From assembly GCA_044892525.1 (NCBI GenBank), contig CM097885.1, positions 8,186,001 through 8,250,000 of the forward strand: a DNA stretch of 64,000 nt, read 5' to 3'. The notes beneath the pieces were generated by a model. The model did not search any database. It was not told the DNA's origin and was given only the letters and a program-made list of their open reading frames with translations. The DNA comes from Schmidtea polychroa. Taxonomy: Eukaryota. Position numbers and translations under genes: made by a program. Of this stretch, positions 1 through 64,000 are shown one piece after another; positions within the stretch are counted from its first letter, which is position 1; each line of letters opens with the position of its first letter.

Positions 1-1357
1 AAATTTAAAACGATGCTCCGACTTTAATTAAAAGGTTTCTTTAGGATTCGGCCCATTATATAGTGCTTATTAGATCATTTATGGTACATGAATAAATGTA
101 ATTGTTTATTTCATTTTCACCTTGAAGTAAAACCATCATTTTTTATTCTTGTCCGTTTTTTTATTTGGGGGGACCGGGCCCTCCTGGGCCCCCCCGACGG
201 TACGGGTCTGGGGGCCTTTTTATAATTTTTTTTAAAGAAAAAGGTTAATTTGTTTCCTGCTGTTATATAGTTAAAATAATAGTTTAATTTCGAAAATAAT
301 ATTACATTTATTCATATATAAGAGTAATAAACATGAAGTACCATTCATAAATAAAAAAAACATTAATTTAGAAACATTTTCTTCTAGATTTTTTCTATGC
401 AAAATCTTCAACAGCAACTTTAGAAAGGTAATAATATATGAGATTTAATTAAATACTTCTTTACTTATATTACATAAATATAATAATCTGCAAATAATAA
501 AAAGATGTAATAAGTTTTGATAATAATAATACAAAATTTGTTAGCCTAAGGGTAAATCCAGGCCTGGGTATACATTGTTATTTTATTGACACATTAAAAA
601 GTTCATATATTCATATTTTAGGAGATTTATAATTTTATTTTATTAAACCAAGGAAAGGTACCAAATGCAATAGTTAAGAAAATCATTCAAAGAAGTGAGA
701 GTCCCCTACATATAGGTATGATTGTAAGGTAATTCTTCCATTTGGAAAGTGCACCTGTACATATCCACTTACCTCTTTCTATCTAAATTGCGGAAAAGAT
801 TATTTTCATAGCATTAAAGATATATTTGTAAAGACATCTTCGAAAGGTTAAATTTACTTTTCTCGCTCCCTTGAGTATTTTACATTCGGATAGAAGGTTA
901 AAACTATAATATATAATTAAATGTAGTTTGTTTATCGTAAATCGTAAAATTTAATGAGAAAGATAAATAATGCAGTTGAACATTGGAAATTGTCGGGTGT
1001 AAATATTTCAGTTCCCTTACATGTTTACCAGTACAACATTTCGTCATCTTGATTGATGGCATCAGAATATCTTATATGTATAAAATTTCGCATTTTATTA
1101 ATACAAATCGTATAAAATATATTCATTCTTGTCACCTGAGCCGGGTTCAATTGTATAAACTCAAATTGTAATATCCTGAGTGGATCTTCATTAATTTATC
1201 CAAGTGAAAATATTCTAACTATATTTTATTAATGAGCGTTATATTCATGTTAAAAGGTCTTCTTTGGAATTTTCTAGAAATTTAATTTACTCGACAGTAG
1301 AATTTCATTTTTATACATTTAAAATTCAATTATACATCATTGCTTTTATTTATTTAA

Positions 1358-1599
1358 CCTCTTAAGTGGTTTATTTCGTCAAACGAAATGCGCTTCTCAG
1401 CGGCGATTTTTGTTATCCACTAGCGTATATATACGTCTTGGGTATAGTGTTACAAAAAATAAAATAATATCTTATTGGATGATATTTATTAAGATAATAT
1501 GTTAACAAAAGTAATATTTATGATATATTTTTAACATATTTTGTCAATTTAGGTCAATTTAGGTGATGACATATATATCCGTCATAGCCACTTAAGAGG
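1358..1599. mobile_element. piggyBac-type non-autonomous element (MITE)
   Basis: Perfect 12-bp TIRs CCTCTTAAGTGG / CCACTTAAGAGG, flanked on both sides by TTAA (1354-1357, 1600-1603). Confidence 0.8.
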
Positions 1600-1613
1600 T
1601 TAATACCAATTTT

Positions 1614-2363
1614 GGATCATGTAAAAAAAAGACTCGGCGGGTCATTTATTTTGCATGATCGATTTAATTTATTTTTTAATAAATTAGCCATGAACTTTAA
1701 GAATGAATTAGAAAGAATAATTGTTATGAATGAAGAACAGCTGGTGTCGTGGTTCTTCAGCAACAATATTGTTAAGGATAGAGTTGATTGTGATACTTGT
1801 AAGGTATCCATGCCTCTTAAAAAGTGAAAACAAATGGTTGTGGTTTGAATGGAGATGCCATAATTATAAGTGTCTAAAATACCAAACAACTCTCAGCTTA
1901 AGGAAGCACAGTTCTCTATCAGATATCGTCATTCCTCTGCTATTGGTCACAATGTCTAATTGTAAAGTTTGCGAATGTATCCAGATTCAATATCAAAGAT
2001 TCGAAAGCGGTTTATATCTAAAATCGAGGAGTATTATGCTCGATTCCTGAATGCTGAATTTGAAGAACAAATTGAAGCTGAAAATAAAAAAGATGAAAGG
2101 ATTAAATGATGATGGTAGAAAGATGTTTGTTTGGGAATTTTCTTTCATAGATCATTTCAAATGCGATTCGTACAACAAAATGATTGAGTTACAGCGGTTA
2201 AGGACTGATTAAATTATTTGCATTTTATAGTTTTTAATTAAAAATTTAATTTAATTTGGAGAATTTGAAATTCGATTACTGAAAGCTTTAACTGAAGTTC
2301 TGAAACTAAAAAGGGGATATATGTGTGCGATATTTTTTAGGGGTCATTATTTTTACATGATCC
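1614..2363 (+). mobile_element. Merlin (IS1016/ISXO2-like) DNA transposon, internally deleted
   Basis: TIRs GGATCATGTAAAAA / TTTTTACATGATCC and an 8-bp TSD (CCAATTTT / CAAATTTT, 7/8). A broken ORF encodes a Merlin-type N-terminal Zn-finger pattern (DCDTCKVSMPLKK ... EWRCHNYKC..TLSLRKHS). Confidence 0.75.
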
Positions 2364-5116
2364 CAAATTTTCACAACTGGCTTTTTGCACTAACCCTTTC
2401 TGTGCCTTAGGTGTGTAACCGCGCTCTATATGTCAGTGCACATTAGGTCGACTATTCAAAATAAGCAAGTTAATGCGCTTCACTTTGTATTCATTTTGAT
2501 AGCAAAGATCGAATTTTTCGTGTAACATAAAAATATATTAGGAAAAGAGGCGCTATAAATAGCACCTTGTCTTAAGGCATTACATACTGTAAAGATTATT
2601 GATTTTTATCTCTCTATTTATAGCGTGTTTTATTTATTTTATTTTATTTATGTTTTTATTTAATTAATTTATAAAATAATTTTTCAAATATGTTTTTTAT
2701 TTTTATGGTTTTTATTAAGTCATGTGACAACCCTAACCTTTAAACCCTCTACTGTCTATTAAAAATTTTTTAACTCAAACCTTTTGTGTTTAAATGTTCT
2801 AGGGTCGTTGAAAAATTTGTCATTAACTCTTCCTTAAACGATTTCATGACTATTTTAATTCCTATTATCCGTGTTCCCATGACAAATATCATGGTGGTAA
2901 TGTATACAGTGGCTAAAAAAATTAATGAACAGGTAAGTTCCATTATTTGAACTAATCCTCTTTGCATTTTCATTTTCGTATTCATAACTGCCGATAGAAA
3001 ATCTTACGTAGCTTTATCATTCTGTATACCTTATTTGGATTATTGCAATTTTAAAGCCCTTTTTCACATGACCCTCCTTATCAAATGTTACAGTTTCCTT
3101 TCAAATATTTGAGAAGGAATTTGCTTTTATTTCTGGTTTTGATAATTTATTTCTATACCTATTCGATTAGGTTTTTATTATTTAAGAAAGTTTAATATTA
3201 TTGTCTTATCAGGATGTTATTGAAGTTCATGTCTTTCTGTCATTTATTTGTAAAATTCTAACTTTCCCTTGCTAATTTCATCTTACTAGAGCCGATCCTT
3301 AGACCCAGCCAGGTCCTTCAAACTGTCCTTACATCAGTGGATTACACTAAAGATTGATGAATTGTTCCCACCTGAAAGTTAACCATGTACCAATAGGTCA
3401 GTTGACCAGACGTGTCCAACTCAAGGAATTTTAGTTTCAAGTCTGCAACGTTTTATCTTCCGACCATCACTCAAATATTTTGGAATTCTGATGAAATACA
3501 TGATAAAAAAAAGAAAGACGAGCTGGATATTTATTGCAAAATATTTACCATAACATTGCTTACACATAAACAGAATTTAAGATAACACAATCAGAAAATG
3601 TTTAAAATAATTCACCATCGTAGGCGCTGAGTCATAAACGGGGAAAAGTTTCCACAATCATAAACGTTACATTGCGTAGAAAACTTTCCGTTAGTGAGTT
3701 TCAGTGGCTAGGATATTGGTTTGGGAGTCTGAATGTTACCTAGCACTCGTAAGAGTAAAATATTATTATATATATTAATAAATGATTATATCGTGCAACT
3801 TTGTATAATATATTATTTATTAATATAAAGGCGCCATTAAGATTTTCCCAGGGCGACATGAGATTTCACTATAATAATAATAAAATGGGAGAATTACCCA
3901 ATCAGAATATTCCTCACAACTATTGGGAGTTTCTAACTAATGGCTGTCGTCAATGTTTCCTAATGAAATATTTTATATTCTGTAAATGGGAGTAGAAATT
4001 CCTTGATAAATCGACTTCCGAAACATCTTTTTCTTTGTCTTTATACATTACCTGTTTCATAAATCAGGCGGTAGCGCTTGATTCATTTTCAAAGAATATT
4101 TGAAATGATTTTTATAAACATGTCATACAATTATTATACATGTTTTTAATATTTATTAATAATTATTATTTATCTCTAATAAGAATATTTAAACAAAAAT
4201 TGTTCTCGAGAATTCTCTAATAAAAAAAAAATAAAATAAAAAGTTTTTTTTAATTAAATTACTTTTTTTCTTCCCTTTTAAAATCATTCTACATCTCTGA
4301 CTAATAAGAGCTTTATAATATTTCATTTTATTATAAACCTGACATTTTAAATATATTATTTATGATATTTAATTATTACTGGCGTTTATATAATTGATTG
4401 TTTGCACTTATAAAACGAGAAATTGTAATAAATAAACTTATGACAAAAATCAAGAATTTTAAAAAATGAGTTGGATTTAACTGCTGACCAATCCGAAAAT
4501 AAAAATATCAACTCAGAGCAACCAAATTGTTAATGGAATGTTTACCATATCCGGTGATATGACGCACGAAGATCAAAAGAAACTAAAGATCGGATTAGAG
4601 ACAGAAAAATGAATGTTGACAAATGGACAGCGATTGACAAGCACATTTAATTGATTATTAGTGACCAAGACATTGTGGGGAAACGTCAGAGAAACAGAAA
4701 CAACAGCTTCACAAGTCAATACATTCACTATTGCAGAATCAAAGAATTGGCTGCTCTGGAACAAGAAGATGATCAAGTATTTGCAGAATTTGTAACTCGA
4801 TTACTGAAAGCTTTAACTGAAGTTCTGAAACTAAAAAAGGGATATATATGGTGATGAATAGACGCTCCTATAATATAAAATAAATAAATTTATATTATAG
4901 AAGCACCAACTTACCTATATTTATCACTCTGAATGTTAGGAAAATGAAAATGGGCCGACATAAATCCTTGCGAGCCAAGTTGAAAATTAGTGCATTACCA
5001 AAAACTAAAGAACATTTAAATAATTATTTATTTTAAACAAATTAATACATTATATAGGATCATAAAATATTACTAAATAATTTTTCTAGTCTTTTGCAAT
5101 TCGGATCCATGATAAC

Positions 5117-5240
5117 AGGTTCACTGACAAATCGTTCACCGACATTTGGTTCACGACGTTCGGTTACGCATTTTTTTGTTATCACTTTAAAATTATTAAA
5201 AACTCGTGAACTAAATGTCGTGATCCATTTGTCGTGATAA
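5117..5240. mobile_element. Small MITE-like remnant with inverted subterminal repeats
   Basis: Left GTTCAC/GACATTT-type repeats are mirrored by GTGAAC/AAATGTCGTGA repeats on the right. TSD not resolved. Confidence 0.4.
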
Positions 5241-6164
5241 CTACAATTCAGTCATTAATTACATCATCAAAATTTACGGAATTTTCTACCTCACTGTCTA
5301 TAAACACAATAACCAGAGATGTAAAACGATGTTGTATTTTGTTTGTTTGTCTAGTTCTACGTAAGATCATATGCTACGTACAAGCGATTTTCTAAAGGTA
5401 AAAGGGGGGCAGTATATAAAATTAACATGGTTAATTCGGGGAAGTACAACAGCAGAAAAAGCAATTGTATTTGTTAATTGTAGCGCAAAACCATATAAAG
5501 GTCAGGGCCGGGTTCGGGGGAACGCACTGACCACATCGCGCCGGCTTTGATTGCAAAATTGCACACTTTTCTCAAAACCTATTGAAATATCAGCCGGTAA
5601 AGCAAACACTAGCACGAATACGTAATTTCTGAGGGAAAAGGTAACTTATGCAAACTTACTGACGCGTTAGGGTGAGGTGAAAGATAAGGAGTGACAAATT
5701 GGAATATGAAATGTTGGTATTTCTCAATCTGATCGTGGGTCGTATTGTTCAAATGGGACTCAAAGGGTTACGGAACTTATTTATAGAATATATTATTGTC
5801 AGAAACCTCTGCTCGAATAACAAATTGCAATTTTGTGCGCTTTTCATTTATTAAGGAATATTTTTCTCTCAAATATTCTGTTTCCATCAATTTTTATGAT
5901 CCGCAGAGAATTTTAAACTCGCCGGTAATTTTAATTAGTAGTCTACATTTTTGCTCAATAATTCCTTAGATATATTTTCCATACTCAAATGGTAATTTGC
6001 AATTAAATTGAAATATTATTCCATTTTATAAATTTATTATTTATTACAAATTCAAAAACTGATTGTTTGAAGAAATATTAAAACAACAGATGCATATATT
6101 TGATATTAATATTAATGCAATTATTAGTTATATTTACGTAATATTGATATTATACATAAAGCTT

Positions 6165-6167
<3 letters not shown>

Positions 6168-6257
<90 letters not shown>
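6168..6257. repeat. (TA)n microsatellite
   Basis: Direct read. Similar tracts occur at 28957-29068 and 53312-53424. Confidence 0.97.
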
Positions 6258-6260
<3 letters not shown>

Positions 6261-6917
6261 CACTGACTAATGAATAATGTTCATCTATGTATTCATACAA
6301 ATCCTCTAGATCCTTAAGCTGAAATTTATCTTCGCAAATTAATTCCAAATTGAATAATTAAAGATTACAGGGCCTTGTTGAAGTGAAAAAGACATAGTAT
6401 TCTGAAATAGCATCTATATTTGACCACAAAGCATTAGTGAAATTATTAAGTGTCAGTATGAAATATCGTGAGAAATTTCAATGTAATATCATAGCCGCAG
6501 AAAGACATGTAGAAATGGTTATGGACAAAGTAACATTAGTTTACGACAAAGAACTGAATCCGGAAAATGTTTATTTCTTACTCGAAAAAATTCAGCACAC
6601 CATCTTTATCCTGCTAATAAGAAACTATATTATTATTTTTATTATCATAAGAAAAAAAAGAGAAAAACATTTTTACACCATTACTTTATCAGTTAAAAAC
6701 GCTAAAGGTAATTAGATGCACTTTTAAACAGTTTCTGTGTTTCGACTAATTTTTTAGTCCGCAGAGGTGATTATGATTTTTCATACGCCAAGTTCACAAG
6801 TTTACAGATTTTCTGTGACCAAGCTAATAAGCAAGTGATGTGATTTTCCGTGAACCAGATAAAGTATGCAATATTGTATACTTACCTGGCGCGAAGAGAA
6901 ATCATCGCGTCTCCTGC

Positions 6918-6959
6918 ATATTACTGATGAGAGCCAAAAGCTCGAAAGTAGTCTACTAT
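6918..6959 (+). ncRNA. Minimal type-I hammerhead ribozyme motif (canonical core)
   Basis: ATATTA-CTGATGA-GAGC(CAAAA)GCTC-GAAA-GTAG-TC-TACTAT. Intact CUGAUGA/GAAA core, 4-bp stem II, GUC site (cleavage after 6953), stem I 5/6 paired. Confidence 0.7.
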
Positions 6960-6998
6960 TGAGATTTGCACTAAGTATCGCAAAGCTTGTGCTGTCTA

Positions 6999-7509
<511 letters not shown>

Positions 7510-10239
7510 AATAAATAAATAACAAATTTTCGATTGCAAACTTGAAATAAAAAATGAAAGGTAATCGTAAATCAATATACACTTTTTATCTATTTAATCA
7601 TAAATAAATCATAGAAAGCACCTGACATCAATTAATTATAAAGAGTCCTCTGAAAGAAAACCCTCCCCTTTCATTGTTCTTTTTGTTTTGACTTCAATAA
7701 ACATGTAAAGTTGTTTTGACAAAGGAAATAATCAGCTAGAACTTCTTCACTAGTCGCACATGACTATTCAATAATTTCTTTCGCTTTTTTGTTGTTTTTG
7801 AAAATTTAAATTATTTTTATTTGTTTGTTTGAATGAGGTATTGTATTTTTATATGTTGTTAATGATTAAATAATGAACGTTGAATAATCATTAAAATGGG
7901 AAATTTGTTTATTGGAGAATGACTCCTAGAAGTTTGTTTTACTCGCAAAGTCATTTATAATTTCCTTGTCAATCAAGTTTCCAATGTTCGAAATTCTGTG
8001 TTTTAATGTCTATTTTATTATTATTGATTTTTCAATGAGAACTCTACGATTTCTTTTATGCTCAGCAGTTAATCAAAATTTTGAAAGTATTACTGGAGAA
8101 AAGTTATAAAATTGCAAGAAAACCATTAGTTTATTCCCTATATTTGTTGGATTTGACAAGTAGATGAGAAATTTCCTTCAACTTTGATAAGGCGGTGAAG
8201 ATATTTTATTGAAGCATCTTTCGGATGTATCCTAAAGCACGATCAAGAATTTAACAAAATACAAATCTAATAATACATCATGAATATTATTCAATTTTAA
8301 TAGATATTAATTTATTTATTATACAATGAGTAGAATGATTTCTCTTTCGTTCGCCTTTGATCAGTTTTTATTTTCATTTAACTTCATTTTGACTATGATC
8401 AATGTTTTTCTGATTATCATAAATTTAGAGAAATGCAATGCCGAAAATACAAATTAACGAAATTCTAAATTATTATTTATTATATATTGTTTTAATGCGT
8501 AACATTCTGTAAAACATCATCCTATCTATCAAGATATCAAGTTTAGAAAAGATTTGAAAATACTAAAATTATTAAAGTTCTGTGCTGACTATATCCTAAA
8601 TCTTCCCATAAAAAAATTAATAACATTTTTATATTTTCATTAGTAACTTTAATAGGTGTTCAGTTAATAAAATTTCTCCATTTTTTTCATTTTATAAATT
8701 TTAATTAAACTTTTAATTTAGCTTAGAGTTTTCACAAAAAATTATATATTTTAATTTTCACGTATTTATTATAAATAAAAATAAAATAAAATAATTTCTT
8801 AATTACAATTATGTAGCAATTAATATTCCGAACAAATCAAAGCCTATTTTAATTCTAAACTACAAAGGAAATTGATTTAAATAACTAATATTATTATTTA
8901 TTTAATTAATAAATTTAATCTCTTTATATTTTCAAAAGTGAGATAAAACAAAACAAAACTGTTTTAAAATTGTATTTATTTGGAAATTGCAAAACAAACA
9001 TACAATATTAAAAAAATAAATAAAATATATTAAATTTGGTCATTTGAAAATTTTTTAATTAATTTAATAGTTGGGGCACAAAAATAATAGTTTGGGAAAC
9101 TCTTGCTTAGACGATTGCAGGACAAACAGAATTTCTTCTAAAATTCATCGAATAATGGAGATTTATTTATTTTTCTAACCAATCACAATGAGACAATCAC
9201 AACATTTATCTAAATAAGTCTATTTTTATTATCACTCTGAAAATGTTTTGGAATTGAGGTGAATAGATTTAATATTTGAATGTTGCAATTAACAATTATT
9301 AAAATAATGGATGAAGACAGTCAACATTACCATGATGAAATGAATAATTATTATTTTAGTGGACGTCTAAAAATATAAATATATCAAAAGAAAAGATTTA
9401 TGATAGTAGTTATTGCTGGGGTCAGAGTTGTATATAACATAAAAAGAAATATAAAAAAATGCTGGTAATAGAAAAAATATTATAAAAATGTGTTTTGCTT
9501 TAAAAAAATTTTCAAACAAATAAAACTTGAAGTTCACGTTTTCATTTTCAAATCCAGTTTGCCTAATGCAAGCATCCACATTTTTTAGTGGCATACAGTC
9601 AGGTTCACCCGACCACAACAGTTTGTACAAAATAATATAAAAAAATAAAAGTTATATAGAAACACTCAAACTTACCTGTTTGTTGAATGTTAGTGTTTCA
9701 GGAATAATATTAAAATTAAGAAAGTGGTTGAAAAAATAATTTAACACACCAAAACAACACAGTAAAAATTTCATGTAAACTTTGATATGTAGAAATGTTG
9801 CATGGAATAATTACATTTAAAAATTTTATTATTGAAATATTTATAAAAAAATATGACTGGAAAGATTTTTAATAAAAATTTAGACAACTCTACTTTTAAT
9901 TTTCGAGAAAATGAAATTTTGTAAGATTTATTTTATAGTTTTAATAAATTTAATAACCTTTTGCAGTAATTCAAATATTTCTGAAATAACGGAGCCAGGT
10001 ACTTCTACAGTTTCATTAGAAGTTTGAAAAAAACTCGTAAATAATAAGTTTTTTAAAATTAAGTTAAAAAAATAATATTTTGATAGCATTTTACAAAAAG
10101 GCAAAATCAGAATTATCAAAACTTTGGAAAATGGAGAAGATTATTATGATTTTATAAATTCATTAGGAATTTTTTAAAGTATAGTCATAGGCATTATTTT
10201 ACAATTATAAAAAAAATATGGTCAAATAATAAAAATAAA

Positions 10240-10730
10240 GAGGTGGTGATAAACGAAGAAGCTCAAAAGAAGACGGAAATAAATTATCAGATTTCACTGA
10301 AAAGATGCGCAACTACTTGTTGCATCAAAATCAATAATTTCCCGATTTTTAAAGAATCAATTTTTTTAAAAAGTTAAAGCAGCATGATATTCGGATAGCG
10401 TCCTCGATATAAGAATGGAATATGTGACGCAATTTCTTGAAGAATCTTGACGTGTTAAAAATCTGGTATATATCGATGAATGTGGCTTCAACACAGGTAC
10501 CAGTTAAACTCTGGGGGAAAAGAAAAAAGGGAAATAAATTTATGAGACAGTTACACTAACACAGGGTCAAACATGTCACTGGTTCTTGCTATTTGTGTAA
10601 AAGAACCAATACATCAAAAATTAATTATAGGATCTTACAAAAAGGACACCTACTGACTTTATATATTTGAAGTCACAGCAAAATAAAATGGCACTGGATA
10701 TTGTCTCATTCCCGATAATATTCACGGAGG
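10240..10730 (+). pseudogene. IS630/Tc1-like DDE transposase remnant
   Basis: Frameshifted motifs RGGDKR (10240), LVYIDECGFN (10463), MSLVLAI...IIGSYKK and LIPDNIH. Confidence 0.7.
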
Positions 10731-12502
10731 ACTATTATCTCAAAATAATTTCATCTAACATTTCCTGCACCCAACAAAAAGCGTTTTCAGTGAAATCAAA
10801 TGTAGTATTATGAAAACAATATCAAAAGTAAATGGATTCAGTTCAATGTTTTTCCCAAGTATATTTAATGTTGTCAAGTAAGCTTTGAAGTGGGCTGAAT
10901 GAAAATATTTTTATGAAAACCTTAAAAACCTTTTTTGTGCAAATCGCATTTTTCCGAAATTTTTAAAAAAAATTGAAATTTTTGAAAATTATTTTTTATT
11001 TTTAGATAAATTATAGTGTAACTTAATTTAAGTCAAAATAAATCCAAAATTTAATGCATAAATTCATAAAAATGCTGAAAAAAAGTAATTAAATATAAAT
11101 TAAAATTGAAATTTTGTATTAAAGTAATATTTATGAGCTTGAATAATGCTCTCATAAAAATTCAAGCCTTTAAGTATAATTTTTGTGTTCTTCACGGCAA
11201 TTTCCAAAATTCATAGAAATAATAACAAAAATGATGATTTATAAAGTTGGTTTACACACTAACAGGTATTATAGATGTTATAAAACCACAGAAATGTATC
11301 GAATGTAAAATAAAAATGGTTTGAAAATTATGTAACATAAATCAAATAAATTATGATTTAAATCTTATTAATAAATTCTATTTAAATTTTCATAAAGTAA
11401 AATAAAATGTTGATTTAAAAAAGTTCTTTTTGAATTTCTAATAATTAATTAAGTTTTTAAATTTAATTAAATTGAAAATCTTATTGATTTCAAAAATAAT
11501 AAATTTATCAATCGACATTAAAAAATCAATTAATATCATCTTTAACTTCATTGTTTAAATTAATTAATAATTTGAATAATTTTAAAAAAGAATATTGAAT
11601 TAATGGGAAAAATATTATTTTTTTTGATATATGATAAAAACACATCAAAGTTAAAATTTTGTATTTAAAATTAAAAATGAAAATATTTTTTTTGAATTTT
11701 TCAAATCAATTAATGAAGCCAAGTTGAACTCGATTATTTTGTTAATAACCATTTCCGTCTCCCACAGTTATGCCAATGAAAATGAAAGCATTTACCAATT
11801 TTTATTTAGCAATAATATAAAATTAATTTAAATTAATTACAAATATTTTAATTTTAATTAGTAAATTAAGTATTTATTTTTTCCGAATACAATATTTCTT
11901 ATTTTTAGTATTTATTGAAATTTTAATTTTTTTTTAATTCGTCAGAGAGTATTTGAAATTTTTTTATAAATAAATCTGTTGTGAATTAATTACAAATAAT
12001 CAATAAATTGCACTCTTATCCATAAACTTTAATATAAGTCTGGATCACTCTTTTGAAAATATTGTGTTTTTCTTAATTCTTTGCTACGTCGATTTTCAAA
12101 ATCTTCTGAAGGATATTGCGTATTAATATTGTTAAACTTCCCTGAAGAAATTAAACAATTAAACAGAAATGTGTTGTAAGAGGTCTGTAAGTTTAAAAAG
12201 TGGTACAGATATGTTTAAAAGTTTTTAATTAAAAATATTATTAATATTGTAATAGGAGCAAATTTTTAAATTTTCTAAAATATACATCAAATATAAAGTC
12301 GGCTTGCTTAGATGTTTGAGAGTAAAAGAAAAATCCAAAATAATTATATCAATTGCTTTTTTATGTGGATTATATGCATATGTTATTGTCATTGCATTGA
12401 GTAATTTGTCATTATGAGGTACACAGTTTTGCAGTCTGTCATTTACAGAGTTAAATTTGGAATGGAATGTCTGTGGATTTTGAAATTTGAAACGCTACAT
12501 AA

Positions 12503-12599
<97 letters not shown>

Positions 12600-12608
12600 T
12601 ATTATTAC

Positions 12609-12683
<75 letters not shown>

Positions 12684-13503
12684 AATTAATTAGGAGTTAA
12701 AATTAAAATACTAAATTAAATTAGTTCATGATTAAAATTTGTAAAATTTTAATTGAAACTTAAATTATTTTAAGATATTAAAATTGAAATGATAATTGAA
12801 ATTTTAAAATAAAATAATTTTTAATAAAATTGAAATTCAAGTATGAATGCGATGGTATGTTGATATTTGGTTGAAATTAAAATTTAGAAAATGTCCCAAG
12901 AATATTTGTTTATATAATCAGATTTAATGAAATATAATTTTGGATTTAATAGTCTTATTAATTTATTTTGATGACAGAAGAATTAAATGTTATAGCTTCT
13001 AATAATTATTATTATTATTATTATTATTATTATTGTTTATAATATATTTCAATTATTTATTTTTTACATGAAAAGTTTGTGAAATATGTTTTTGTAATAG
13101 TTGATACCGGAAAAAACCAATGATTGTAATTGCGATAAAATTTGGCAGAATTTAGCAGAATTGACTTATCAATAGATATTTGGAATTTGATTCTGCTCAT
13201 TTATATTAATATTTCTGCTGTAGATATAATCTACTTTTTATTGACATATGTTTGAATTTGCGTTCTAAATTCGGAATATTAATGTCGAATATTTATGTTC
13301 ACTTAGAATGAATAATCTATAAATAATAATAAATATTTTATTATGAATTTATCAAAATTAATAATAATAATAAAAACAAAAAGATTGTTTCTTGGTAGCG
13401 GTATAAATTAGATATTAAACATAGATAAATGTTAACATAATCCTTTTTCTGCAAAATAGGTATTAAATGAAAAAATATCGATTATAAGTTATCATTTACT
13501 TGT

Positions 13504-13610
<107 letters not shown>

Positions 13611-13899
13611 CATACTAAATGATGTGTCAATAGAATAAATCTGATAAACCTAATAATTAATTTAAAAGTTTTTCTAAACTTTTTGTTTAATTTATCTGAA
13701 AAATTGTCAACCGTATTTCAAAGCCTAATGTGATTTATAGAAAATTAATTTTATTCAATAACTGGTGAGAAAATGCTCCTAGAAAATTTTAGGAAAAACT
13801 GAAATTCAATTTGAGGAGGAAAGAAAATTGGTGTCATTTAATAAGGACAGTCTGGAATTGCAGGAATTGGACATTTGCAAAACTTTTGAGGATATTTGA

Positions 13900-14150
13900 T
13901 TCGTTTATCAAATGGCATATTCGTTTTGTTTCACCATTTTGTGGTTTAATACTTTAATATGGCCAAAATTTATTATTAACTATTTGACCATAGCTGCATT
14001 GGAATACATGATTCCGGGAATTCTTTTCATATTATATTTGCCTATTATATTGATACCTTTTCTTCGAGGAATTCAATAATGCACGGATATAATTTCTTGA
14101 TTGAGATAATATATAAATATTTACATTAGGGTAATCATTAATGTTTTCAA
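13900..14150 (-). pseudogene. Possible decayed LTR-retrotransposon integrase fragment
   Basis: Minus-strand IPGIMYSNAA and NGETKRI resemble the integrase GxPxxIxSDNG and NGxxER motifs. Heavily degenerate. Confidence 0.3.
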
Positions 14151-15542
14151 TTTGGATAAAATAACAATCAAACATGAAATAATAACATAATGATCTAATT
14201 ATTAATTATCGGATGACATACACATGTGAAGTATCTATATAAACCAACGATCATATAAGAAAACGAAAGCCTTACATGAACCAAAGATACACGATATTGT
14301 AAGCAAATGAGATGTATAGCTATTTTAGGTTTTACAAACTAAGGGAAATTATTGTGTGAAATTGCAATTTAATTAAAATATGAAATAGGATAGAAATAAC
14401 AGATTTTCTGATATTAATGAACTCTGGAATCCTCTTTCTTATCCGATTGTTTTCATTGACCAATCATTATTCATGATTGACCAATATAATAAAACCCTTG
14501 ATTGCGCATTGATTTGATTTGATAATTCGACGGCAACTGCGTCATTCTAACGGCATTAATTGCATACAATTGAAATAATAATCTGAAAGGTTTGAATTTT
14601 ATAAATCAAAAATAAATTTATATCTTTTATAACTAGAAAAAGATAAAAAATAATAAGTGATTTAGAAAATTCCTCAAGGTTAATCATGTTTATTAGCATA
14701 TATATGTCCAGGTATAATGGATATAAGGCTGTGATATAAGAAAGGTATACTTATTACCAAGGTGTCTGCCCAGCCCGATCAAAATAATATAAGCTACAGT
14801 AAATGTGTTTATTGTCAAACGTTATTCTAAATCTAGAAAATAGGGAGAAAAAACATTTGATTTGCTAATTAACTTGTGTTAATAAGGTTCTCTTTTTCCA
14901 TACTTCTTACAATGTCTAAAAGATATAAATAGTAATAATTCAATAGGATGCGAGATGATTTTCTTTTCATAAATTTGTTCTCCATAACAACGACTCGGTG
15001 AATCCAATCTCAATTTATACTCAGAGAAAACTAATGAGAAAACATAAATAAAAAAAATATTCCGATTAAAACAAAAAAACACTTCACTTAATACTTGATT
15101 TCTTTAACTAATATTTTTTTGTGAATTATTAAAGTACTTTCTTAAATTTATTTTTATTGAAAAAAAAATCCTTATTACATTGAAATTCCTTAGCATTAAT
15201 TTTCTGTATTTTACTGCATCGTAATTGGATATTTCATGAACAACAGAAACTCCCCGAGAAGGCATCGGATAAAGCTCGGCGATTTTAACAATAATCACAC
15301 GGAGAACGTTGAAATTATTTATTCAATTTTGTTCCATTAACGTTTTAATCCATTAACGCTATTTTAAACTCATTAAAACAAACGACTAAATACCTTTTAG
15401 AAATTTAATTTTAAACAAATTTTATATATTTCATTTCGATGAAACTGTTATCGAATAATATTGATCATGAAATTTCACAGACGTCTGAGAATTTGTTACT
15501 AAAAATACCAGCCAATCATAATTAATCTAATGCAAAATTTGA

Positions 15543-16367
<825 letters not shown>

Positions 16368-17145
16368 TAATTAAAACAAATTATTTCGTTTTTTAAATAT
16401 TATTGGAAAAATCAATAAATTATTTAAAAAAATTTATAACAAAACTGTCAAATTCGATCAAATTATTAATTGAACCAATTTGATTTAAATTTTTCGGTGA
16501 AATTATGCGTGAATTAGATTTTGGTTTTAATAATACATTTTTCAACTTCTCTCTCTCTCTCTCTCTCTCGCTTATCTAATATCAAAGTTTTTCATCTTTT
16601 TATTCATCTCCTTTAAATTCTTTTCAATTTATTTCCTCGTGTTTAATGATTCATTTATTAAATGAAATTTTCTCTTCCACTTATCGATTTTCCTAATTAG
16701 AAATTGATTTAAATCAATGAATTAATAATAAATCAATTTTAGTTGAGATTATTTTTTGTTATGGATTGGGCTTGAATTTTGAAATCATTTGCAATGATTA
16801 ACTCCTAGATTTCCCATAATCGTAATTGAGTTATTGTTCAAATGGATTGATTGTTCATTTAAACTTGACAATTAAAACAAATAATTTTTATTGATTTATG
16901 AAAAGGCATGTAAGTAAACTATAGTTTAAAATATATTTTATCTTTTATTTATTTTCTGTCTCTACTAAAATATATTTTCATCTCTGTTAATTATTTCCTA
17001 CTTTCAATGACGTAATTGCTTTCCAGCATTCTTACTCATTTTATTCAAAATCAAAATGACAAAACAGTGACAGAAAAATGAGATAAGAGATTTCTAAAAA
17101 CACATAATAAAGAAAAAGCAACTTTAATTAATATACTACTACTAC

Positions 17146-17242
<97 letters not shown>

Positions 17243-18049
17243 CGTAATAAAATGTTCAATACTTAATTATTTTTTTTAAATATACAAAATAAAATTATTA
17301 ACTTTATATTCATTTTATTTTATATATTTTTGTTTTGAATCTGAAAATGCATTGTCAACAAAATACTTAAACAAATCCCTCATTTATTCATTGTTAAAAC
17401 TTAGAAATCTATATTTCACATTCAAAGAAAGTTACGACTGATAAATAAATTATTTATTCGGATTATTGTATTATACAAATAATTTAAAATTCATGTAAAT
17501 TACAATTGAAAATTTCAAAAAAATTTAGAAAAAAAATTTTGAAATAAAGGTTAAGCATGAAGTTTAGATATTTCAAATATGGTTAAGGAAGTGAAACTAA
17601 TAATATTGAAGCTAAATTGCAAAATACCAAAATGCATAATTATAAAATTTTCCATGCCAAAATGTGCAGCAAAACAATTTTTGTAACATTCCCATTCGCA
17701 ATTCGCATGTGACAGATACGTTTTTTGTGCTGGTGATATTTCAATTACTGTAATTAGTATTATAATTATTAAAAAATAATAAATATTACTATTATTGAAA
17801 TAGAAATTAATGAAACCGGCTATAGCTTATCACTTAAAACTTACTTATCAGAATTGTTACGTAATGGCAACAAGATAGTAAAATGAAATACCTATATAAT
17901 TGGGTGCTTAGTAAGATGGATGAAATGCTGTAAATGAACCGAAAGTTATAAATATTCCTCTGTTTATTCCGACACTTGACCGATATGCTATCTATAAATT
18001 CCAATAATTACACCCTCAGAAATTAATTGATAAAAATAATAAAATAACA

Positions 18050-18160
<111 letters not shown>

Positions 18161-18221
18161 ATTATTATATAAAACAATAAAGTGATAATTTAAGCCTTTT
18201 GATGCGAATAATGTATTTAAT

Positions 18222-18260
18222 GAAAAATTTTTCGACTATAAGATAGTCCTTATCAATCTG
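18222..18260 (-). ncRNA. Family-C hammerhead, older degenerate copy
   Basis: Reverse complement: CAGA-TTGATAA-G-GACTAT(CTT)ATAGTC-GAAA-AA-TT-TTTC. Cleavage site altered. Confidence 0.55.
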
Positions 18261-18447
18261 CAAGGAGAATTATTACTTAAATTATCACTTTATTGTTTTA
18301 AATAATAAATGCTGCTACCAAAAAATCATCACTTTATATTATTATTATTATTATTATTATTAAATGATGATTGCTTGGTAGCAGCATTTATTATTTAAAA
18401 CAATAAAATGATAATTTAAGCCTTTTGCTGCAAATAATGTATTTAAT

Positions 18448-18486
18448 GAAAGAATTTTCGACTATACGATAGTCCTTGTCAATCTC
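18448..18486 (-). ncRNA. Family-C U3-A8 minimal hammerhead in the PLE terminal repeat (left arm)
   Basis: Reverse complement: GAGA-TTGACAA-G-GACTAT(CGT)ATAGTC-GAAA-AT-TC-TTTC. Confidence 0.75.
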
Positions 18487-18893
18487 CTGGAATTTAGCAA
18501 TGTTCTTCTTCAAAATACCCTTCAATCTTTCTTTTATTTCCTTTCTCTTAATTCTCATTGGTTGTAAATATAATGAATTGTTTTACTAAAAACTTTTAAA
18601 ATTTTTTTTTATAATTTTTACATTTAAAATTTCAAAATGACACAAACTAAAATTTTTAAATTTTTTACAGCTTCTGTAATTAGCTTCTAGAAGCCTAATA
18701 AAATATTTGAAAATATTTTAAATAAAGCCTCCAATAACTACTTATATATGCTATTTAAATATTTCAATAAATGTGTCAATTTTGATTTTCAAACCCTATT
18801 TTTTAAAATTTTTTTCTATATTATTCTAATTATTACTTTTTAATTTATTCTTATTTTTTTAATTTCTTTGTATATTGTCAGTTATTCTCAAAG

Positions 18894-20339
18894 TCAATGA
18901 CAACAGATCAAATTCATGATTTCATTGATTTCTTCTTTAGTGTTGATCTTTGGCTGTCTGTTTATTATGAGAATTGCTTCTTTGATTCTGACATTTTTCT
19001 TTTGGATGTTTCCATTAGCTATGATTTCTATTGAAATATTTTTTCTTTCCTCTGTTGGCTGACACTGCCGGAGATGTCTGCCCAACGAGGATGTTCCACC
19101 AGGATCTAGATGTTCTTTAACTCTTTGGTGCAATGTCCTGAGGGTACTTCCAATGTAGATTTCATTGCATACATTGCACGTGATGCAATAGACGATGTTT
19201 TTTCTAAAGCACATATCTTTCGGTGTCTGGCAGTTTTTCATTGTGCAATTGTTTTCTCTATTTATGTTGCCTGCCAGAGCCCTTCTCAATGTCCAAGATT
19301 TATGTGCTATCCGAATTGGAAGACCGGTACGTTTAAGTTCTTTCAGGATCTTGAAGTCGAGTATGTCACTGATGAATGGGATATTCAGATAGAAATATTT
19401 CTGATTCTTTTGTGTTAATTCCCTAGATCTTCTTGGGGTAGAATTCATTTTTTCAATGTCCTCACCTTGGTATCCGTTTCGGTGTAGGATTTTATTGAAA
19501 TTTGATTGCTCTTTAAAGTTTTCGTTTTTCTCCGTGCATCGATTGGCTATTCTTCGTTTCTCGTTTCTTATGACATTTACTTTCTGTAAGTATGGAAGCG
19601 CTGATCTTTGGTGCATAAATATTTCTTTGCGAGCTGGTTTTCTGTAGAACCCGTATGTTGGAGTATTTTCTTCTATTTTGATTCTCAAATCCAATAAATT
19701 GAGGGATCCATCTTCTTCCGGATATTCGATTTCGAACTTAATATCTTGATGAGCCGCATTGAATGAATGAAATATTTCCTCCGCTTCTTTTCTGTTTTTG
19801 GTCAAGATGAAGATATCATCTACATATCTTGCATAGAAACCGATGGGTTGTATGGTCCTCAGTGTCTGTCGTTCGAGGTTATCCATAAAGATGATTGCTA
19901 GCAGTCCTGATATGCTAGAACCCATAGGCAGACCTTTAACTTGTTTATAGATATTTTGTTTAAAGGTAAAATAGGTGTTCTCGAGGATAACAGTAAGTAG
20001 TTTGGTGATATTCTCGGTATTCATTTCCTTTATTAACAAGTTGCTTTCTCTTAATTTCTTTTCTAAACATTGAATAGCCTCTGTTGGTTCGATAGATGTG
20101 TATAGTGATACGACATCAAGACTAAATGGGTATTGGAATTCTCTATGACAAGTCATGTTATTATTTAGTCTTGTCATGAGGCAGTCGCTGCTTTGAAGAT
20201 GGTGTGGTATCGTGTCCAATAAAGGTTTCAAGATCTTTGCAAGGAGCCAACTTGTTTTAGTTGTTGGTCCATTTTTGTTGGACACTATAGGTCTAATTTT
20301 GATACCAGGACCCTCTTTGTGAGTTTTAATTAGGTGGTA
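18894..20339 (-). CDS. PLE reverse transcriptase + GIY-YIG endonuclease, 5'-truncated copy
   Basis: Open frame with SLDVVSLYT, GLPMGSSIS, YARYVDDIF, NGY thumb and IVYCITCNVCNEIYIGST-R-R-EH. The frame runs to the inversion junction. Confidence 0.93.
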   Translation of the reverse strand, partial: YHLIKTHKEGPGIKIRPIVSNKNGPTTKTSWLLAKILKPLLDTIPHHLQSSDCLMTRLNNNMTCHREFQYPFSLDVVSLYTSIEPTEAIQCLEKKLRESNLLIKEMNTENITKLLTVILENTYFTFKQNIYKQVKGLPMGSSISGLLAIIFMDNLERQTLRTIQPIGFYARYVDDIFILTKNRKEAEEIFHSFNAAHQDIKFEIEYPEEDGSLNLLDLRIKIEENTPTYGFYRKPARKEIFMHQRSALPYLQKVNVIRNEKRRIANRCTEKNENFKEQSNFNKILHRNGYQGEDIEKMNSTPRRSRELTQKNQKYFYLNIPFISDILDFKILKELKRTGLPIRIAHKSWTLRRALAGNINRENNCTMKNCQTPKDMCFRKNIVYCITCNVCNEIYIGSTLRTLHQRVKEHLDPGGTSSLGRHLRQCQPTEERKNISIEIIANGNIQKKNVRIKEAILIINRQPKINTKEEINEIMNLICCH

Positions 20340-22070
20340 ACGAAAGACGAACAGGCAATATTAAAATCCCTTAAAAAGAAACCGTACGTTTACTTACCAA
20401 GTGACAAGGGGGGAGAATTTTGCATTATAGAGAAGAATCGTTACTGTGAAGCTGGTTACGAACACCTCGGCAACATCGAAACATACAAGAAAGTCAGCCG
20501 CATGTCACCAAACACCATCGAAATGAAGATCAACAAAGTATGGAAAGCCATAGCTTTGGAAATGAGGCTCAACAACAGAATAACCAACAGCTTCGTCACA
20601 AAAAATTCTGATCTTCCTAACTTCTACCACCTAATTAAAACTCACAAAGAGGGTCCTGGTATCAAAATTAGACCTATAGTGTCCAACAAAAATGGACCAA
20701 CAACTAAAACAAGTTGGCTCCTTGCAAAGATCTTGAAACCTTTATTGGACACGATACCACACCATCTTCAAAGCAGCGACTGCCTCATGACAAGACTAAA
20801 TAATAACATGACTTGTCATAGAGAATTCCAATACCCATTTAGTCTTGATGTCGTATCACTATACACATCTATCGAACCAACAGAGGCTATTCAATGTTTA
20901 GAAAAGAAATTAAGAGAAAGCAACTTGTTAATAAAGGAAATGAATACCGAGAATATCACCAAACTACTTACTGTTATCCTCGAGAACACCTATTTTGCCT
21001 TTGAACAAAATATCTATAAACAAGTTAAAGGTCTGCCTATGGGTTCTAGCATATCAGGACTGCTAGCAATCATCTTTATGGATAACCTCGAACGACAGAC
21101 ACTGAGGACCATACAACCCATCGGTTTCTATGCAAGATATGTAGATGATATCTTCATCTTGACCAAAAACAGAAAAGAAGCGGAGGAAATATTTCATTCA
21201 TTCAATGCGGCTCATCAAGATATTAAGTTCGAAATCGAATATCCGGAAGAAGATGGATCCCTCAATTTATTGGATTTGAGAATCAAAATAGAAGAAAATA
21301 CTCCAACATACGGGTTCTACAGAAAACCAGCTCGCAAAGAAATATTTATGCACCAAAGATCAGCGCTTCCATACTTACAGAAAGTAAATGTCATAAGAAA
21401 CGAGAAACGAAGAATAGCCAATCGATGCACTGAGAAAAACGAAAACTTTAAAGAGCAATCAAATTTCAATAAAATCCTACACCGAAACGGATACCAAGGT
21501 GAGGACATTGAAAAAATGAATTCTACCCCAAGAAGATCTAGGGAATTAACACAAAAGAATCAGAAATATTTCTATCTGAATATCCCATTCATCAGTGACA
21601 TACTCGACTTCAAGATCCTGAAAGAACTTAAACGTACCGGTCTTCCAATTCGGATAGCACATAAATCTTGGACATTGAGAAGGGCTCTGGCAGGCAACAT
21701 AAATAGAGAAAACAATTGCACAATGAAAAACTGCCAGACACCGAAAGATATGTGCTTTAGAAAAAACATCGTCTATTGCATCACGTGCAATGTATGCAAT
21801 GAAATCTACATTGGAAGTACCCTCAGGACATTGCACCAAAGAGTTAAAGAACATCTAGATCCTGGTGGAACATCCTCGTTGGGCAGACATCTCCGGCAGT
21901 GTCAGCCAACAGAGGAAAGAAAAAATATTTCAATAGAAATCATAGCTAATGGAAACATCCAAAAGAAAAATGTCAGAATCAAAGAAGCAATTCTCATAAT
22001 AAACAGACAGCCAAAGATCAACACTAAAGAAGAAATCAATGAAATCATGAATTTGATCTGTTGTCATTGA
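20340..22070 (+). CDS. PLE reverse transcriptase + GIY-YIG endonuclease, longer 5'-truncated copy
   Basis: About 577 uninterrupted codons: SDKGG, LIKTHK, RPIVS, YVDD, Cys-rich linker, VY..YIG, EAILI...PKIN. The GTG at 20334 belongs to the opposite arm, so it is not a true start. Confidence 0.95.
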   Translation, partial: TKDEQAILKSLKKKPYVYLPSDKGGEFCIIEKNRYCEAGYEHLGNIETYKKVSRMSPNTIEMKINKVWKAIALEMRLNNRITNSFVTKNSDLPNFYHLIKTHKEGPGIKIRPIVSNKNGPTTKTSWLLAKILKPLLDTIPHHLQSSDCLMTRLNNNMTCHREFQYPFSLDVVSLYTSIEPTEAIQCLEKKLRESNLLIKEMNTENITKLLTVILENTYFAFEQNIYKQVKGLPMGSSISGLLAIIFMDNLERQTLRTIQPIGFYARYVDDIFILTKNRKEAEEIFHSFNAAHQDIKFEIEYPEEDGSLNLLDLRIKIEENTPTYGFYRKPARKEIFMHQRSALPYLQKVNVIRNEKRRIANRCTEKNENFKEQSNFNKILHRNGYQGEDIEKMNSTPRRSRELTQKNQKYFYLNIPFISDILDFKILKELKRTGLPIRIAHKSWTLRRALAGNINRENNCTMKNCQTPKDMCFRKNIVYCITCNVCNEIYIGSTLRTLHQRVKEHLDPGGTSSLGRHLRQCQPTEERKNISIEIIANGNIQKKNVRIKEAILIINRQPKINTKEEINEIMNLICCH

Positions 22071-22475
22071 CTTTGAGAATAACTGACAATATACAAAGAA
22101 ATTAAAAAAATAAGAATAAATTAAAAAGTAATAATTAGAATAATATAGAAAAAAATTTTAAAAAATAGGGTTTGAAAATCAAAATTGACACATTTATTGA
22201 AATATTTAAATAGCATATATAAGTAGTTATTGGAGGCTTTATTTAAAATATTTTCAAATATTTTATTAGGCTTCTAGAAGCTAATTATAGAAGCTGTAAA
22301 AAATTTAAAAATTTTAGTTTGTGTCATTTTGAAATTTTAAATGTAAAAATTATAAAAAAATTTTAAAAGTTTTTAGTAAAACAATTCATTATATTTACAA
22401 CCAATGAGAATTAAGAGAAAGGAAATAAAAGAAAGATCGAAGGGTATTTTGAAGAAGAACATTGCTAAATTCCAG

Positions 22476-22514
22476 GAGATTGACAAGGACTATCGTATAG
22501 TCGAAAATTCTTTC
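22476..22514 (+). ncRNA. Family-C U3-A8 minimal hammerhead in the PLE terminal repeat (right arm)
   Basis: GAGA-TTGACAA-G-GACTAT(CGT)ATAGTC-GAAA-AT-TC-TTTC. 6-bp stem II, UUC site, predicted cleavage after 22510. Confidence 0.75.
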
Positions 22515-22561
22515 ATTAAATACATTATTTGCAGCAAAAGGCTTAAATTATCATTTTATTG

Positions 22562-22655
<94 letters not shown>

Positions 22656-23045
22656 AAGTTTAAAATTAATTTATCAATAGTGAAATAATTTATTAAAATA
22701 TAATTCAAATAAATAACTATGTAAGACATAATTTGCAGTATTTTTTTTATAAGTATTTAACTAACTCAAAAGCAAATAAATTTTGAAAATGGTATAGATT
22801 TGATTGTAATATATTGGGACTGAAATTTTAATTATGATTTAATTTTAAAAAGTTTTAATTTGCTTAAATTTATATACATTTTTGAAAGAATTTTGTTTGA
22901 GAAGAACGATTCAATTAGAAAAGAAGCATTAAAAGACTTGTTACATTTTGTATTGGAGTGATCTGAATCTATATTATGTCGAAATATTTCATTTTATAAA
23001 TAAATACTGCAAATTATGGCTTGCATAATGTTATGTTTGAATTTT

Positions 23046-23164
<119 letters not shown>

Positions 23165-25060
23165 ATAAACATTGTTCCAATCACGACGATGCAAAAATTT
23201 GACTAATCTCTGACACATTGGCCTATGTCCGAATCATTTCTACATGCATTTCATGCATTTCCTGTTTTCATTTCTCCACGCGCTGCAAGTCAAATTTAAT
23301 GAATGATGATAATAATTATCCAGAAATTTTGCTTTATTTATTTCTATATTTAAATAACAAAATAAATTTCGTAATGAAATTTTTCAACAGAAAATTCCTA
23401 TCTCGTCCACATTTAAGAAAATTGTTTACAAACATCACATCCGATGTAGTATTGAATAAATAAAAATATCCAATTCGTCCATTTTTTCTGATTAGTTTTG
23501 AGTGAAATTAAATATTCCGTATCTTTAGTTAAACAAAAAAAATGAATAAAAAAAGAATGAGAAAATTTATCAATAATATTTCAACTATTATTGTGAACCG
23601 TAGCATATGGCATATATACATATATGTTTAATTTTGACTCACCAAAACCCATCAATTGGAATTTTCTAATGAATTATTAATGTAATGAGCTCATTTCATT
23701 TGCGTAGAGTATTCACTTTCAAAAAAATCTCTTACAAGCTGAGATCCCATTGATGCATGAATGATGAATTTGGTACCCATTATTACGGCAAGTACTTCAA
23801 CCTGGCTTGTTTTCCTTTTATTGTCAGAATATCTTTGTATTGTGCTTAATTGACGCAAATATTTGCATGTTTTGTTGGTTTAACGGTTTCCTTTGATAAA
23901 GGTGATTTCAATTGCAATTTAAATACAAGTCCATACATTGTCGGTGGTTGCATTGAATGATTTCCAAAGAAAGTGTACGAAATTTTGATAATCTTTGAAT
24001 GACAAATTTATAAAATTGTTTTTGGAATTGCTAGACAAAATCGTAAATAAGTTGATGAAGAAAATTAAATTCTCTTAGAGAATCGGTGACAAGAGTCCAG
24101 AGGTTGTTCTAGTTGTAATTAACATTTTAGGGCGTTTTTTTATTTTTTGTGAAGTATTTATTCTTTTGTACTTATCGTTCTATATTACTTAATAATTGTC
24201 TCACACACACACGCATATATATATATATATATATATTTGTGTGTGTGTACGTATGTGTACACCTTATTGTGATTTATTATAATTCATTGCTTTTATAAGT
24301 TTCGTGAAATCGCAGTTCTTTGCATTGTTTCTATACTAAAGTATGTCTAGACCTTTCCTTTATTTTTAGCTGTCAATTTACTTTGCGCGAGATATTAGAG
24401 ACAAATTTTATATTTGCGTCTACGGTTGGAATTATACAAGATTTATTAAATTTTTCAGCCGAAATAAAAATAAAACTTCATTTATTTCTATTTATATTTG
24501 TCATTATGAATCCTTCAAGAAAGATACAGATCATTCATTTCCTCATTACTCTCTAAGTAAGTAAAATCTCATAATTAACTTTGTTTACTCAGATCATTAT
24601 TATCTCTAAAAGTGAAAATAAGCATTATTTTTAACAAAATATTTACTTGAAAAAATATATTAGAAAAAGAAAGACAAACAAGAAAATAGTCTAATTATAA
24701 TCGTGTTAGAAAAGAAAAATTTAATTTTTCTTAATTTTCTATTTATTATTTAAAAGTTCGTCTGTGGATATATTTCCCAAAATATTATTTCATAAAAACA
24801 TTTCCCAAAAGAAATTTCATAAAAATAAAGACCAATTTTATTTTGGTTTTATTTTATATTTTTACAATTGAACATATTTGCCTCATTTTGCAAATAAAGA
24901 GAATTGGTGAAATTATTATTTGTTTGTTGTAAACCCTCACTCATTTAACCCCATCTTCTTCTGACTTCACCTTTTGACTGTTAACTGTTTTAAGCAGAAA
25001 TTGTAGAATCAAATATCCTTGTGGTAAATTCTGATTTCCCTTTAATTTTCTTAATAATAT

Positions 25061-25487
25061 TATAAGAACTTTTTTTTCAAATTTCACCACTGATTTCTTT
25101 TCCATTCCCATTGTATTTATTAAAAGGCTTGACTATTAATCAGTAAATATATCGATGTTTTTGATATATTTACTGATTCATAGTCAAGCTTTTTAATAAA
25201 TACAATTAATACAATTAATAACAATCACAAATAGGAAATATTATTTGTGTAATTAAAATATAATTAAAACAATAAATTTATTATAAAATATGAAATAAAT
25301 TTATTTTTCCCCAACAACAATTGGTAAATCCAATAATGATCAAATTCACTTGAAAAAAGGCAGTGCCGAAAATTCGTGAGTATCAACAAACATCGATATA
25401 TTACTGATTTATAGTCTTCAAGATCTCTTTTTAATAAATTCAATGAAAAAAATATTCAGTGGTGAAATTGGAAAAAAAGTTCTTATA
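25061..25487. mobile_element. PLE family-A terminal repeats: minus copy with snap-back (25061-25206) and plus copy (~25230-25487)
   Basis: Dispersed repeat with further copies at 7091, 28395, 32497, 35433, 43243, 55639, 57113, 57705 and 63925. Linked to a GIY-YIG remnant at 57465-57680. Confidence 0.8.
25344..25381 (+). ncRNA. Family-A U3-A8 minimal hammerhead
   Basis: ATTCAC-TTGAAAA-AA-GGC(AGT)GCC-GAAA-AT-TC-GTGAGT. 6-bp stem I, predicted cleavage after 25375. Confidence 0.7.
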
Positions 25488-28366
25488 ATAATTAATAATG
25501 ATAATAGTATTATCATTAATAATAATAATTAAAAATTACTACCAAGAAATGTCACAATTAAAACGTCTAAATCCTTTTTTTGAAAATTCGGCTGTATTTA
25601 ATCAAAATAAAATTATAAATTTTTCTCTAATTTTAAATGGTGTTCTTAATTGATTGTTGAAATAATCAATATTATTGATTATTTTTGTGAAAGATAATCG
25701 ATATTTTAATTATCTCAAAAAGTGTTTGAATTGAACAGAAACATCCGCAAAAATTAAATCCCATCACTCCTCCATTCCAGTCATTTACTTATTCGATTTT
25801 CTTTACTTTTCTCCATTGAGAAATTATTCGATAAAATTTTACGTTTTTTATGTGATTTATTTTTATTTCTTTAGTATCCTATGGCAATTTTATTATTGGT
25901 TTTTGGTGTCTAGAGATGCAATTAAATATATACCCCCCTTGAATATATTTTTACGGGTTAATCCAATGATACAAGATGGTTATGGTTTTGAATTTCCGTC
26001 AGTATCATCTCTTTGTTATGTTGCCTGGACGCTGATTTTGGTTTCCAATACTTTCTCTAAAGTTTTCAATAAAGTATTGGTAAAGTTATATTGAAAGCTA
26101 AAAATAAAAAAAAATTTCCCAATATCAGAAAATGTCAGTCTTGCCATAAAAATATTTAACCTACATTGGATGAATAATAGGCAATATTTTATCAGTTATT
26201 AATATTGTTGCAAAGGTATTTTCCCAAACAATTGTTTTAATATTTGGATTTGTGAATTATAAATGATATTTTCCCTTTGGTATCTATTTTATTTGGCAGA
26301 TGGATTGTCTATATCTCGGTTATTCTTGTATTAAGTTTTCGCTTTTACGGTTGTAACATCATTTCCAACATTGCTGAAATCAGGAGAAGCTGGGTTTGGG
26401 AAAGATTATCTCGACACTATCCAGGCTAACAATATGTAACATTTAACAAGATTTCTTACAAGTAGTTACAGTGCATAGAATTAGGAATATTTAAAATACC
26501 AGAAATTTTAGTACCAAATTCAGGAAAATTATTGATTTTTTTGTTTTAATTGAAAGCGGTTTCGTTCTAATTTTATTTGTAATGGTTTTCAACAGTAAAT
26601 CTCCACCCAGGCCGAGTAACCGTTGGCGGAGTAAAAATAAAATACAGCCAAATCTTTCTATGACCAATTTTTTATTTCCAAAAAATACTCTTTAAAATAA
26701 TTGTAACATTAGAAAATCAAAATACGTTATTAAAAATATTTTTTAAAAATTGTTTTGCCCTCTCCCTAGGTACGCTATTTGTTTGGAATATTTGTAAATG
26801 GAATATAAGAACTTAATGACAAATTAAACTGTTAATAATTTAATTAAATTTAATGGTATTTTTAGTAATATCTATTACAATTACCAACTAAATGTAATTG
26901 TAAATAATCCATCAATTATTTCGTAATCAAGAACATCAATCATATTTAAACATTTATCCAATGAAATTTTAGCATACTAATCTCAATTATTTTTCTTTCA
27001 TCGCATTCAAAAAATTAAAGATTACATTAATTAATAATTTATTATTACTGTTTTTAACCTTTTCTCCAGGCAATTTTTTCTTGCGTTTAATATTTATTGA
27101 TAAATTACGAAATCACTTTTGAAAGGCGCATTAAAAATCGGAATTCTATATACTGAAAAACAAGAATATACAGTAATTGGGCTACATTGTTGCTGGATTT
27201 AATAACGAGTCATTGCCTTACGAAATTGGAATAGACTTGACAATGTGAATAATTAGAACGATAATGAGTCGTAAGAACCTCAATAGAATTTCTCCCGGAA
27301 TAAACATTTGCCTCACTAATCTCTCATACACACTGGCAAATACTCAATTGCAAATATCAGCAATTTATTAAGGATTTAACCAAATATGTATTTGGTTCAT
27401 ATGTTTCCCCGAATTTTTGTTTAAGCACAAAACATTTTAGAGCAAGCAGTTTAATATTTGATTGACTGAATCGAAATGCCTGTTTTTTTCTTTTGAGAGA
27501 AAGTATAATTATTGTTGATTAAATAAACAAATTCTATTCAGAAATTCTGTCAACAGAATCCCATTGACATTAGTCACGGTTTCATGGGTATCGCATTTGA
27601 ATTAGCGGTTTGAGATAATAAATTTATTAGAATTTTTGTTTCAATAAACCAATAAAATTACATCACTAAATTATTATTTCCAAAACTAAAATGAAGCGCA
27701 GTTATTTGCTTTCATAGTTTAATCTATTTAAATGTATTCTAATTTCTCCCGTTTTTTCATAAATGGATCGAACTTCTTTCATCTTGCAAATAACTCGTTT
27801 TTGTCATTAAATTTTTTTTATTTTTAAACTTCTGTCATCTAAATATACTATTAAAACAGATTTCCGTCAATTTATAACAAATATTTATGCAATATTTTAT
27901 TAAATTCTTCATCAGTGACCGAATATTTTATATTTTTCTCTCTTTATTTTATGACATTAGAGATAAATAAATTCGTGTTAAATAAATAAAAATATTGATT
28001 ATAGCCTGAAATATGATATAGTAATATTCCTATTATTATTATATAGTATTGTAATAAAATAAAATAATTATAATAAAATTTTAGTAGGTATTTTATTAAA
28101 AAATAAATCTGGAATGATCATTCTTCATATTTTTACCAAATTATTTACAGTTCTGATTGAATAGTATGAAAAACTGCAAAATATTTTATCTAAATAATTT
28201 TTTTGAATATATTATGAGAAAAATGCTTTTCGTCTTATCATGACAATCTCCATAATTAACACATATATGATTATAAGTCTTAAAGAAACACAAAAAAAAT
28301 AAAACTCAAATCTAAAATAAAAATTTTCATTACATTAAATTGTTTTTATTCCTTCTTAATATTATT

Positions 28367-28394
<28 letters not shown>

Positions 28395-28397
<3 letters not shown>

Positions 28398-28560
28398 AAC
28401 AACTTTTTTTTATAATTTCATCCCCGATTTCTTTTCCATTCTATTTATTAAAAAGCTTGACTATGAATCAGTGAATCAGAAAAAGGCAGTACCGAAAGTT
28501 CTTAAATATCAAAAACATCGATATATTTACTGATTCATAGTCAAACCTTTTAATAAATAA
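28395..28560. mobile_element. PLE family-A tail-out inverted pair with truncated hammerhead (~28478-28505, +)
   Basis: A minus-strand 3' end is joined to plus-strand GGCAGTACCGAAAGTTC...CATCGATATATTTACTGATTCATAGTC. Flanked by (AAT)n. Confidence 0.7.
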
Positions 28561-28953
28561 TAATGTTATTATTAATATTATTAAGAAATAACTATATGAA
28601 CAACTTAAATAAAAAGAAAGCTATACTACTTGCTTATTATACTACTTATTTTATAAAGTTATACACAATGCTACATGTTACACTATGTTATATAAGGTGA
28701 AAATCGAGTTATTAAATTCCATTTCATCACAATATCATCTGTCGTATTAATATATAAGATAGAAGAGACTGTTATGTAATTATGATTTTAAAACATGAGA
28801 CTTGTTTCATCAAAGGTTCCTACATGCAACAACGCACATTCATGCATACATCAAACAATTAATTAGCTTTATTATTAAGTGATAATACACTATACAAAGT
28901 TTTTATGGCGTTCTTTTCTATTTACCCTAAAATCTTTATCCTAAAAAATAAAA

Positions 28954-29070
<117 letters not shown>

Positions 29071-32029
29071 GTTAGCAATTTATTCTTCCTATTTTTTTCA
29101 TTTATTGTTCCAAATTAAATACATTTCTTTTGTCTAGGACTTATTTTCTTAGACAATTCAACATCCATTATCTGTGCCTGTATGTAATTACTTCAATTTC
29201 TTTTGTTCCACAATTCATATAATGCAACGAAAAGAACCAATAAGAATTACACTACCCATACAAATAACATTTTGTTCTAGAGGAAAATCAAGTGGAAAAT
29301 AAAATAAAATGACGTTTTTTCATTCCTTGACAAAGAAATAATAAATACAATATTTACATTTTGTTAAATTTACAATTTACATAAATTGAAAAAGTAAACA
29401 AGAACCATATATTGAGGGAAATTAGCAATGTATTCATGTTAAAATACCAATTGTGACTTGAAGGTTTGAAGGTATCAATAGCTAATTCTATCTACCAAAC
29501 GCTTTTTAACTTAAAACTGAAATGTATTTTACTCATTGATATTTACTAGGAAGCCCTTCCTTTCCAAAAATCACTCCATTCTCTTTTTAAAACTATAATT
29601 TTCTTTCCATTTCTTTAATTAATTTATTATTTCCCTTATTTTCTGATCCTAAGTTCGAATAAAAAAAATAAAAAATTTACATAACATTCATTAAAAATAA
29701 TGATTTTATTAATTGCGTAGCAGGTCTATAAAATCTTTTACCTAATTCACCACTGATCGATTATTTTTAATTTTTTTCCTTATTTAAAAAAAATAATAAA
29801 TCAATAATTTAAATTGTACACATATTTTATTATAAACACCTCAAACAGTGAAGGATAAATTAAAATATCAGTTTAAAAGGTTTAATAAAGTTAGTGAGTC
29901 TAGCTAATTTAACTGACAAGTACCTATTTATGTTTGCCTATGTACCAGACATGGTTAAAGAAATAAGGCATATACTGGATATTAATGTTTTAAGATTCGT
30001 AAATCTTACTATTTGAAAAAAATGTGGTTAGATTAACTTTTGTTGGATATTCGATATCCTAGGAGAATTTTGGCTTGAGTTTATTTGATTCATTATTTTG
30101 TATCAATGAAACAGTGCTCAATGTCTTAATTCAAGCAGTTTAAAGGGAAAGTACTTCATATAGATGAAATTTATTAAAGGCTTAACCAAGTCCAAATTAA
30201 TCTTTTGTAGGCCCTAGCCACTTTTACTTTTGAAGTTCCTCGTTTAGTATTACTAAAGGATTTTTTTATAAATGCATTTTGTTTTGCACAATAAACATTA
30301 AATTATTTCAATTTTAGTGTAGCCTTTTTTCGTCCTCTAATTGTAATATTTAGGTTTTCTTATACCCTAGGTACAGTGCCTATTGTGAATTCGACCCTAT
30401 TCAACTTGTTAAATATGATATTACTATTTGTAATCCGTCAAAACGACAGGCTTTTTCATGTTCAATTTTCAGCTTTAGATAATTTGTTATTTTTATATAT
30501 TACTACTGTATAAATCGAAACACATTGCTCTTTTCTAAAATTTTATTTTTATATTAAAATATTTATATAAAAAATCAATAACTAATAATCAATTAGTATT
30601 CATTTTAAACCTTTAAATAGCATTGCATCCATACATTGTTACATATGAAATTATGTATTCAGATTAATTTTATTGTCTCCAGTTCAGCTTAACAATATGA
30701 CCAAATGGAAAACGTTTAAATCCTCTGGGAAATTCGGAACTTTTGTAATAATTATTTAAATAAAATGACTAAAATTTTTGCATATTCATTTATTTAATTT
30801 TCATATTACTTTAACAATGATGTAGATCGGAATTATTTCTGCATTTAATCGAATAAAATATTAATATTTAATTTACCATTTTCCCTGAAAAATTTTACGG
30901 AGGCTCATAAAACCGAGCCAAGTGAAACCAACATGAAAATTGAATCCCCCGAGGAAGCCTATATGAAAAATAATAGAACCCGTTAATTAAAAGTAAAACG
31001 AAATAAACATATTATAATTAATCTCTTACACATCTGGCCAATGGCTGGGAGAGGGTCGAATAATATCTATATGATTTACTGCACAATAATTTATTCAGTG
31101 GTTCTTATATGGGATTTATTAAGATTGACGTGCACAGTACAAACTCAATACGATAGTGCAATAATCAATAGCTTGTAAAGACACCACATTAAATGGGAAT
31201 AAAATCGAGGTAGAGAAATAAATCCCAAATAGTCTAAGTGACAAGAGAAATTAAAGAAAAAAGAAAGTTAAAGTTTCCTAAAAAAAGAAAAAAAATCAAA
31301 ATAAAATGTTTGTCCAATAAATAAATTTCTTTTATAATTATTATTAACGGCAGTTTGGTTGGATTGATAATGCAAGATTACTAATCAAGCAGACAATGCA
31401 TAATTCCCGGATAATTAGATTATAATAATTAACTTCCTTTTAAGTGCGGTAGGATCAAGGGATTTTCTTGAAATAATTTGTCCTCTCGTAATGTCAATCA
31501 CTTTCTCTATCATTTTCAACATCCACATTTGTCATTTTGGATTAGCTCGATTTTCGGTTGATCGCTTTTTTATATAGATTTTCTTTTCATTTTACACAAA
31601 AACTTTCATTAGATCATTCTTTATTTATTTCTCATTTTAACTATTGATTAATTAATTACTAATTTGTTTTTTATTTATGTATTTGTTTATAAAAAAGATT
31701 TATTTTTCCCATTGACAATTAATTATTTTTTGATATTCAATTTATTGTTATTATTAATTATTTTTTTCGAATTTATTTGATTAAAAAATTATATTATAAT
31801 AATTATTTAAATTTGATAAATAAGATTTTTAAAATTATTTTTCACTATTGATTATTTTACTTTTTTAATAACACGCATTTTAATTTTAACAATCAATGAA
31901 TAAAACAAAATTATTTAACTTAATAAATTAACTTTTCAATACATTTGAAAACTACAGCAATTCAAACCACAGGCATTCAATTTACCACTGAAACCTATTT
32001 AAAAACATTCAAAACTCGTGCTCACAGCC

Positions 32030-32300
32030 TTTTAAACATTAGTTTTTGGATTCAATGATTTTACCAATAAAGCTTTATGTATTATACATTCCCAATAATT
32101 ATTAACATTTTTGAATAAAATTTTAGAATCAGATATGCCTATTTTATTCATATAACTATTATTGTGTTTACTAATAATGGTCAATTATGTTCATGAGCTC
32201 GAATACAGAAATAAAGTCTTTTCAATGTATGTGGCATTACAAGCATTACATGTAAATTGCTAAACGAGATTTGAACACAATCCAGCCGGATTGATAGATT
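32030..32300 (-). pseudogene. PLE family-B GIY-YIG endonuclease remnant
   Basis: Minus-strand GLCSNLV*QFTCNACNATYIEKT..FCIRAHEH ... ALLVKSLNPKTN. Similar to 63512-63730. Confidence 0.75.
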
Positions 32301-32496
32301 GACAAAAACAAGTTTCTCTAAATAATCATGATTTATTTCCAAATTGAAATAAATTTCAAACCTAGTCAATCATTAAAATCATTAAAACCATGACATAAAA
32401 GAATTAATGAATAACAATTTAAATAAAAATTCAAAGAATTAATCATTGGTTGAATATTTATTAAATGGCATTATGATTTAATCAACAATATCTTAC

Positions 32497-32636
32497 TATA
32501 AGAACTTTTTTCAATTTTCACCACTGATTTCTTTTCTATTGACATTATTAATTAAAAAACTTGACTATAAATCAGCAAATATATCGATGTATTTTTTTGA
32601 AATTCACGAATTTTCGGCACTGATTTTTTCGAGAAT
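32497..32636 (-). mobile_element. PLE family-A terminal repeat with degenerate hammerhead (32602-32636)
   Basis: Reverse complement contains CAGTGCCGAAAATTCGTGAA. The 5' half of the core is mutated. Confidence 0.7.
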
Positions 32637-34358
32637 TTTAATAAAAACAATATCTTAATTCATATTACCCCAAATAATTATCAAAAGATAAACATAAAAA
32701 TTTTATTATCAATTTATTATTCCGTTGAATATATTCCACATATTCAGTGGTATTGCTGAAACCTTTCAAGTGGCTTTTTCTGATCTTTAATGTCAAGATA
32801 AAGAAAAGTATCTCCAAGTTATATGACGTTCCAGTCATTAATTGCAAATTAATTAACTAAATTAACACTAAACCAATTTAATAATTGAACTTAAAATATA
32901 TTATTAAATTAATTAAATTAAAATTAAATTAATTGTAACTAAATCAAATTAAAATCATTGTTTAAATAATCTTCATTTTTTTCCAAAATCAAATTAAATA
33001 TTAAAAAACAATTAATGAATCATTCAACTTCCCAATCATTAAATCTCATCAGAACCAATAAAGAAAATATGCCAGACATTCAAGACATTCGTTTTCTCAG
33101 CTATGATCTCTCTGATGATGGTCAAGATCTTCAACAATCTCCGTACAATCGCCAGATCAAGTGTCCGCGCTTTCGTTGGTACATTGACTACTGGAGCAGA
33201 TATATCAATTATTTATTTCAATGTCCTTTTGAATAAAATCTTTATTCGAATTAGTTGTATGTCTCTACAGGTACTTTAAAAATGAAACATTCTACTTGAA
33301 AGCATTTCACAATTCTATGTCTAATAGTTATAAATTAAAATAAAGATTATTGAAATGAAATGAAATGTAATTTCTAATGGTAGATTAGTCTATAGCTTAT
33401 TCGTATTTTATCAATAACATTTCAGACTCTTGACGTCCCAGGAATATAACCCAGTGATCTAGCAGTTATATCTTCCTTACTGAGTCGCATTGAATGCCAC
33501 ATTTGTATGTAATTACATTTTAAATAGCTTTTCATTAGAAATTACATCGAATATCACAATACACTTTATTTTTAAATTTTTTTATCTTTATTTAATTAAT
33601 TTAAAAATGATTTTCTGATTTAAGTCCAACGAGATCTTCAGTATAACAAAAGTAAATCAATAAAAACAAATAATTAAAATGAAAAATAATTTTATTATAA
33701 AGATTTTCAAATAGGAAAGAGAAGTTTACTAATCTAAACTGTTCTGATTTATCGAATGTGCAAATTTCAAAATGCCCATATAAATCTCCATTACAACATG
33801 GGCTTAGTCTGGTCTATCTAATTGATTTACAATTGAAAAATTAATTAATTTTAATAAATAAATAAAATTGTGTTCATTAAACAATGTAACACCGATATAA
33901 TTGTATACTAACACATTCAGGCGGGGAGGGGGCCCAAATGCCGGTCATAATTGCTATAGAGTTTGACTGCAATCTGATCATAAATTGTCATGGTCAAGCG
34001 GATATTGAAAGGAAATTGAGATTAATGAAAATTGGGTTTCCCTTGTTTCATGACAACAATGTTAATTATGTTTTCTATCTTCATGTTTATTATTTCACAG
34101 TTGTTATAAGTATGCTTGTTTATTAATAACCAAATAAATAAATCAATAATATTGATAAACAAATTATTTACAATATTGGAAAACCAATAACCGATTTATA
34201 AATATTTGATAACATCTTATTGTTGTATACAAATGTGATTTAATGAAGATTGTCAACATTTATTTTAAATTTTTAGAAAATATTATTGATTAATATTGAT
34301 TATCTATACAATTTTATTGATTTTTTGTTTATTTTTATGTTTATACAGTGCATAAAAT

Positions 34359-34719
34359 GGTGAGCTTTCGGCCCGGGTTCTTTTTTTGTGGTTAGTTAAA
34401 TAAAAACTTACACTTGATTATTTTTTATTTTATAATATATTTAAAATAAGAAAATTAAGAAGTTTATAAAATAGATTTGTATTTTAAAGGCAAAAAATAA
34501 TAATGCTTTTAATCATATAAAGCTTCAATTATCTTAATAAATGATCTCTCACCATAATTTCTTTTAAACATAAATTCATAAAATAAATCGGTAATGTTGC
34601 AATCAGTTGTGGTGCTCCGAGCCCTAAATTTCTTTTTAAAATAGCTCCAGGTTCCTTCAATCATTTAGTTAGTTTTTTTTTAACTAACCACAAAAAAGCG
34701 CCCGGGCCGGAAGCTCACC
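34359..34719. mobile_element. Merlin-type MITE
   Basis: ~40-bp TIRs starting GGTGAGCTT and a perfect 8-bp TSD CATAAAAT (34351-34358, 34720-34727). Confidence 0.85.
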
Positions 34720-35480
34720 CATAAAATAATAAATGTTTACTTTACTATTCTCAGACAAAGCTGGGTGTTAATTGAAATAATATAAATATGAATATAAAGT
34801 TACCAAAATAATAAAATGAAATGTTGTCCATATTGTTATTGTTATAGTATGAAAACAAATTTCAATTTTTATGTTATATTTGATGCAATTTCTAATGGCT
34901 GGTTAATTTTCTGCATATACGACTTTCATTAGTACCATTTAAGGAGATCAAAATAAAATGTGTCAGCTTGAACTTTTTTTATCATCTTTTTATTTTTACA
35001 TATTTTTTTTCAGTGTGAAGGTTGAGTACCAACAGAAGCTTGGAAACGAATTTAAATGAGGGGTGTATTCAATCATAATGTCACTTGAAACAAAAAGCAC
35101 AATATGTTTCCAGACTTGAAATAGGATCTATTACTTCTATTTAAATTCCCGTTTAGTCAACGGCGATATGGCGTAACTTTTAAGTAATTACTAAGTTATA
35201 AAATATATTCACAAGAGTAGTTTCAAAGTTCAAAAACACTAGCAATTTTGAATATTTTTCAAAAATCTCGTGGCACATAGGTTGGGAAACACTGCTTATA
35301 TATTTCGTTTTAATTAAGTTATTCATTTGACAACTTTTGCTTTAATTTTAAATTTGCTATTATAATTATATGTAATATGTGCAAAGCCATTTGAATCTTC
35401 TTATTATACATATCTCTAATAAATTTATTAAATAGAGAGTTTGAAGACTATAAATCAGTAATATATCGATGTTTGTTGAT

Positions 35481-35517
35481 ACTCACGAATTTTCGGCACT
35501 GCCTCTTTCAAGTGAAT
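35481..35517 (-). ncRNA. Family-A hammerhead (A9G variant)
   Basis: Reverse complement: ATTCAC-TTGAAAG-A-GGC(AGT)GCC-GAAA-AT-TC-GTGAGT, within a family-A repeat at 35433-35530. Confidence 0.6.
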
Positions 35518-35715
35518 TTGATCATTATTACATTTAATAATTAATTATTTTGTACATAAGTCGTATAGTTAAATTTTATATACCTAAATCTGCTTCATTT
35601 TTTTGGTTACCTTTAATCTGTTATTTAATGAAATTTATATTATTTTAATTTTGAAAAATTATCAAAATTTCAAAATAACTTAATTCTGCTTTTTTAATCC
35701 AAAAACCTAAGGATC

Positions 35716-35820
35716 ATAATTATTTATAATATTTATAATTATTTATAATTATTTATAATTATTTATAATTATTTATAATTATTTATAATTATTTATAATT
35801 ATTTATGATTATTTATAATT
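35716..35820. repeat. 10-bp tandem repeat (ATAATTATTT)n
   Basis: About 10 direct copies, read directly. Confidence 0.92.
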
Positions 35821-36429
35821 TAATAATTGATGCCAATTCCACAATTTGTTTTTATTTATTTCTTTGGAAACACAGTTTTACACAGATAACCAAAAATGAC
35901 TGGCAGAAAGCTTTTAGAAAATGGTGAATTGATATGTAAATTAATTATTTAATAGAAAATTTTAGAAAAATTCAAAATTAAATATTAAAATACACTGAAA
36001 TTGATTTAATTAAAATTAGAGTAAAAATTAAAATTATAACCATATTTTTTATTTTAAAATAAGTTTAAATTAAAATATAATTATTTCGATACATATAATG
36101 AATATCGGTAAAATCGTTTTTGGTACTCTTTGATCTATTTTCGTATTTTGATATTTCATTTATTTTCATTATGACATAAGATCAAAGTTTAATTTTATAA
36201 GCAACACATTAAATTTCGATCTTTTGAAAAAATTTAAAGAAATAACAAATCATATGTAAAGAAATATTTGCTGAGTAAAATCAATTATTTATTCTTCTTA
36301 AATTTGTTCAAATAATCTTTTTAAAATATACATATGTATTACAACTTATTAAAGATCCATGTAATTAATACTAGAAGTTGTGATGCTAGCAATAATAATA
36401 TTAATAATAATAATAAAAATAAAAATAAA

Positions 36430-36513
<84 letters not shown>

Positions 36514-36629
36514 TCATTATCATTATTATAATCAGAATATGTCAACATCGCAAATGGATAAAAAATAATCTGGTATAATATAATAATAATGTATTAATGA
36601 TATTTTTATCTTTACAATCATTATTATTA

Positions 36630-36733
<104 letters not shown>

Positions 36734-37009
36734 GTTTAATTAAAAATGAAATTAAATAAATTTCAAGTTGATGTTGTGAAAAGAAAATTGTCGATGGCGC
36801 ACGAATACAAGTTGCGATATTTGTTTCAGCGGCATTTCATTTGTTTTTACAATGTTCTTCAGAATCATGAGAGAAAGATCAAAAGGATCCACCGCAGAGA
36901 CAGCAAGCTCCTACACTTATTATCAACTTCGACATTATATAACAGACTGCAAGTTTATTTTAAAAATTATGCACAGGTTTATGTCATATAATAGAAATAA
37001 TAAAAAAAA

Positions 37010-37071
<62 letters not shown>

Positions 37072-37376
37072 GAAGAAGAAGAAGAAGAACAAGATAAAAA
37101 ATAATGAATTAATATATTACTATATACCTCAAAACTAATTTCATGCAAATATTGAGGAATATGTAGAGAATATTTACTATTATCCAAATAGTTTCTATTT
37201 CAAACTTTTACAGATTATTATTATTTTTATTTTTATTATTATTATTATAGGCACTCGTTTCTACAAAATATTTTTTATGTAAACAAATAAAAATGTATTC
37301 ATATTATCATTTTTAGGCGTAAACTTTTGGTTTTTGTCTTTGGATTATCCCATGACTAAGTTGCCAAAATTAGATA

Positions 37377-37420
<44 letters not shown>

Positions 37421-37848
37421 CTAGTGAAAATATATTTTCAAAATTTACAATATTTAAAAATTTTCAAAAATAATTTTAAATCAATTTCGTTTTTAATGTA
37501 AATTTTAACTGCTGGAATTAATGAAATGTTTTAATTATTTGCCTATAAATATCATTAAAATATCAATTCCACAAACACAGCCGGGAATAAATTCTGCCAA
37601 GGAAGCAAATCATTTACCATGCCAAATATCGAATATAAATAATTGGCTGAAGGAGCACAATTAATATTTCAATTATCCAATAATCCTGCCGGCTATCTCC
37701 ATTGGTTACCGAATTCACATGTCAATGGCATTTAAACAAAATTTAACAAGGTCAAACTGTCGTTAAATTTATTAGGTTTTTTTTAAAAAAACAACCACAA
37801 TAATAATAATATTAATAATTATTATTATTTTTTTTATTATTATTAATA

Positions 37849-37934
<86 letters not shown>

Positions 37935-38265
37935 CTATACAAGGATGTTGACAGTTATGATGGGATTATGAAAAAATCAATAATAAAATTTCATAAACAA
38001 ATTCCGTGACAGAGAATCCACGAAGCACTCATTCAGTAGTTGAACTGGGTTAAGGGAATCGTGTTTGCTGGCAGGGATGGCATTCGATTAAATGTCAAAC
38101 CCATTTCTGTCAGGCGGGCTTTAGGAAATTCGTTTTATTTCAATTCTGCTGTCATCATTTTCAATATATTAATATTATCAAGTGCTTTTAGTAATTTTAT
38201 TATTCTAGTTTTTTATAAAAAATATTAATCATCCTTATAACTATAATAATAATAATAATAATAAT

Positions 38266-38373
<108 letters not shown>

Positions 38374-39538
38374 TAGCATTCTTTCAGTAATTTGATATTA
38401 TCTATCCTAAAATCAACTCAAATTTCACTAAATCATTTGAAATGTTTCTTTAATTATAATTTCAAAAGAAATTCTTGTCATGTTATTACATAAATATTGA
38501 CAATTGTTGAATTTTCATTCCTCAATCTGTCGAAATGACTACGAAAATCTTTATATTCATTCCTTGGGATATTTCATCAGTACATCAGCATGTAAGCTAG
38601 GAATGATTAATAAATTATATCTGTTACTCACGCTCACTCACATTTCAATTGTCCCAAAATTATTCTCCCAAATTTTACTTTTTTTATTTTAATAAATAAT
38701 AACATGATTGCCAATTAATTATCAGAAAATTCATATTACAACTTTATTACAACTTATTGGATTCAGTGAACCGAATACTTTTGTAAAAATTGAAACCTTG
38801 TCGAATTTTCGAATTTTATTTTTTATATAAGCATATTGTGAATTGTTTCTTAGAGGTTGAAGGCATTAATATGATTAATATGATGATCATGTCTATTCTA
38901 TTTCGGTTAAATTAAGATATTTTAAAAAGCCTTGTTTTTTAACTGACAAATATTTGTAAATAAGCATAAATTGAGACAGTTTTAATATAGGATAAACATT
39001 TCTGTTTATTTTCTGTGTCATTGTTATGTTTACTCTCATAAATTTGGTATAAATACTAGTTGAAAATTTGGATGCAATGAAATGTCTTTTATCCTTCAAT
39101 ACCTCACCGTATTTTAATGAACCATTTTGTAATTTCTTCTTTTTTAGACATTACATTGTTTAATTTTGAGTGATAATTGAAAAAAGGAATAGAAATTTGA
39201 GAAGAAGATGAGAGATTTTCTACCAAGCTAGGATACATATATATTAATTTTAAAAAGAAAACCTGATTTTAATGGCGTTATTCTGTCAGCGACCAAAGAT
39301 CTGACAGTTCTTAAAAAATTCAACTATAATAATTCAAATGACAAAATATTCAACTTTTTTTGACAATAATTCAATGTAGTAATTGTAAATAAAAATGTAG
39401 ATATTTAATGTTACACCATATTTTGTCTGAATTATATGGAAGGGATTTTATTGCAAGATCTAGAGGACCTTTTACAGCAAATAATTGATACAGAAAATCG
39501 GTCCATAACAATTTTTAAATTTTATTGGCACATATTTA

Positions 39539-40203
39539 GGTGCTAAGTAATTTTAAAAATTTAAGGTAAATCATACAAAATAATGTCTTCATTATCTATA
39601 GAACTCAAAGTTGAGTTTTCGGAATTTTCGTTAACAATATTTTCATTCATTTTTCTCTAAAAAATTCTAAAAATGTCTGTAAATGATTTATTATTGTGCG
39701 TTTATTCATTGCAACAATTCTACATATCGAAAATTTGCATGCCTATTTTACTATGTGTTGTGTTTGTGTGTGTCAGTTTATTTTTTCTACCACTAAATGT
39801 GTTTATTCATTGCAACGCTAAAAACCAACACACATGTAATTTTGTAGGTTTATATAATATACACATATTGATTTTATTTTTACATTATATGATTCGTTTA
39901 TTCAGTGCAAACAGGTGTAAATAAAAGCTAAGTTGATTTATGCTAAGTAAAATTTTGATATACTTTGTAAATAAATTGGATGTCAATCATTGACCAATCA
40001 TTTCGCTTTATTAATCGATTTACTGATTTTCAATTATATTCTTTACTGTATTTTTACTTAACAAAAATTTGTGATTACTTTGTCTAGATACTTTTATTTA
40101 AATACTAAGCAAATACTCCTTCTATGTTTAGATTTATGTTCAATAAATTACTTTGAAAAAATGGAATTTTTTACTTAGCTTTTATTTAAAATTACTTAGC
40201 ACC
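39539..40203. mobile_element. Non-autonomous DNA transposon (superfamily unresolved)
   Basis: Perfect TIR GGTGCTAAGTAATTTTAAA / TTTAAAATTACTTAGCACC, flanked by TTTA / TAAA. Confidence 0.7.
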
Positions 40204-42729
40204 TAAACTTAAATAGATTTTAATTTTAATATTAACAGTTACTGTTACAGTTATCATAGTTTCACCACATTTTCAATGGTTTAATCCTTACATTTCTCGA
40301 TTTTGTCACAGTCTTGAATTTTCTGATTCTAATTAAATTCGGTAAACTTAAGGGCCGCATAAACTAGCATAATTATCTTTAGTAAACTAATAAGAATCTT
40401 CACCTTATTTTTCAGAAAGAAATAAACCTATCTGGACAGCGATTTCCAGTTAAGGTTTATGCATAAATATTTAAGTGTAAATTTAAAATCTAAAATGTAG
40501 GTTTTCTAGTAACATGGATCTTTTATTCACTATGATCAAGGAGTTATACATTGAGAAAGGTTCAAATAATCATCATGTTTACTGAATTCACCATCTGTAA
40601 TTCTTTCTGATTGCGATGTTTAGAAAGAAACTGTTGACAAGAATAACCAAAGAATAATTTACGAATTTGTAGAGATTTATTATCAACGAAATTTAACATT
40701 TGAAATTTAACCAGTCAAAAAAAGGCAAAGGGTATAAAGCCGCGATCAATTAAATTTTTCAAGTAAACGAGGATGTGTTTTTAATATCGCTTTCACAGCC
40801 GCTAAAATTAATTGAATATAGACAATTGACATACAGTTTAAAGTTCAATTATTATAATATTCCTTCAACTGATAATTAATGCACATACATGTGATATGCA
40901 TACATATGCATATTCTAGTTACATTTTAGCAACTAGTAGGAGACTGTAATTACTATTTGTGTAATAAAAAATATCAATAAATATCAGTAAGGTTAAGTCA
41001 AATAATAGATTAATTTAAATAAATTGTGAATTATCAAACTTTTTTTATCACTAATAAAACTAAAACATTTCATGAACTCCCTTTTGGAAAATCCTGCGTA
41101 TGCCCCTGTCTTTGAGCTTAGGAACCTTTTGATGGGAGCTCTACTGTACTAAATCATGCAATCAGTGATATGAAATTTATGATGTACTGTGATATTCAGT
41201 TTTCAGTTTATATGGCTGTTATTAGTACCATATAAGAAACACAATCCCATCTGCAATCAAAACTAGTGATATACATTAAATATAACATTCACATTTTCGT
41301 ATATAATTTATATTCGAAATTTGTCAGAAATTTATAAATGATCTTTTCCACTTTTTCTTTATCAACCTTTTCCTTTGAAGGATATAATAATTTATTGGTC
41401 TGTCTATGGGAGATGTGGGTAAATTTCATTCAGTTCTCTCAACTTTTTATACGATGTACAATTCAAATGAAATTAGAATACCATTCCTTGAAAATTATTC
41501 ATTAACCCATTTCCTATCTCGATTCCCACTTGGGGAGTGGTTTGATTTCCATATCTTTTTACATCGGTTCATGAAATTGTCCGGTTCTTTGTACATTTTA
41601 ATGCTGCTAGCAAGTCTGTTTATATATTATCATTTTTCGTTAACAATTTTTATGAAAAATAAAATAACTAGTATCATTTGGAAACAAGAAGTTAAAGAAC
41701 AAATGGGTTGGGAAATGGGAAAATTATAAAAGATTCAAGGCAAACCGGTCGGCATTGGCATAATCAATAGTTTAAAAGTAAAAAAACCGTATTTGTAGAC
41801 AATAGAAAGTAATTTATGCAATTAATAATTCCCTTTTCTAAAGAGCTCTAAAATTGTTTTTTGGCGTCAGGCGTGTTTTAGAATATTTCGTTTTCTAATA
41901 AAAACAAAGAAATTTCATATAAATATATGAATGAAAATTCCAACGAAAATCCGTTGGGTTAAGAGCCTCGTGGAATTGATAAGAGAATTCTCTGTAAAAG
42001 AAAATTTAAAATCAATAAAAAGAGTTGATTGTTTCGTCATTGAGATGCTCTCCTGGTTTTCCTGGCGGTAATTTTTGTCCAGCGATTATGAAACTTCAAA
42101 TAGTCTATATTTAATTATCCAGTGTTTGCCATCAATGAACCGTTCAAATTGAATTACATTCTCCACAGAGTAGACACGATCTCTCTTGTGAACGGACTGG
42201 AATTGAGCCTCATGACGATGAATCAGCCATCAACATAAAGTTTAATAATAATCTGTTGCTGGAGTCCGTGAGGCGTCTGGAAAATGTTGATTGATTGATA
42301 AGCCCGTTGGCCAGTATCAACAATCAGGGATTTTTTTTTGTTGTTTGGGGTTATTAGTGATCTCTTTTTGGTTTGGAGTTTAATTCTTCTTCTACTGCTT
42401 CTCCTCCTGTTGCTGCTACTGCCGCTGTTGCTGCTGCTACTGCTACTGCTGCCGTCGCTGTTGGTTATTGCAGACAAATTTCAGACTGAATCGAAAAATA
42501 TCAGTTAAGTGATTAGAAAGACATTGAAAAGAAAAATTTTCGAAAAAAAAATAATTTTATTTTTCATTTAAAAATATTTTTTAATTTAAAATTTAAAATG
42601 AAATTTATTTCGTCAAATGAACAAAGTTAATTAAATTTTAATTAAAATAGTAATAGGATAATAATAATAATCAAAGATTCTTCGTAATTCTTTAAAATCA
42701 CGTTTACTACAAGCTCTTTGAAAGGCATC

Positions 42730-42854
<125 letters not shown>

Positions 42855-42939
42855 TATTTTTATTATTATAATTATTGAATAAATAGTTAAACAAGCATGG
42901 TAACAATTTAATTATAAGAAAGCGCCACTCAAACATTCG

Positions 42940-42984
42940 TCTTACGATATATTTCGACAGTTTTCCTGTCATCTTCAGGTAAGA
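42940..42984 (-). ncRNA. Family-B minimal type-I hammerhead, canonical core, apparently intact
   Basis: Reverse complement: TCTTAC-CTGAAGA-T-GACAG(GAAAA)CTGTC-GAAA-TATA-TC-GTAAGA. Perfect 6-bp stem I, 5-bp stem II, palindromic ATATAT stem III, AUC site. Confidence 0.88.
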
Positions 42985-43242
42985 TAGAATAACTACAGAA
43001 ATTATAGACTTTTGAACAAATTTATTAACTATATCAATTTTTTTAAAGAATAGTTTTTTAAATTATAAAAATTATAATTTAAATAATTAATCATTTTTTA
43101 ATTGTAACAACCAAAAAATGGGAAATTTTAATTTAATAATTTAATAATTATTTAAGATGATAACAACAATAATATAATGACAATTTTCACCCATGATTTC
43201 TATTTAACTTTTTGTGAAATTCACTAATTTTGTTTTTGAAAA

Positions 43243-43310
43243 ATCACTTAAAAAAGGCTGTGCCCGAAAAATCATGAATATTAAAAAACATCGATATCTT
43301 TACTGATATA
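43243..43310 (+). mobile_element. PLE family-A fragment with degenerate hammerhead
   Basis: ATCAC-TTAAAAAA-GGCTGTGCCC-GAAAAATC-ATGAAT followed by CATCGATATCTTTACTGAT. Confidence 0.6.
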
Positions 43311-43344
43311 TATTAGAAACAAATATTTAAAAACATTTTAAACA

Positions 43345-43772
43345 AAAGGGATTGGTTTATCGTTTATGGGTTGTCTTCTAATTTTGTTAATTCAGAAAAA
43401 AGTGATGATGAACTGGTTGAGTTATTTATGAAGAATGGTTATTCAAAATCATTTTAATTAATCATAGTAAAAGAGACCATTGATAAATTTATTAAACATC
43501 CTAAGGATTCATGTTTGGGAAAATATGGGTGTAATTTTATTGGTATAGGTGAGTTTAATAATAAGTTAAATACATTAAATAGCGAGTGTAAGGATGATGA
43601 GCCTAAATTTGTTTTGGTTTCACCGTACTAGGTTTTATATATTTTAAAAGAAAGATAGGCCAGCAATTTGGGAATTTAAATTATAATATTGTGTCAAATT
43701 CATGTAAAGTACGCAATATGTTTAGCAATAAGTCTAAAACTTTAGATGGATTGTGTTATGATATTGTTTATT
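43345..43772 (+). pseudogene. PLE family-B RT thumb/linker remnant (Penelope/Poseidon-like linker)
   Basis: Broken frames read KGLVYRLW, LFMKNGYSKSF, FVLVSPY and KVRNMFSNKSKTLDGLCYDIVY. Lies upstream of the hammerhead at 43868. Confidence 0.7.
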
Positions 43773-43867
43773 TTTCACGTTAGTTTTTTACTGAATAATA
43801 TATATGAATTAAAAAAATGATGATTAATAAATTTTTTCAAAAATCTTTAATTTCTATAATTATTATA

Positions 43868-43912
43868 TCCTACCTGATGATTACAGGAAAACTGACGAAA
43901 TATATCGTATAA
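43868..43912 (+). ncRNA. Family-B hammerhead, core intact, stems partly decayed
   Basis: TAC-CTGATGA-T-TACAG(GAAAA)CTGAC-GAAA-TATA-TC-GTA, followed by the family-B tail GAGTGGCGCTTTCTTATAA and (AAT)n. Confidence 0.7.
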
Positions 43913-43935
43913 CGAATGTTTGAGTGGCGCTTTCT

Positions 43936-44053
<118 letters not shown>

Positions 44054-45311
44054 AAATAATTATTAAAGATAATATTAAAGAGATCAAAATAATATTTCTG
44101 GAAATGTGAATGAATAAAAATTTTAATTATAATGGAAATACTCTGTCAGTTTCATCATCTGAAAAACAGATCAATCTTGAGTAGTTCGTGGAAAAAGAAA
44201 ACTATCGAAATTACAAAAATAAAAACCGCCTCTTGTAGATTACATTAAATACTCCCATATTTGCAGCACACCCTCATTTGTAGACAATTCTCAGATCGAG
44301 GAGAAAATTTTTAGACATAGAATTTTCCCTTGTTTATTGATTGGTTTCAACACACAGCCTAATTTAATTGTTCCTTCTACAAAGTCGAATTTGATTTTAT
44401 ATTTTCCATAGGTATTGCGATTAGCATAATTAAATTTCTGAGATCTGTCGATTTCACAGTTCGCCCTATTCAAGTGTGAAGCGAATGTTGGCGGTTTTGT
44501 GCTTTGAATTATGAAACTGATTTCTTTTTTCACGAGATTTTCTCCTGGAGAAATTGTCGAAGAAAAATATATAAGATATTTCCAATGGAAATTACTACTC
44601 AAGATTTTCGAGAATATTTCTGATAAAAATAAATATTTTATTAATAAAATGAGACATTATTTTAATATTTTATTTTAGATCCTAATAAATCAGTAAAAGT
44701 TATATGATAAAGATAAACTTATTGTATATTTTTTTATGAATATATTATAAAGTAAAGTATTATTTAATAGGAACAAATAAAGTCATAAAACAATTAATTA
44801 AAACAAAATCTGATAACCTAATAATAACTCATTTTTAATTGAGTTTTATTGAGTCTACAAAACACTATATTCGGTATTAGTGGAACTGATGTTTCAGAGA
44901 TTTTAATGACAAATTCCATCAATTATCACTGTGCTCCTATTATGTAGGCTGTTATGTAGTTCTCGGTAATTACCCATTAATAACGTAACCTCGCGTAGAC
45001 TTTTCACATCTCGTTCACCCATGTTGAAAGAATTTGCGTGATAATCTAAATTTTAAACTTTAAAGAATTATTATTAAGGACTGTTACTGCAATGAGCTAT
45101 TAAATTCCTGAATAATTTATCTAGAAGATAATAATAAGTAATCTAGAAGAGATTCCTACATAAACTTTATTTATTTAACGCTGACTTAAACTGACCTAAG
45201 AAGAAAAAATGCTTACATTTTCAATTTCGACTTACAATTGTAATGACATTCTTCAATTTAAACTTTTCTAAACAAGAAGAACAATAAATTAATCAAAAAC
45301 ACAATCTAAAC

Positions 45312-45560
45312 CAGCCATGGCCAACCGGTGGCCCACGAAGCGTTTTGATGTGGCCCGGACACAATTTTACACATCAAATCAATAATTGCCTTTTTTAGAA
45401 TTCATATTCGAATTAAGCATGTTTTTAATTTAAAAAATTGATTCTAAGTTTAATTGAATCGTAAAAACGAGTTATATTTATTTAAATGAATTTATTGTGG
45501 CCCGTGATAGTATTTTTCCGAAAATTTGGCCCTTCGGTTTATTTGGGTTGGCTACCACTG
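45312..45560. mobile_element. hAT (Charlie/Buster-like) MITE
   Basis: CAG...CTG imperfect TIRs, GGCCC subterminal repeats and a perfect 8-bp TSD ATCTAAAC. Confidence 0.85.
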
Positions 45561-47101
45561 ATCTAAACCATTCTCATTTTACTCATGACTAACAGTTAAT
45601 AAAGGTTGTGCGGAAAATCTGTGTTCAGTTTTAATTTAATTGATCAATTTACTCCGAAAAATCATTCATTTAATTATATTATAAATATTAAAATTTTCCT
45701 TCTGTCCAAACTCCTAGTAAAAATTAAATGTTTGTTATTTAAAGTATTTTCTTTTTTTATATAATGTATTTCTCCCCACACAGTTTTTTATAATTACTCA
45801 ACAAATCCTTCAATTTTGAAAAATGAAAATTCAAAAATAATCTTTTTTACAGATGACTTTTTACATCATCTTCGAATCTTGTTTTTCTGTTATTTTTTCA
45901 AACTCTTAACAGTTTATTTGTTAGAATATTCCTTGTGATATTATAAAAACATCTTTGTTGTAATTAAACGTTCTTTGAGTTCTTTTTCAAATTAATGGAT
46001 TACATTGTTTTAATATAAATTGAAAATAAATATAAAAACATTATTACGTAGTGTGTAAAGTAGGAAAAACTTTGTTCAGTTTAGATTTTGCTTATAAACA
46101 AATAAAGAATTTGTCGAAACTTAGCAAGTGAGTGTATTAAAATCAAAAGTTGATTTAAATCTGCGAAGAAAAGCAATATAAATATGTTTTGTTATTTTCT
46201 AAAGAAAAAAACTTTTTCTTGTAATCTGAAAATTATTTCTCAACTTTTTTATTATTTTACTAATTAATCAAAGAAATAAGGCAAAGATTTGATAATAGAA
46301 AATCGCCAACTAAGTATATTAAAATATAACATTGTTATATGTTTTGATCATTTAACAGTTTTTTTCAGGTTAAGAATTGTATTAATATCCTCTAAATGAA
46401 AATTAGAATATTCAAACCAATTAATGATAATTGTAATCAAATTGTATCAAATTAAAAAATATTTTTACAAGATTTTAAAAATCATTCTTTTAATCATATA
46501 AAAATTATTTTAATTTTAAAAATGTACACAATTGTTAAGATTCTCATAGAAAAATTTCTTTTTAAATTAATATAAAAAAATAATTTAATTTAAATTTAAA
46601 ATTTAAAAATTGTTTTCATACAAAAATTTAACAAACAATAACATCAACCCAATTATTAAATATACAAGTTATATTATATAAATACAATCAAAATCCAATA
46701 TTTTTATTACATTTTTAAACAGACATATTAAATGACTCCGATGTACTTGAATTGAAATTTCTCTTTCCTACTTTATCAGTTAAATATTTTCTAAATTTTG
46801 AAAAAGGAAAAATAGGAAATTAGAATTATGTGAAAAACCGTTGTTACATTATTAATATTTAGTTTCTGTCACGATCCAATTAAAAATAAAAAATACAACT
46901 AAAGATTTTTCAAAATAACGAGTCTACTTTTATTGTAAATTCCAAAATCTGTTGGTAAATTTGACAGCGCCATAAAATATGTTGATAAGAATTCCCAAAA
47001 TACATGCAAAATCATTTAGGTACTAAACCAAGGCATTCGAAATGTCGGATATTTCCATTTCATTCGACGTGCATAAAATATTACAAATGAAAAAATAAAA
47101 T

Positions 47102-47543
<442 letters not shown>

Positions 47544-48582
47544 GGATAACTAAATAACCGCGTTTGGTAAAGAAATGTGAGATTAAAACAAATAAATTAG
47601 TCATTATATTTTATCCCCAACCAAATCGGATGCTGGAAAGCATTTATAATGATGACGTAATAGATTAGAATTTCCATTAAAAATATTCCTGAAAATTAAA
47701 TTTTCATCATTTGTAAATAATATTTGTGATTACAAAAATCGAATCTCATTGAAAAATCCAGACGAATCCGATTTTGATTTCTTTGCCAAAATTTTTGTTA
47801 CCTTTGCAATATTTATATTTCTTTGTGCTTTTCTGTTTGAGCGTGTTTATCACAGGAATGGGGGATCACGACATGAAATAATAATTTTTTGTTTTTCTTT
47901 ATTGTTGGGATTTCTTTTTGGGATTTCTGGCAAATCTGCAATTATCTGCTATCAATAATATATTGGAATTAGTCTGGCATTGATTGATTGGAATTCTGCC
48001 CCATTTGCACTTATCCATTGATTATATTTCTAGGATTATTGATTCGATATAATTGTTTTATAATTATTATCCTCTCAATTTATGGGATTTTATTCTCTAT
48101 AAAACTGCCTTCCCTTTCAATAAATATATATATAAATATATACAGTTATAAGTAGCTGTTAGGGAAATATCCACCTTAATATCATATGTAATTGTTGAGA
48201 AATAAACACATTTGAAGGCTACATTACAAGCTAAGATGCATAAACGGGAAATTTCCATGCCATAGATAATAATATAAATAAAAGTATATAAAAGTCTCCT
48301 AGTGGAATTATTTTCACCAATTAAACTGGCAAAGAATTTATCATTAAATTTATTTGAAACTTTCATTGCCCAAAAGGGGTAAAAGTTATGTATGTAGTCT
48401 ACATAATTAACTATTAATTACTAAATCAACTTTGGGCATAAATTAGCAAAATTTTTTTCATTTTTAATTTCACTTAAAATTGCTAGAAAAATTTAATTTT
48501 TTTTCTTAATCGGTTTTGACAAAATTCCGCCACCGAATGTAATTATTGGAAATTTCATAGAAACACAATAATAATATCATAG

Positions 48583-48795
<213 letters not shown>

Positions 48796-49113
48796 TGATT
48801 ACCCTTTATGTGTCGTTGCTAGGATAAATTGTATTCTCCTGACTTTCCTTTCAATAACTAAGTTTGTATTTCAAGACAAGTTTGGGAAATTGTATTTGTA
48901 GTAGTTGCTTCTTATTCAAAAAAGTTAAATGTAGTCACATTCAATTGATAAAAATGTAAACAGAATTTAATTATAGTTGTCTGGAGGAAATTAGAAAAGA
49001 GATTTGTTAAAAAATGTCGCATATTTTTAAGTGTTTTTATCAAGCTCAAATAAACGCATTATTTTAGTTATTTCGATGGAAACATGAATTTTCATTTTCA
49101 TAATTATTATTAA

Positions 49114-49476
<363 letters not shown>

Positions 49477-50347
49477 TAAACCGTTTTCGTAATGTGTAAT
49501 AATCGAAAATTTCCGACCTAAATTATATATTCGGGTCATTTTAATATGACATTTACTTTACAAGTTGTAAAAAGTAATTGAAAGATTCAGTCAGAAAGAT
49601 CAGCTAGGTTTCTTATTGGAGTAGACAGAAAACATTCAATTACATTTGATAATTTAATTTGATAACCATTTGTAATATAACTAAATGTGCTAACCAACTA
49701 GATAACTCATTAATTTATAGAAATTATATATTTTATACAATTTAAATTTAGATTAATTTTTTAAACCTATAATCGCGTTTATTATCTTGTTCGGCAAAGA
49801 TTTCAAATTTTTACAGCAATTTGCTAGAAATCGGTGAATAATCATAAAATAATGTTTTTAGGTTCTTTTATTGTCTTTTTCAGTTCAATTACCCAACTTT
49901 TTATATTATAGATTCAACTGAACTTTTGTGTATCCCTAATAACTTTCCTTTCGTCATTTATTATGCTATCTTTTCATTTTCAGTTAACATGCATTTTTGA
50001 CTCTGTTATATTTGTGTTTTTAAGTAAATTTTTTATCACTTTCAAATATTCCATTCAATATTAAGTCATGTTGTTCATTGAAATAGAAAGAATGAAAATA
50101 CTGATAGGTTTGCGTGTTTCTTTAATATTATATTATTGTCTTTAACTAAGCAACTCCGAACTAAACAACTTTTATACTAAAATATTCCAGATTTAAGCAT
50201 TAATTTTTAATTTTGTTTTTTAAACTAAGCAACAAAATTTCTAATTATTTAAAACTTGATTTTTTGATGAATTTATACTAAAAGTAGAATTATTTTTACA
50301 AAAAAAAATTATTTCGACTTGTTTTCTCTTAGTTTGAGAATATAATG

Positions 50348-50672
<325 letters not shown>

Positions 50673-50809
50673 TTAATAATAATAAGTTATTATATTTAAA
50701 CATATTTCATATATAAAATAAAATATTAATCAAATATAAATGTGATGAAATGTTATAATTTTACTGTTGAAAATATTTTTTTATTTTCCGCTAATTATAA
50801 TCGATTGTT

Positions 50810-52300
50810 AATAATTAATAATTCTCAGTGAAAAGGCATTATATTGAGAATATTTCCCAAATTTTGCACTGTGCCAATCGATTTGGCTGTTGCTGGTGGA
50901 TAAAATCATAATTTGGCATCCATTGAAATTATTAAAAATAAATTTTTGCATCATTTGATGGTTTTTTACATAATTGTATTCAGTTGTTAGGGGATTCATT
51001 GGGAAATTTCCTTTTCTGCATTTGCTGTTGAATCAATTAATCATTTCTACTGCCTTTCTATGGGTGCTCTATCTAAATGTTTTCTGGCTTGCTCGGAATT
51101 TCATTAGAAATTCTGCTTTTATAGGATTTCCTTTCCATATATGAACAGTTTACTTTAATACTGCATGTCAAAGGTATCTGGTTCATTCTTTATTATCACT
51201 GAGTGCTAATGAGGAGCCATGGAACAACTTATAAAGGAATGGGGGATATATTGTATAAATGTCATATGTAACTATGTCCCTTAAATTCCTCTAATTCCTC
51301 TAATAATTTCTAGTAAAACATGAAAATGATATGAATGAATTTGTACAGAATCCTCTAGCTATAGTGACTATGTTTCCCCATTTAGATATAACATCAGAAT
51401 ACGAGCAATATTTACCCATCTTAGATCTGATAAACATTTTGATATCTGTCCAAAATAACTCTTGAATGCCCATCCGAAATATAAATAAACATATCACACT
51501 CCGTATGCCACCGTATTTGTTATGTACATGTTAGGATTTTGTTATGGTCTTTCCAATTCAAGCATTCTTACTATACTACATTTGTTATGTCCTACCAAAT
51601 ACATTATATGAACTTAATCCTTTGATTTTCTGGTTGAATAACCCTCTTTGGTAAGGTTTGTCATTATTCTTTTATTAAATTTATATTTATTATATATTTG
51701 TCTTTGGTTTTCCGTCACGAAGTTAAAGGTCAGTTCGCAAGAGTTGGAGAATATTCCATTCCGATATTTTGTGTGGGGTCCTATCAGTAATATTTTGCAT
51801 CATTTCTTTGGCTGACAATTGAAATGTAACAAGATCAAGTCAATTGTCGAGAATCTTCGTCAATACATTTTGGTTGCACTCGAATTGTCTTGAACAAGGT
51901 TAACAATTTCCCACGGATTCAAAAGTCACATTACATGTTGAAAATGAAAACTTTCAATTATAATTTTCAAAAATGATGTAAACCTTTGGTACATCACTGA
52001 AATTAATGTAAGGAAGGGGAAGGGGGGAGCTGACACCATCATTGTCAAATTTCCGGGCCTGTTGCCAGTACATAATATGAATGTATTTGTCAATTGAAAT
52101 TAAATCCAAATTGAAGCAAAATTTGGAAAAAATTATTTTTGTGTTAGAAATTCTTTTAACGAAACCATTAATAATATCTTGTTAACCAGAGGGTGTCTTT
52201 TGTCGCTTCCAGTGGTTGTGTCCGACAAATTTTGATGAATTCTCAAATAATCTCCTATCGGATCTAAATCTTTAATCATATTTTGAGCCATTAAAAAATC
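50810..52300 (-). pseudogene. Decayed Ty3/Gypsy-like integrase fragments
   Basis: Minus-strand HVHNKYGGIR...FWTDIKMFIR (Zn-finger-like), LSDNK, NPWEIV and GHNHWK. Many stops and frameshifts. Confidence 0.4.
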
Positions 52301-53307
52301 GGTAATTTGATTTTTATCGTGCTAAACTGTTCGCTTTTCAATGAATTATTTGCTCTCATTTATGTCACTCCCCCTCCATAAATTTTATTTGATTTCCAAG
52401 GATAAATTAATGCCCAAAGTTGTCAGTAGTTTGTATGAAACACTTAAATTTATTATTTAACAGATATATTTGATGTTATCAGGAGGTCGGAGGTTCCTAA
52501 GTGAGTCACCAATTCTATCACGCTTTTTGTCATAAAATCCTCGAGTAAACATTTCTTTTTATATTTCTTTGACCTTGTTATGTATAGACTTATTTATAGT
52601 AAATTGAGATAATGATTGAATGATTGCTGATTTAGAAATTTGTTGAACGCAACCGAGTCACCTGTAAAAATACTGTCTCGGCACAGTTGGGGTGCTTGTT
52701 TCTATATTAATAAAGAAAAAATAAAAAATAACTATAAAGCAGAATTGCAAACTTTATTAACCAATAAGAATAATTATTTTACAAAATTGGCAGAATAATG
52801 GCTGGGCATATATATTCTATAGGAAGATTGACTGAGACAGCTTCTGATTATTTTGTTCTGTATTCGTAAAAAATGAATAATCTAATTGTAATCTAATTAC
52901 AAAATAAAAATGTAACACTACCCTACAGACCTTTTCAAAATTTAATCTTTATTGTAAAATACAGTGTAAAACAGACCTTATCAACCAGTATTACGTGTAC
53001 CTTCAGGGGTACTCCAGTTGTTGCAAGGAAATTATTTAGCAATAAATTAGATCAAATCCATCCATTAATAGACAAGGAAATGGTGGTTGGACAAATCCTT
53101 ATAAGATTTCTGTTCAAATAAAAACATTTCTGTCAAATAAATAATACATCATGCAAAATATATAGATCGTGATTTTACACTTATTACTTTTATTATCATT
53201 AATTATTACTTAAACTATTTCCAAATTCAATTTGATATAAGTAGAAAATTGTATACACTGTTTGATGCAAGCATACATATTTGTTGGTGTACTGACGTTT
53301 AATCCCC

Positions 53308-53429
<122 letters not shown>

Positions 53430-54849
53430 AAAAATTATCTAACGTTTATTTTATACATTTAATTATTTATATATTACAAAGATTTATTTTTATTGCAATT
53501 AAACAATTTATGTTTTGTGTATCGCCAACGAATTGAATCTTTATTAACTTTATGTCTCTTAAATTCAAAATTTTTATGAATTAATGAATCCTGCATCTTT
53601 TTTTGTTATTTCTGTAGTTGACTCCATTTTTAATAAGAATTCGTTAATAATTTTAAAATAAACTGTTGGTTTTGAAAATATACTATTTAACTATTTGCTG
53701 TTAACAAGACAAAAATAAAATAAATAATGTAAAAAATTTCATTAGATAAAACATTTGATAGTTTAATAATTAATTTTAAGATTTAAGTATTCTTAAAGAA
53801 TTATATATTATGAGAAAAATGGTTATAAATTTGCTTTAAAATTCTTAATTTTCCGCAAATATTGGTTTTTCAAATTTAAAATATATTTAAAAAATATTTT
53901 AAAAAATTTTGGGGTTCAAATGTCGGAGGGATCACACGTCGGGGATCAAACGTCATGTTATCATATTTGTTAGTGGCATACAATCTGATTCGCGAGGTTA
54001 ATACATCTGGATCTAATTGCACCAATTAAAATCCAACAATATGACACACATTTTAAAGTTATTTGTGCGTTAATATATTGTTAGGCCATATGAAACCACA
54101 AAAATGTCAGATGAAAGCGACGTACAAATTATCGGCTTATAGCAGATTAAAATTTAAAATTATTTGTTACTATTTTACTCATATCACATTCATTTCCGTA
54201 TTTATGATGGCTTAAGACCTATTGGAATATATCCCTATAACTAAACATATTATATAGTGCTGTTAATACATAAATCTGAATGATCATAACTATGACTTAA
54301 ATATTGGAAATGTAGCAAATTTGAATAATTACACGAATAATTAAAACTAAAATAAAAACGATTTAGCTGATATAAAATTAAAAGAATCTTTAGACCATAA
54401 TGAAAATAAAATCATGCACAGCTCACATCAAATAACCTGTAATTGTGTATAAATTTGTCCATGGCAATAGGCCATTTTGTTGATGGAATTACATATATAT
54501 GATATGTAATATTTAGACAAATGAATATGTAATTGTTGATATTTATAAATACTGAATGTAATGGTTAATTGTTGCAATTTTTAAATTATGTTTATTCCAT
54601 TTATTTTCATGACAAAAAAATTCTATGCATCACAAATTTTCGGCGTTGTCTTTATCAAGTGTTACGCACATCGAAGATAGCCAACAAAAAATAGTTAATA
54701 CTATTCTAAATATTTCCAATTTAAATTAATAATAATGTTTAACTAAAATGAAAGCATCAACTAAACTGATAGTTCTAATACAAGATTGTGAATATTGCCT
54801 TGGAACTTGTTTGCAAAAGTGTATGAGGCGTTTCAGGAGTAGTTATATC

Positions 54850-55332
54850 CAGAGCGGGCGAAAAGCAGGAGCGAAAGGGACATGTGTCCGGGGCGCCATA
54901 AATGATAACGATTACAATTTTTTAAAAATTCGGGTATTTCCCTTTTTTATTTTCGCCGGCCAGCAAAAATCCACGTGCATGTTTCTGCGACAGAGACCGA
55001 AAAAAGAATTGATTTTATTTATTTCAGTAGTAACCACTATAAAGATATATAGAAATTGCTACAAAACATATTTCAAGTTGCAAACTTGCAAGTAACTATT
55101 TATTTGCTGAGACTAGAAAATCAATATTACTCCTATATAAATAACTTCCATCGGTGTACGCTTTTAATTGCATTTAGTTAAGCAGTATTGCATAGTAGTG
55201 TTGTGAATTCCAAATTTTATTAATATCTTTATTAAAAGTAAAAAGTAAGTGATATATTTGCTATATATGTAAAAATTGGGTGCCAAAAATATTTTCTTGC
55301 CCAGGGCGTCACAAATGGTTACGCCGGCTCTG
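54850..55332. mobile_element. hAT-type MITE
   Basis: TIRs CAGAGCGGGCG / CGCCGGCTCTG and an 8-bp TSD GTTATATC / ATTATATC (7/8). Confidence 0.8.
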
Positions 55333-55638
55333 ATTATATCTGCAATAATTAGAGAATTTTGATATGAGAGTTGAATCTTCTATCTTTGTAATTTAATTAT
55401 GGATTGTAACTTCCAAATTTAATTTCCAAGGAAATTGAATCTCTAGTATCTATTATATAATTTTCCTTGGTTCTTCTACCCTTCGGTGGTTCGTTTACGT
55501 ATAGTTACTGCGAATTTCAATGCCTCGTTTTTAGATTGCCTCAGAGCGTGATTGAGTTACGATGTCTTTTTTTACCATTTTCATTCTTTCAAGACAACCA
55601 TTTGTTTTGCAGCACTTTCATGATGTACATTGAACAAA

Positions 55639-55673
55639 ATCACTTGAAAAAGCCTGTGTCGAAAATTCGTGAT
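55639..55673 (+). ncRNA. Family-A U3-A8 hammerhead, stem II mismatched
   Basis: ATCAC-TTGAAAA-A-GCC(TGT)GTC-GAAA-AT-TC-GTGAT with a perfect 5-bp stem I. Confidence 0.6.
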
Positions 55674-57018
55674 ATCACAAAAAAACATCGATATATTTAC
55701 AGATTCTTAGTCAATTTTTCTAATAAATATGCCTATGATATACAAACGCTGTATTTCATGTCTACAATAAGGAACAAATTGATAGGGTTACCCTCATTTT
55801 CTCCATATTTTCCTTACCAATTGCTATATGACAGGAAATGCGGTAGATTAAAATAATATAAAAATAGCTAAATCGTATAAATATTTAAAATTTATTTTGT
55901 AAATCTTATACATTTAAACAATTAGGAATAAAAAACAATATTATTCAAAAATGTTAAAAAATACTTTTTGTATAATAATAGAATGTGAATATTTAATTTT
56001 CAAAAATTTATCGTTAAAAATGTAAAATTCTCTAGCACTGAACTTATAGAAAATTCGAAAGCACTCCTGTAAAATGACCGCTGCTCAATAATGGGAAATT
56101 AGTGGGGGGTTTGCAGAAATATGTTTAACATTAAACTGGGATTATTACTTCCGGTGAAGAATCATGAAATTCTATGATTTTTTGATGTTCGCGATTTTTT
56201 TTAAAATTTTATTGAGAATAGATTTTATTGTAAAACATTATTTTGTTTAAATTATTCTTTTAAAAAATTTTTGTTTTGATGTGATTCATGTGATATTTGT
56301 TTCTTAACTGATAAATCCGGGTGATTCATCAAATAGAATTCGGAAAAGATTTTGTTTATCCAATCGGACTTTTCCCGGGTCACTTTTTTCTCCATTAACC
56401 TTGCCATCAAATCGGACTTGAAATTTTGATTGCTTTAATCAACAATTAATAAAGATTTAAAGGTTTATCTGAGTTGAATTTCGGAAAATGTTTTTCTTTT
56501 ATTGTTTGTTTAATGGCGTAAATATCTCGCTAATCTTTTGAACTAAAATATGATTTAATTAATTTTTATTTGAATGGTTTTCATTGAGAGCACCACAAAT
56601 TGTCGACATGCATCTTTTTTTATAATATTTTTATTTTGCAAATTATAAAGTTTGTCACTCGTTTCAGGCGCCACAATTAAATGATAATGTAAACCTTTTT
56701 GACATTTTCTTCACAATTTGACTTTCATGCCATTTGGTATTTCATTTTCAAGCGATAGCTTTTATTTTTGATCTTTTTTTCCGAATTGAACAGAAACACA
56801 TTTCAAATATTTTTAGGGACATGGGAAAATGGGACCCGAGCAAATAATTTCAATAAAACTTTGATAATGGAATGTTATTGGATTTTTAATTACACACATA
56901 CACTAGCTCATATATGCACTATTTTCCCTATGATAATTTTGTTGTAGCCATTTTTGTTTTACCTTTATTTTCATTTTTTGGCATAGGGAATAGCATATTT
57001 TTATTATAGTTATTATTA

Positions 57019-57107
<89 letters not shown>

Positions 57108-57217
57108 ATTATTATAAGAACTTTTTTTCCAATTTCACCATTGATTATTTTTCAAATGAATTTATGAACAAGAGAGCTTGAAGACTATAAATCAGTAATA
57201 TATCGATGTTTTTTGAT

Positions 57218-57253
57218 ACTCACGAATTTTCGGCACTGCTTTTTCAAGTGAAT
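57218..57253 (-). ncRNA. Family-A U3-A8 hammerhead (one stem-II G lost)
   Basis: Reverse complement: ATTCAC-TTGAAAA-A-GCAGTGCC-GAAA-AT-TC-GTGAGT. Confidence 0.6.
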
Positions 57254-57464
57254 TTGATCATTATTGCATTTATCAATTATTGTTAGGGAAAAATAATAAA
57301 TCTATTGGTTTAATTATATTTTAATTACCAATATAATATTTCCTATTTCTTATATTTTATTTTTTTAAAAAACGTTTTTTAATTTTTATTTATTTTAGTT
57401 TTAAATTTTAAATTTAAATCCAAATTCAAACCTAAATTTAAACTTAAACCTAAATTCAAAATTT

Positions 57465-57680
57465 AGTTGAATGTTGATGGACGGTTGATGAGTCTCTGCG
57501 GCTAATCTTTGCAATGTATTTTTGAACGCATCTTGTAACATTTTGCATTTTGTTTCGTGTATGAGTGGTGCTGATTTCTGTACTTTTTTAATTGCTTGTT
57601 TTGCTTTTGACGTGTTTGTTGAGTCTCGTTTTGAACGTTCTATGTGTTTCGCCTATGTACGATGCGTCACATCTTGTGCA
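57465..57680 (-). pseudogene. PLE family-A GIY-YIG endonuclease remnant
   Basis: Minus-strand CTRCDASYIGETHRTFKTRLNKH, then AIKKVQKSAPLIH after a frameshift. Confidence 0.8.
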
Positions 57681-58439
57681 TTTTATATTTTTATAAAATA
57701 AAATATACAAAATAGGAAATATTATTTGTGTAATTAAAATATAAATAAACCAATAAATTTATTATAAAATATGAAATAAATTTATTTTTCCCCAACAGTA
57801 ATTGATAAATGCAATAATGATCAAATTCGTGAGTATCAAAAAACATCGAAATATTACTAATTTATAGTCTTCAAGCTCTCTTTTTAATAAATTATTATTA
57901 TTAATCTTATTATTATTATTATTAATATTATTATTATTAATATTATTATTATTAATATTATTATTATTAATTTTATTACTAAAATTAGTATTATTATTGT
58001 TTGGTTTTATTAATTCAAGCCGGTACTCTCTGACTCCTCATGTCTCTTTAATTGAAAATCACAAATAACAAGCTACCCAACGTATATTTGTTTTATTATA
58101 ATTTTTACAATTCACCGGATATGCAAACAATATTATTTCTCAATTATTCGATCAAGTTCCGCTGCGAGATATCTGAACTATGTGCGATTCACAACAAAAA
58201 TCACCTTTTAATGTTCTTGTTCTCTTTTAACGCTACTCTTTATTCTGATTCTCTGATTTCCTTTGATTCAATTTTTTCCCTTTTATTTTTCTTGGTTTCC
58301 TTTATTCTTTTACTCTTTCCCTTTTTATCTTTTAGCAATACTCCTTTTTATTTCTTCAATTACCGTTACCTTCCCCTTTGTCTTCTCGTATCTTAATTTT
58401 CTTTCAAACCTAACCTAGATTTCTTCCGTCCCTAACTGA

Positions 58440-59020
58440 GGAAAAACTGCCGATTATTTTGAATTTCGACTTTGCTTTTATACTAAAATAATAACTTTGA
58501 TTAATTGGTTTTTGACCGGATTGCCTTTATCTGACAATGGTTTGACAATCGGATTCCTTGAACGTTGTTTTAACCATATAGTGATTAATTGTCTCCCTTT
58601 GTTCATCCTTCTTAGTAGCTCTAAACTTTGTTTGTCTCCATTAATCATGCTGTCATGATAATGGCTTTCCGAGATTGTCATTTTGTTTATTTTCCATGTT
58701 AATCCAGCTCAGGTTTCCTTCATCTCTCGGGTTCTTCATTGTCTCGGGTTCCTATTAGCTAATTTATAAATTAATTAACGATTTTCTGTTTAAACCCAGT
58801 CGAATGCTTTTCGACCCTTTCAAAACATTTTCTGATAAATAACCATCTTGTTGACAATTACCTAATCTATACTAGTCCCGTTTTTCCAATTGACTTTCGA
58901 TAAATTTACAATTTATTGACTTTTTCGAATTTCCGCATTTTTGCCTTTCGTAACTGCTTTTGCTATTTCCTAATACTGTTTCCATCATAATTCCCTTTGC
59001 CATCAATTGTGTGCGTGACC
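58440..59020 (-). pseudogene. Possible Gypsy RT C-terminus/RNase H remnant
   Basis: HTIDGKG..KNAEIRK and INGDKQSLELLRRM..ITIWL resemble the GHxIxxxG and TDHxxLxWL..RW motifs. Confidence 0.35.
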
Positions 59021-59105
59021 ACAATTTTATTATTTGTCTTTTTCATTCGACTTACATTTTATTTAAATTTATTTTAATTTACTGACCTCATCATTATTAT
59101 TTTTA

Positions 59106-59249
<144 letters not shown>

Positions 59250-59591
59250 GTTATTTCAAATTTCCTATTAAAATTTAAATGAAGAAAATAATTACTCCCT
59301 CTCTATAGGAAAATCTTATAAATTCATATTTCAAAAGTGGAGTTGAATTACTATCAATAAAATATTCATTTTTAGTTATTTTTCGTTAAAAATTTAATTT
59401 AAATTTATTATTAACATTATTTTTATTGTATTCTTTTTTTACAGTTTATTATTATTCTGTTCGACAGAAAATTTCGATGGTATCACATTTGATAATCATA
59501 AAGCAGAAAATCTTTGTTGCCTAGAATTGAAATTTTTTGATCATTGTCAGAATAAAAAAACGAATGAAATATTATCATTAATAATAATAAA

Positions 59592-59731
<140 letters not shown>

Positions 59732-59736
59732 TAATG

Positions 59737-59841
<105 letters not shown>

Positions 59842-60367
59842 GTAATAATAATAATATTAATAATAATAATAATAATAATAGAAATATTTAATTTTAATTC
59901 ATTGTGATATTATTAATGAAATATTATTCAGTAAGGCGCCATCTTTTTTCCATTATCATGTTTGAAAACCATAAGGAAACCTAGAAAAAAGGATGATAAT
60001 GACGTTATGAAAGGTTATATGGAAGAATGTCCTAAGAACAAGGAGATTTGCTAATTTATGTATTTCATTAACATTTCCTATACCCCTTTGACAATGCTTG
60101 TTTATTCCTTCTTTATATATATCAGATTATATTTACTGATCTTATTCTTTCCCATGCGGCATTTTATTATTACCTTGCATAATATTAAGAAAGTATTGTT
60201 ATTTGGCGCCACTTATCATAAATATTTTAATGTTAGTTACATTTATTTTTGGGTTATTTCTATTACAATATTGCTCATTTCATTTCATTCATTCCTAATA
60301 TTATTTAATAATTTATTATTTTGTTTTAATTGTCCTTTGGTTTTTATAAATCATTTTATTCGTTGAG

Positions 60368-60848
60368 GTAATTCAAAAGGTGTTGCGTTCATCAGATATG
60401 ATCAAAGATATGAAGCAGAGACTGCAATCAAAAAGCTTAATAACTATACGCCGCCAAATGGAACTGAACCGATCACGGTGAAACTTGCAAATACTCCATT
60501 CAATATCAATAATTCCTGTAACATGCAATCCTCGATCTTGGCTAATGGAAACGTTGAATACTTGAATGGAGGTACCAATGGATCTGTTCCTTCTAATAAT
60601 AATAACAATAACAACAATATTCGGGGAATTATTCCACCTTTAAGACCAAATGGATCCACTTGTTCGGATATGATGCCTAGATTAGACGTGGTTATGCCTA
60701 ATAATGGTAATCAACCCAATGGAGTTATTAATACAGAATTTGTGCAGTCCTCATCTGCAACGATACCACCCTCCCATCAGTTACCATTTCCTCCCGGTCA
60801 GATGGTCTGCCTACCGCAAATGCATTCTATTGCCACATTCCCAATGAG
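60368..60848 (+). CDS. elav: ELAV/Hu-like protein, coding exon 4 (RRM2 second half + hinge)
   Basis: Encodes [42 protein letters not shown] followed by an N/P-rich hinge. The acceptor is GAG. Phase-2 GT donor at 60849. Confidence 0.88.
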
Positions 60849-61479
60849 GTAATAAGCCTTTTTTCACCGATAACAAAGACCATTAAAATCTTTTGTTTAG
60901 TTTTAACTTTTAAATATTTCATTCTAAGCAAGTTGTTAATCCGTAATATTATTCACCTTTTAATTCATCTTTTACCTGTTATCATTTGTTATTTCTTTAA
61001 TCTTCATTTAGTTCTCTACCATTGATAAATGCTTCCTATTTAACACAAAAGACATTTAAAAAGGACAGTGTCAAAACTTTGTGTTAAATAGTAAACATTG
61101 GTCCGAGGTTGAATGCAAATTATCTCCTCAGTATTTGAGCTGAAGAAAACGAATTACGTGTATCTTTATTGTAGGGACTTGACCTTGTGCGTTATGCTTA
61201 TCAAACAGTGCACAAAATTACCTAGGATGAGCCGAAGGGCTCATTCCTATTCGAATGATGAAAGGAAATTAAAAGGAAATTAAGATGAAGAATTTGATAG
61301 ATTTAGCATTATTATATATGCCGGTTAGGGTTATGGTGAATCTCGGTGATGAGCATTACTCCGTTAAAATCGGATTGATATGATAATAGTCACCTCTGTG
61401 TAAAACGATATTCAAAATAGAAAGTCATTGTGAAATGTCCAACGATATTAAGATTCTCAATTTGTGTCGAAATATGTTT

Positions 61480-61700
61480 GTCTAAAGATATTGTTTTCCA
61501 CTTTTCAGGAGTCGGCCGAGTGCACGTCTGTCAATTGGAATAAGGTAAGAACAAATATCTGACAGAATTTCATTGTACACAGTCTCATATTTCAATCTAA
61601 TTAACGTTGTTAAATACGTAAACTTCGGTGCAACCTCCACTTTATGAGATCCTTTATTCAAGTCAGCTATTATATAACAGTCCATATCAAACAATACCTA
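61480..61700 (-). pseudogene. Gypsy-like reverse transcriptase remnant
   Basis: ADLNKGSHKVEVAPKFTYLTT..RLKY resembles DLxxGYHQVxVxxxxxxxTxF...RLxxG. Confidence 0.55.
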
Positions 61701-62160
61701 TGCAATAAATAGGGGTGCCCATAAATAATGGTTTCCAGTCGCAAATACAAATTCATATATTTCCCTATCACAGGCAACCGGATCAAGGGAGTCATAATAT
61801 TCAGATAATCATATCTTACAGCATATAATGAAATGAATATTTTACCGTTTATATTATCACTTAAAGGTGTAAATAAACGATATTTCGATAGTACTAAATA
61901 TGAATAATATGCAGGATATAATGTATGCCATCCTTATTAAATTCTTTCATTACCGATGCTTTACTATTGTAGCCTTCGGACCGACTTTAATATAATGAAT
62001 TATTACATAAGTTCTACCAATGAATCTTGTAAATTAGTTGACTGTATTATCCTTCAAATTGCGGCACAAATCTGTAATTCTTGGTCATTGTTGTGAGGTC
62101 TATCTTCCTGGTAATAGCTCCACATTTTATATGATTATTCTAATGAGGTATGAGCATAAC

Positions 62161-62230
<70 letters not shown>

Positions 62231-62264
62231 ATATAATATAATTATAAGTTATTTATTAATATAG

Positions 62265-62624
62265 CTATCCTGGTATACAGCACCCAGGTCTACAATCAAT
62301 TTCAGTCCCCCCTGGAGCAACAACTGTTCAGACAACACATCTTGTTCCTTCAAATGGTGGGCCATCTCCGTCACCTTTTCTTTCAATTGAGACCATTCCC
62401 ACTACAACTCATTTAATCGATCCTAATAATTTGTACTGTTTGGTCGTGTATAATCTAAGTCCAGACACCAAAGAGGCTACATTATGGCAAACCTTTGGAC
62501 CCTTTGGAGCAGTACAATCAGTGAATTTGGCACGAGATCCACAGACCGGTAAATGTAGGGGATTTGGTTTAATAACTATGCCTAATTATCATGAAGCCCT
62601 TCTAGCAATTCAGCATTTGAATGG
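62265..62624 (+). CDS. elav: ELAV/Hu-like protein, coding exon 5 (hinge end + most of RRM3)
   Basis: TAG acceptor in matching phase. Encodes [30 protein letters not shown]...[27 protein letters not shown] donor at 62625. The final exon was not found in the window. Confidence 0.92.
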
Positions 62625-63249
62625 GTAAATTTCTTTATTATTTTGAAATTGATGTAATTAAATATAAATTATAATTTAATTACGCATGTAAATAATTAAT
62701 TAAAATATTAAATCGGTAAATTTAAATTTGTTTAAATAAATTAAAAAGAATGTTTTTTTACAAAAATAGTGTTGATTTCCTTTCAGTCGTCCCTATGAAA
62801 TCTAATTCATATTCTCTGTTCCAGGTTTAATTTCAACATTTGATAAATGTTGGCGGAATCTACCAAGCTTTTCACATTCAAATTTGAAAGAATGTTGTGC
62901 GTTTTAGACGACTCAGTGGACCAAATGCTACTGGAACCACAACCTTAGATGACTCTAACGCAATTATCCCACGAATATGTAGAAACACCCTTTAAGCTTT
63001 CGCGTTGTTTAGTTTCCTAACAAAAAACTTGTCATTGAAGCTGTGCTCATTTAAAGCAAACATTTGTCCTAGTGATTTGAAATATTCCATAATTAAACGC
63101 CATAGTGTTGCAATGGTTCTTCAGTTGTCAATTCAGCCACACTGGGAAATTCACACATAAAATATAAATATACATCACTTTAATGTATGATTCGATTCTA
63201 AAGAAATCATCATATAATAAATAATGAAATAAACATGGCAATGATTTAA

Positions 63250-63825
63250 TTATAAGAAAGCGCTACTCAAATACTCCTTTTACGATACATATCAATAGTT
63301 TTCCTGTCATCATCAGGTAGAATAGAAAAACTATATATATTATAAATTTAATAAACAAACTACACAAGTTTTATTAATTTAAAAAAATATTTTTCAATTT
63401 AATTGAAATAATTAATTAAATTTCAATTTAGAGTATTTTTAATAAATATATTTAAAAATTTCTAAAATATTTTATTATAATTTTTATAAATTTATAATTT
63501 TAATTTTAATTTTAAATTTCAAAATCAGACAAGCCTATTTTACTTATACAGACCTTATTGTGTTTCCTAATATTGGTCGATGCCTTCAGCAGATAATGTT
63601 CACGAGCTCGAATACAAAAATGACAGGAAGTATCTTCAATGTATGTGGCATTGAACTCATTATATTTAAATTGATAAACGATATCAGAACACAATCCAGT
63701 CGGAACTTTATACTTATTAATAAATATATTGTAAGCTATACTTGAATATTTTATCCGACCTGATGATGACAGGAAATTTATCTAATTATATCGCAAAAGA
63801 AACGTTTGATTGGCGTTTTCTTATA
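63250..63825. mobile_element. PLE family-B tail-out inverted pair with decayed hammerheads (63278-63322 minus; 63754-63798 plus)
   Basis: CCTGATGATGACAGGAAA on both strands, each followed by the family-B tail (...GCG.TTTCTTATAA). Confidence 0.78.
63512..63730 (-). pseudogene. PLE family-B GIY-YIG endonuclease remnant
   Basis: NKYKVPTGLCSDIVYQFKYNEFNATYIEDTSCHFCIRAREH. Confidence 0.8.
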
Positions 63826-63924
63826 ATATATAATAAATTTGTTATACAATGTTTCTAATTTTCAAATAATAAAAGCATATTGCTTATATTTCTATTTCTA
63901 TAATGATTTAATTTTATGAATTTA

Positions 63925-63986
63925 TTAAAAAGAGAGTTTGAAGACTATAAATCACGAATTTTCGGCACTTCATTTTTCCAGTGAAT
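63925..63986 (-). mobile_element. PLE family-A fragment with degenerate hammerhead
   Basis: Reverse complement: ATTCACTGGAAAAATGAAGTGCCGAAAATTCGTGATTTATAGTCTTCAAAC, with an internal deletion. Confidence 0.65.
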
Positions 63987-64000
63987 TTTTTTATGCGTTT

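What the first reader, a model, noticed from the sequence alone, without database searches (positions are those of the whole stretch)
6795..7000. ~200-nt highly base-paired, hammerhead-bearing non-coding element (retrozyme-like)
Seen: a canonical HHR core at 6924-6953, unrelated to families A-C. It is preceded by a ~100-nt imperfect rod-like hairpin at 6825-6923 (TAATAAGCA..GTGATTTT..CCAG..AAGTATGCAA / TTGTATACTT..CTGG..GAAATCAT..TGCATATTA, with several G-U pairs). The unit is closed by CACAAG(6795)/CTTGTG(6986) and ends at a (TTA)n tract. The rod sequesters the 5' strand of stem I, so it is an alternative inactive fold. Established: metazoan non-LTR retrozymes are short non-coding type-I-HHR repeats that give structured circular RNAs and are thought to be mobilised by PLEs. 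Inference: a monomer of such a non-autonomous ribozyme retroelement, possibly an undescribed family. GAAAGTAGTC is one change from palindromic GAAACTAGTC.
Basis: partly seen in the sequence, partly recalled or inferred. Interest (0 to 1): 0.72.

Follow-up and report, generated by a model that had tools for sequence, protein, structure and literature searches.

The report
Decayed copy of hammerhead retrozyme family
This is a lone, mutated copy of a very abundant, roughly 370-base non-coding repeat that carries a hammerhead (self-cutting RNA) motif in an AT-rich invertebrate; the repeat family is likely a "retrozyme" of a kind already known from many animals, and this particular copy is predicted to be inactive.

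Summary
The hammerhead core (6924-6953) and the hairpin are real: a strict descriptor hits 1 of 200 shuffles, and the fold has z -3.67. The element is longer than reported, about 6652-7003.

Public contigs of the same organism show a family of at least hundreds, probably thousands, of copies. A few contigs join the unit's end to its start, giving a period of about 360-380 nt.

Family-majority letters complete a canonical type I hammerhead: helix I 6 bp, helix II 4 bp, helix III 1-2 bp with a palindromic loop. This copy differs at 6921 and 6948, which breaks helices I and III. It holds one hammerhead, so it could not release a unit-length circle.

The long rod is partly peculiar to this copy. 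Four of its pairs are mismatches with the majority letters, and the family gains a competing 8-bp GAAA hairpin. A weaker rod in the family is not excluded.

Verdict: new member of a known kind (metazoan non-LTR retrozyme). Cleavage, expression and circles are not shown, and the host taxon is unresolved. This scan noted the same kind on other DNA (sea squirts), not this family.

The parts
6652..7003 (+). Whole solo copy of the repeat family: about one unit, lacking ~20 letters of the end-to-start bridge and 17 letters of a hairpin apex
   Evidence: depth rises from 383 (6640-6664) to 33,638 (6665-6689) in X1; contigs span 6663-6809/6846; joint 7003->6671 with 31 letters between. The left edge is placed at the A-run at 6652 by likeness to the end of that bridge (inference). 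Fold z -3.9 against 60 shuffles.
6918..6923 (+). Hammerhead helix I, 5' strand; T6921 mismatches C6956 in this copy
   Evidence: G at 6921 in 98.5/93.0/98.4% of depth in X1/X2/X5
6924..6930 (+). Catalytic core CUGAUGA
6931..6943 (+). Helix II, 4 bp, G10.1-C11.1 at the base, loop CAAAA
   Evidence: Pair probabilities 0.93
6944..6953 (+). GAAA core, helix III and GUC triplet (predicted cut after C6953); G6948 spoils the palindrome in this copy
   Evidence: C at 6948 in 99.0/96.6/99.2% of depth
6954..6970 (+). Helix I 3' strand (6954-6959), bulge (6960-6966) and distal TGCA (6967-6970), which can pair with 6915-6918
   Evidence: Complementarity listed; pair probability 0.0 in this copy's ensemble
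6890..6909 (+). GAAA-capped hairpin: 7 of 8 pairs in this copy, 8 of 8 with the majority T at 6904; competes with the rod
   Evidence: -7.4 kcal/mol alone, z -3.03; probability 0.02 within this copy; 6904 T in 99.6/98.8/99.8%, and 6908 T (keeps a G-U pair) in 9-24%
6855..6889 (+). Inner hairpin, shared by both folds; this copy lacks 17 apex letters that lie between two GCAATA repeats in family copies
   Evidence: -12.3, z -4.75; loose ends at 6873 in 29/39/44 contigs of X1/X2/X5 (table 7); majority G at 6859 adds a pair with C6885
6825..6923 (+).
7001..7090 (+). (TTA)n tract at the 3' junction; likely the insertion target, not a tail of the unit; shared with a neighbouring repeat
   Evidence: 36 tracts of 8 or more units, 4.1% of the window; table 5c

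Best explanation
The stretch 6652-7003 is a lone, decayed copy of a high-copy, ~360-380-base non-coding repeat with a type I hammerhead motif, most likely a non-LTR retrozyme family, and this copy is predicted to be inactive. SHOWN: the repeat family, its majority hammerhead letters, end-to-start joints in a few contigs, and the defects of this copy. INFERRED from the published model: tandem copies would be transcribed by read-through. Neighbouring hammerheads would pair through their palindromic helix III (double hammerhead) and cut after GUC. Unit-length RNAs would be circularised by a host ligase, copied by a Penelope-like reverse transcriptase and inserted at new sites, here probably at a (TTA)n tract. 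This locus would be such an offspring. It has one hammerhead, so it could not release a monomer, and it has since lost the helix I pair 6921-6956, the helix III palindrome and 17 apex letters. The strong rod seen here is in part a by-product of that decay.
For:: 1983, 5510 and 2480 contigs laid in X1, X2 and X5. Summed depth at 6915-6939 over the unique flank is 14,948, 14,196 and 24,011; the floor is 482, 458 and 775 if every 31-letter word were counted as its own contig. The tool warns that summed depth is no copy number, so only the order of size is claimed. Majority letters 6921 G and 6948 C complete helix I (6 bp) and a palindromic helix III, the architecture that PMC4209133 calls canonical and dimer-dependent (passages). 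End-to-start joints: 7003->6671 (+31 letters; one contig each in X1 and X2) and 6999->6672 (+32 letters; X2). Their bridges share a 10-letter stretch and an A-run end (tables 5 and 5c), giving 364 and 360 nt, or about 380 with the 17 apex letters. Retrozyme units of 150-450 bp, and 350-390 bp in mussel, are in PMC7229834. GC is low, and no ORF has a Pfam match. An RT + GIY-YIG Penelope-like ORF lies in the same window. A hammerhead-open fold of this copy costs 14.0-15.8 kcal/mol over the minimum. The longer contig pieces listed differ from this copy at roughly 8-22% of letters (table 8, by inspection).
Against: No cleavage, transcript, circle or empty site is shown. The tandem joints among the displayed rows come from X1 and X2 only, which belong to one study and may include the window's own source sample. 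None is displayed for X5, and 15 joint rows were not shown. Depth is very uneven along the unit (6990-7003: 2,652; 6915-6939: 880,449 in X1). This may reflect this copy's divergence, or many partial, non-tandem copies. Majority letters are read position by position, not on single molecules, and 35 rows were hidden. The Penelope-like copy in the window shares no sequence with the element and has no hammerhead core with a stem, so no partner element is identified. No target-site duplication could be defined. PMC7229834 and PMC7761336 say most invertebrate retrozyme hammerheads have a stable helix III and cut as monomers; this family's helix III is the short palindromic type.
Confidence: 0.75

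Rival explanations
1. The unit is a solo pseudo-LTR or fragment of an autonomous hammerhead-bearing Penelope-like element elsewhere in the genome, not a free non-autonomous repeat.
For: PLE pseudo-LTRs carry palindromic type I hammerheads and occur in tandem (PMC6765202; PMC4209133). A 2026 preprint finds retrozymes related to pLTRs, so the two grade into each other (10.64898/2026.07.22.740005). PLEs favour microsatellites (PMC8557442), and this copy ends on one.
Against: The PLE minimal hammerheads described for S. mansoni have helix II of 7-8 bp, helix I of 4-5 bp and an extra base after position 9. Here the helices are 4 and 6 bp with no extra base. End-to-start joints give a short period. 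There is no similarity to the PLE in the window.
Confidence: 0.12
2. The family is a SINE-like or satellite-type hammerhead repeat (like schistosome SM-alpha or W-elements) that gives linear RNAs or spreads mainly at the DNA level, without a circular intermediate.
For: No circle is shown. Uneven depth along the unit fits many partial copies. Schistosome repeats carry type I hammerheads with short stem III and many decayed copies (PMC8490949).
Against: ARAGORN or a pol III promoter test was not run, but Rfam found no tRNA-like match in bases 1-20000 at E up to 5. All three animal type I repeat systems tested in PMC7229834 gave circles.
Confidence: 0.08
3. The rod is a functional switch, either kept across the family to block the hammerhead or selected at this locus as a hairpin upstream of the ELAV-like gene.
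For: The rod is strong here (z -5.40). The family letters still allow its inner stem, a 6-bp middle stem (6842-6847 with 6898-6903; C at 6847 read from loose ends) and 7 of 9 outer pairs. TT at 6829-6830 (59-76% of depth) creates a second copy of the hexamer of the distal helix I strand. The left junction of the insertion is also present in a diverged haplotype from another study (X5 record 17).
Against: Pairs 6827-6921, 6829-6919, 6844-6904 and 6849-6893 are Watson-Crick here but mismatched with majority letters. The majority T at 6904 completes a GC-rich 8-bp GAAA hairpin that uses the rod's 3' arm. The comparison leans against the rod by construction, since the fold was fitted to this copy, and the left arm is covered by only 2-5% of the peak depth.
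Confidence: 0.05

Closest known systems
Metazoan non-LTR retrozymes (Cervera and de la Pena 2020, PMC7229834; parts 2-4 of 6 read, supplement not readable)
   Same: Non-coding unit with a type I hammerhead, low GC, unit of about 360-380 nt (mussel 350-390, axolotl 330/350), high copy number, end-to-start joints, a PLE in the same genome.
   Different: Different host and sequence. Circles and cleavage are not shown. This locus is a solo, mutated copy.
Canonical metazoan type I hammerhead with palindromic helix III (Cervera and de la Pena 2014, PMC4209133, passages; axolotl HHR_Amex1 and newt satellite in PMC7229834)
   Same: With the family-majority letters: helix I 6 bp, helix II 4 bp, G10.1-C11.1, helix III 1-2 bp with a palindromic loop, predicted to need a dimer.
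   Different: Found here in an invertebrate, where PMC7761336 (passages) says most motifs have a stable helix III. Loop 1-loop 2 contacts were not tested.
Retrozyme monomers as dispersed offspring (Li, Clavereau and Pollet 2026, bioRxiv 10.64898/2026.07.22.740005; parts 1-3 of 5 read)
   Same: Solo copies scattered through the genome, described as possibly unable to transpose. [quoted passage not shown]
   Different: That survey covers mostly vertebrates. No pLTR relative was found here.
PLE pseudo-LTR minimal hammerheads; schistosome SM-alpha and W-elements (PMC4209133, PMC8490949, passages)
   Same: Type I hammerhead with a very short helix III in a repeat family with many decayed copies.
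   Different: Helix sizes match the canonical motif, not the PLE minimal motif. No link to an ORF was found. The text search found no paper with this motif as a ribozyme.

Membership tests
Type I hammerhead ribozyme (this copy) | CUGANGA and GAAA core, NUH triplet, helix II | tested here: met
Type I hammerhead ribozyme (this copy) | Intact helix I and helix III, accessible in the fold | tested here: not met
   T-C at 6921-6956, G-G at 6948-6951, pair probabilities 0.0, open fold 14-16 kcal/mol higher
Type I hammerhead ribozyme (family majority) | Helix I 6 bp, helix II 4 bp, helix III 1-2 bp with palindromic loop | tested here: met
   6921 G in 93-98% and 6948 C in 97-99% of depth in three runs; letters unphased; definition
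Type I hammerhead ribozyme | Self-cleavage | not testable with these tools
   Needs an in vitro assay
Rfam hammerhead families | Score at or above the gathering threshold | tested here: not met
   0 hits; HH9 17.9 bits against 52, E 4.4
Metazoan non-LTR retrozyme | Multi-copy repeat | tested here: met
   1983-5510 contigs laid per run; depth ratio floor 458-775
Metazoan non-LTR retrozyme | Tandem units of 150-450 bp | tested here: inconclusive
   Joints give 360-364 nt (about 380 with the apex), but in a few contigs of one study. This locus itself is solo.
Metazoan non-LTR retrozyme | Non-coding, GC below 50% | tested here: met
   only a poly-Asn read-through of the (TTA)n tract and a 105-aa frame without Pfam match overlap the unit
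Metazoan non-LTR retrozyme | Highly self-paired unit | tested here: met
   This copy: -89.0 kcal/mol, z -3.9 against 60 shuffles. Folded as a linear strand; the family unit was not folded.
Metazoan non-LTR retrozyme | Covariation of the fold across copies | tested here: inconclusive
   Only one-sided majority letters were available; no full-length family sequences could be fetched
Metazoan non-LTR retrozyme | Expressed as linear and circular unit-length RNA | not testable with these tools
   No RNA holder listed; X8 is only guessed to be RNA, and contigs cannot show circles
Metazoan non-LTR retrozyme | Co-occurrence with PLEs | tested here: met
   RT + GIY-YIG ORF at 20334-22070; mobilisation by it is not shown
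PLE pseudo-LTR | Attached or homologous to a PLE ORF; minimal hammerhead with long helix II | tested here: inconclusive
   No similarity to the one PLE in the window, and helix sizes do not fit. Other PLE families were not searchable (no genome).

The most novel reading that the evidence does not exclude
The family is a dimer-dependent retrozyme whose RNA is bistable. A branched fold (inner hairpin, GAAA hairpin, open hammerhead) allows cutting in tandem transcripts. A rod that swaps in the duplicated hexamer at 6828-6833 and the 6-bp middle stem then locks the hammerhead in the finished circle. This copy would have drifted into the locked state. It would be a self-pairing block like that of viroids and plant retrozymes, in an animal retrozyme, where PMC7229834 predicts mostly open hammerheads and leaves the blocking mechanism open.
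Probability: 0.12. Interest if true: 0.55.

Novelty: new member of a known kind. Interest (0 to 1): 0.25.

Why it matters
Modestly. It adds one more invertebrate lineage with a very abundant type I hammerhead repeat, with a short palindromic helix III and an apparently recent Penelope-like element in the same genome. That makes it a usable system for the proposed retrozyme-PLE partnership. It also shows that a striking fold at a single decayed copy can differ from the family's fold. It would matter more if full-length copies showed a conserved rod/branched switch.

Tried and rejected
Whole-genome search: no genome is held, so no family alignment, covariance model or covariation count could be made. 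No family-majority sequence was folded, so the family's preferred fold is argued pair by pair only.

Collection scans: metagenome contigs gave 0 and 0; viral contigs 0 and 2; genome contigs 8. None of the 10 loci resembles the element beyond the core (one 17-nt A-rich hit, E 0.34).

Expression: no RNA holder listed. X8 (RNA guessed) laid 10 contigs, with family letters at 6904, 6921 and 6948 and no cover of 6265-6714. A trace of DNA would give the same for a repeat this abundant, so it is counted neither way.

A second register for helix III (6947-6950 with 6954-6957, cut after A6958; probability about 0.1) was rejected: it leaves no helix I and depends on the minority G6948.

Chance motif: rejected.

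Host placement: the ELAV-like protein gave hits across animals and a long branch with no reliable place (31 of 120 listed rows used). One search gave no name. The Atlas taxa for the PLE ORF are mixed. My early guess of a planarian was not supported.

Literature: searches (listings) found no description tied to this family. The motif search gave one unrelated paper (listing only). The library lacks most subscription papers, Dfam and Repbase were not available, and the supplement of PMC7229834, which shows invertebrate retrozymes, could not be read. The family may therefore already be catalogued.

Full report
Setting. The window is AT-rich (GC 0.18-0.37 in 2-kb bins) and carries 36 (TTA/TAA)n tracts of 8 or more units. 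It holds exons of an ELAV-like RRM gene on the + strand between about 15.5 and 62.6 kb, and a Penelope-like element (RT + GIY-YIG) as an inverted pair at 18396-22566. The finding lies about 8.5 kb upstream of the first ELAV-like coding frame, on the same strand; whether it lies inside that transcript is unknown. The host is an animal whose taxon I could not place. No whole genome is held.

Observation. A strict descriptor hits 1 of 200 shuffled windows, a relaxed one 6%. 6795-7000 folds at -56.9 kcal/mol, z -3.67, and the rod alone at z -5.40. In this copy the rod holds the 5' strand of helix I (probabilities 0.67-0.95), helix II forms (0.93), and helices I and III do not (0.0). Forcing a hammerhead-open fold costs 14.0 kcal/mol on 6795-7000 and 15.8 on 6652-7003. 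Rfam does not recognise the motif at threshold (HH9 17.9 bits, E 4.4).

It is a high-copy repeat. Six of 15 listed public runs, from two studies, hold part of the stretch. I laid four of them on 6265-7003 at 80% likeness: 1983, 5510 and 2480 contigs in X1, X2 and X5, and 10 in X8. The flank 6315-6614 has flat single-locus depth (58.9, 203.6, 36.5). Depth jumps at 6665 and peaks at 6915-6939, over the hammerhead. The ratios are 14,948, 14,196 and 24,011; divided by 31 for overlap of short contigs they are 482, 458 and 775. The tool warns that summed depth is no copy number, so I claim only at least hundreds, probably thousands. X1 and X2 match the flank without differences and may be the window's source, so X5 is the independent run.

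The unit is longer than reported. Contigs run from 6663 through 6809-6846 (table 8). Among the 15 of 30 joint rows shown, two go back from the end to the start: 7003->6671 with 31 letters between, and 6995->6697, one contig each in X1 and X2. Table 5c adds 6999->6672 with 32 letters between (X2) and three less regular joints. The two bridges share a 10-letter stretch and an A-run end, and the A-run resembles 6652-6664 of the window. This gives a period of 360-364 nt in this copy's coordinates. Loose ends at 6873 in 29, 39 and 44 contigs show 17 more letters in the hairpin apex, between two GCAATA repeats, so the unit is about 360-380 nt. The tandem evidence comes from few contigs and one study. 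The family continues past 7003 with letters other than (TTA)n, agreeing with the tract only through 7005, so the tract is a junction, not a tail. The window's PLE also ends on such a tract at 22564, which fits microsatellite targeting (PMC8557442, passages). The tract here also abuts an unrelated repeat at 7089, so it cannot be assigned.

The family hammerhead is complete; this copy's is not. G stands at 6921 in 93-98% of depth and C at 6948 in 97-99%. These letters give a 6-bp helix I and a 1-2-bp helix III with a palindromic loop. With the 4-bp helix II, this is the canonical metazoan type I motif, which needs a second copy nearby to cut well (PMC4209133, passages; axolotl data in PMC7229834). 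It is not the PLE minimal motif described for S. mansoni, which has a 7-8-bp helix II. That the two differences at 6921 and 6948 both fall on hammerhead pairs, and both are repaired in the majority, is the best evidence that the family's ribozyme is maintained and that this copy has decayed. The letters are unphased and 35 rows were hidden.

The rod. Six pairs in the fold of 6795-7000 touch a position where the majority differs. One becomes G-U (6795-6991), and five become mismatches: four in the rod (6827-6921, 6829-6919, 6844-6904, 6849-6893) and one in a small hairpin downstream (6948-6959). The majority T at 6904 (99%) turns 6890-6909 into a perfect 8-bp stem with a GAAA loop, and the common variant at 6908 keeps a G-U pair. 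This hairpin uses the rod's 3' arm and would free helix I, as predicted for most animal retrozymes (PMC7229834). Against my reading: the fold was fitted to this copy, so differences tend to break it, and the left arm is covered by only 2-5% of peak depth. The family letters still allow the inner stem (with an extra pair at 6859-6885), a 6-bp middle stem and 7 of 9 outer pairs. TT at 6829-6830 (59-76%) duplicates the hexamer of the distal helix I strand. I did not fold a family unit, so a bistable fold stays possible.

Mechanism. Shown: repeat family, majority motif, a few end-to-start joints, this copy's defects, and a PLE in the genome. Inferred from the published model (PMC7229834, parts 2-4 of 6; PMC7761336, passages): read-through transcription of tandem copies, double-hammerhead cleavage, ligation to circles, reverse transcription by a PLE enzyme, and insertion. 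This locus has one hammerhead, so one cut at most and no unit-length product. It fails the two-unit criterion for an active retrozyme in the 2026 preprint (parts 1-3 of 5). The insertion is not brand new: an X5 contig with 12 differences and 27 gaps over 6399-6767 crosses the left junction. The partner is unidentified: the window's PLE has no similarity to the element and no stem-bearing hammerhead core.

Novelty. The kind is known. No relative was found in three collections, in this scan's notes by sequence or place, or by motif text search. These collections hold little animal DNA, repeat libraries were not available, and the supplement of PMC7229834 could not be read, so 'undescribed family' is plausible but unproven. 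Earlier notes of this scan describe the same kind in sea squirts, and a similar decayed-copy pattern in a euglenid (unchecked, not used as support). Verdict: new member of a known kind, interest 0.25.

Noticed in passing
window 18396-22566: Penelope-like element as an inverted pair, 1944 nt at 99.6% identity, with an open 578-aa RT + GIY-YIG frame (20334-22070). It looks recent, ends on a (TTA)n tract at 22564, and has no hammerhead core with a stem.
   Followed up: partly
window 7089-7413; also 25042-25529, 28386-28590, 32490-32638, 35415-35543, 57041-57370: A separate dispersed repeat family with inverted ends, often bounded by (TTA/TAA)n tracts, MITE-like; one copy directly follows the tract after the hammerhead element.
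   Followed up: partly
window 15543-62628: ELAV-like gene with Asn-rich segments and long introns; the protein is very divergent (branch 2.5 changes per column) and could not be placed in a phylum.
   Followed up: partly
window 18302-18395: Near-perfect 94-nt hairpin with a (TTA)n loop abutting the left end of the PLE pair; sub-threshold Rfam miRNA match (34 bits against 90.8), probably a tiny inverted-repeat element.
   Followed up: no
window 6947 (X8 loose end): One contig in X8 continues after the GAAA core with a different helix III and helix I 3' strand but the same bulge and distal strand: possibly a second hammerhead subfamily.
   Followed up: no
window 6965-7003 and 6815-6864: Depth is 2-5% of the peak at 6840-6864 and lower still at the 3' end. 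Either this copy is very divergent there or many family copies are partial; unexplained.
   Followed up: partly
window 1730-2050: 106-aa frame with a Cys-rich motif and no Pfam match, within what may be a decayed transposon; 2254-2325 recurs at 4779-4850 (93%).
   Followed up: no

What the first reader, a model, noticed from the sequence alone, without database searches (positions are those of the whole stretch)
18396..22566. 4.2-kb near-perfect tail-out palindrome of a young Penelope-like element in an ELAV intron
Seen: arms 18396-20339 and 20625-22566 (~1.94 kb each) with a 285-bp unique spacer. I counted only about 5 substitutions (including YFTFKQ vs YFAFEQ) and a small poly-A/T indel. Both RT-GIY-YIG frames are open and both are 5'-truncated at one junction. 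Established: PLEs often integrate with inverted 5'-truncated segments. Inference: the host pre-mRNA would fold a ~1.9-kb dsRNA, a potential endo-siRNA/piRNA or ADAR substrate able to silence the family in trans in cells expressing this gene. The arm differences may mean two RNA templates were used.
Basis: partly seen in the sequence, partly recalled or inferred. Interest (0 to 1): 0.7.

Follow-up and report, generated by a model that had tools for sequence, protein, structure and literature searches.

The report
Head-to-head Penelope retrotransposon pair in intron
Two shortened, recently inserted copies of a Penelope-like jumping gene sit back to back in an intron of an ELAV gene; this is the usual, long-described way these elements insert, and the idea that the pair makes a silencing double-stranded RNA is plausible but already described elsewhere and not shown here.

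Summary
The inverted repeat is in the sequence: 18396-20339 against 20625-22566, 1937 of 1944 columns identical, inside a ~32-kb intron of an ELAV gene. The 285-bp "unique spacer" is the in-frame upstream part of the right copy's ORF, so the copies are truncated at different points. The left copy also has a 34-nt 3' tail that the right lacks. An adjacent inverted 5'-truncated copy, a one-sided 30-40-nt tail, a microsatellite target and a U3-A8 minimal hammerhead near each 3' end are all published features of endonuclease-bearing Penelope-like elements. Seven older head-to-head pairs from three families lie in this window. Each arm holds sequence the other lacks, which argues against an assembly fold-back and mildly favours two cDNAs, primed from both ends of one break and joined head to head. 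Reads have not tested the junction. The pre-mRNA could fold a 1.94-kb hairpin, but siRNAs from inverted Penelope copies are already reported in Drosophila, where they silence poorly. Nothing here shows small RNAs or editing. Three look-ups found no earlier scan note on this family. Verdict: an ordinary young member of a known kind.

The parts
18362..18395 (-). 34-nt 3' 'tail' of the element, present only on the left copy (boundary +/- 3 nt where it merges with the microsatellite)
   Evidence: Matches older copies at 18276-18334 (+, 93% over 59 nt), 47095-47202 (-) and 13379-13486 (-). Absent after 22566, where (ATT)29 starts.
18396..20339 (-). Left arm: the more deeply 5'-truncated copy, antisense to the ELAV pre-mRNA
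   Evidence: 1937/1944 identity to the right arm.
18894..20339 (-). Left ORF remnant, 481 codons plus stop: RT core, Cys linker, GIY-YIG
   Evidence: Open frame; profile positions 376-849 of 850, E 6.9e-195.
18448..18486 (-). Minimal type-I hammerhead motif, left copy
   Evidence: Descriptor hit with core at 18482, mirror of the right-hand motif.
20340..20624 (+). 'Spacer': 285 nt of the right copy's ORF that the left copy lacks (contains the DKG motif); would be the loop of the hairpin
   Evidence: In frame with the right ORF; aligns to full-length relatives; its two ends are not complementary.
20340..22070 (+). Right ORF remnant, 576 codons plus stop: DKG motif, RT core, C-x4-C-x6-C linker, GIY-YIG with CxxC; about 280 N-terminal residues missing
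   Evidence: RVT_1 E 1.5e-14 and GIY-YIG E 8.2e-06. Best relatives 42-47% identical, many 820-880 aa. 238-388 residues lie upstream in the 35 relatives over 800 aa among the top 60.
20625..22566 (+). Right arm
22071..22566 (+). AT-rich 3' region, presumed 3' UTR plus pseudo-LTR (start of the pseudo-LTR not determined)
   Evidence: 20% GC against 37% in the ORF. Carries the hammerhead. A short frame from ATG at about 22404 shows no similarity to relatives' N-termini.
22476..22514 (+). Minimal type-I hammerhead motif: U3-A8 core, extra base before a 6-bp helix II, palindromic AATT at helix III, 4-bp helix I
   Evidence: 0 of 2000 shuffles of the 3' region hit at strict settings and 6 of 2000 at relaxed settings. 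Same traits as in PMC4209133. No Rfam hammerhead match.
18338..18361 (+). (ATT)8, left flank of the insertion
22566..22652 (+). (ATT)29, right flank; same strand polarity as the left flank, as expected for one interrupted tract
18170..18334 (.). Older head-to-head remnant of the same family (90-nt arm on -, 25-nt arm plus tail on +, about 92% identical); the new insertion lies in the microsatellite that follows it
16348..48625 (+). Host intron (about 32.3 kb) splitting the first RRM of an ELAV/Hu-family gene; limits approximate
   Evidence: Exons of the near-identical database protein P0121 map to 15966-16358, 48625-48735, 49237-49398, 60367-60846 and 62263-62625; donor site; ELAV-named relatives.

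Best explanation
It is a genuine, recent, non-autonomous insertion of an endonuclease-bearing Penelope-like retrotransposon (RT followed by GIY-YIG, Nematis-like by motif) in the canonical head-to-head inverted form, placed in an (ATT)n tract of an ELAV intron. Shown: two unequally truncated copies, a one-sided tail, hammerhead motifs, and (ATT)n of the same polarity on both flanks. Inferred: the element's endonuclease broke the tract. Both 3'-OH ends primed reverse transcription near the 3' end of element RNA, at points 34 nt apart. The two cDNAs stopped 285 nt apart and were joined head to head. I put this two-ended route at about 55% and the published self-primed hairpin route at about 40%, given a genuine insertion. 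The pair cannot transpose by itself: about 280 N-terminal codons and any upstream pseudo-LTR are missing. The intronic hairpin is a by-product that probably forms when the gene is transcribed, with no evidence of a selected or family-wide role.
For: Arms and open frames. Spacer is element ORF. The tail is element sequence found in older copies. Hammerhead above chance. Seven older head-to-head pairs of three families in this window, three of them with a clear one-sided extension. The same architecture, 30-40-bp tail and microsatellite bias are described in PMC8557442, and head-to-head is called the most frequent arrangement in PMC3846280. No self-complementarity at the junction. Joining of two oppositely extended ends is inferred for LINE-1 inserts in PMC11702581.
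Against: No reads were laid across the junction, so assembly error is argued against only from sequence. No full-length source copy or genome was available, so junction microhomology and the pseudo-LTR limits are unknown. Published work favours self-priming for these structures and explains the tail by endonuclease resolution, which would also give unequal ends. A target-site duplication cannot be seen inside the microsatellite.
Confidence: 0.85

Rival explanations
1. Same insertion, but made from one template: a self-primed or folded-back cDNA formed a long hairpin intermediate, which the GIY-YIG endonuclease resolved with a staggered cut, leaving the tail on one end. The six arm differences arose after insertion.
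For: This is the model proposed in PMC3846280, with the tail explained as in PMC8557442. Arms are 99.6% identical, and all five substitutions are G/C-versus-A/T differences in a 25% GC window.
Against: No palindrome at this junction, which was the published evidence for self-priming. A fold-back of a cDNA primed on the right flank could not add the tail to the left arm (inference).
Confidence: 0.35
2. A functional hairpin silencer like maize Mu killer: ELAV transcription yields a 1.94-kb duplex that is diced into siRNAs which lower the family's RNA in trans.
For: 1940 pairs, longest perfect run 856 bp, 3 of 5 substitutions are G-U wobbles on the pre-mRNA strand. Precedents: Mu killer (PMC3440606 abstract); siRNAs matching inverted Penelope regions.
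Against: No small-RNA or editing data here. The Drosophila siRNAs did not silence Penelope efficiently. Inverted pairs are common here, so this locus need not be the main source. ELAV genes are often neuronal, and intronic RNA is short-lived and nuclear (own knowledge), which would limit a heritable effect. The host lineage, and so its small-RNA pathways, is unresolved.
Confidence: 0.12
3. Assembly or library fold-back artefact.
For: Tandem and inverted PLE insertions are known to trouble assemblies. No read-level check was obtained.
Against: The arms differ at six sites. The mirror stops at the element's 3' end and does not run into flanks. Flanking exons are collinear. The left arm has 34 nt of true element sequence that the right arm lacks. 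Older diverged pairs have the same layout.
Confidence: 0.05

Closest known systems
Canonical endonuclease-bearing Penelope-like elements with inverted 5'-truncated copies (Drosophila virilis Penelope, Adineta vaga Pen families; PMC8557442, PMC3846280, PMC2377424)
   Same: RT with DKG followed by GIY-YIG; inverted truncated copy at the 5' end in head-to-head orientation; 30-40-nt tail on one end (34 here; 31 in Pen2a, 34-bp repeat in D. virilis); minimal hammerhead near the 3' end; microsatellite target.
   Different: No full-length copy or direct pseudo-LTR tandem in this insertion. The inverted part is 1.94 kb and holds most of the ORF, longer than the ~200-bp inverted pseudo-LTRs in the A. 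vaga passages read, though D. virilis inverted repeats are described as large and variable. Target is (ATT)n; the passages read name (TA)n, (CA)n and (C)n.
Nematis clade, in particular the PNL2_SM row of Fig. S2 in PMC8557442
   Same: Short Cys linker directly before the GIY-YIG; by eye, a close match of the residues around GIY and YIG. Atlas neighbours are mostly nematode, flatworm and arthropod clusters.
   Different: Linker is C-x4-C-x6-C, not the full CX2-5CxxC. YIGST instead of YIGET. No tree with named references was built.
Minimal hammerheads of metazoan PLEs, U3-A8 variant (PMC4209133)
   Same: U3-A8 core, unpaired base before helix II, G10.1-C11.1, short helix I, palindromic helix III; pairs of motifs on opposite strands are also described there.
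   Different: Helix II is 6 bp here (7-8 bp in Schistosoma mansoni). Cleavage not tested.
Maize Mu killer and siRNA-producing inverted Penelope copies (PMC3440606, PMC3681739)
   Same: Inverted duplication of a transposon coding region, transcribed from a host gene.
   Different: Here it is intronic, and neither small RNAs nor silencing are shown.
LINE-1 twin-priming inversions and two-template inserts (PMC11702581)
   Same: Two oppositely oriented cDNAs joined inside one insertion.
   Different: Twin priming gives adjacent segments with 1-10-bp overlaps or gaps; here 1.94 kb is duplicated, closer to the two-template class.

Membership tests
EN+ Penelope-like elements (C-terminal endonuclease) | RT with DKG motif followed by a C-terminal GIY-YIG in one ORF | tested here: met
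EN+ Penelope-like elements (C-terminal endonuclease) | CCHH motif with two cysteines between GIY and YIG | tested here: met
   CxxC between the motifs and two downstream histidines, read from the translation; definition
EN+ Penelope-like elements (C-terminal endonuclease) | Inverted 5'-truncated copy adjacent to the 5' end | tested here: met
   definition
EN+ Penelope-like elements (C-terminal endonuclease) | 30-40-nt tail, often on one end only | tested here: met
   34 nt at 18362-18395, left end only
EN+ Penelope-like elements (C-terminal endonuclease) | Minimal hammerhead motif near the 3' end | tested here: met
   (own descriptor; 0 of 2000 shuffles strict). Rfam gave no hammerhead match. 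Activity untested.
EN+ Penelope-like elements (C-terminal endonuclease) | Direct pseudo-LTRs around a full-length ORF | not testable with these tools
   Both copies are truncated and no genome was held
EN+ Penelope-like elements (C-terminal endonuclease) | Target-site duplication | tested here: inconclusive
   Both flanks are (ATT)n
Nematis clade | CX2-5CxxC zinc-finger-like linker before the endonuclease | tested here: inconclusive
   C-x4-C-x6-C here, with similar three-cysteine spacing in the 22 of 25 top relatives that matched the pattern; resembles the PNL2_SM row, which also lacks one cysteine
Nematis clade | RT phylogeny groups with named Nematis elements | not tested
   No named reference proteins among the hits
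Naiad/Chlamys | N-terminal endonuclease; DKA motif in Naiads | tested here: not met
   Endonuclease is C-terminal, motif is DKG
Hydra clade | DKT motif, no CCHH | tested here: not met
Penelope/Poseidon clade | No cysteine linker between RT and endonuclease | tested here: not met
   Cysteine linker present
Mu-killer-type hairpin silencer | Long inverted duplication under a host promoter | tested here: met
   (transcription inferred from the intronic position)
Mu-killer-type hairpin silencer | siRNAs from the arms and silencing of other copies in trans | not testable with these tools
   No small-RNA data
LINE-1-type twin-priming inversion | Inverted segments adjacent on one template, overlap of 1-10 bp | tested here: not met
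   Overlap is 1944 bp

The most novel reading that the evidence does not exclude
The two arms were copied from two different RNA molecules at the two ends of one break in an (ATT)n tract, one template possibly A-to-I edited (two A/G differences 6 nt apart, both after a T). The product acts as a host-transcribed 1.94-kb intronic hairpin that damps its own family in trans. That would give direct genomic evidence on how Penelope-like elements form inverted insertions, which published work leaves open, and a natural animal counterpart of Mu killer.
Probability: 0.07. Interest if true: 0.55.

Novelty: new member of a known kind. Interest (0 to 1): 0.2.

Why it matters
As it stands, little: it is a clean young example of the standard Penelope-like insertion. 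Its use is as a test case. How these elements build inverted repeats and one-sided tails is unresolved (PMC8557442 discussion passages; PMC3846280). This insertion has six diagnostic differences between arms, and the window holds seven older pairs, so a genome-wide survey of this species could separate two-template priming from self-priming. The 285-nt unpaired loop is also a built-in control for hairpin-derived small RNAs or editing.

Tried and rejected
Whole genome: none held, so no source copy, copy number or junction microhomology. Sequencing runs for 20250-23060: 20 of 24 listed runs hold the stretch or part of it, 12 with half the words or more, from 8 studies. This shows that similar family DNA exists in public data but does not test the junction, and the best holder may be the assembly's own sample. 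No RNA holder listed. No reads were laid, so junction and polymorphism stay open. Rfam at E <= 5 on 17500-23500: 4 matches, all below gathering score, no hammerhead; the MIR8675 hit is the small inverted repeat formed by the old and new tails. Thermodynamic folding of seven 3'-end stretches gave no unusual stability: z from -1.18 to 1.55. The short frame from about 22404 as the element's N-terminus: no match to a profile of 46 relatives' N-termini, best E 0.11, so unsupported. My idea that the ATT-like and AAT-like patches in the 3' end fix which strand primes: rejected, because the older copy at 18170-18334 has the tail on the opposite side. ADAR editing of a template as the cause of the two clustered A/G differences: chance of such clustering is 0.06, and C-to-T decay explains them equally, so a lead only. 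Cryptic polyadenylation: AATAAA is rarer in the insertion (2.6/kb) than in the rest of the intron (4.5/kb). Host lineage from an ELAV tree: quick tree only, query on a long branch, unresolved. Earlier scan notes: 5 returned by place, none on this family; 0 by sequence; 0 by words. A bioRxiv paper on retrozymes (10.64898/2026.07.22.740005, passages) added nothing.
Full report
Observation. Self-comparison of the window gives one long inverted repeat, 18396-20339 against 20625-22566, with 1937 of 1944 columns identical. In right-arm coordinates the differences are G/A at 20997 and 21003, T/G at 21431, T/C at 22288, a 2-nt indel at 22354 and C/T at 22438; only the first two change residues. Both copies have open frames pointing outward. 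The right one has Pfam RVT_1 and GIY-YIG matches. Its best database relatives are 42-47% identical and many are 820-880 residues long (193 hits among 8000 scored candidates, 120 listed).

Host gene. A near-identical database protein, P0121, whose relatives are named ELAV-like, maps to + strand exons at 15966-16358, 48625-48735, 49237-49398, 60367-60846 and 62263-62625. The insertion therefore lies about 2 kb into an intron of about 32 kb. The host lineage was not resolved (quick tree, long branch).

Two corrections. First, the 285-bp spacer is element sequence. The right-hand frame runs through it and includes the DKG motif. Against a profile of 46 full-length relatives, the right ORF covers positions 280-849 of 850 and the left 376-849. 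The copies are truncated 285 nt apart, and both lack the N-terminus, so neither is autonomous. Second, the left copy runs 34 nt further 3' (18362-18395). This extension is element sequence, because it recurs in older diverged copies at 18276-18334, 47095-47202 and 13379-13486. Both flanks are (ATT)n on the + strand, as expected if one tract was interrupted.

Each 3' region holds a minimal type-I hammerhead motif (22476-22514 on +, 18448-18486 on -): U3-A8 core, one extra base, 6-bp helix II, palindromic AATT, 4-bp helix I. My descriptor found it in 0 of 2000 shuffles of that region at strict settings and 6 of 2000 at relaxed settings; whole-window shuffles gave 0 strict hits in 40 and a mean of 0.3 relaxed hits. 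The older copy at 18256 keeps the core and helix II and varies at the free core position and in the loop. Rfam did not detect it, and plain folding shows no unusual stability. PMC4209133 (parts 1-2 of 4 read) describes these traits, including the U3-A8 variant and pairs of motifs on opposite strands.

It is the local norm. Seven older head-to-head pairs lie in this window. Same family: 18170-18259/18276-18334 and 47095-47202/47282-47369. A second family: 42878-43103/43809-43936 and 63216-63428/63747-63827. A third: 57162-57370/57688-57890, 25053-25166/25217-25492 and 7102-7142/7337-7391. Polarity of the latter two families comes from a hammerhead at 42978 and GIY-YIG scraps at 57758 and 63781 on the minus strand. 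Three pairs show a clear one-sided extension (18170, 42878, 57106). Not all abut long microsatellites: the pairs near 25053 and 63216 are over 1 kb from a tract of five or more units.

Comparison with published work. [quoted passage not shown] PMC3846280 (passages) calls head-to-head the most frequent arrangement, reports a 31-bp optional tail, and proposes self-priming. PMC2377424 (passages) describes large, variable inverted repeats, a 34-bp repeat, and promoter activity in the 3' pseudo-LTR of D. virilis Penelope. By motif the element is not Naiad/Chlamys, Hydra or Penelope/Poseidon. Its C-x4-C-x6-C linker looks, by eye, most like the PNL2_SM row listed with Nematis. That is a resemblance, not a tested membership.

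How it formed. Each arm holds sequence the other lacks, so neither is a plain copy of the other. A cDNA primed on the right flank and folded back could not add the tail to the left arm. The junction shows no self-complementarity. I therefore favour priming from both ends of one break, followed by head-to-head joining, as inferred for some LINE-1 inserts in PMC11702581 (passages and one section read). A free self-primed hairpin cut by the endonuclease remains a close rival. The six differences do not decide it: all five substitutions oppose a G or C to an A or T and can be decay after insertion. The two A/G changes 6 nt apart have a chance probability of 0.06.

Artefact. Unlikely (about 5%): the arms differ, the mirror ends at the element's 3' end, the flanking exons are collinear, the tail is one-sided, and older pairs repeat the layout. 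No reads were laid on the junction, so this rests on sequence alone. Public runs hold similar DNA (20 of 24 listed, 8 studies) but do not test the junction.

The double-stranded RNA idea. The pre-mRNA can form 1940 pairs, with a longest perfect run of 856 bp, so a hairpin probably forms when the gene is transcribed (inference). What follows is unshown. The idea has precedent: Mu killer (PMC3440606, abstract only), and siRNAs that match the inverted regions of rearranged Penelope copies in transgenic Drosophila, which the same review says do not silence the element efficiently (PMC3681739, passages). ELAV genes are often neuronal (own knowledge), which would limit any effect on heritable transposition. 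I give trans-silencing that matters about 12%.

Verdict. A real, young, well-preserved example of a known insertion type. Interest 0.2. Its value is as material for testing how Penelope-like elements make inverted repeats. I make no claim that this family or locus is absent from the literature. Supplementary sequence files of the cited papers, which I searched only by a few terms, may already hold close relatives.

Noticed in passing
window 18170-18361: An older mini head-to-head remnant of the same family lies directly left of the insertion; the new element sits in the (ATT)n tract that follows it, so the same tract was hit twice. Old and new tails form a small inverted repeat (18276-18420).
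   Followed up: yes
window 42878-43936 and 63216-63827: A second Penelope-like family as head-to-head pairs, with a C3-G8 minimal hammerhead at 42978 (-), a one-sided extension at 42878 and a GIY-YIG scrap at 63781 (-).
   Followed up: partly
window 57106-57890, 25053-25492, 7102-7391, 28394-28590, 32490-32640, 35415-35543, 55631-55729: A third, abundant family of short 3'-end remnants, several as inverted pairs; a GIY-YIG scrap at 57758 (-) resembles by eye the PNL2_SM row in PMC8557442 Fig. S2. My hammerhead descriptor did not hit this family.
   Followed up: partly
window 7394-7507, 43939-44050, 59111-59245, 36430-36732: Palindromic microsatellites in which an (AAT)n run meets an (ATT)n run; two of them adjoin element ends and may be fold-back products.
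   Followed up: no
window 22179-22375 (mirrored in the left arm): Imperfect internal palindromes (67-75% identity) in the AT-rich 3' region of the element.
   Followed up: no
window 22470-22476: A possible splice acceptor (TTCCAG) ends at the 5' edge of hammerhead helix I, as described for the D. virilis Penelope intron in PMC4209133; no pyrimidine tract precedes it, so weak.
   Followed up: no
window 15603-16347: The ELAV first coding exon has a long asparagine-rich N-terminal region; the database model P0121 starts differently, from another frame near 16073.
   Followed up: no
window 18362-18900: If the 3' pseudo-LTR has promoter activity, as in D. virilis Penelope, the left copy would drive antisense transcription toward the ELAV exon 2 kb away.
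   Followed up: no

What the first reader, a model, noticed from the sequence alone, without database searches (positions are those of the whole stretch)
25110..25206. Snap-back hairpins that turn ~4-5 nt from the predicted ribozyme cleavage site
Seen: a ~44-bp hairpin with loop GATGTTTTT (25154-25162). The same turn point recurs at 7116-7160. In unrearranged family-A copies the minus strand continues GATGTTTTTGATA(C/T)TCAC up to the UC/GUGA cleavage site. Here it instead folds back via GATAT/ATATC microhomology. Inference: cDNA copied from an HHR-cleaved RNA runs off at the cut and self-primes. This would be a genomic fossil of in vivo activity of the U3-A8 ribozyme and a mechanism for the tail-out inversions.
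Basis: partly seen in the sequence, partly recalled or inferred. Interest (0 to 1): 0.72.

Follow-up and report, generated by a model that had tools for sequence, protein, structure and literature searches.

The report
Penelope inversion junction beside a hammerhead
The 44-base-pair hairpin is the head-to-head joint of two arms of a very abundant Penelope-like jumping gene; it turns five or six bases past the predicted ribozyme cut, but most copies run through that cut, so it is likely an ordinary product of how these elements insert and not proof that the ribozyme cuts in the animal.

Summary
The hairpin is real (42 of 44 pairs). At 7116-7160 the same loop recurs, but only as an 18-bp stem whose arms then diverge. 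Family A is the 3' repeat (pLTR) of a Penelope-like element with a U3-A8 minimal hammerhead. Head-to-head arms and this ribozyme variant are both published.

The turn lies at +5/+6 of the predicted cut in two window loci and one contig. This looks like a small hotspot, but the cut is not shown to cause it. The longest arm runs through the cut in 8 of 10 window loci. Genome-wide contig depth shows no step at the cut and collapses at the ribozyme's 5' edge. +5/+6 also lies inside stem I, where reverse transcriptase could stall on uncut RNA.

Simple self-priming fits poorly. In 5 of 8 inversions, including the 7.1-kb site, the second arm carries a 3' tail that the first lacks. Two separately primed cDNAs joined by microhomology fit better.

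The decisive breakpoint histogram could not be run. The scan noted the same pattern earlier in other genomes.

The parts
25042..25166 (-). First (loop-bearing) arm: family-A pLTR fragment from +6 of the predicted cut to the element's 3' end, with the ~50-nt tail
25154..25162 (+). 9-nt hairpin loop: unrearranged antisense element sequence between the two halves of the natural 4-5-base inverted repeat
25163..25206 (+). Second arm: sense copy from +20, no tail; 42 of 44 like the first arm, 34 of 35 like the 28.4-kb arm
25217..25495 (+). Adjacent unrearranged sense family-A copy of a younger subtype, with intact ribozyme and tail, ending in an AAT-rich run
25337..25385 (+). Predicted type I minimal hammerhead: core U3-A8 at 25350-25356, 3-bp stem II, palindromic AAUU in place of stem III, predicted cut 25375/25376; extended stem I pairs +1..+10
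   Evidence: activity untested
7089..7146 (-). Second site, first arm: same loop (7134-7142), no tail, abuts a (TTA)n run
7143..7391 (+). Second site, second arm: diverged sense copy, interrupted by about 165 bases of other sequence, carries the tail
28386..28575 (.). Family-A inversion turning at about -22 (inside the ribozyme core); tail on the second arm
57115..57900 (.). Family-A inversion with a 317-nt loop holding a GIY-YIG remnant (about 57590-57690, minus strand); links family A to a Penelope-like ORF
   Evidence: (Pfam GIY-YIG E 1.7e-4, 22.3 bits, just under the 22.6 cut-off)
18362..22566 (.). Young Penelope-like element of another family (RT + GIY-YIG, 20334-22067) with a 99.6%-identical inverted arm and a 285-nt loop; it turns about 2.1 kb upstream of its own U3-A8 hammerhead (22480); tail on the second arm only

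Best explanation
The hairpin is the head-to-head junction of a truncated Penelope-like insertion, likely made when two antisense cDNAs, each primed from one end of the cut target DNA, annealed through the element's own 4-5-base inverted repeat, with the first cDNA likely having stalled in the ribozyme's stem I on uncut RNA and not having run off a cut end. Shown: the arms, the loop, the element's identity, the tail on one arm only, and that most arms extend upstream of the cut. Inferred: two priming events (one at the far start giving the tail, one at the near start), annealing and gap filling, and the stall. The +5/+6 turn is a minor recurrent site. The family's main 5' boundary is the upstream edge of the ribozyme, possibly the start of the transcript (inferred).
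For: Exactly one arm has the tail in 8 of 8 inversions. It is the second arm in 5 of 8 (4 of 6 for families A and C), including the 99.6%-identical element. A self-copy cannot be longer than its template. A purified PLE protein nicks and extends both target strands, starts at two sites that bound the tail, and does not need ribozyme cleavage (PMC11167929). The longest arm passes the cut in 8 of 10 family-A loci, and 0 of 6 solo copies begin at the cut (boundaries, since the alignments over-extend in AT-rich DNA). In run X1 (32,395 contigs laid), depth is 10.7M at 25375, 10.9M at 25376 and 11.2M at 25380, but falls from 9.5M to 0.3M over 25358-25322; X5, from a second study, has the same shape. 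The best-supported strand changes have one arm reaching 25354, upstream of the cut (8 and 6 contigs in X1, 5 and 2 in X5). A cDNA end at -29/-30, using stem I as inverted repeat, ranks first for fold-back in 2 of the 3 intact-type copies scanned. Stem I pairs +1..+10. In the 28.5-kb copy, the subtype closest to the hairpin, +5 ranks 3 of 57 ends on sequence alone.
Against: The turn recurs close to the cut: 2 of 4 family-A inversions, P about 0.02-0.03 if all 42-51 sites with >=4-base microhomology were equal (post hoc), plus one contig table 5c. In the three intact-type copies +6 is an unremarkable fold-back site (ranks 19 of 136, 30 of 123, 11 of 85), so sequence alone does not single it out there. 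At 25.1 kb itself the tail is on the first arm, which self-priming allows. About 7.8M of downstream depth was laid on the hairpin arm and not on the intact copy, so up to about half of family depth is not shown to pass the cut. The depth drop near 25354 is partly an alignment break at a length variant of the reference. The tail could also be trimmed from a hairpin intermediate by the endonuclease, as PMC8557442 suggests. The stall itself is untested.
Confidence: 0.55

Rival explanations
1. One reading: a cDNA copied from ribozyme-cut RNA runs off at +1, its last 4-5 bases are trimmed as a flap, and it primes on itself or on the partner cDNA.
For: Recurrence at +5/+6 in three differently built loci (table 5c, 48). 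Snap-back after full-length cDNA is documented for R2 proteins (PMC11371274), and R2 5' junctions track its ribozyme cut (PMC3774820 abstract). The commonest strand changes have a second arm starting at or just upstream of 25388 or its equivalent, which a cut RNA would also give.
Against: The junction is not at the cut. There is no depth step at the cut and no solo copy starts there. The tail is on the second arm at 7.1 kb. Metazoan minimal hammerheads cut poorly and not as monomers (PMC4209133), and no RNA reads began or ended at the cut in the anole element (PMC11167929). With the 28.5-kb copy's sequence as template, run-off would pair best at +2 (7 bases) and give a different junction from the one seen.
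Confidence: 0.25
2. A DNA-level template switch after insertion (replication or repair polymerase) at the short natural inverted repeat made the fold-back; no RNA step set the turn.
For: The one contig table 5c carries the turn downstream of a sense copy that still has its ribozyme, a double-switch layout. A repeated 9-base unit sits at the end of the second arm (25198-25215).
Against: The one-arm tail and the microsatellite ends in 8 of 8 inversions match published insertion products (PMC3846280). A later switch would not add a tail to the second arm.
Confidence: 0.11
3. All copies with this turn descend from one rearranged master that was amplified.
For: Identical loop at both window sites.
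Against: The first arms belong to different subtypes (39 of 45 alike; the 7.1-kb arm is 41 of 47 like the younger subtype). The tail is on opposite arms, and the third junction has yet another arm variant.
Confidence: 0.06
4. Assembly or amplification fold-back artefact.
For: No listed contig piece spans the junction, whose reference began at the loop.
Against: The arms differ at 2 of 44 positions. Four runs hold 0.87-0.93 of the sampled words of 24000-27500, and two runs of another study hold 0.59. The layout matches published insertions.
Confidence: 0.03

Closest known systems
Insertion architecture of endonuclease-bearing Penelope-like elements (Arkhipova et al. 2013, PMC3846280; Craig et al. 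2021, PMC8557442; passages read)
   Same: Inverted 5'-truncated copy next to a direct pLTR, palindrome at the head-to-head junction, a 30-40-bp tail on one arm only, AT-rich or microsatellite targets. Self-priming was already proposed there.
   Different: The tail here is about 50 nt in family A. The passages read do not relate the junction to the ribozyme or tally which arm holds the tail. Their self-priming is on an antisense template.
[quoted passage not shown]
   Same: U3-A8 core covariation, an extra base between 9 and 10.1 in the majority form, G10.1-C11.1, palindromic 15.2-16.2, mostly single motifs, some pairs on opposite strands 100-700 bp apart.
   Different: Stem II here is only 3 bp, against 7-8 bp in the Schistosoma motifs; activity is untested.
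Anole Poseidon element in vitro (Frangieh et al. 2024, PMC11167929; parts 1-2 of 4 read, supplements not seen)
   Same: Both strands nicked at ATT and extended; two start sites bound the tail.
   Different: It does not address how inverted arms are joined; the two-cDNA join is my inference.
R2 cDNA snap-back junctions (Zhang et al. 2024, PMC11371274; PMC11331408; passages read)
   Different: Different element class and an HDV-like ribozyme at the 5' end; true self-copy, with no tail asymmetry described in the passages read.

Membership tests
EN+ Penelope-like element (pLTR fragment) | pLTR lies directly 3' of an ORF ending in a GIY-YIG endonuclease | tested here: met
   GIY-YIG remnant upstream of the 57.1-kb copy on the same strand (Pfam E 1.7e-4, just under cut-off; 11 of 26 identical to the window's intact element)
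EN+ Penelope-like element (pLTR fragment) | Reverse transcriptase in the same ORF | not testable with these tools
   No full family-A master in the window and no genome held. RT + GIY-YIG is shown only for family C.
EN+ Penelope-like element (pLTR fragment) | Hammerhead motif within the pLTR | tested here: met
   Rfam gave no match at gathering score
EN+ Penelope-like element (pLTR fragment) | Head-to-head inverted truncated copy, tail on one arm | tested here: met
   4 of 4 family-A inversions
EN+ Penelope-like element (pLTR fragment) | Target-site duplication | tested here: inconclusive
   By eye only; ends lie in AAT/ATT runs
EN+ Penelope-like element (pLTR fragment) | Clade placement (Penelope/Poseidon, Neptune, Nematis) | not tested
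   Homologs of family C were unnamed; no tree built
Minimal type I hammerhead | Core with 3-8 pair, GAAA, NUH triplet, stems I and II | tested here: met
   U3-A8, UUC triplet, stem I 6+4 bp, stem II 3 bp
Minimal type I hammerhead | Self-cleavage (as a dimer) | not testable with these tools
   Two copies co-fold through the AAUU palindrome in silico; no assay
Self-primed snap-back product | Second arm is a copy of, and no longer than, the first | tested here: inconclusive
   Met at 25.1 kb (42 of 44, shorter); not met at 7.1 kb (31 of 46, tail only on the second arm); not met in 5 of 8 inversions overall
Non-LTR retrozyme | Head-to-tail tandem units, each with a hammerhead; monomers bounded by cuts | tested here: not met
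   No such array in the window; copies carry the ribozyme at their 5' end

The most novel reading that the evidence does not exclude
A minority of Penelope insertions are built from two cDNAs, one of them copied from ribozyme-cut RNA. The +5/+6 hairpins, and the commoner inversions that appear to join through stem I, would then be the first genomic footprint of a Penelope hammerhead cutting in vivo, and would explain head-to-head arms with a tail on either side.
Probability: 0.2. Interest if true: 0.62.

Novelty: new member of a known kind. Interest (0 to 1): 0.28.

Why it matters
Whether Penelope hammerheads cut in vivo, and how the inverted arms form, are open questions (PMC4209133 notes the lack of in vivo evidence; PMC11167929 found cleavage dispensable in vitro). 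This family is very abundant (32,395 contigs laid in one run), so one assembled genome could test both by counting junctions and tails. As it stands the finding is a good test case and not an answer. The tail-on-the-second-arm tally is the more useful lead, since it argues against simple self-priming.

Tried and rejected
No whole genome is held, so no breakpoint histogram could be built.

The single read-laying run (22) used a reference starting at the loop. Contigs with the same +6 junction therefore probably count as running over the end (1,093 in X1 and 957 in X5, both ends pooled) and not as joints, so their absence from the joint table says nothing. Only 15 of 88 joints and 12 of 342 between-letter rows were shown. 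Depth over the first bin bounds such copies at roughly 5-7% of family depth, perhaps twice that given edge loss. Contigs cannot show RNA ends, and no RNA holder was listed. Two runs guessed to be RNA were laid but give no evidence on cleavage.

Rfam: 0 matches. Pattern scans: 0 in metagenomes for the arm and 0 in viral contigs for the junction. The ribozyme pattern gave 3 hits; the two read (L001, L003) were unrelated GC-rich DNA and L002 was not read. Related-locus scans gave nothing and two loci: L004 has a hammerhead-like motif behind its ORF and no inversion, and L005 has one 43-nt self-match that was not followed up.

Two neighbouring A/G differences between the family-C arms hint at two templates but are weak (P 0.06) and were not counted as evidence. 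Paper searches listed no study that ties PLE inversion junctions to the hammerhead cut. Subscription papers, and the supplements of the papers read, were not seen and may bear on this.

Full report
Observation. The hairpin is as described: 25110-25153 and 25163-25206 pair at 42 of 44 positions around a 9-nt loop. It folds with z -15 and is the only such non-microsatellite hairpin in a window-wide scan. At 7116-7160 the loop is identical, but only 16 of 18 positions pair. Beyond that the right arm is no closer to its partner (31 of 46) than to other copies (32 of 47). The window is AT-rich (18-37% GC in 2-kb bins) and carries exons of an RRM gene on both sides of the finding.

What the family is. 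Self-BLAST finds 14 family-A arms in 10 loci. The intact copy at 25217-25495 holds a minimal type I hammerhead: U3-A8 core, 3-bp stem II, palindromic AAUU, predicted cut between 25375 and 25376, and an extended stem I pairing +1..+10. These features match the published PLE minimal hammerheads, including the U3-A8 variant (PMC4209133), apart from the short stem II. Upstream of the 57.1-kb copy, on the same strand, lies a GIY-YIG remnant, so family A is the 3' repeat of a Penelope-like element. The window also holds an RT + GIY-YIG element of another family with its own U3-A8 hammerhead, and a third family with a C3-G8 core. Family A is very abundant: 32,395 and 15,852 contigs were laid from runs of two studies.

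Where inversions turn. There are eight head-to-head inversions in the window. Two turn at +6/+7 (25.1 and 7.1 kb). The other six have a longest arm that passes the cut: about -22 (28.4 kb), about -45 (18.2 kb, by eye), inside the endonuclease gene (57.1 kb; probably also the two family-B pairs, whose loops give only weak hints), and about 2.1 kb upstream inside the RT gene (18.4-22.6 kb). Among family-A loci the longest arm passes the cut in 8 of 10, and none of 6 solo copies starts at the cut. Their starts lie at about -34 to -57, or -159. Cleavage is therefore not the general cause of the inversions.

Genome-wide view. Contig depth on the intact copy has no step at the cut (X1: 10.7M at 25375, 10.9M at 25376, 11.2M at 25380), but falls about thirty-fold across the ribozyme's 5' edge, in both DNA studies. 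Part of that fall is an alignment break at 25353-25354, and 7.8M of downstream depth went to the hairpin arm, so the share of copies passing the cut is bounded only at about half or more. The best-supported strand changes (25163 to 25354: 8 contigs in X1, 5 in X5; 25354 to 25388: 6 and 2; 25354 to 25417: 2 and 0) have one arm reaching upstream of the core. They fit a fold through stem I, the top-ranked fold-back end in 2 of 3 intact-type copies, but the letters between their arms were not shown, so this is inference. One contig (table 5c, 25383 to 25158) carries the same loop and turn with a third arm variant; my reference favoured catching it. My reference also began at the loop, so same-junction contigs could not be counted as joints. 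A rough depth bound puts them at no more than 5-7% of family depth.

Is the recurrence more than chance? With 42-51 candidate ends having 4 or more bases of inverted match, two of four inversions falling in +1..+7 has P 0.02-0.03. If short loops are preferred there are only 5-8 candidates, and two sharing any one site has P 0.13-0.2. The hypothesis was formed after seeing the data. In the subtype closest to the hairpin, +5 ranks 3 of 57 on sequence alone; in the younger subtype +6 ranks 11-30. I read this as a minor real hotspot whose cause is open: a stall in stem I, the local hairpin, or run-off at a cut with trimming.

Self-priming or two cDNAs. Each family has two 3' ends separated by a 35-50-nt tail. 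The tail is on exactly one arm in 8 of 8 inversions, and on the second arm in 5 (7.1 kb, 28.4 kb, both family-C pairs, one family-B pair). The tail queries for families B and C were taken from one of these arms, and first-arm calls for family B are inferred. A self-copied arm cannot carry sequence that its template lacks, and the 99.6%-identical pair makes later decay unlikely there. The purified anole protein extends both nicked strands from two start sites that bound the tail, and works with a dead ribozyme (PMC11167929). The simplest reading is two cDNAs, one per target end, annealed by an inverted microhomology (inferred). A hairpin intermediate trimmed by the endonuclease (suggested in PMC8557442) remains possible, but would need cuts of both polarities. 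At 25.1 kb the tail is on the first arm, so that locus alone cannot decide. Its second arm is, however, as close to the 28.4-kb arm (34 of 35) as to its partner.

Comparison and novelty. Palindromes at head-to-head junctions, the one-sided tail and a self-priming proposal are in PMC3846280 (passages). I also read part 1 of 5 of a 2026 preprint on retrozymes and passages of two reviews; the dimer-cleavage paper of Lunse et al. was seen only as a reference. Seven searches listed no paper linking PLE junctions to the cut. Earlier notes of this scan on other genomes report 5' ends piling at the ribozyme's upstream edge and only a mild preference for the cut. I saw them after forming my reading (note); they agree but are unchecked and are not counted as evidence.

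Verdict. A real, ordinary Penelope inversion junction at a minor recurrent turn; new member of a known kind. Best explanation 0.55, cleavage footprint 0.25, interest 0.28.

Noticed in passing
window 25337-25354 and equivalents; depth table: Most family-A copies begin at the upstream edge of the ribozyme (about -30 to -40), not at the cut; single arms of families B (63747) and C (about 18270) do likewise. The stem I strand contains TCACT, which PMC3846280 calls initiator-like, so this may be the transcript start.
   Followed up: partly
window 18362-22566: Young Penelope-like element with 578 open codons and a 1.94-kb inverted arm (5 substitutions, one 2-base indel); two A/G differences lie 6 bases apart, as two templates or RNA editing would give.
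   Followed up: partly
window 57818-57830: The second arm of the 57-kb inversion lacks the whole ribozyme core, deleted between two short direct repeats in stem I and stem III, as if the folded motif had been skipped. The 63.9-kb copy has a similar deletion just after the cut.
   Followed up: no
window 6905-6965: A canonical-core (C3-G8) hammerhead-like motif of a further family, ending in the same (TTA)n run that the 7.1-kb arm abuts.
   Followed up: no
window 15543-62628: Exons of a multi-RRM (ELAV-like; name recalled) gene span the window, so the hairpin would be in an intron and would form a 44-bp duplex in pre-mRNA.
   Followed up: no
table 7, run X8, place 25161: One contig joins the antisense arm straight to the sense arm without the hairpin tip, as a deletion between two short direct repeats of such a hairpin, or a different turn, would give.
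   Followed up: no
L004:2254-2285: A Penelope-like element inside a contig filed as a bacterial genome bin, with a hammerhead-like motif behind its ORF; probably host contamination of the bin.
   Followed up: no
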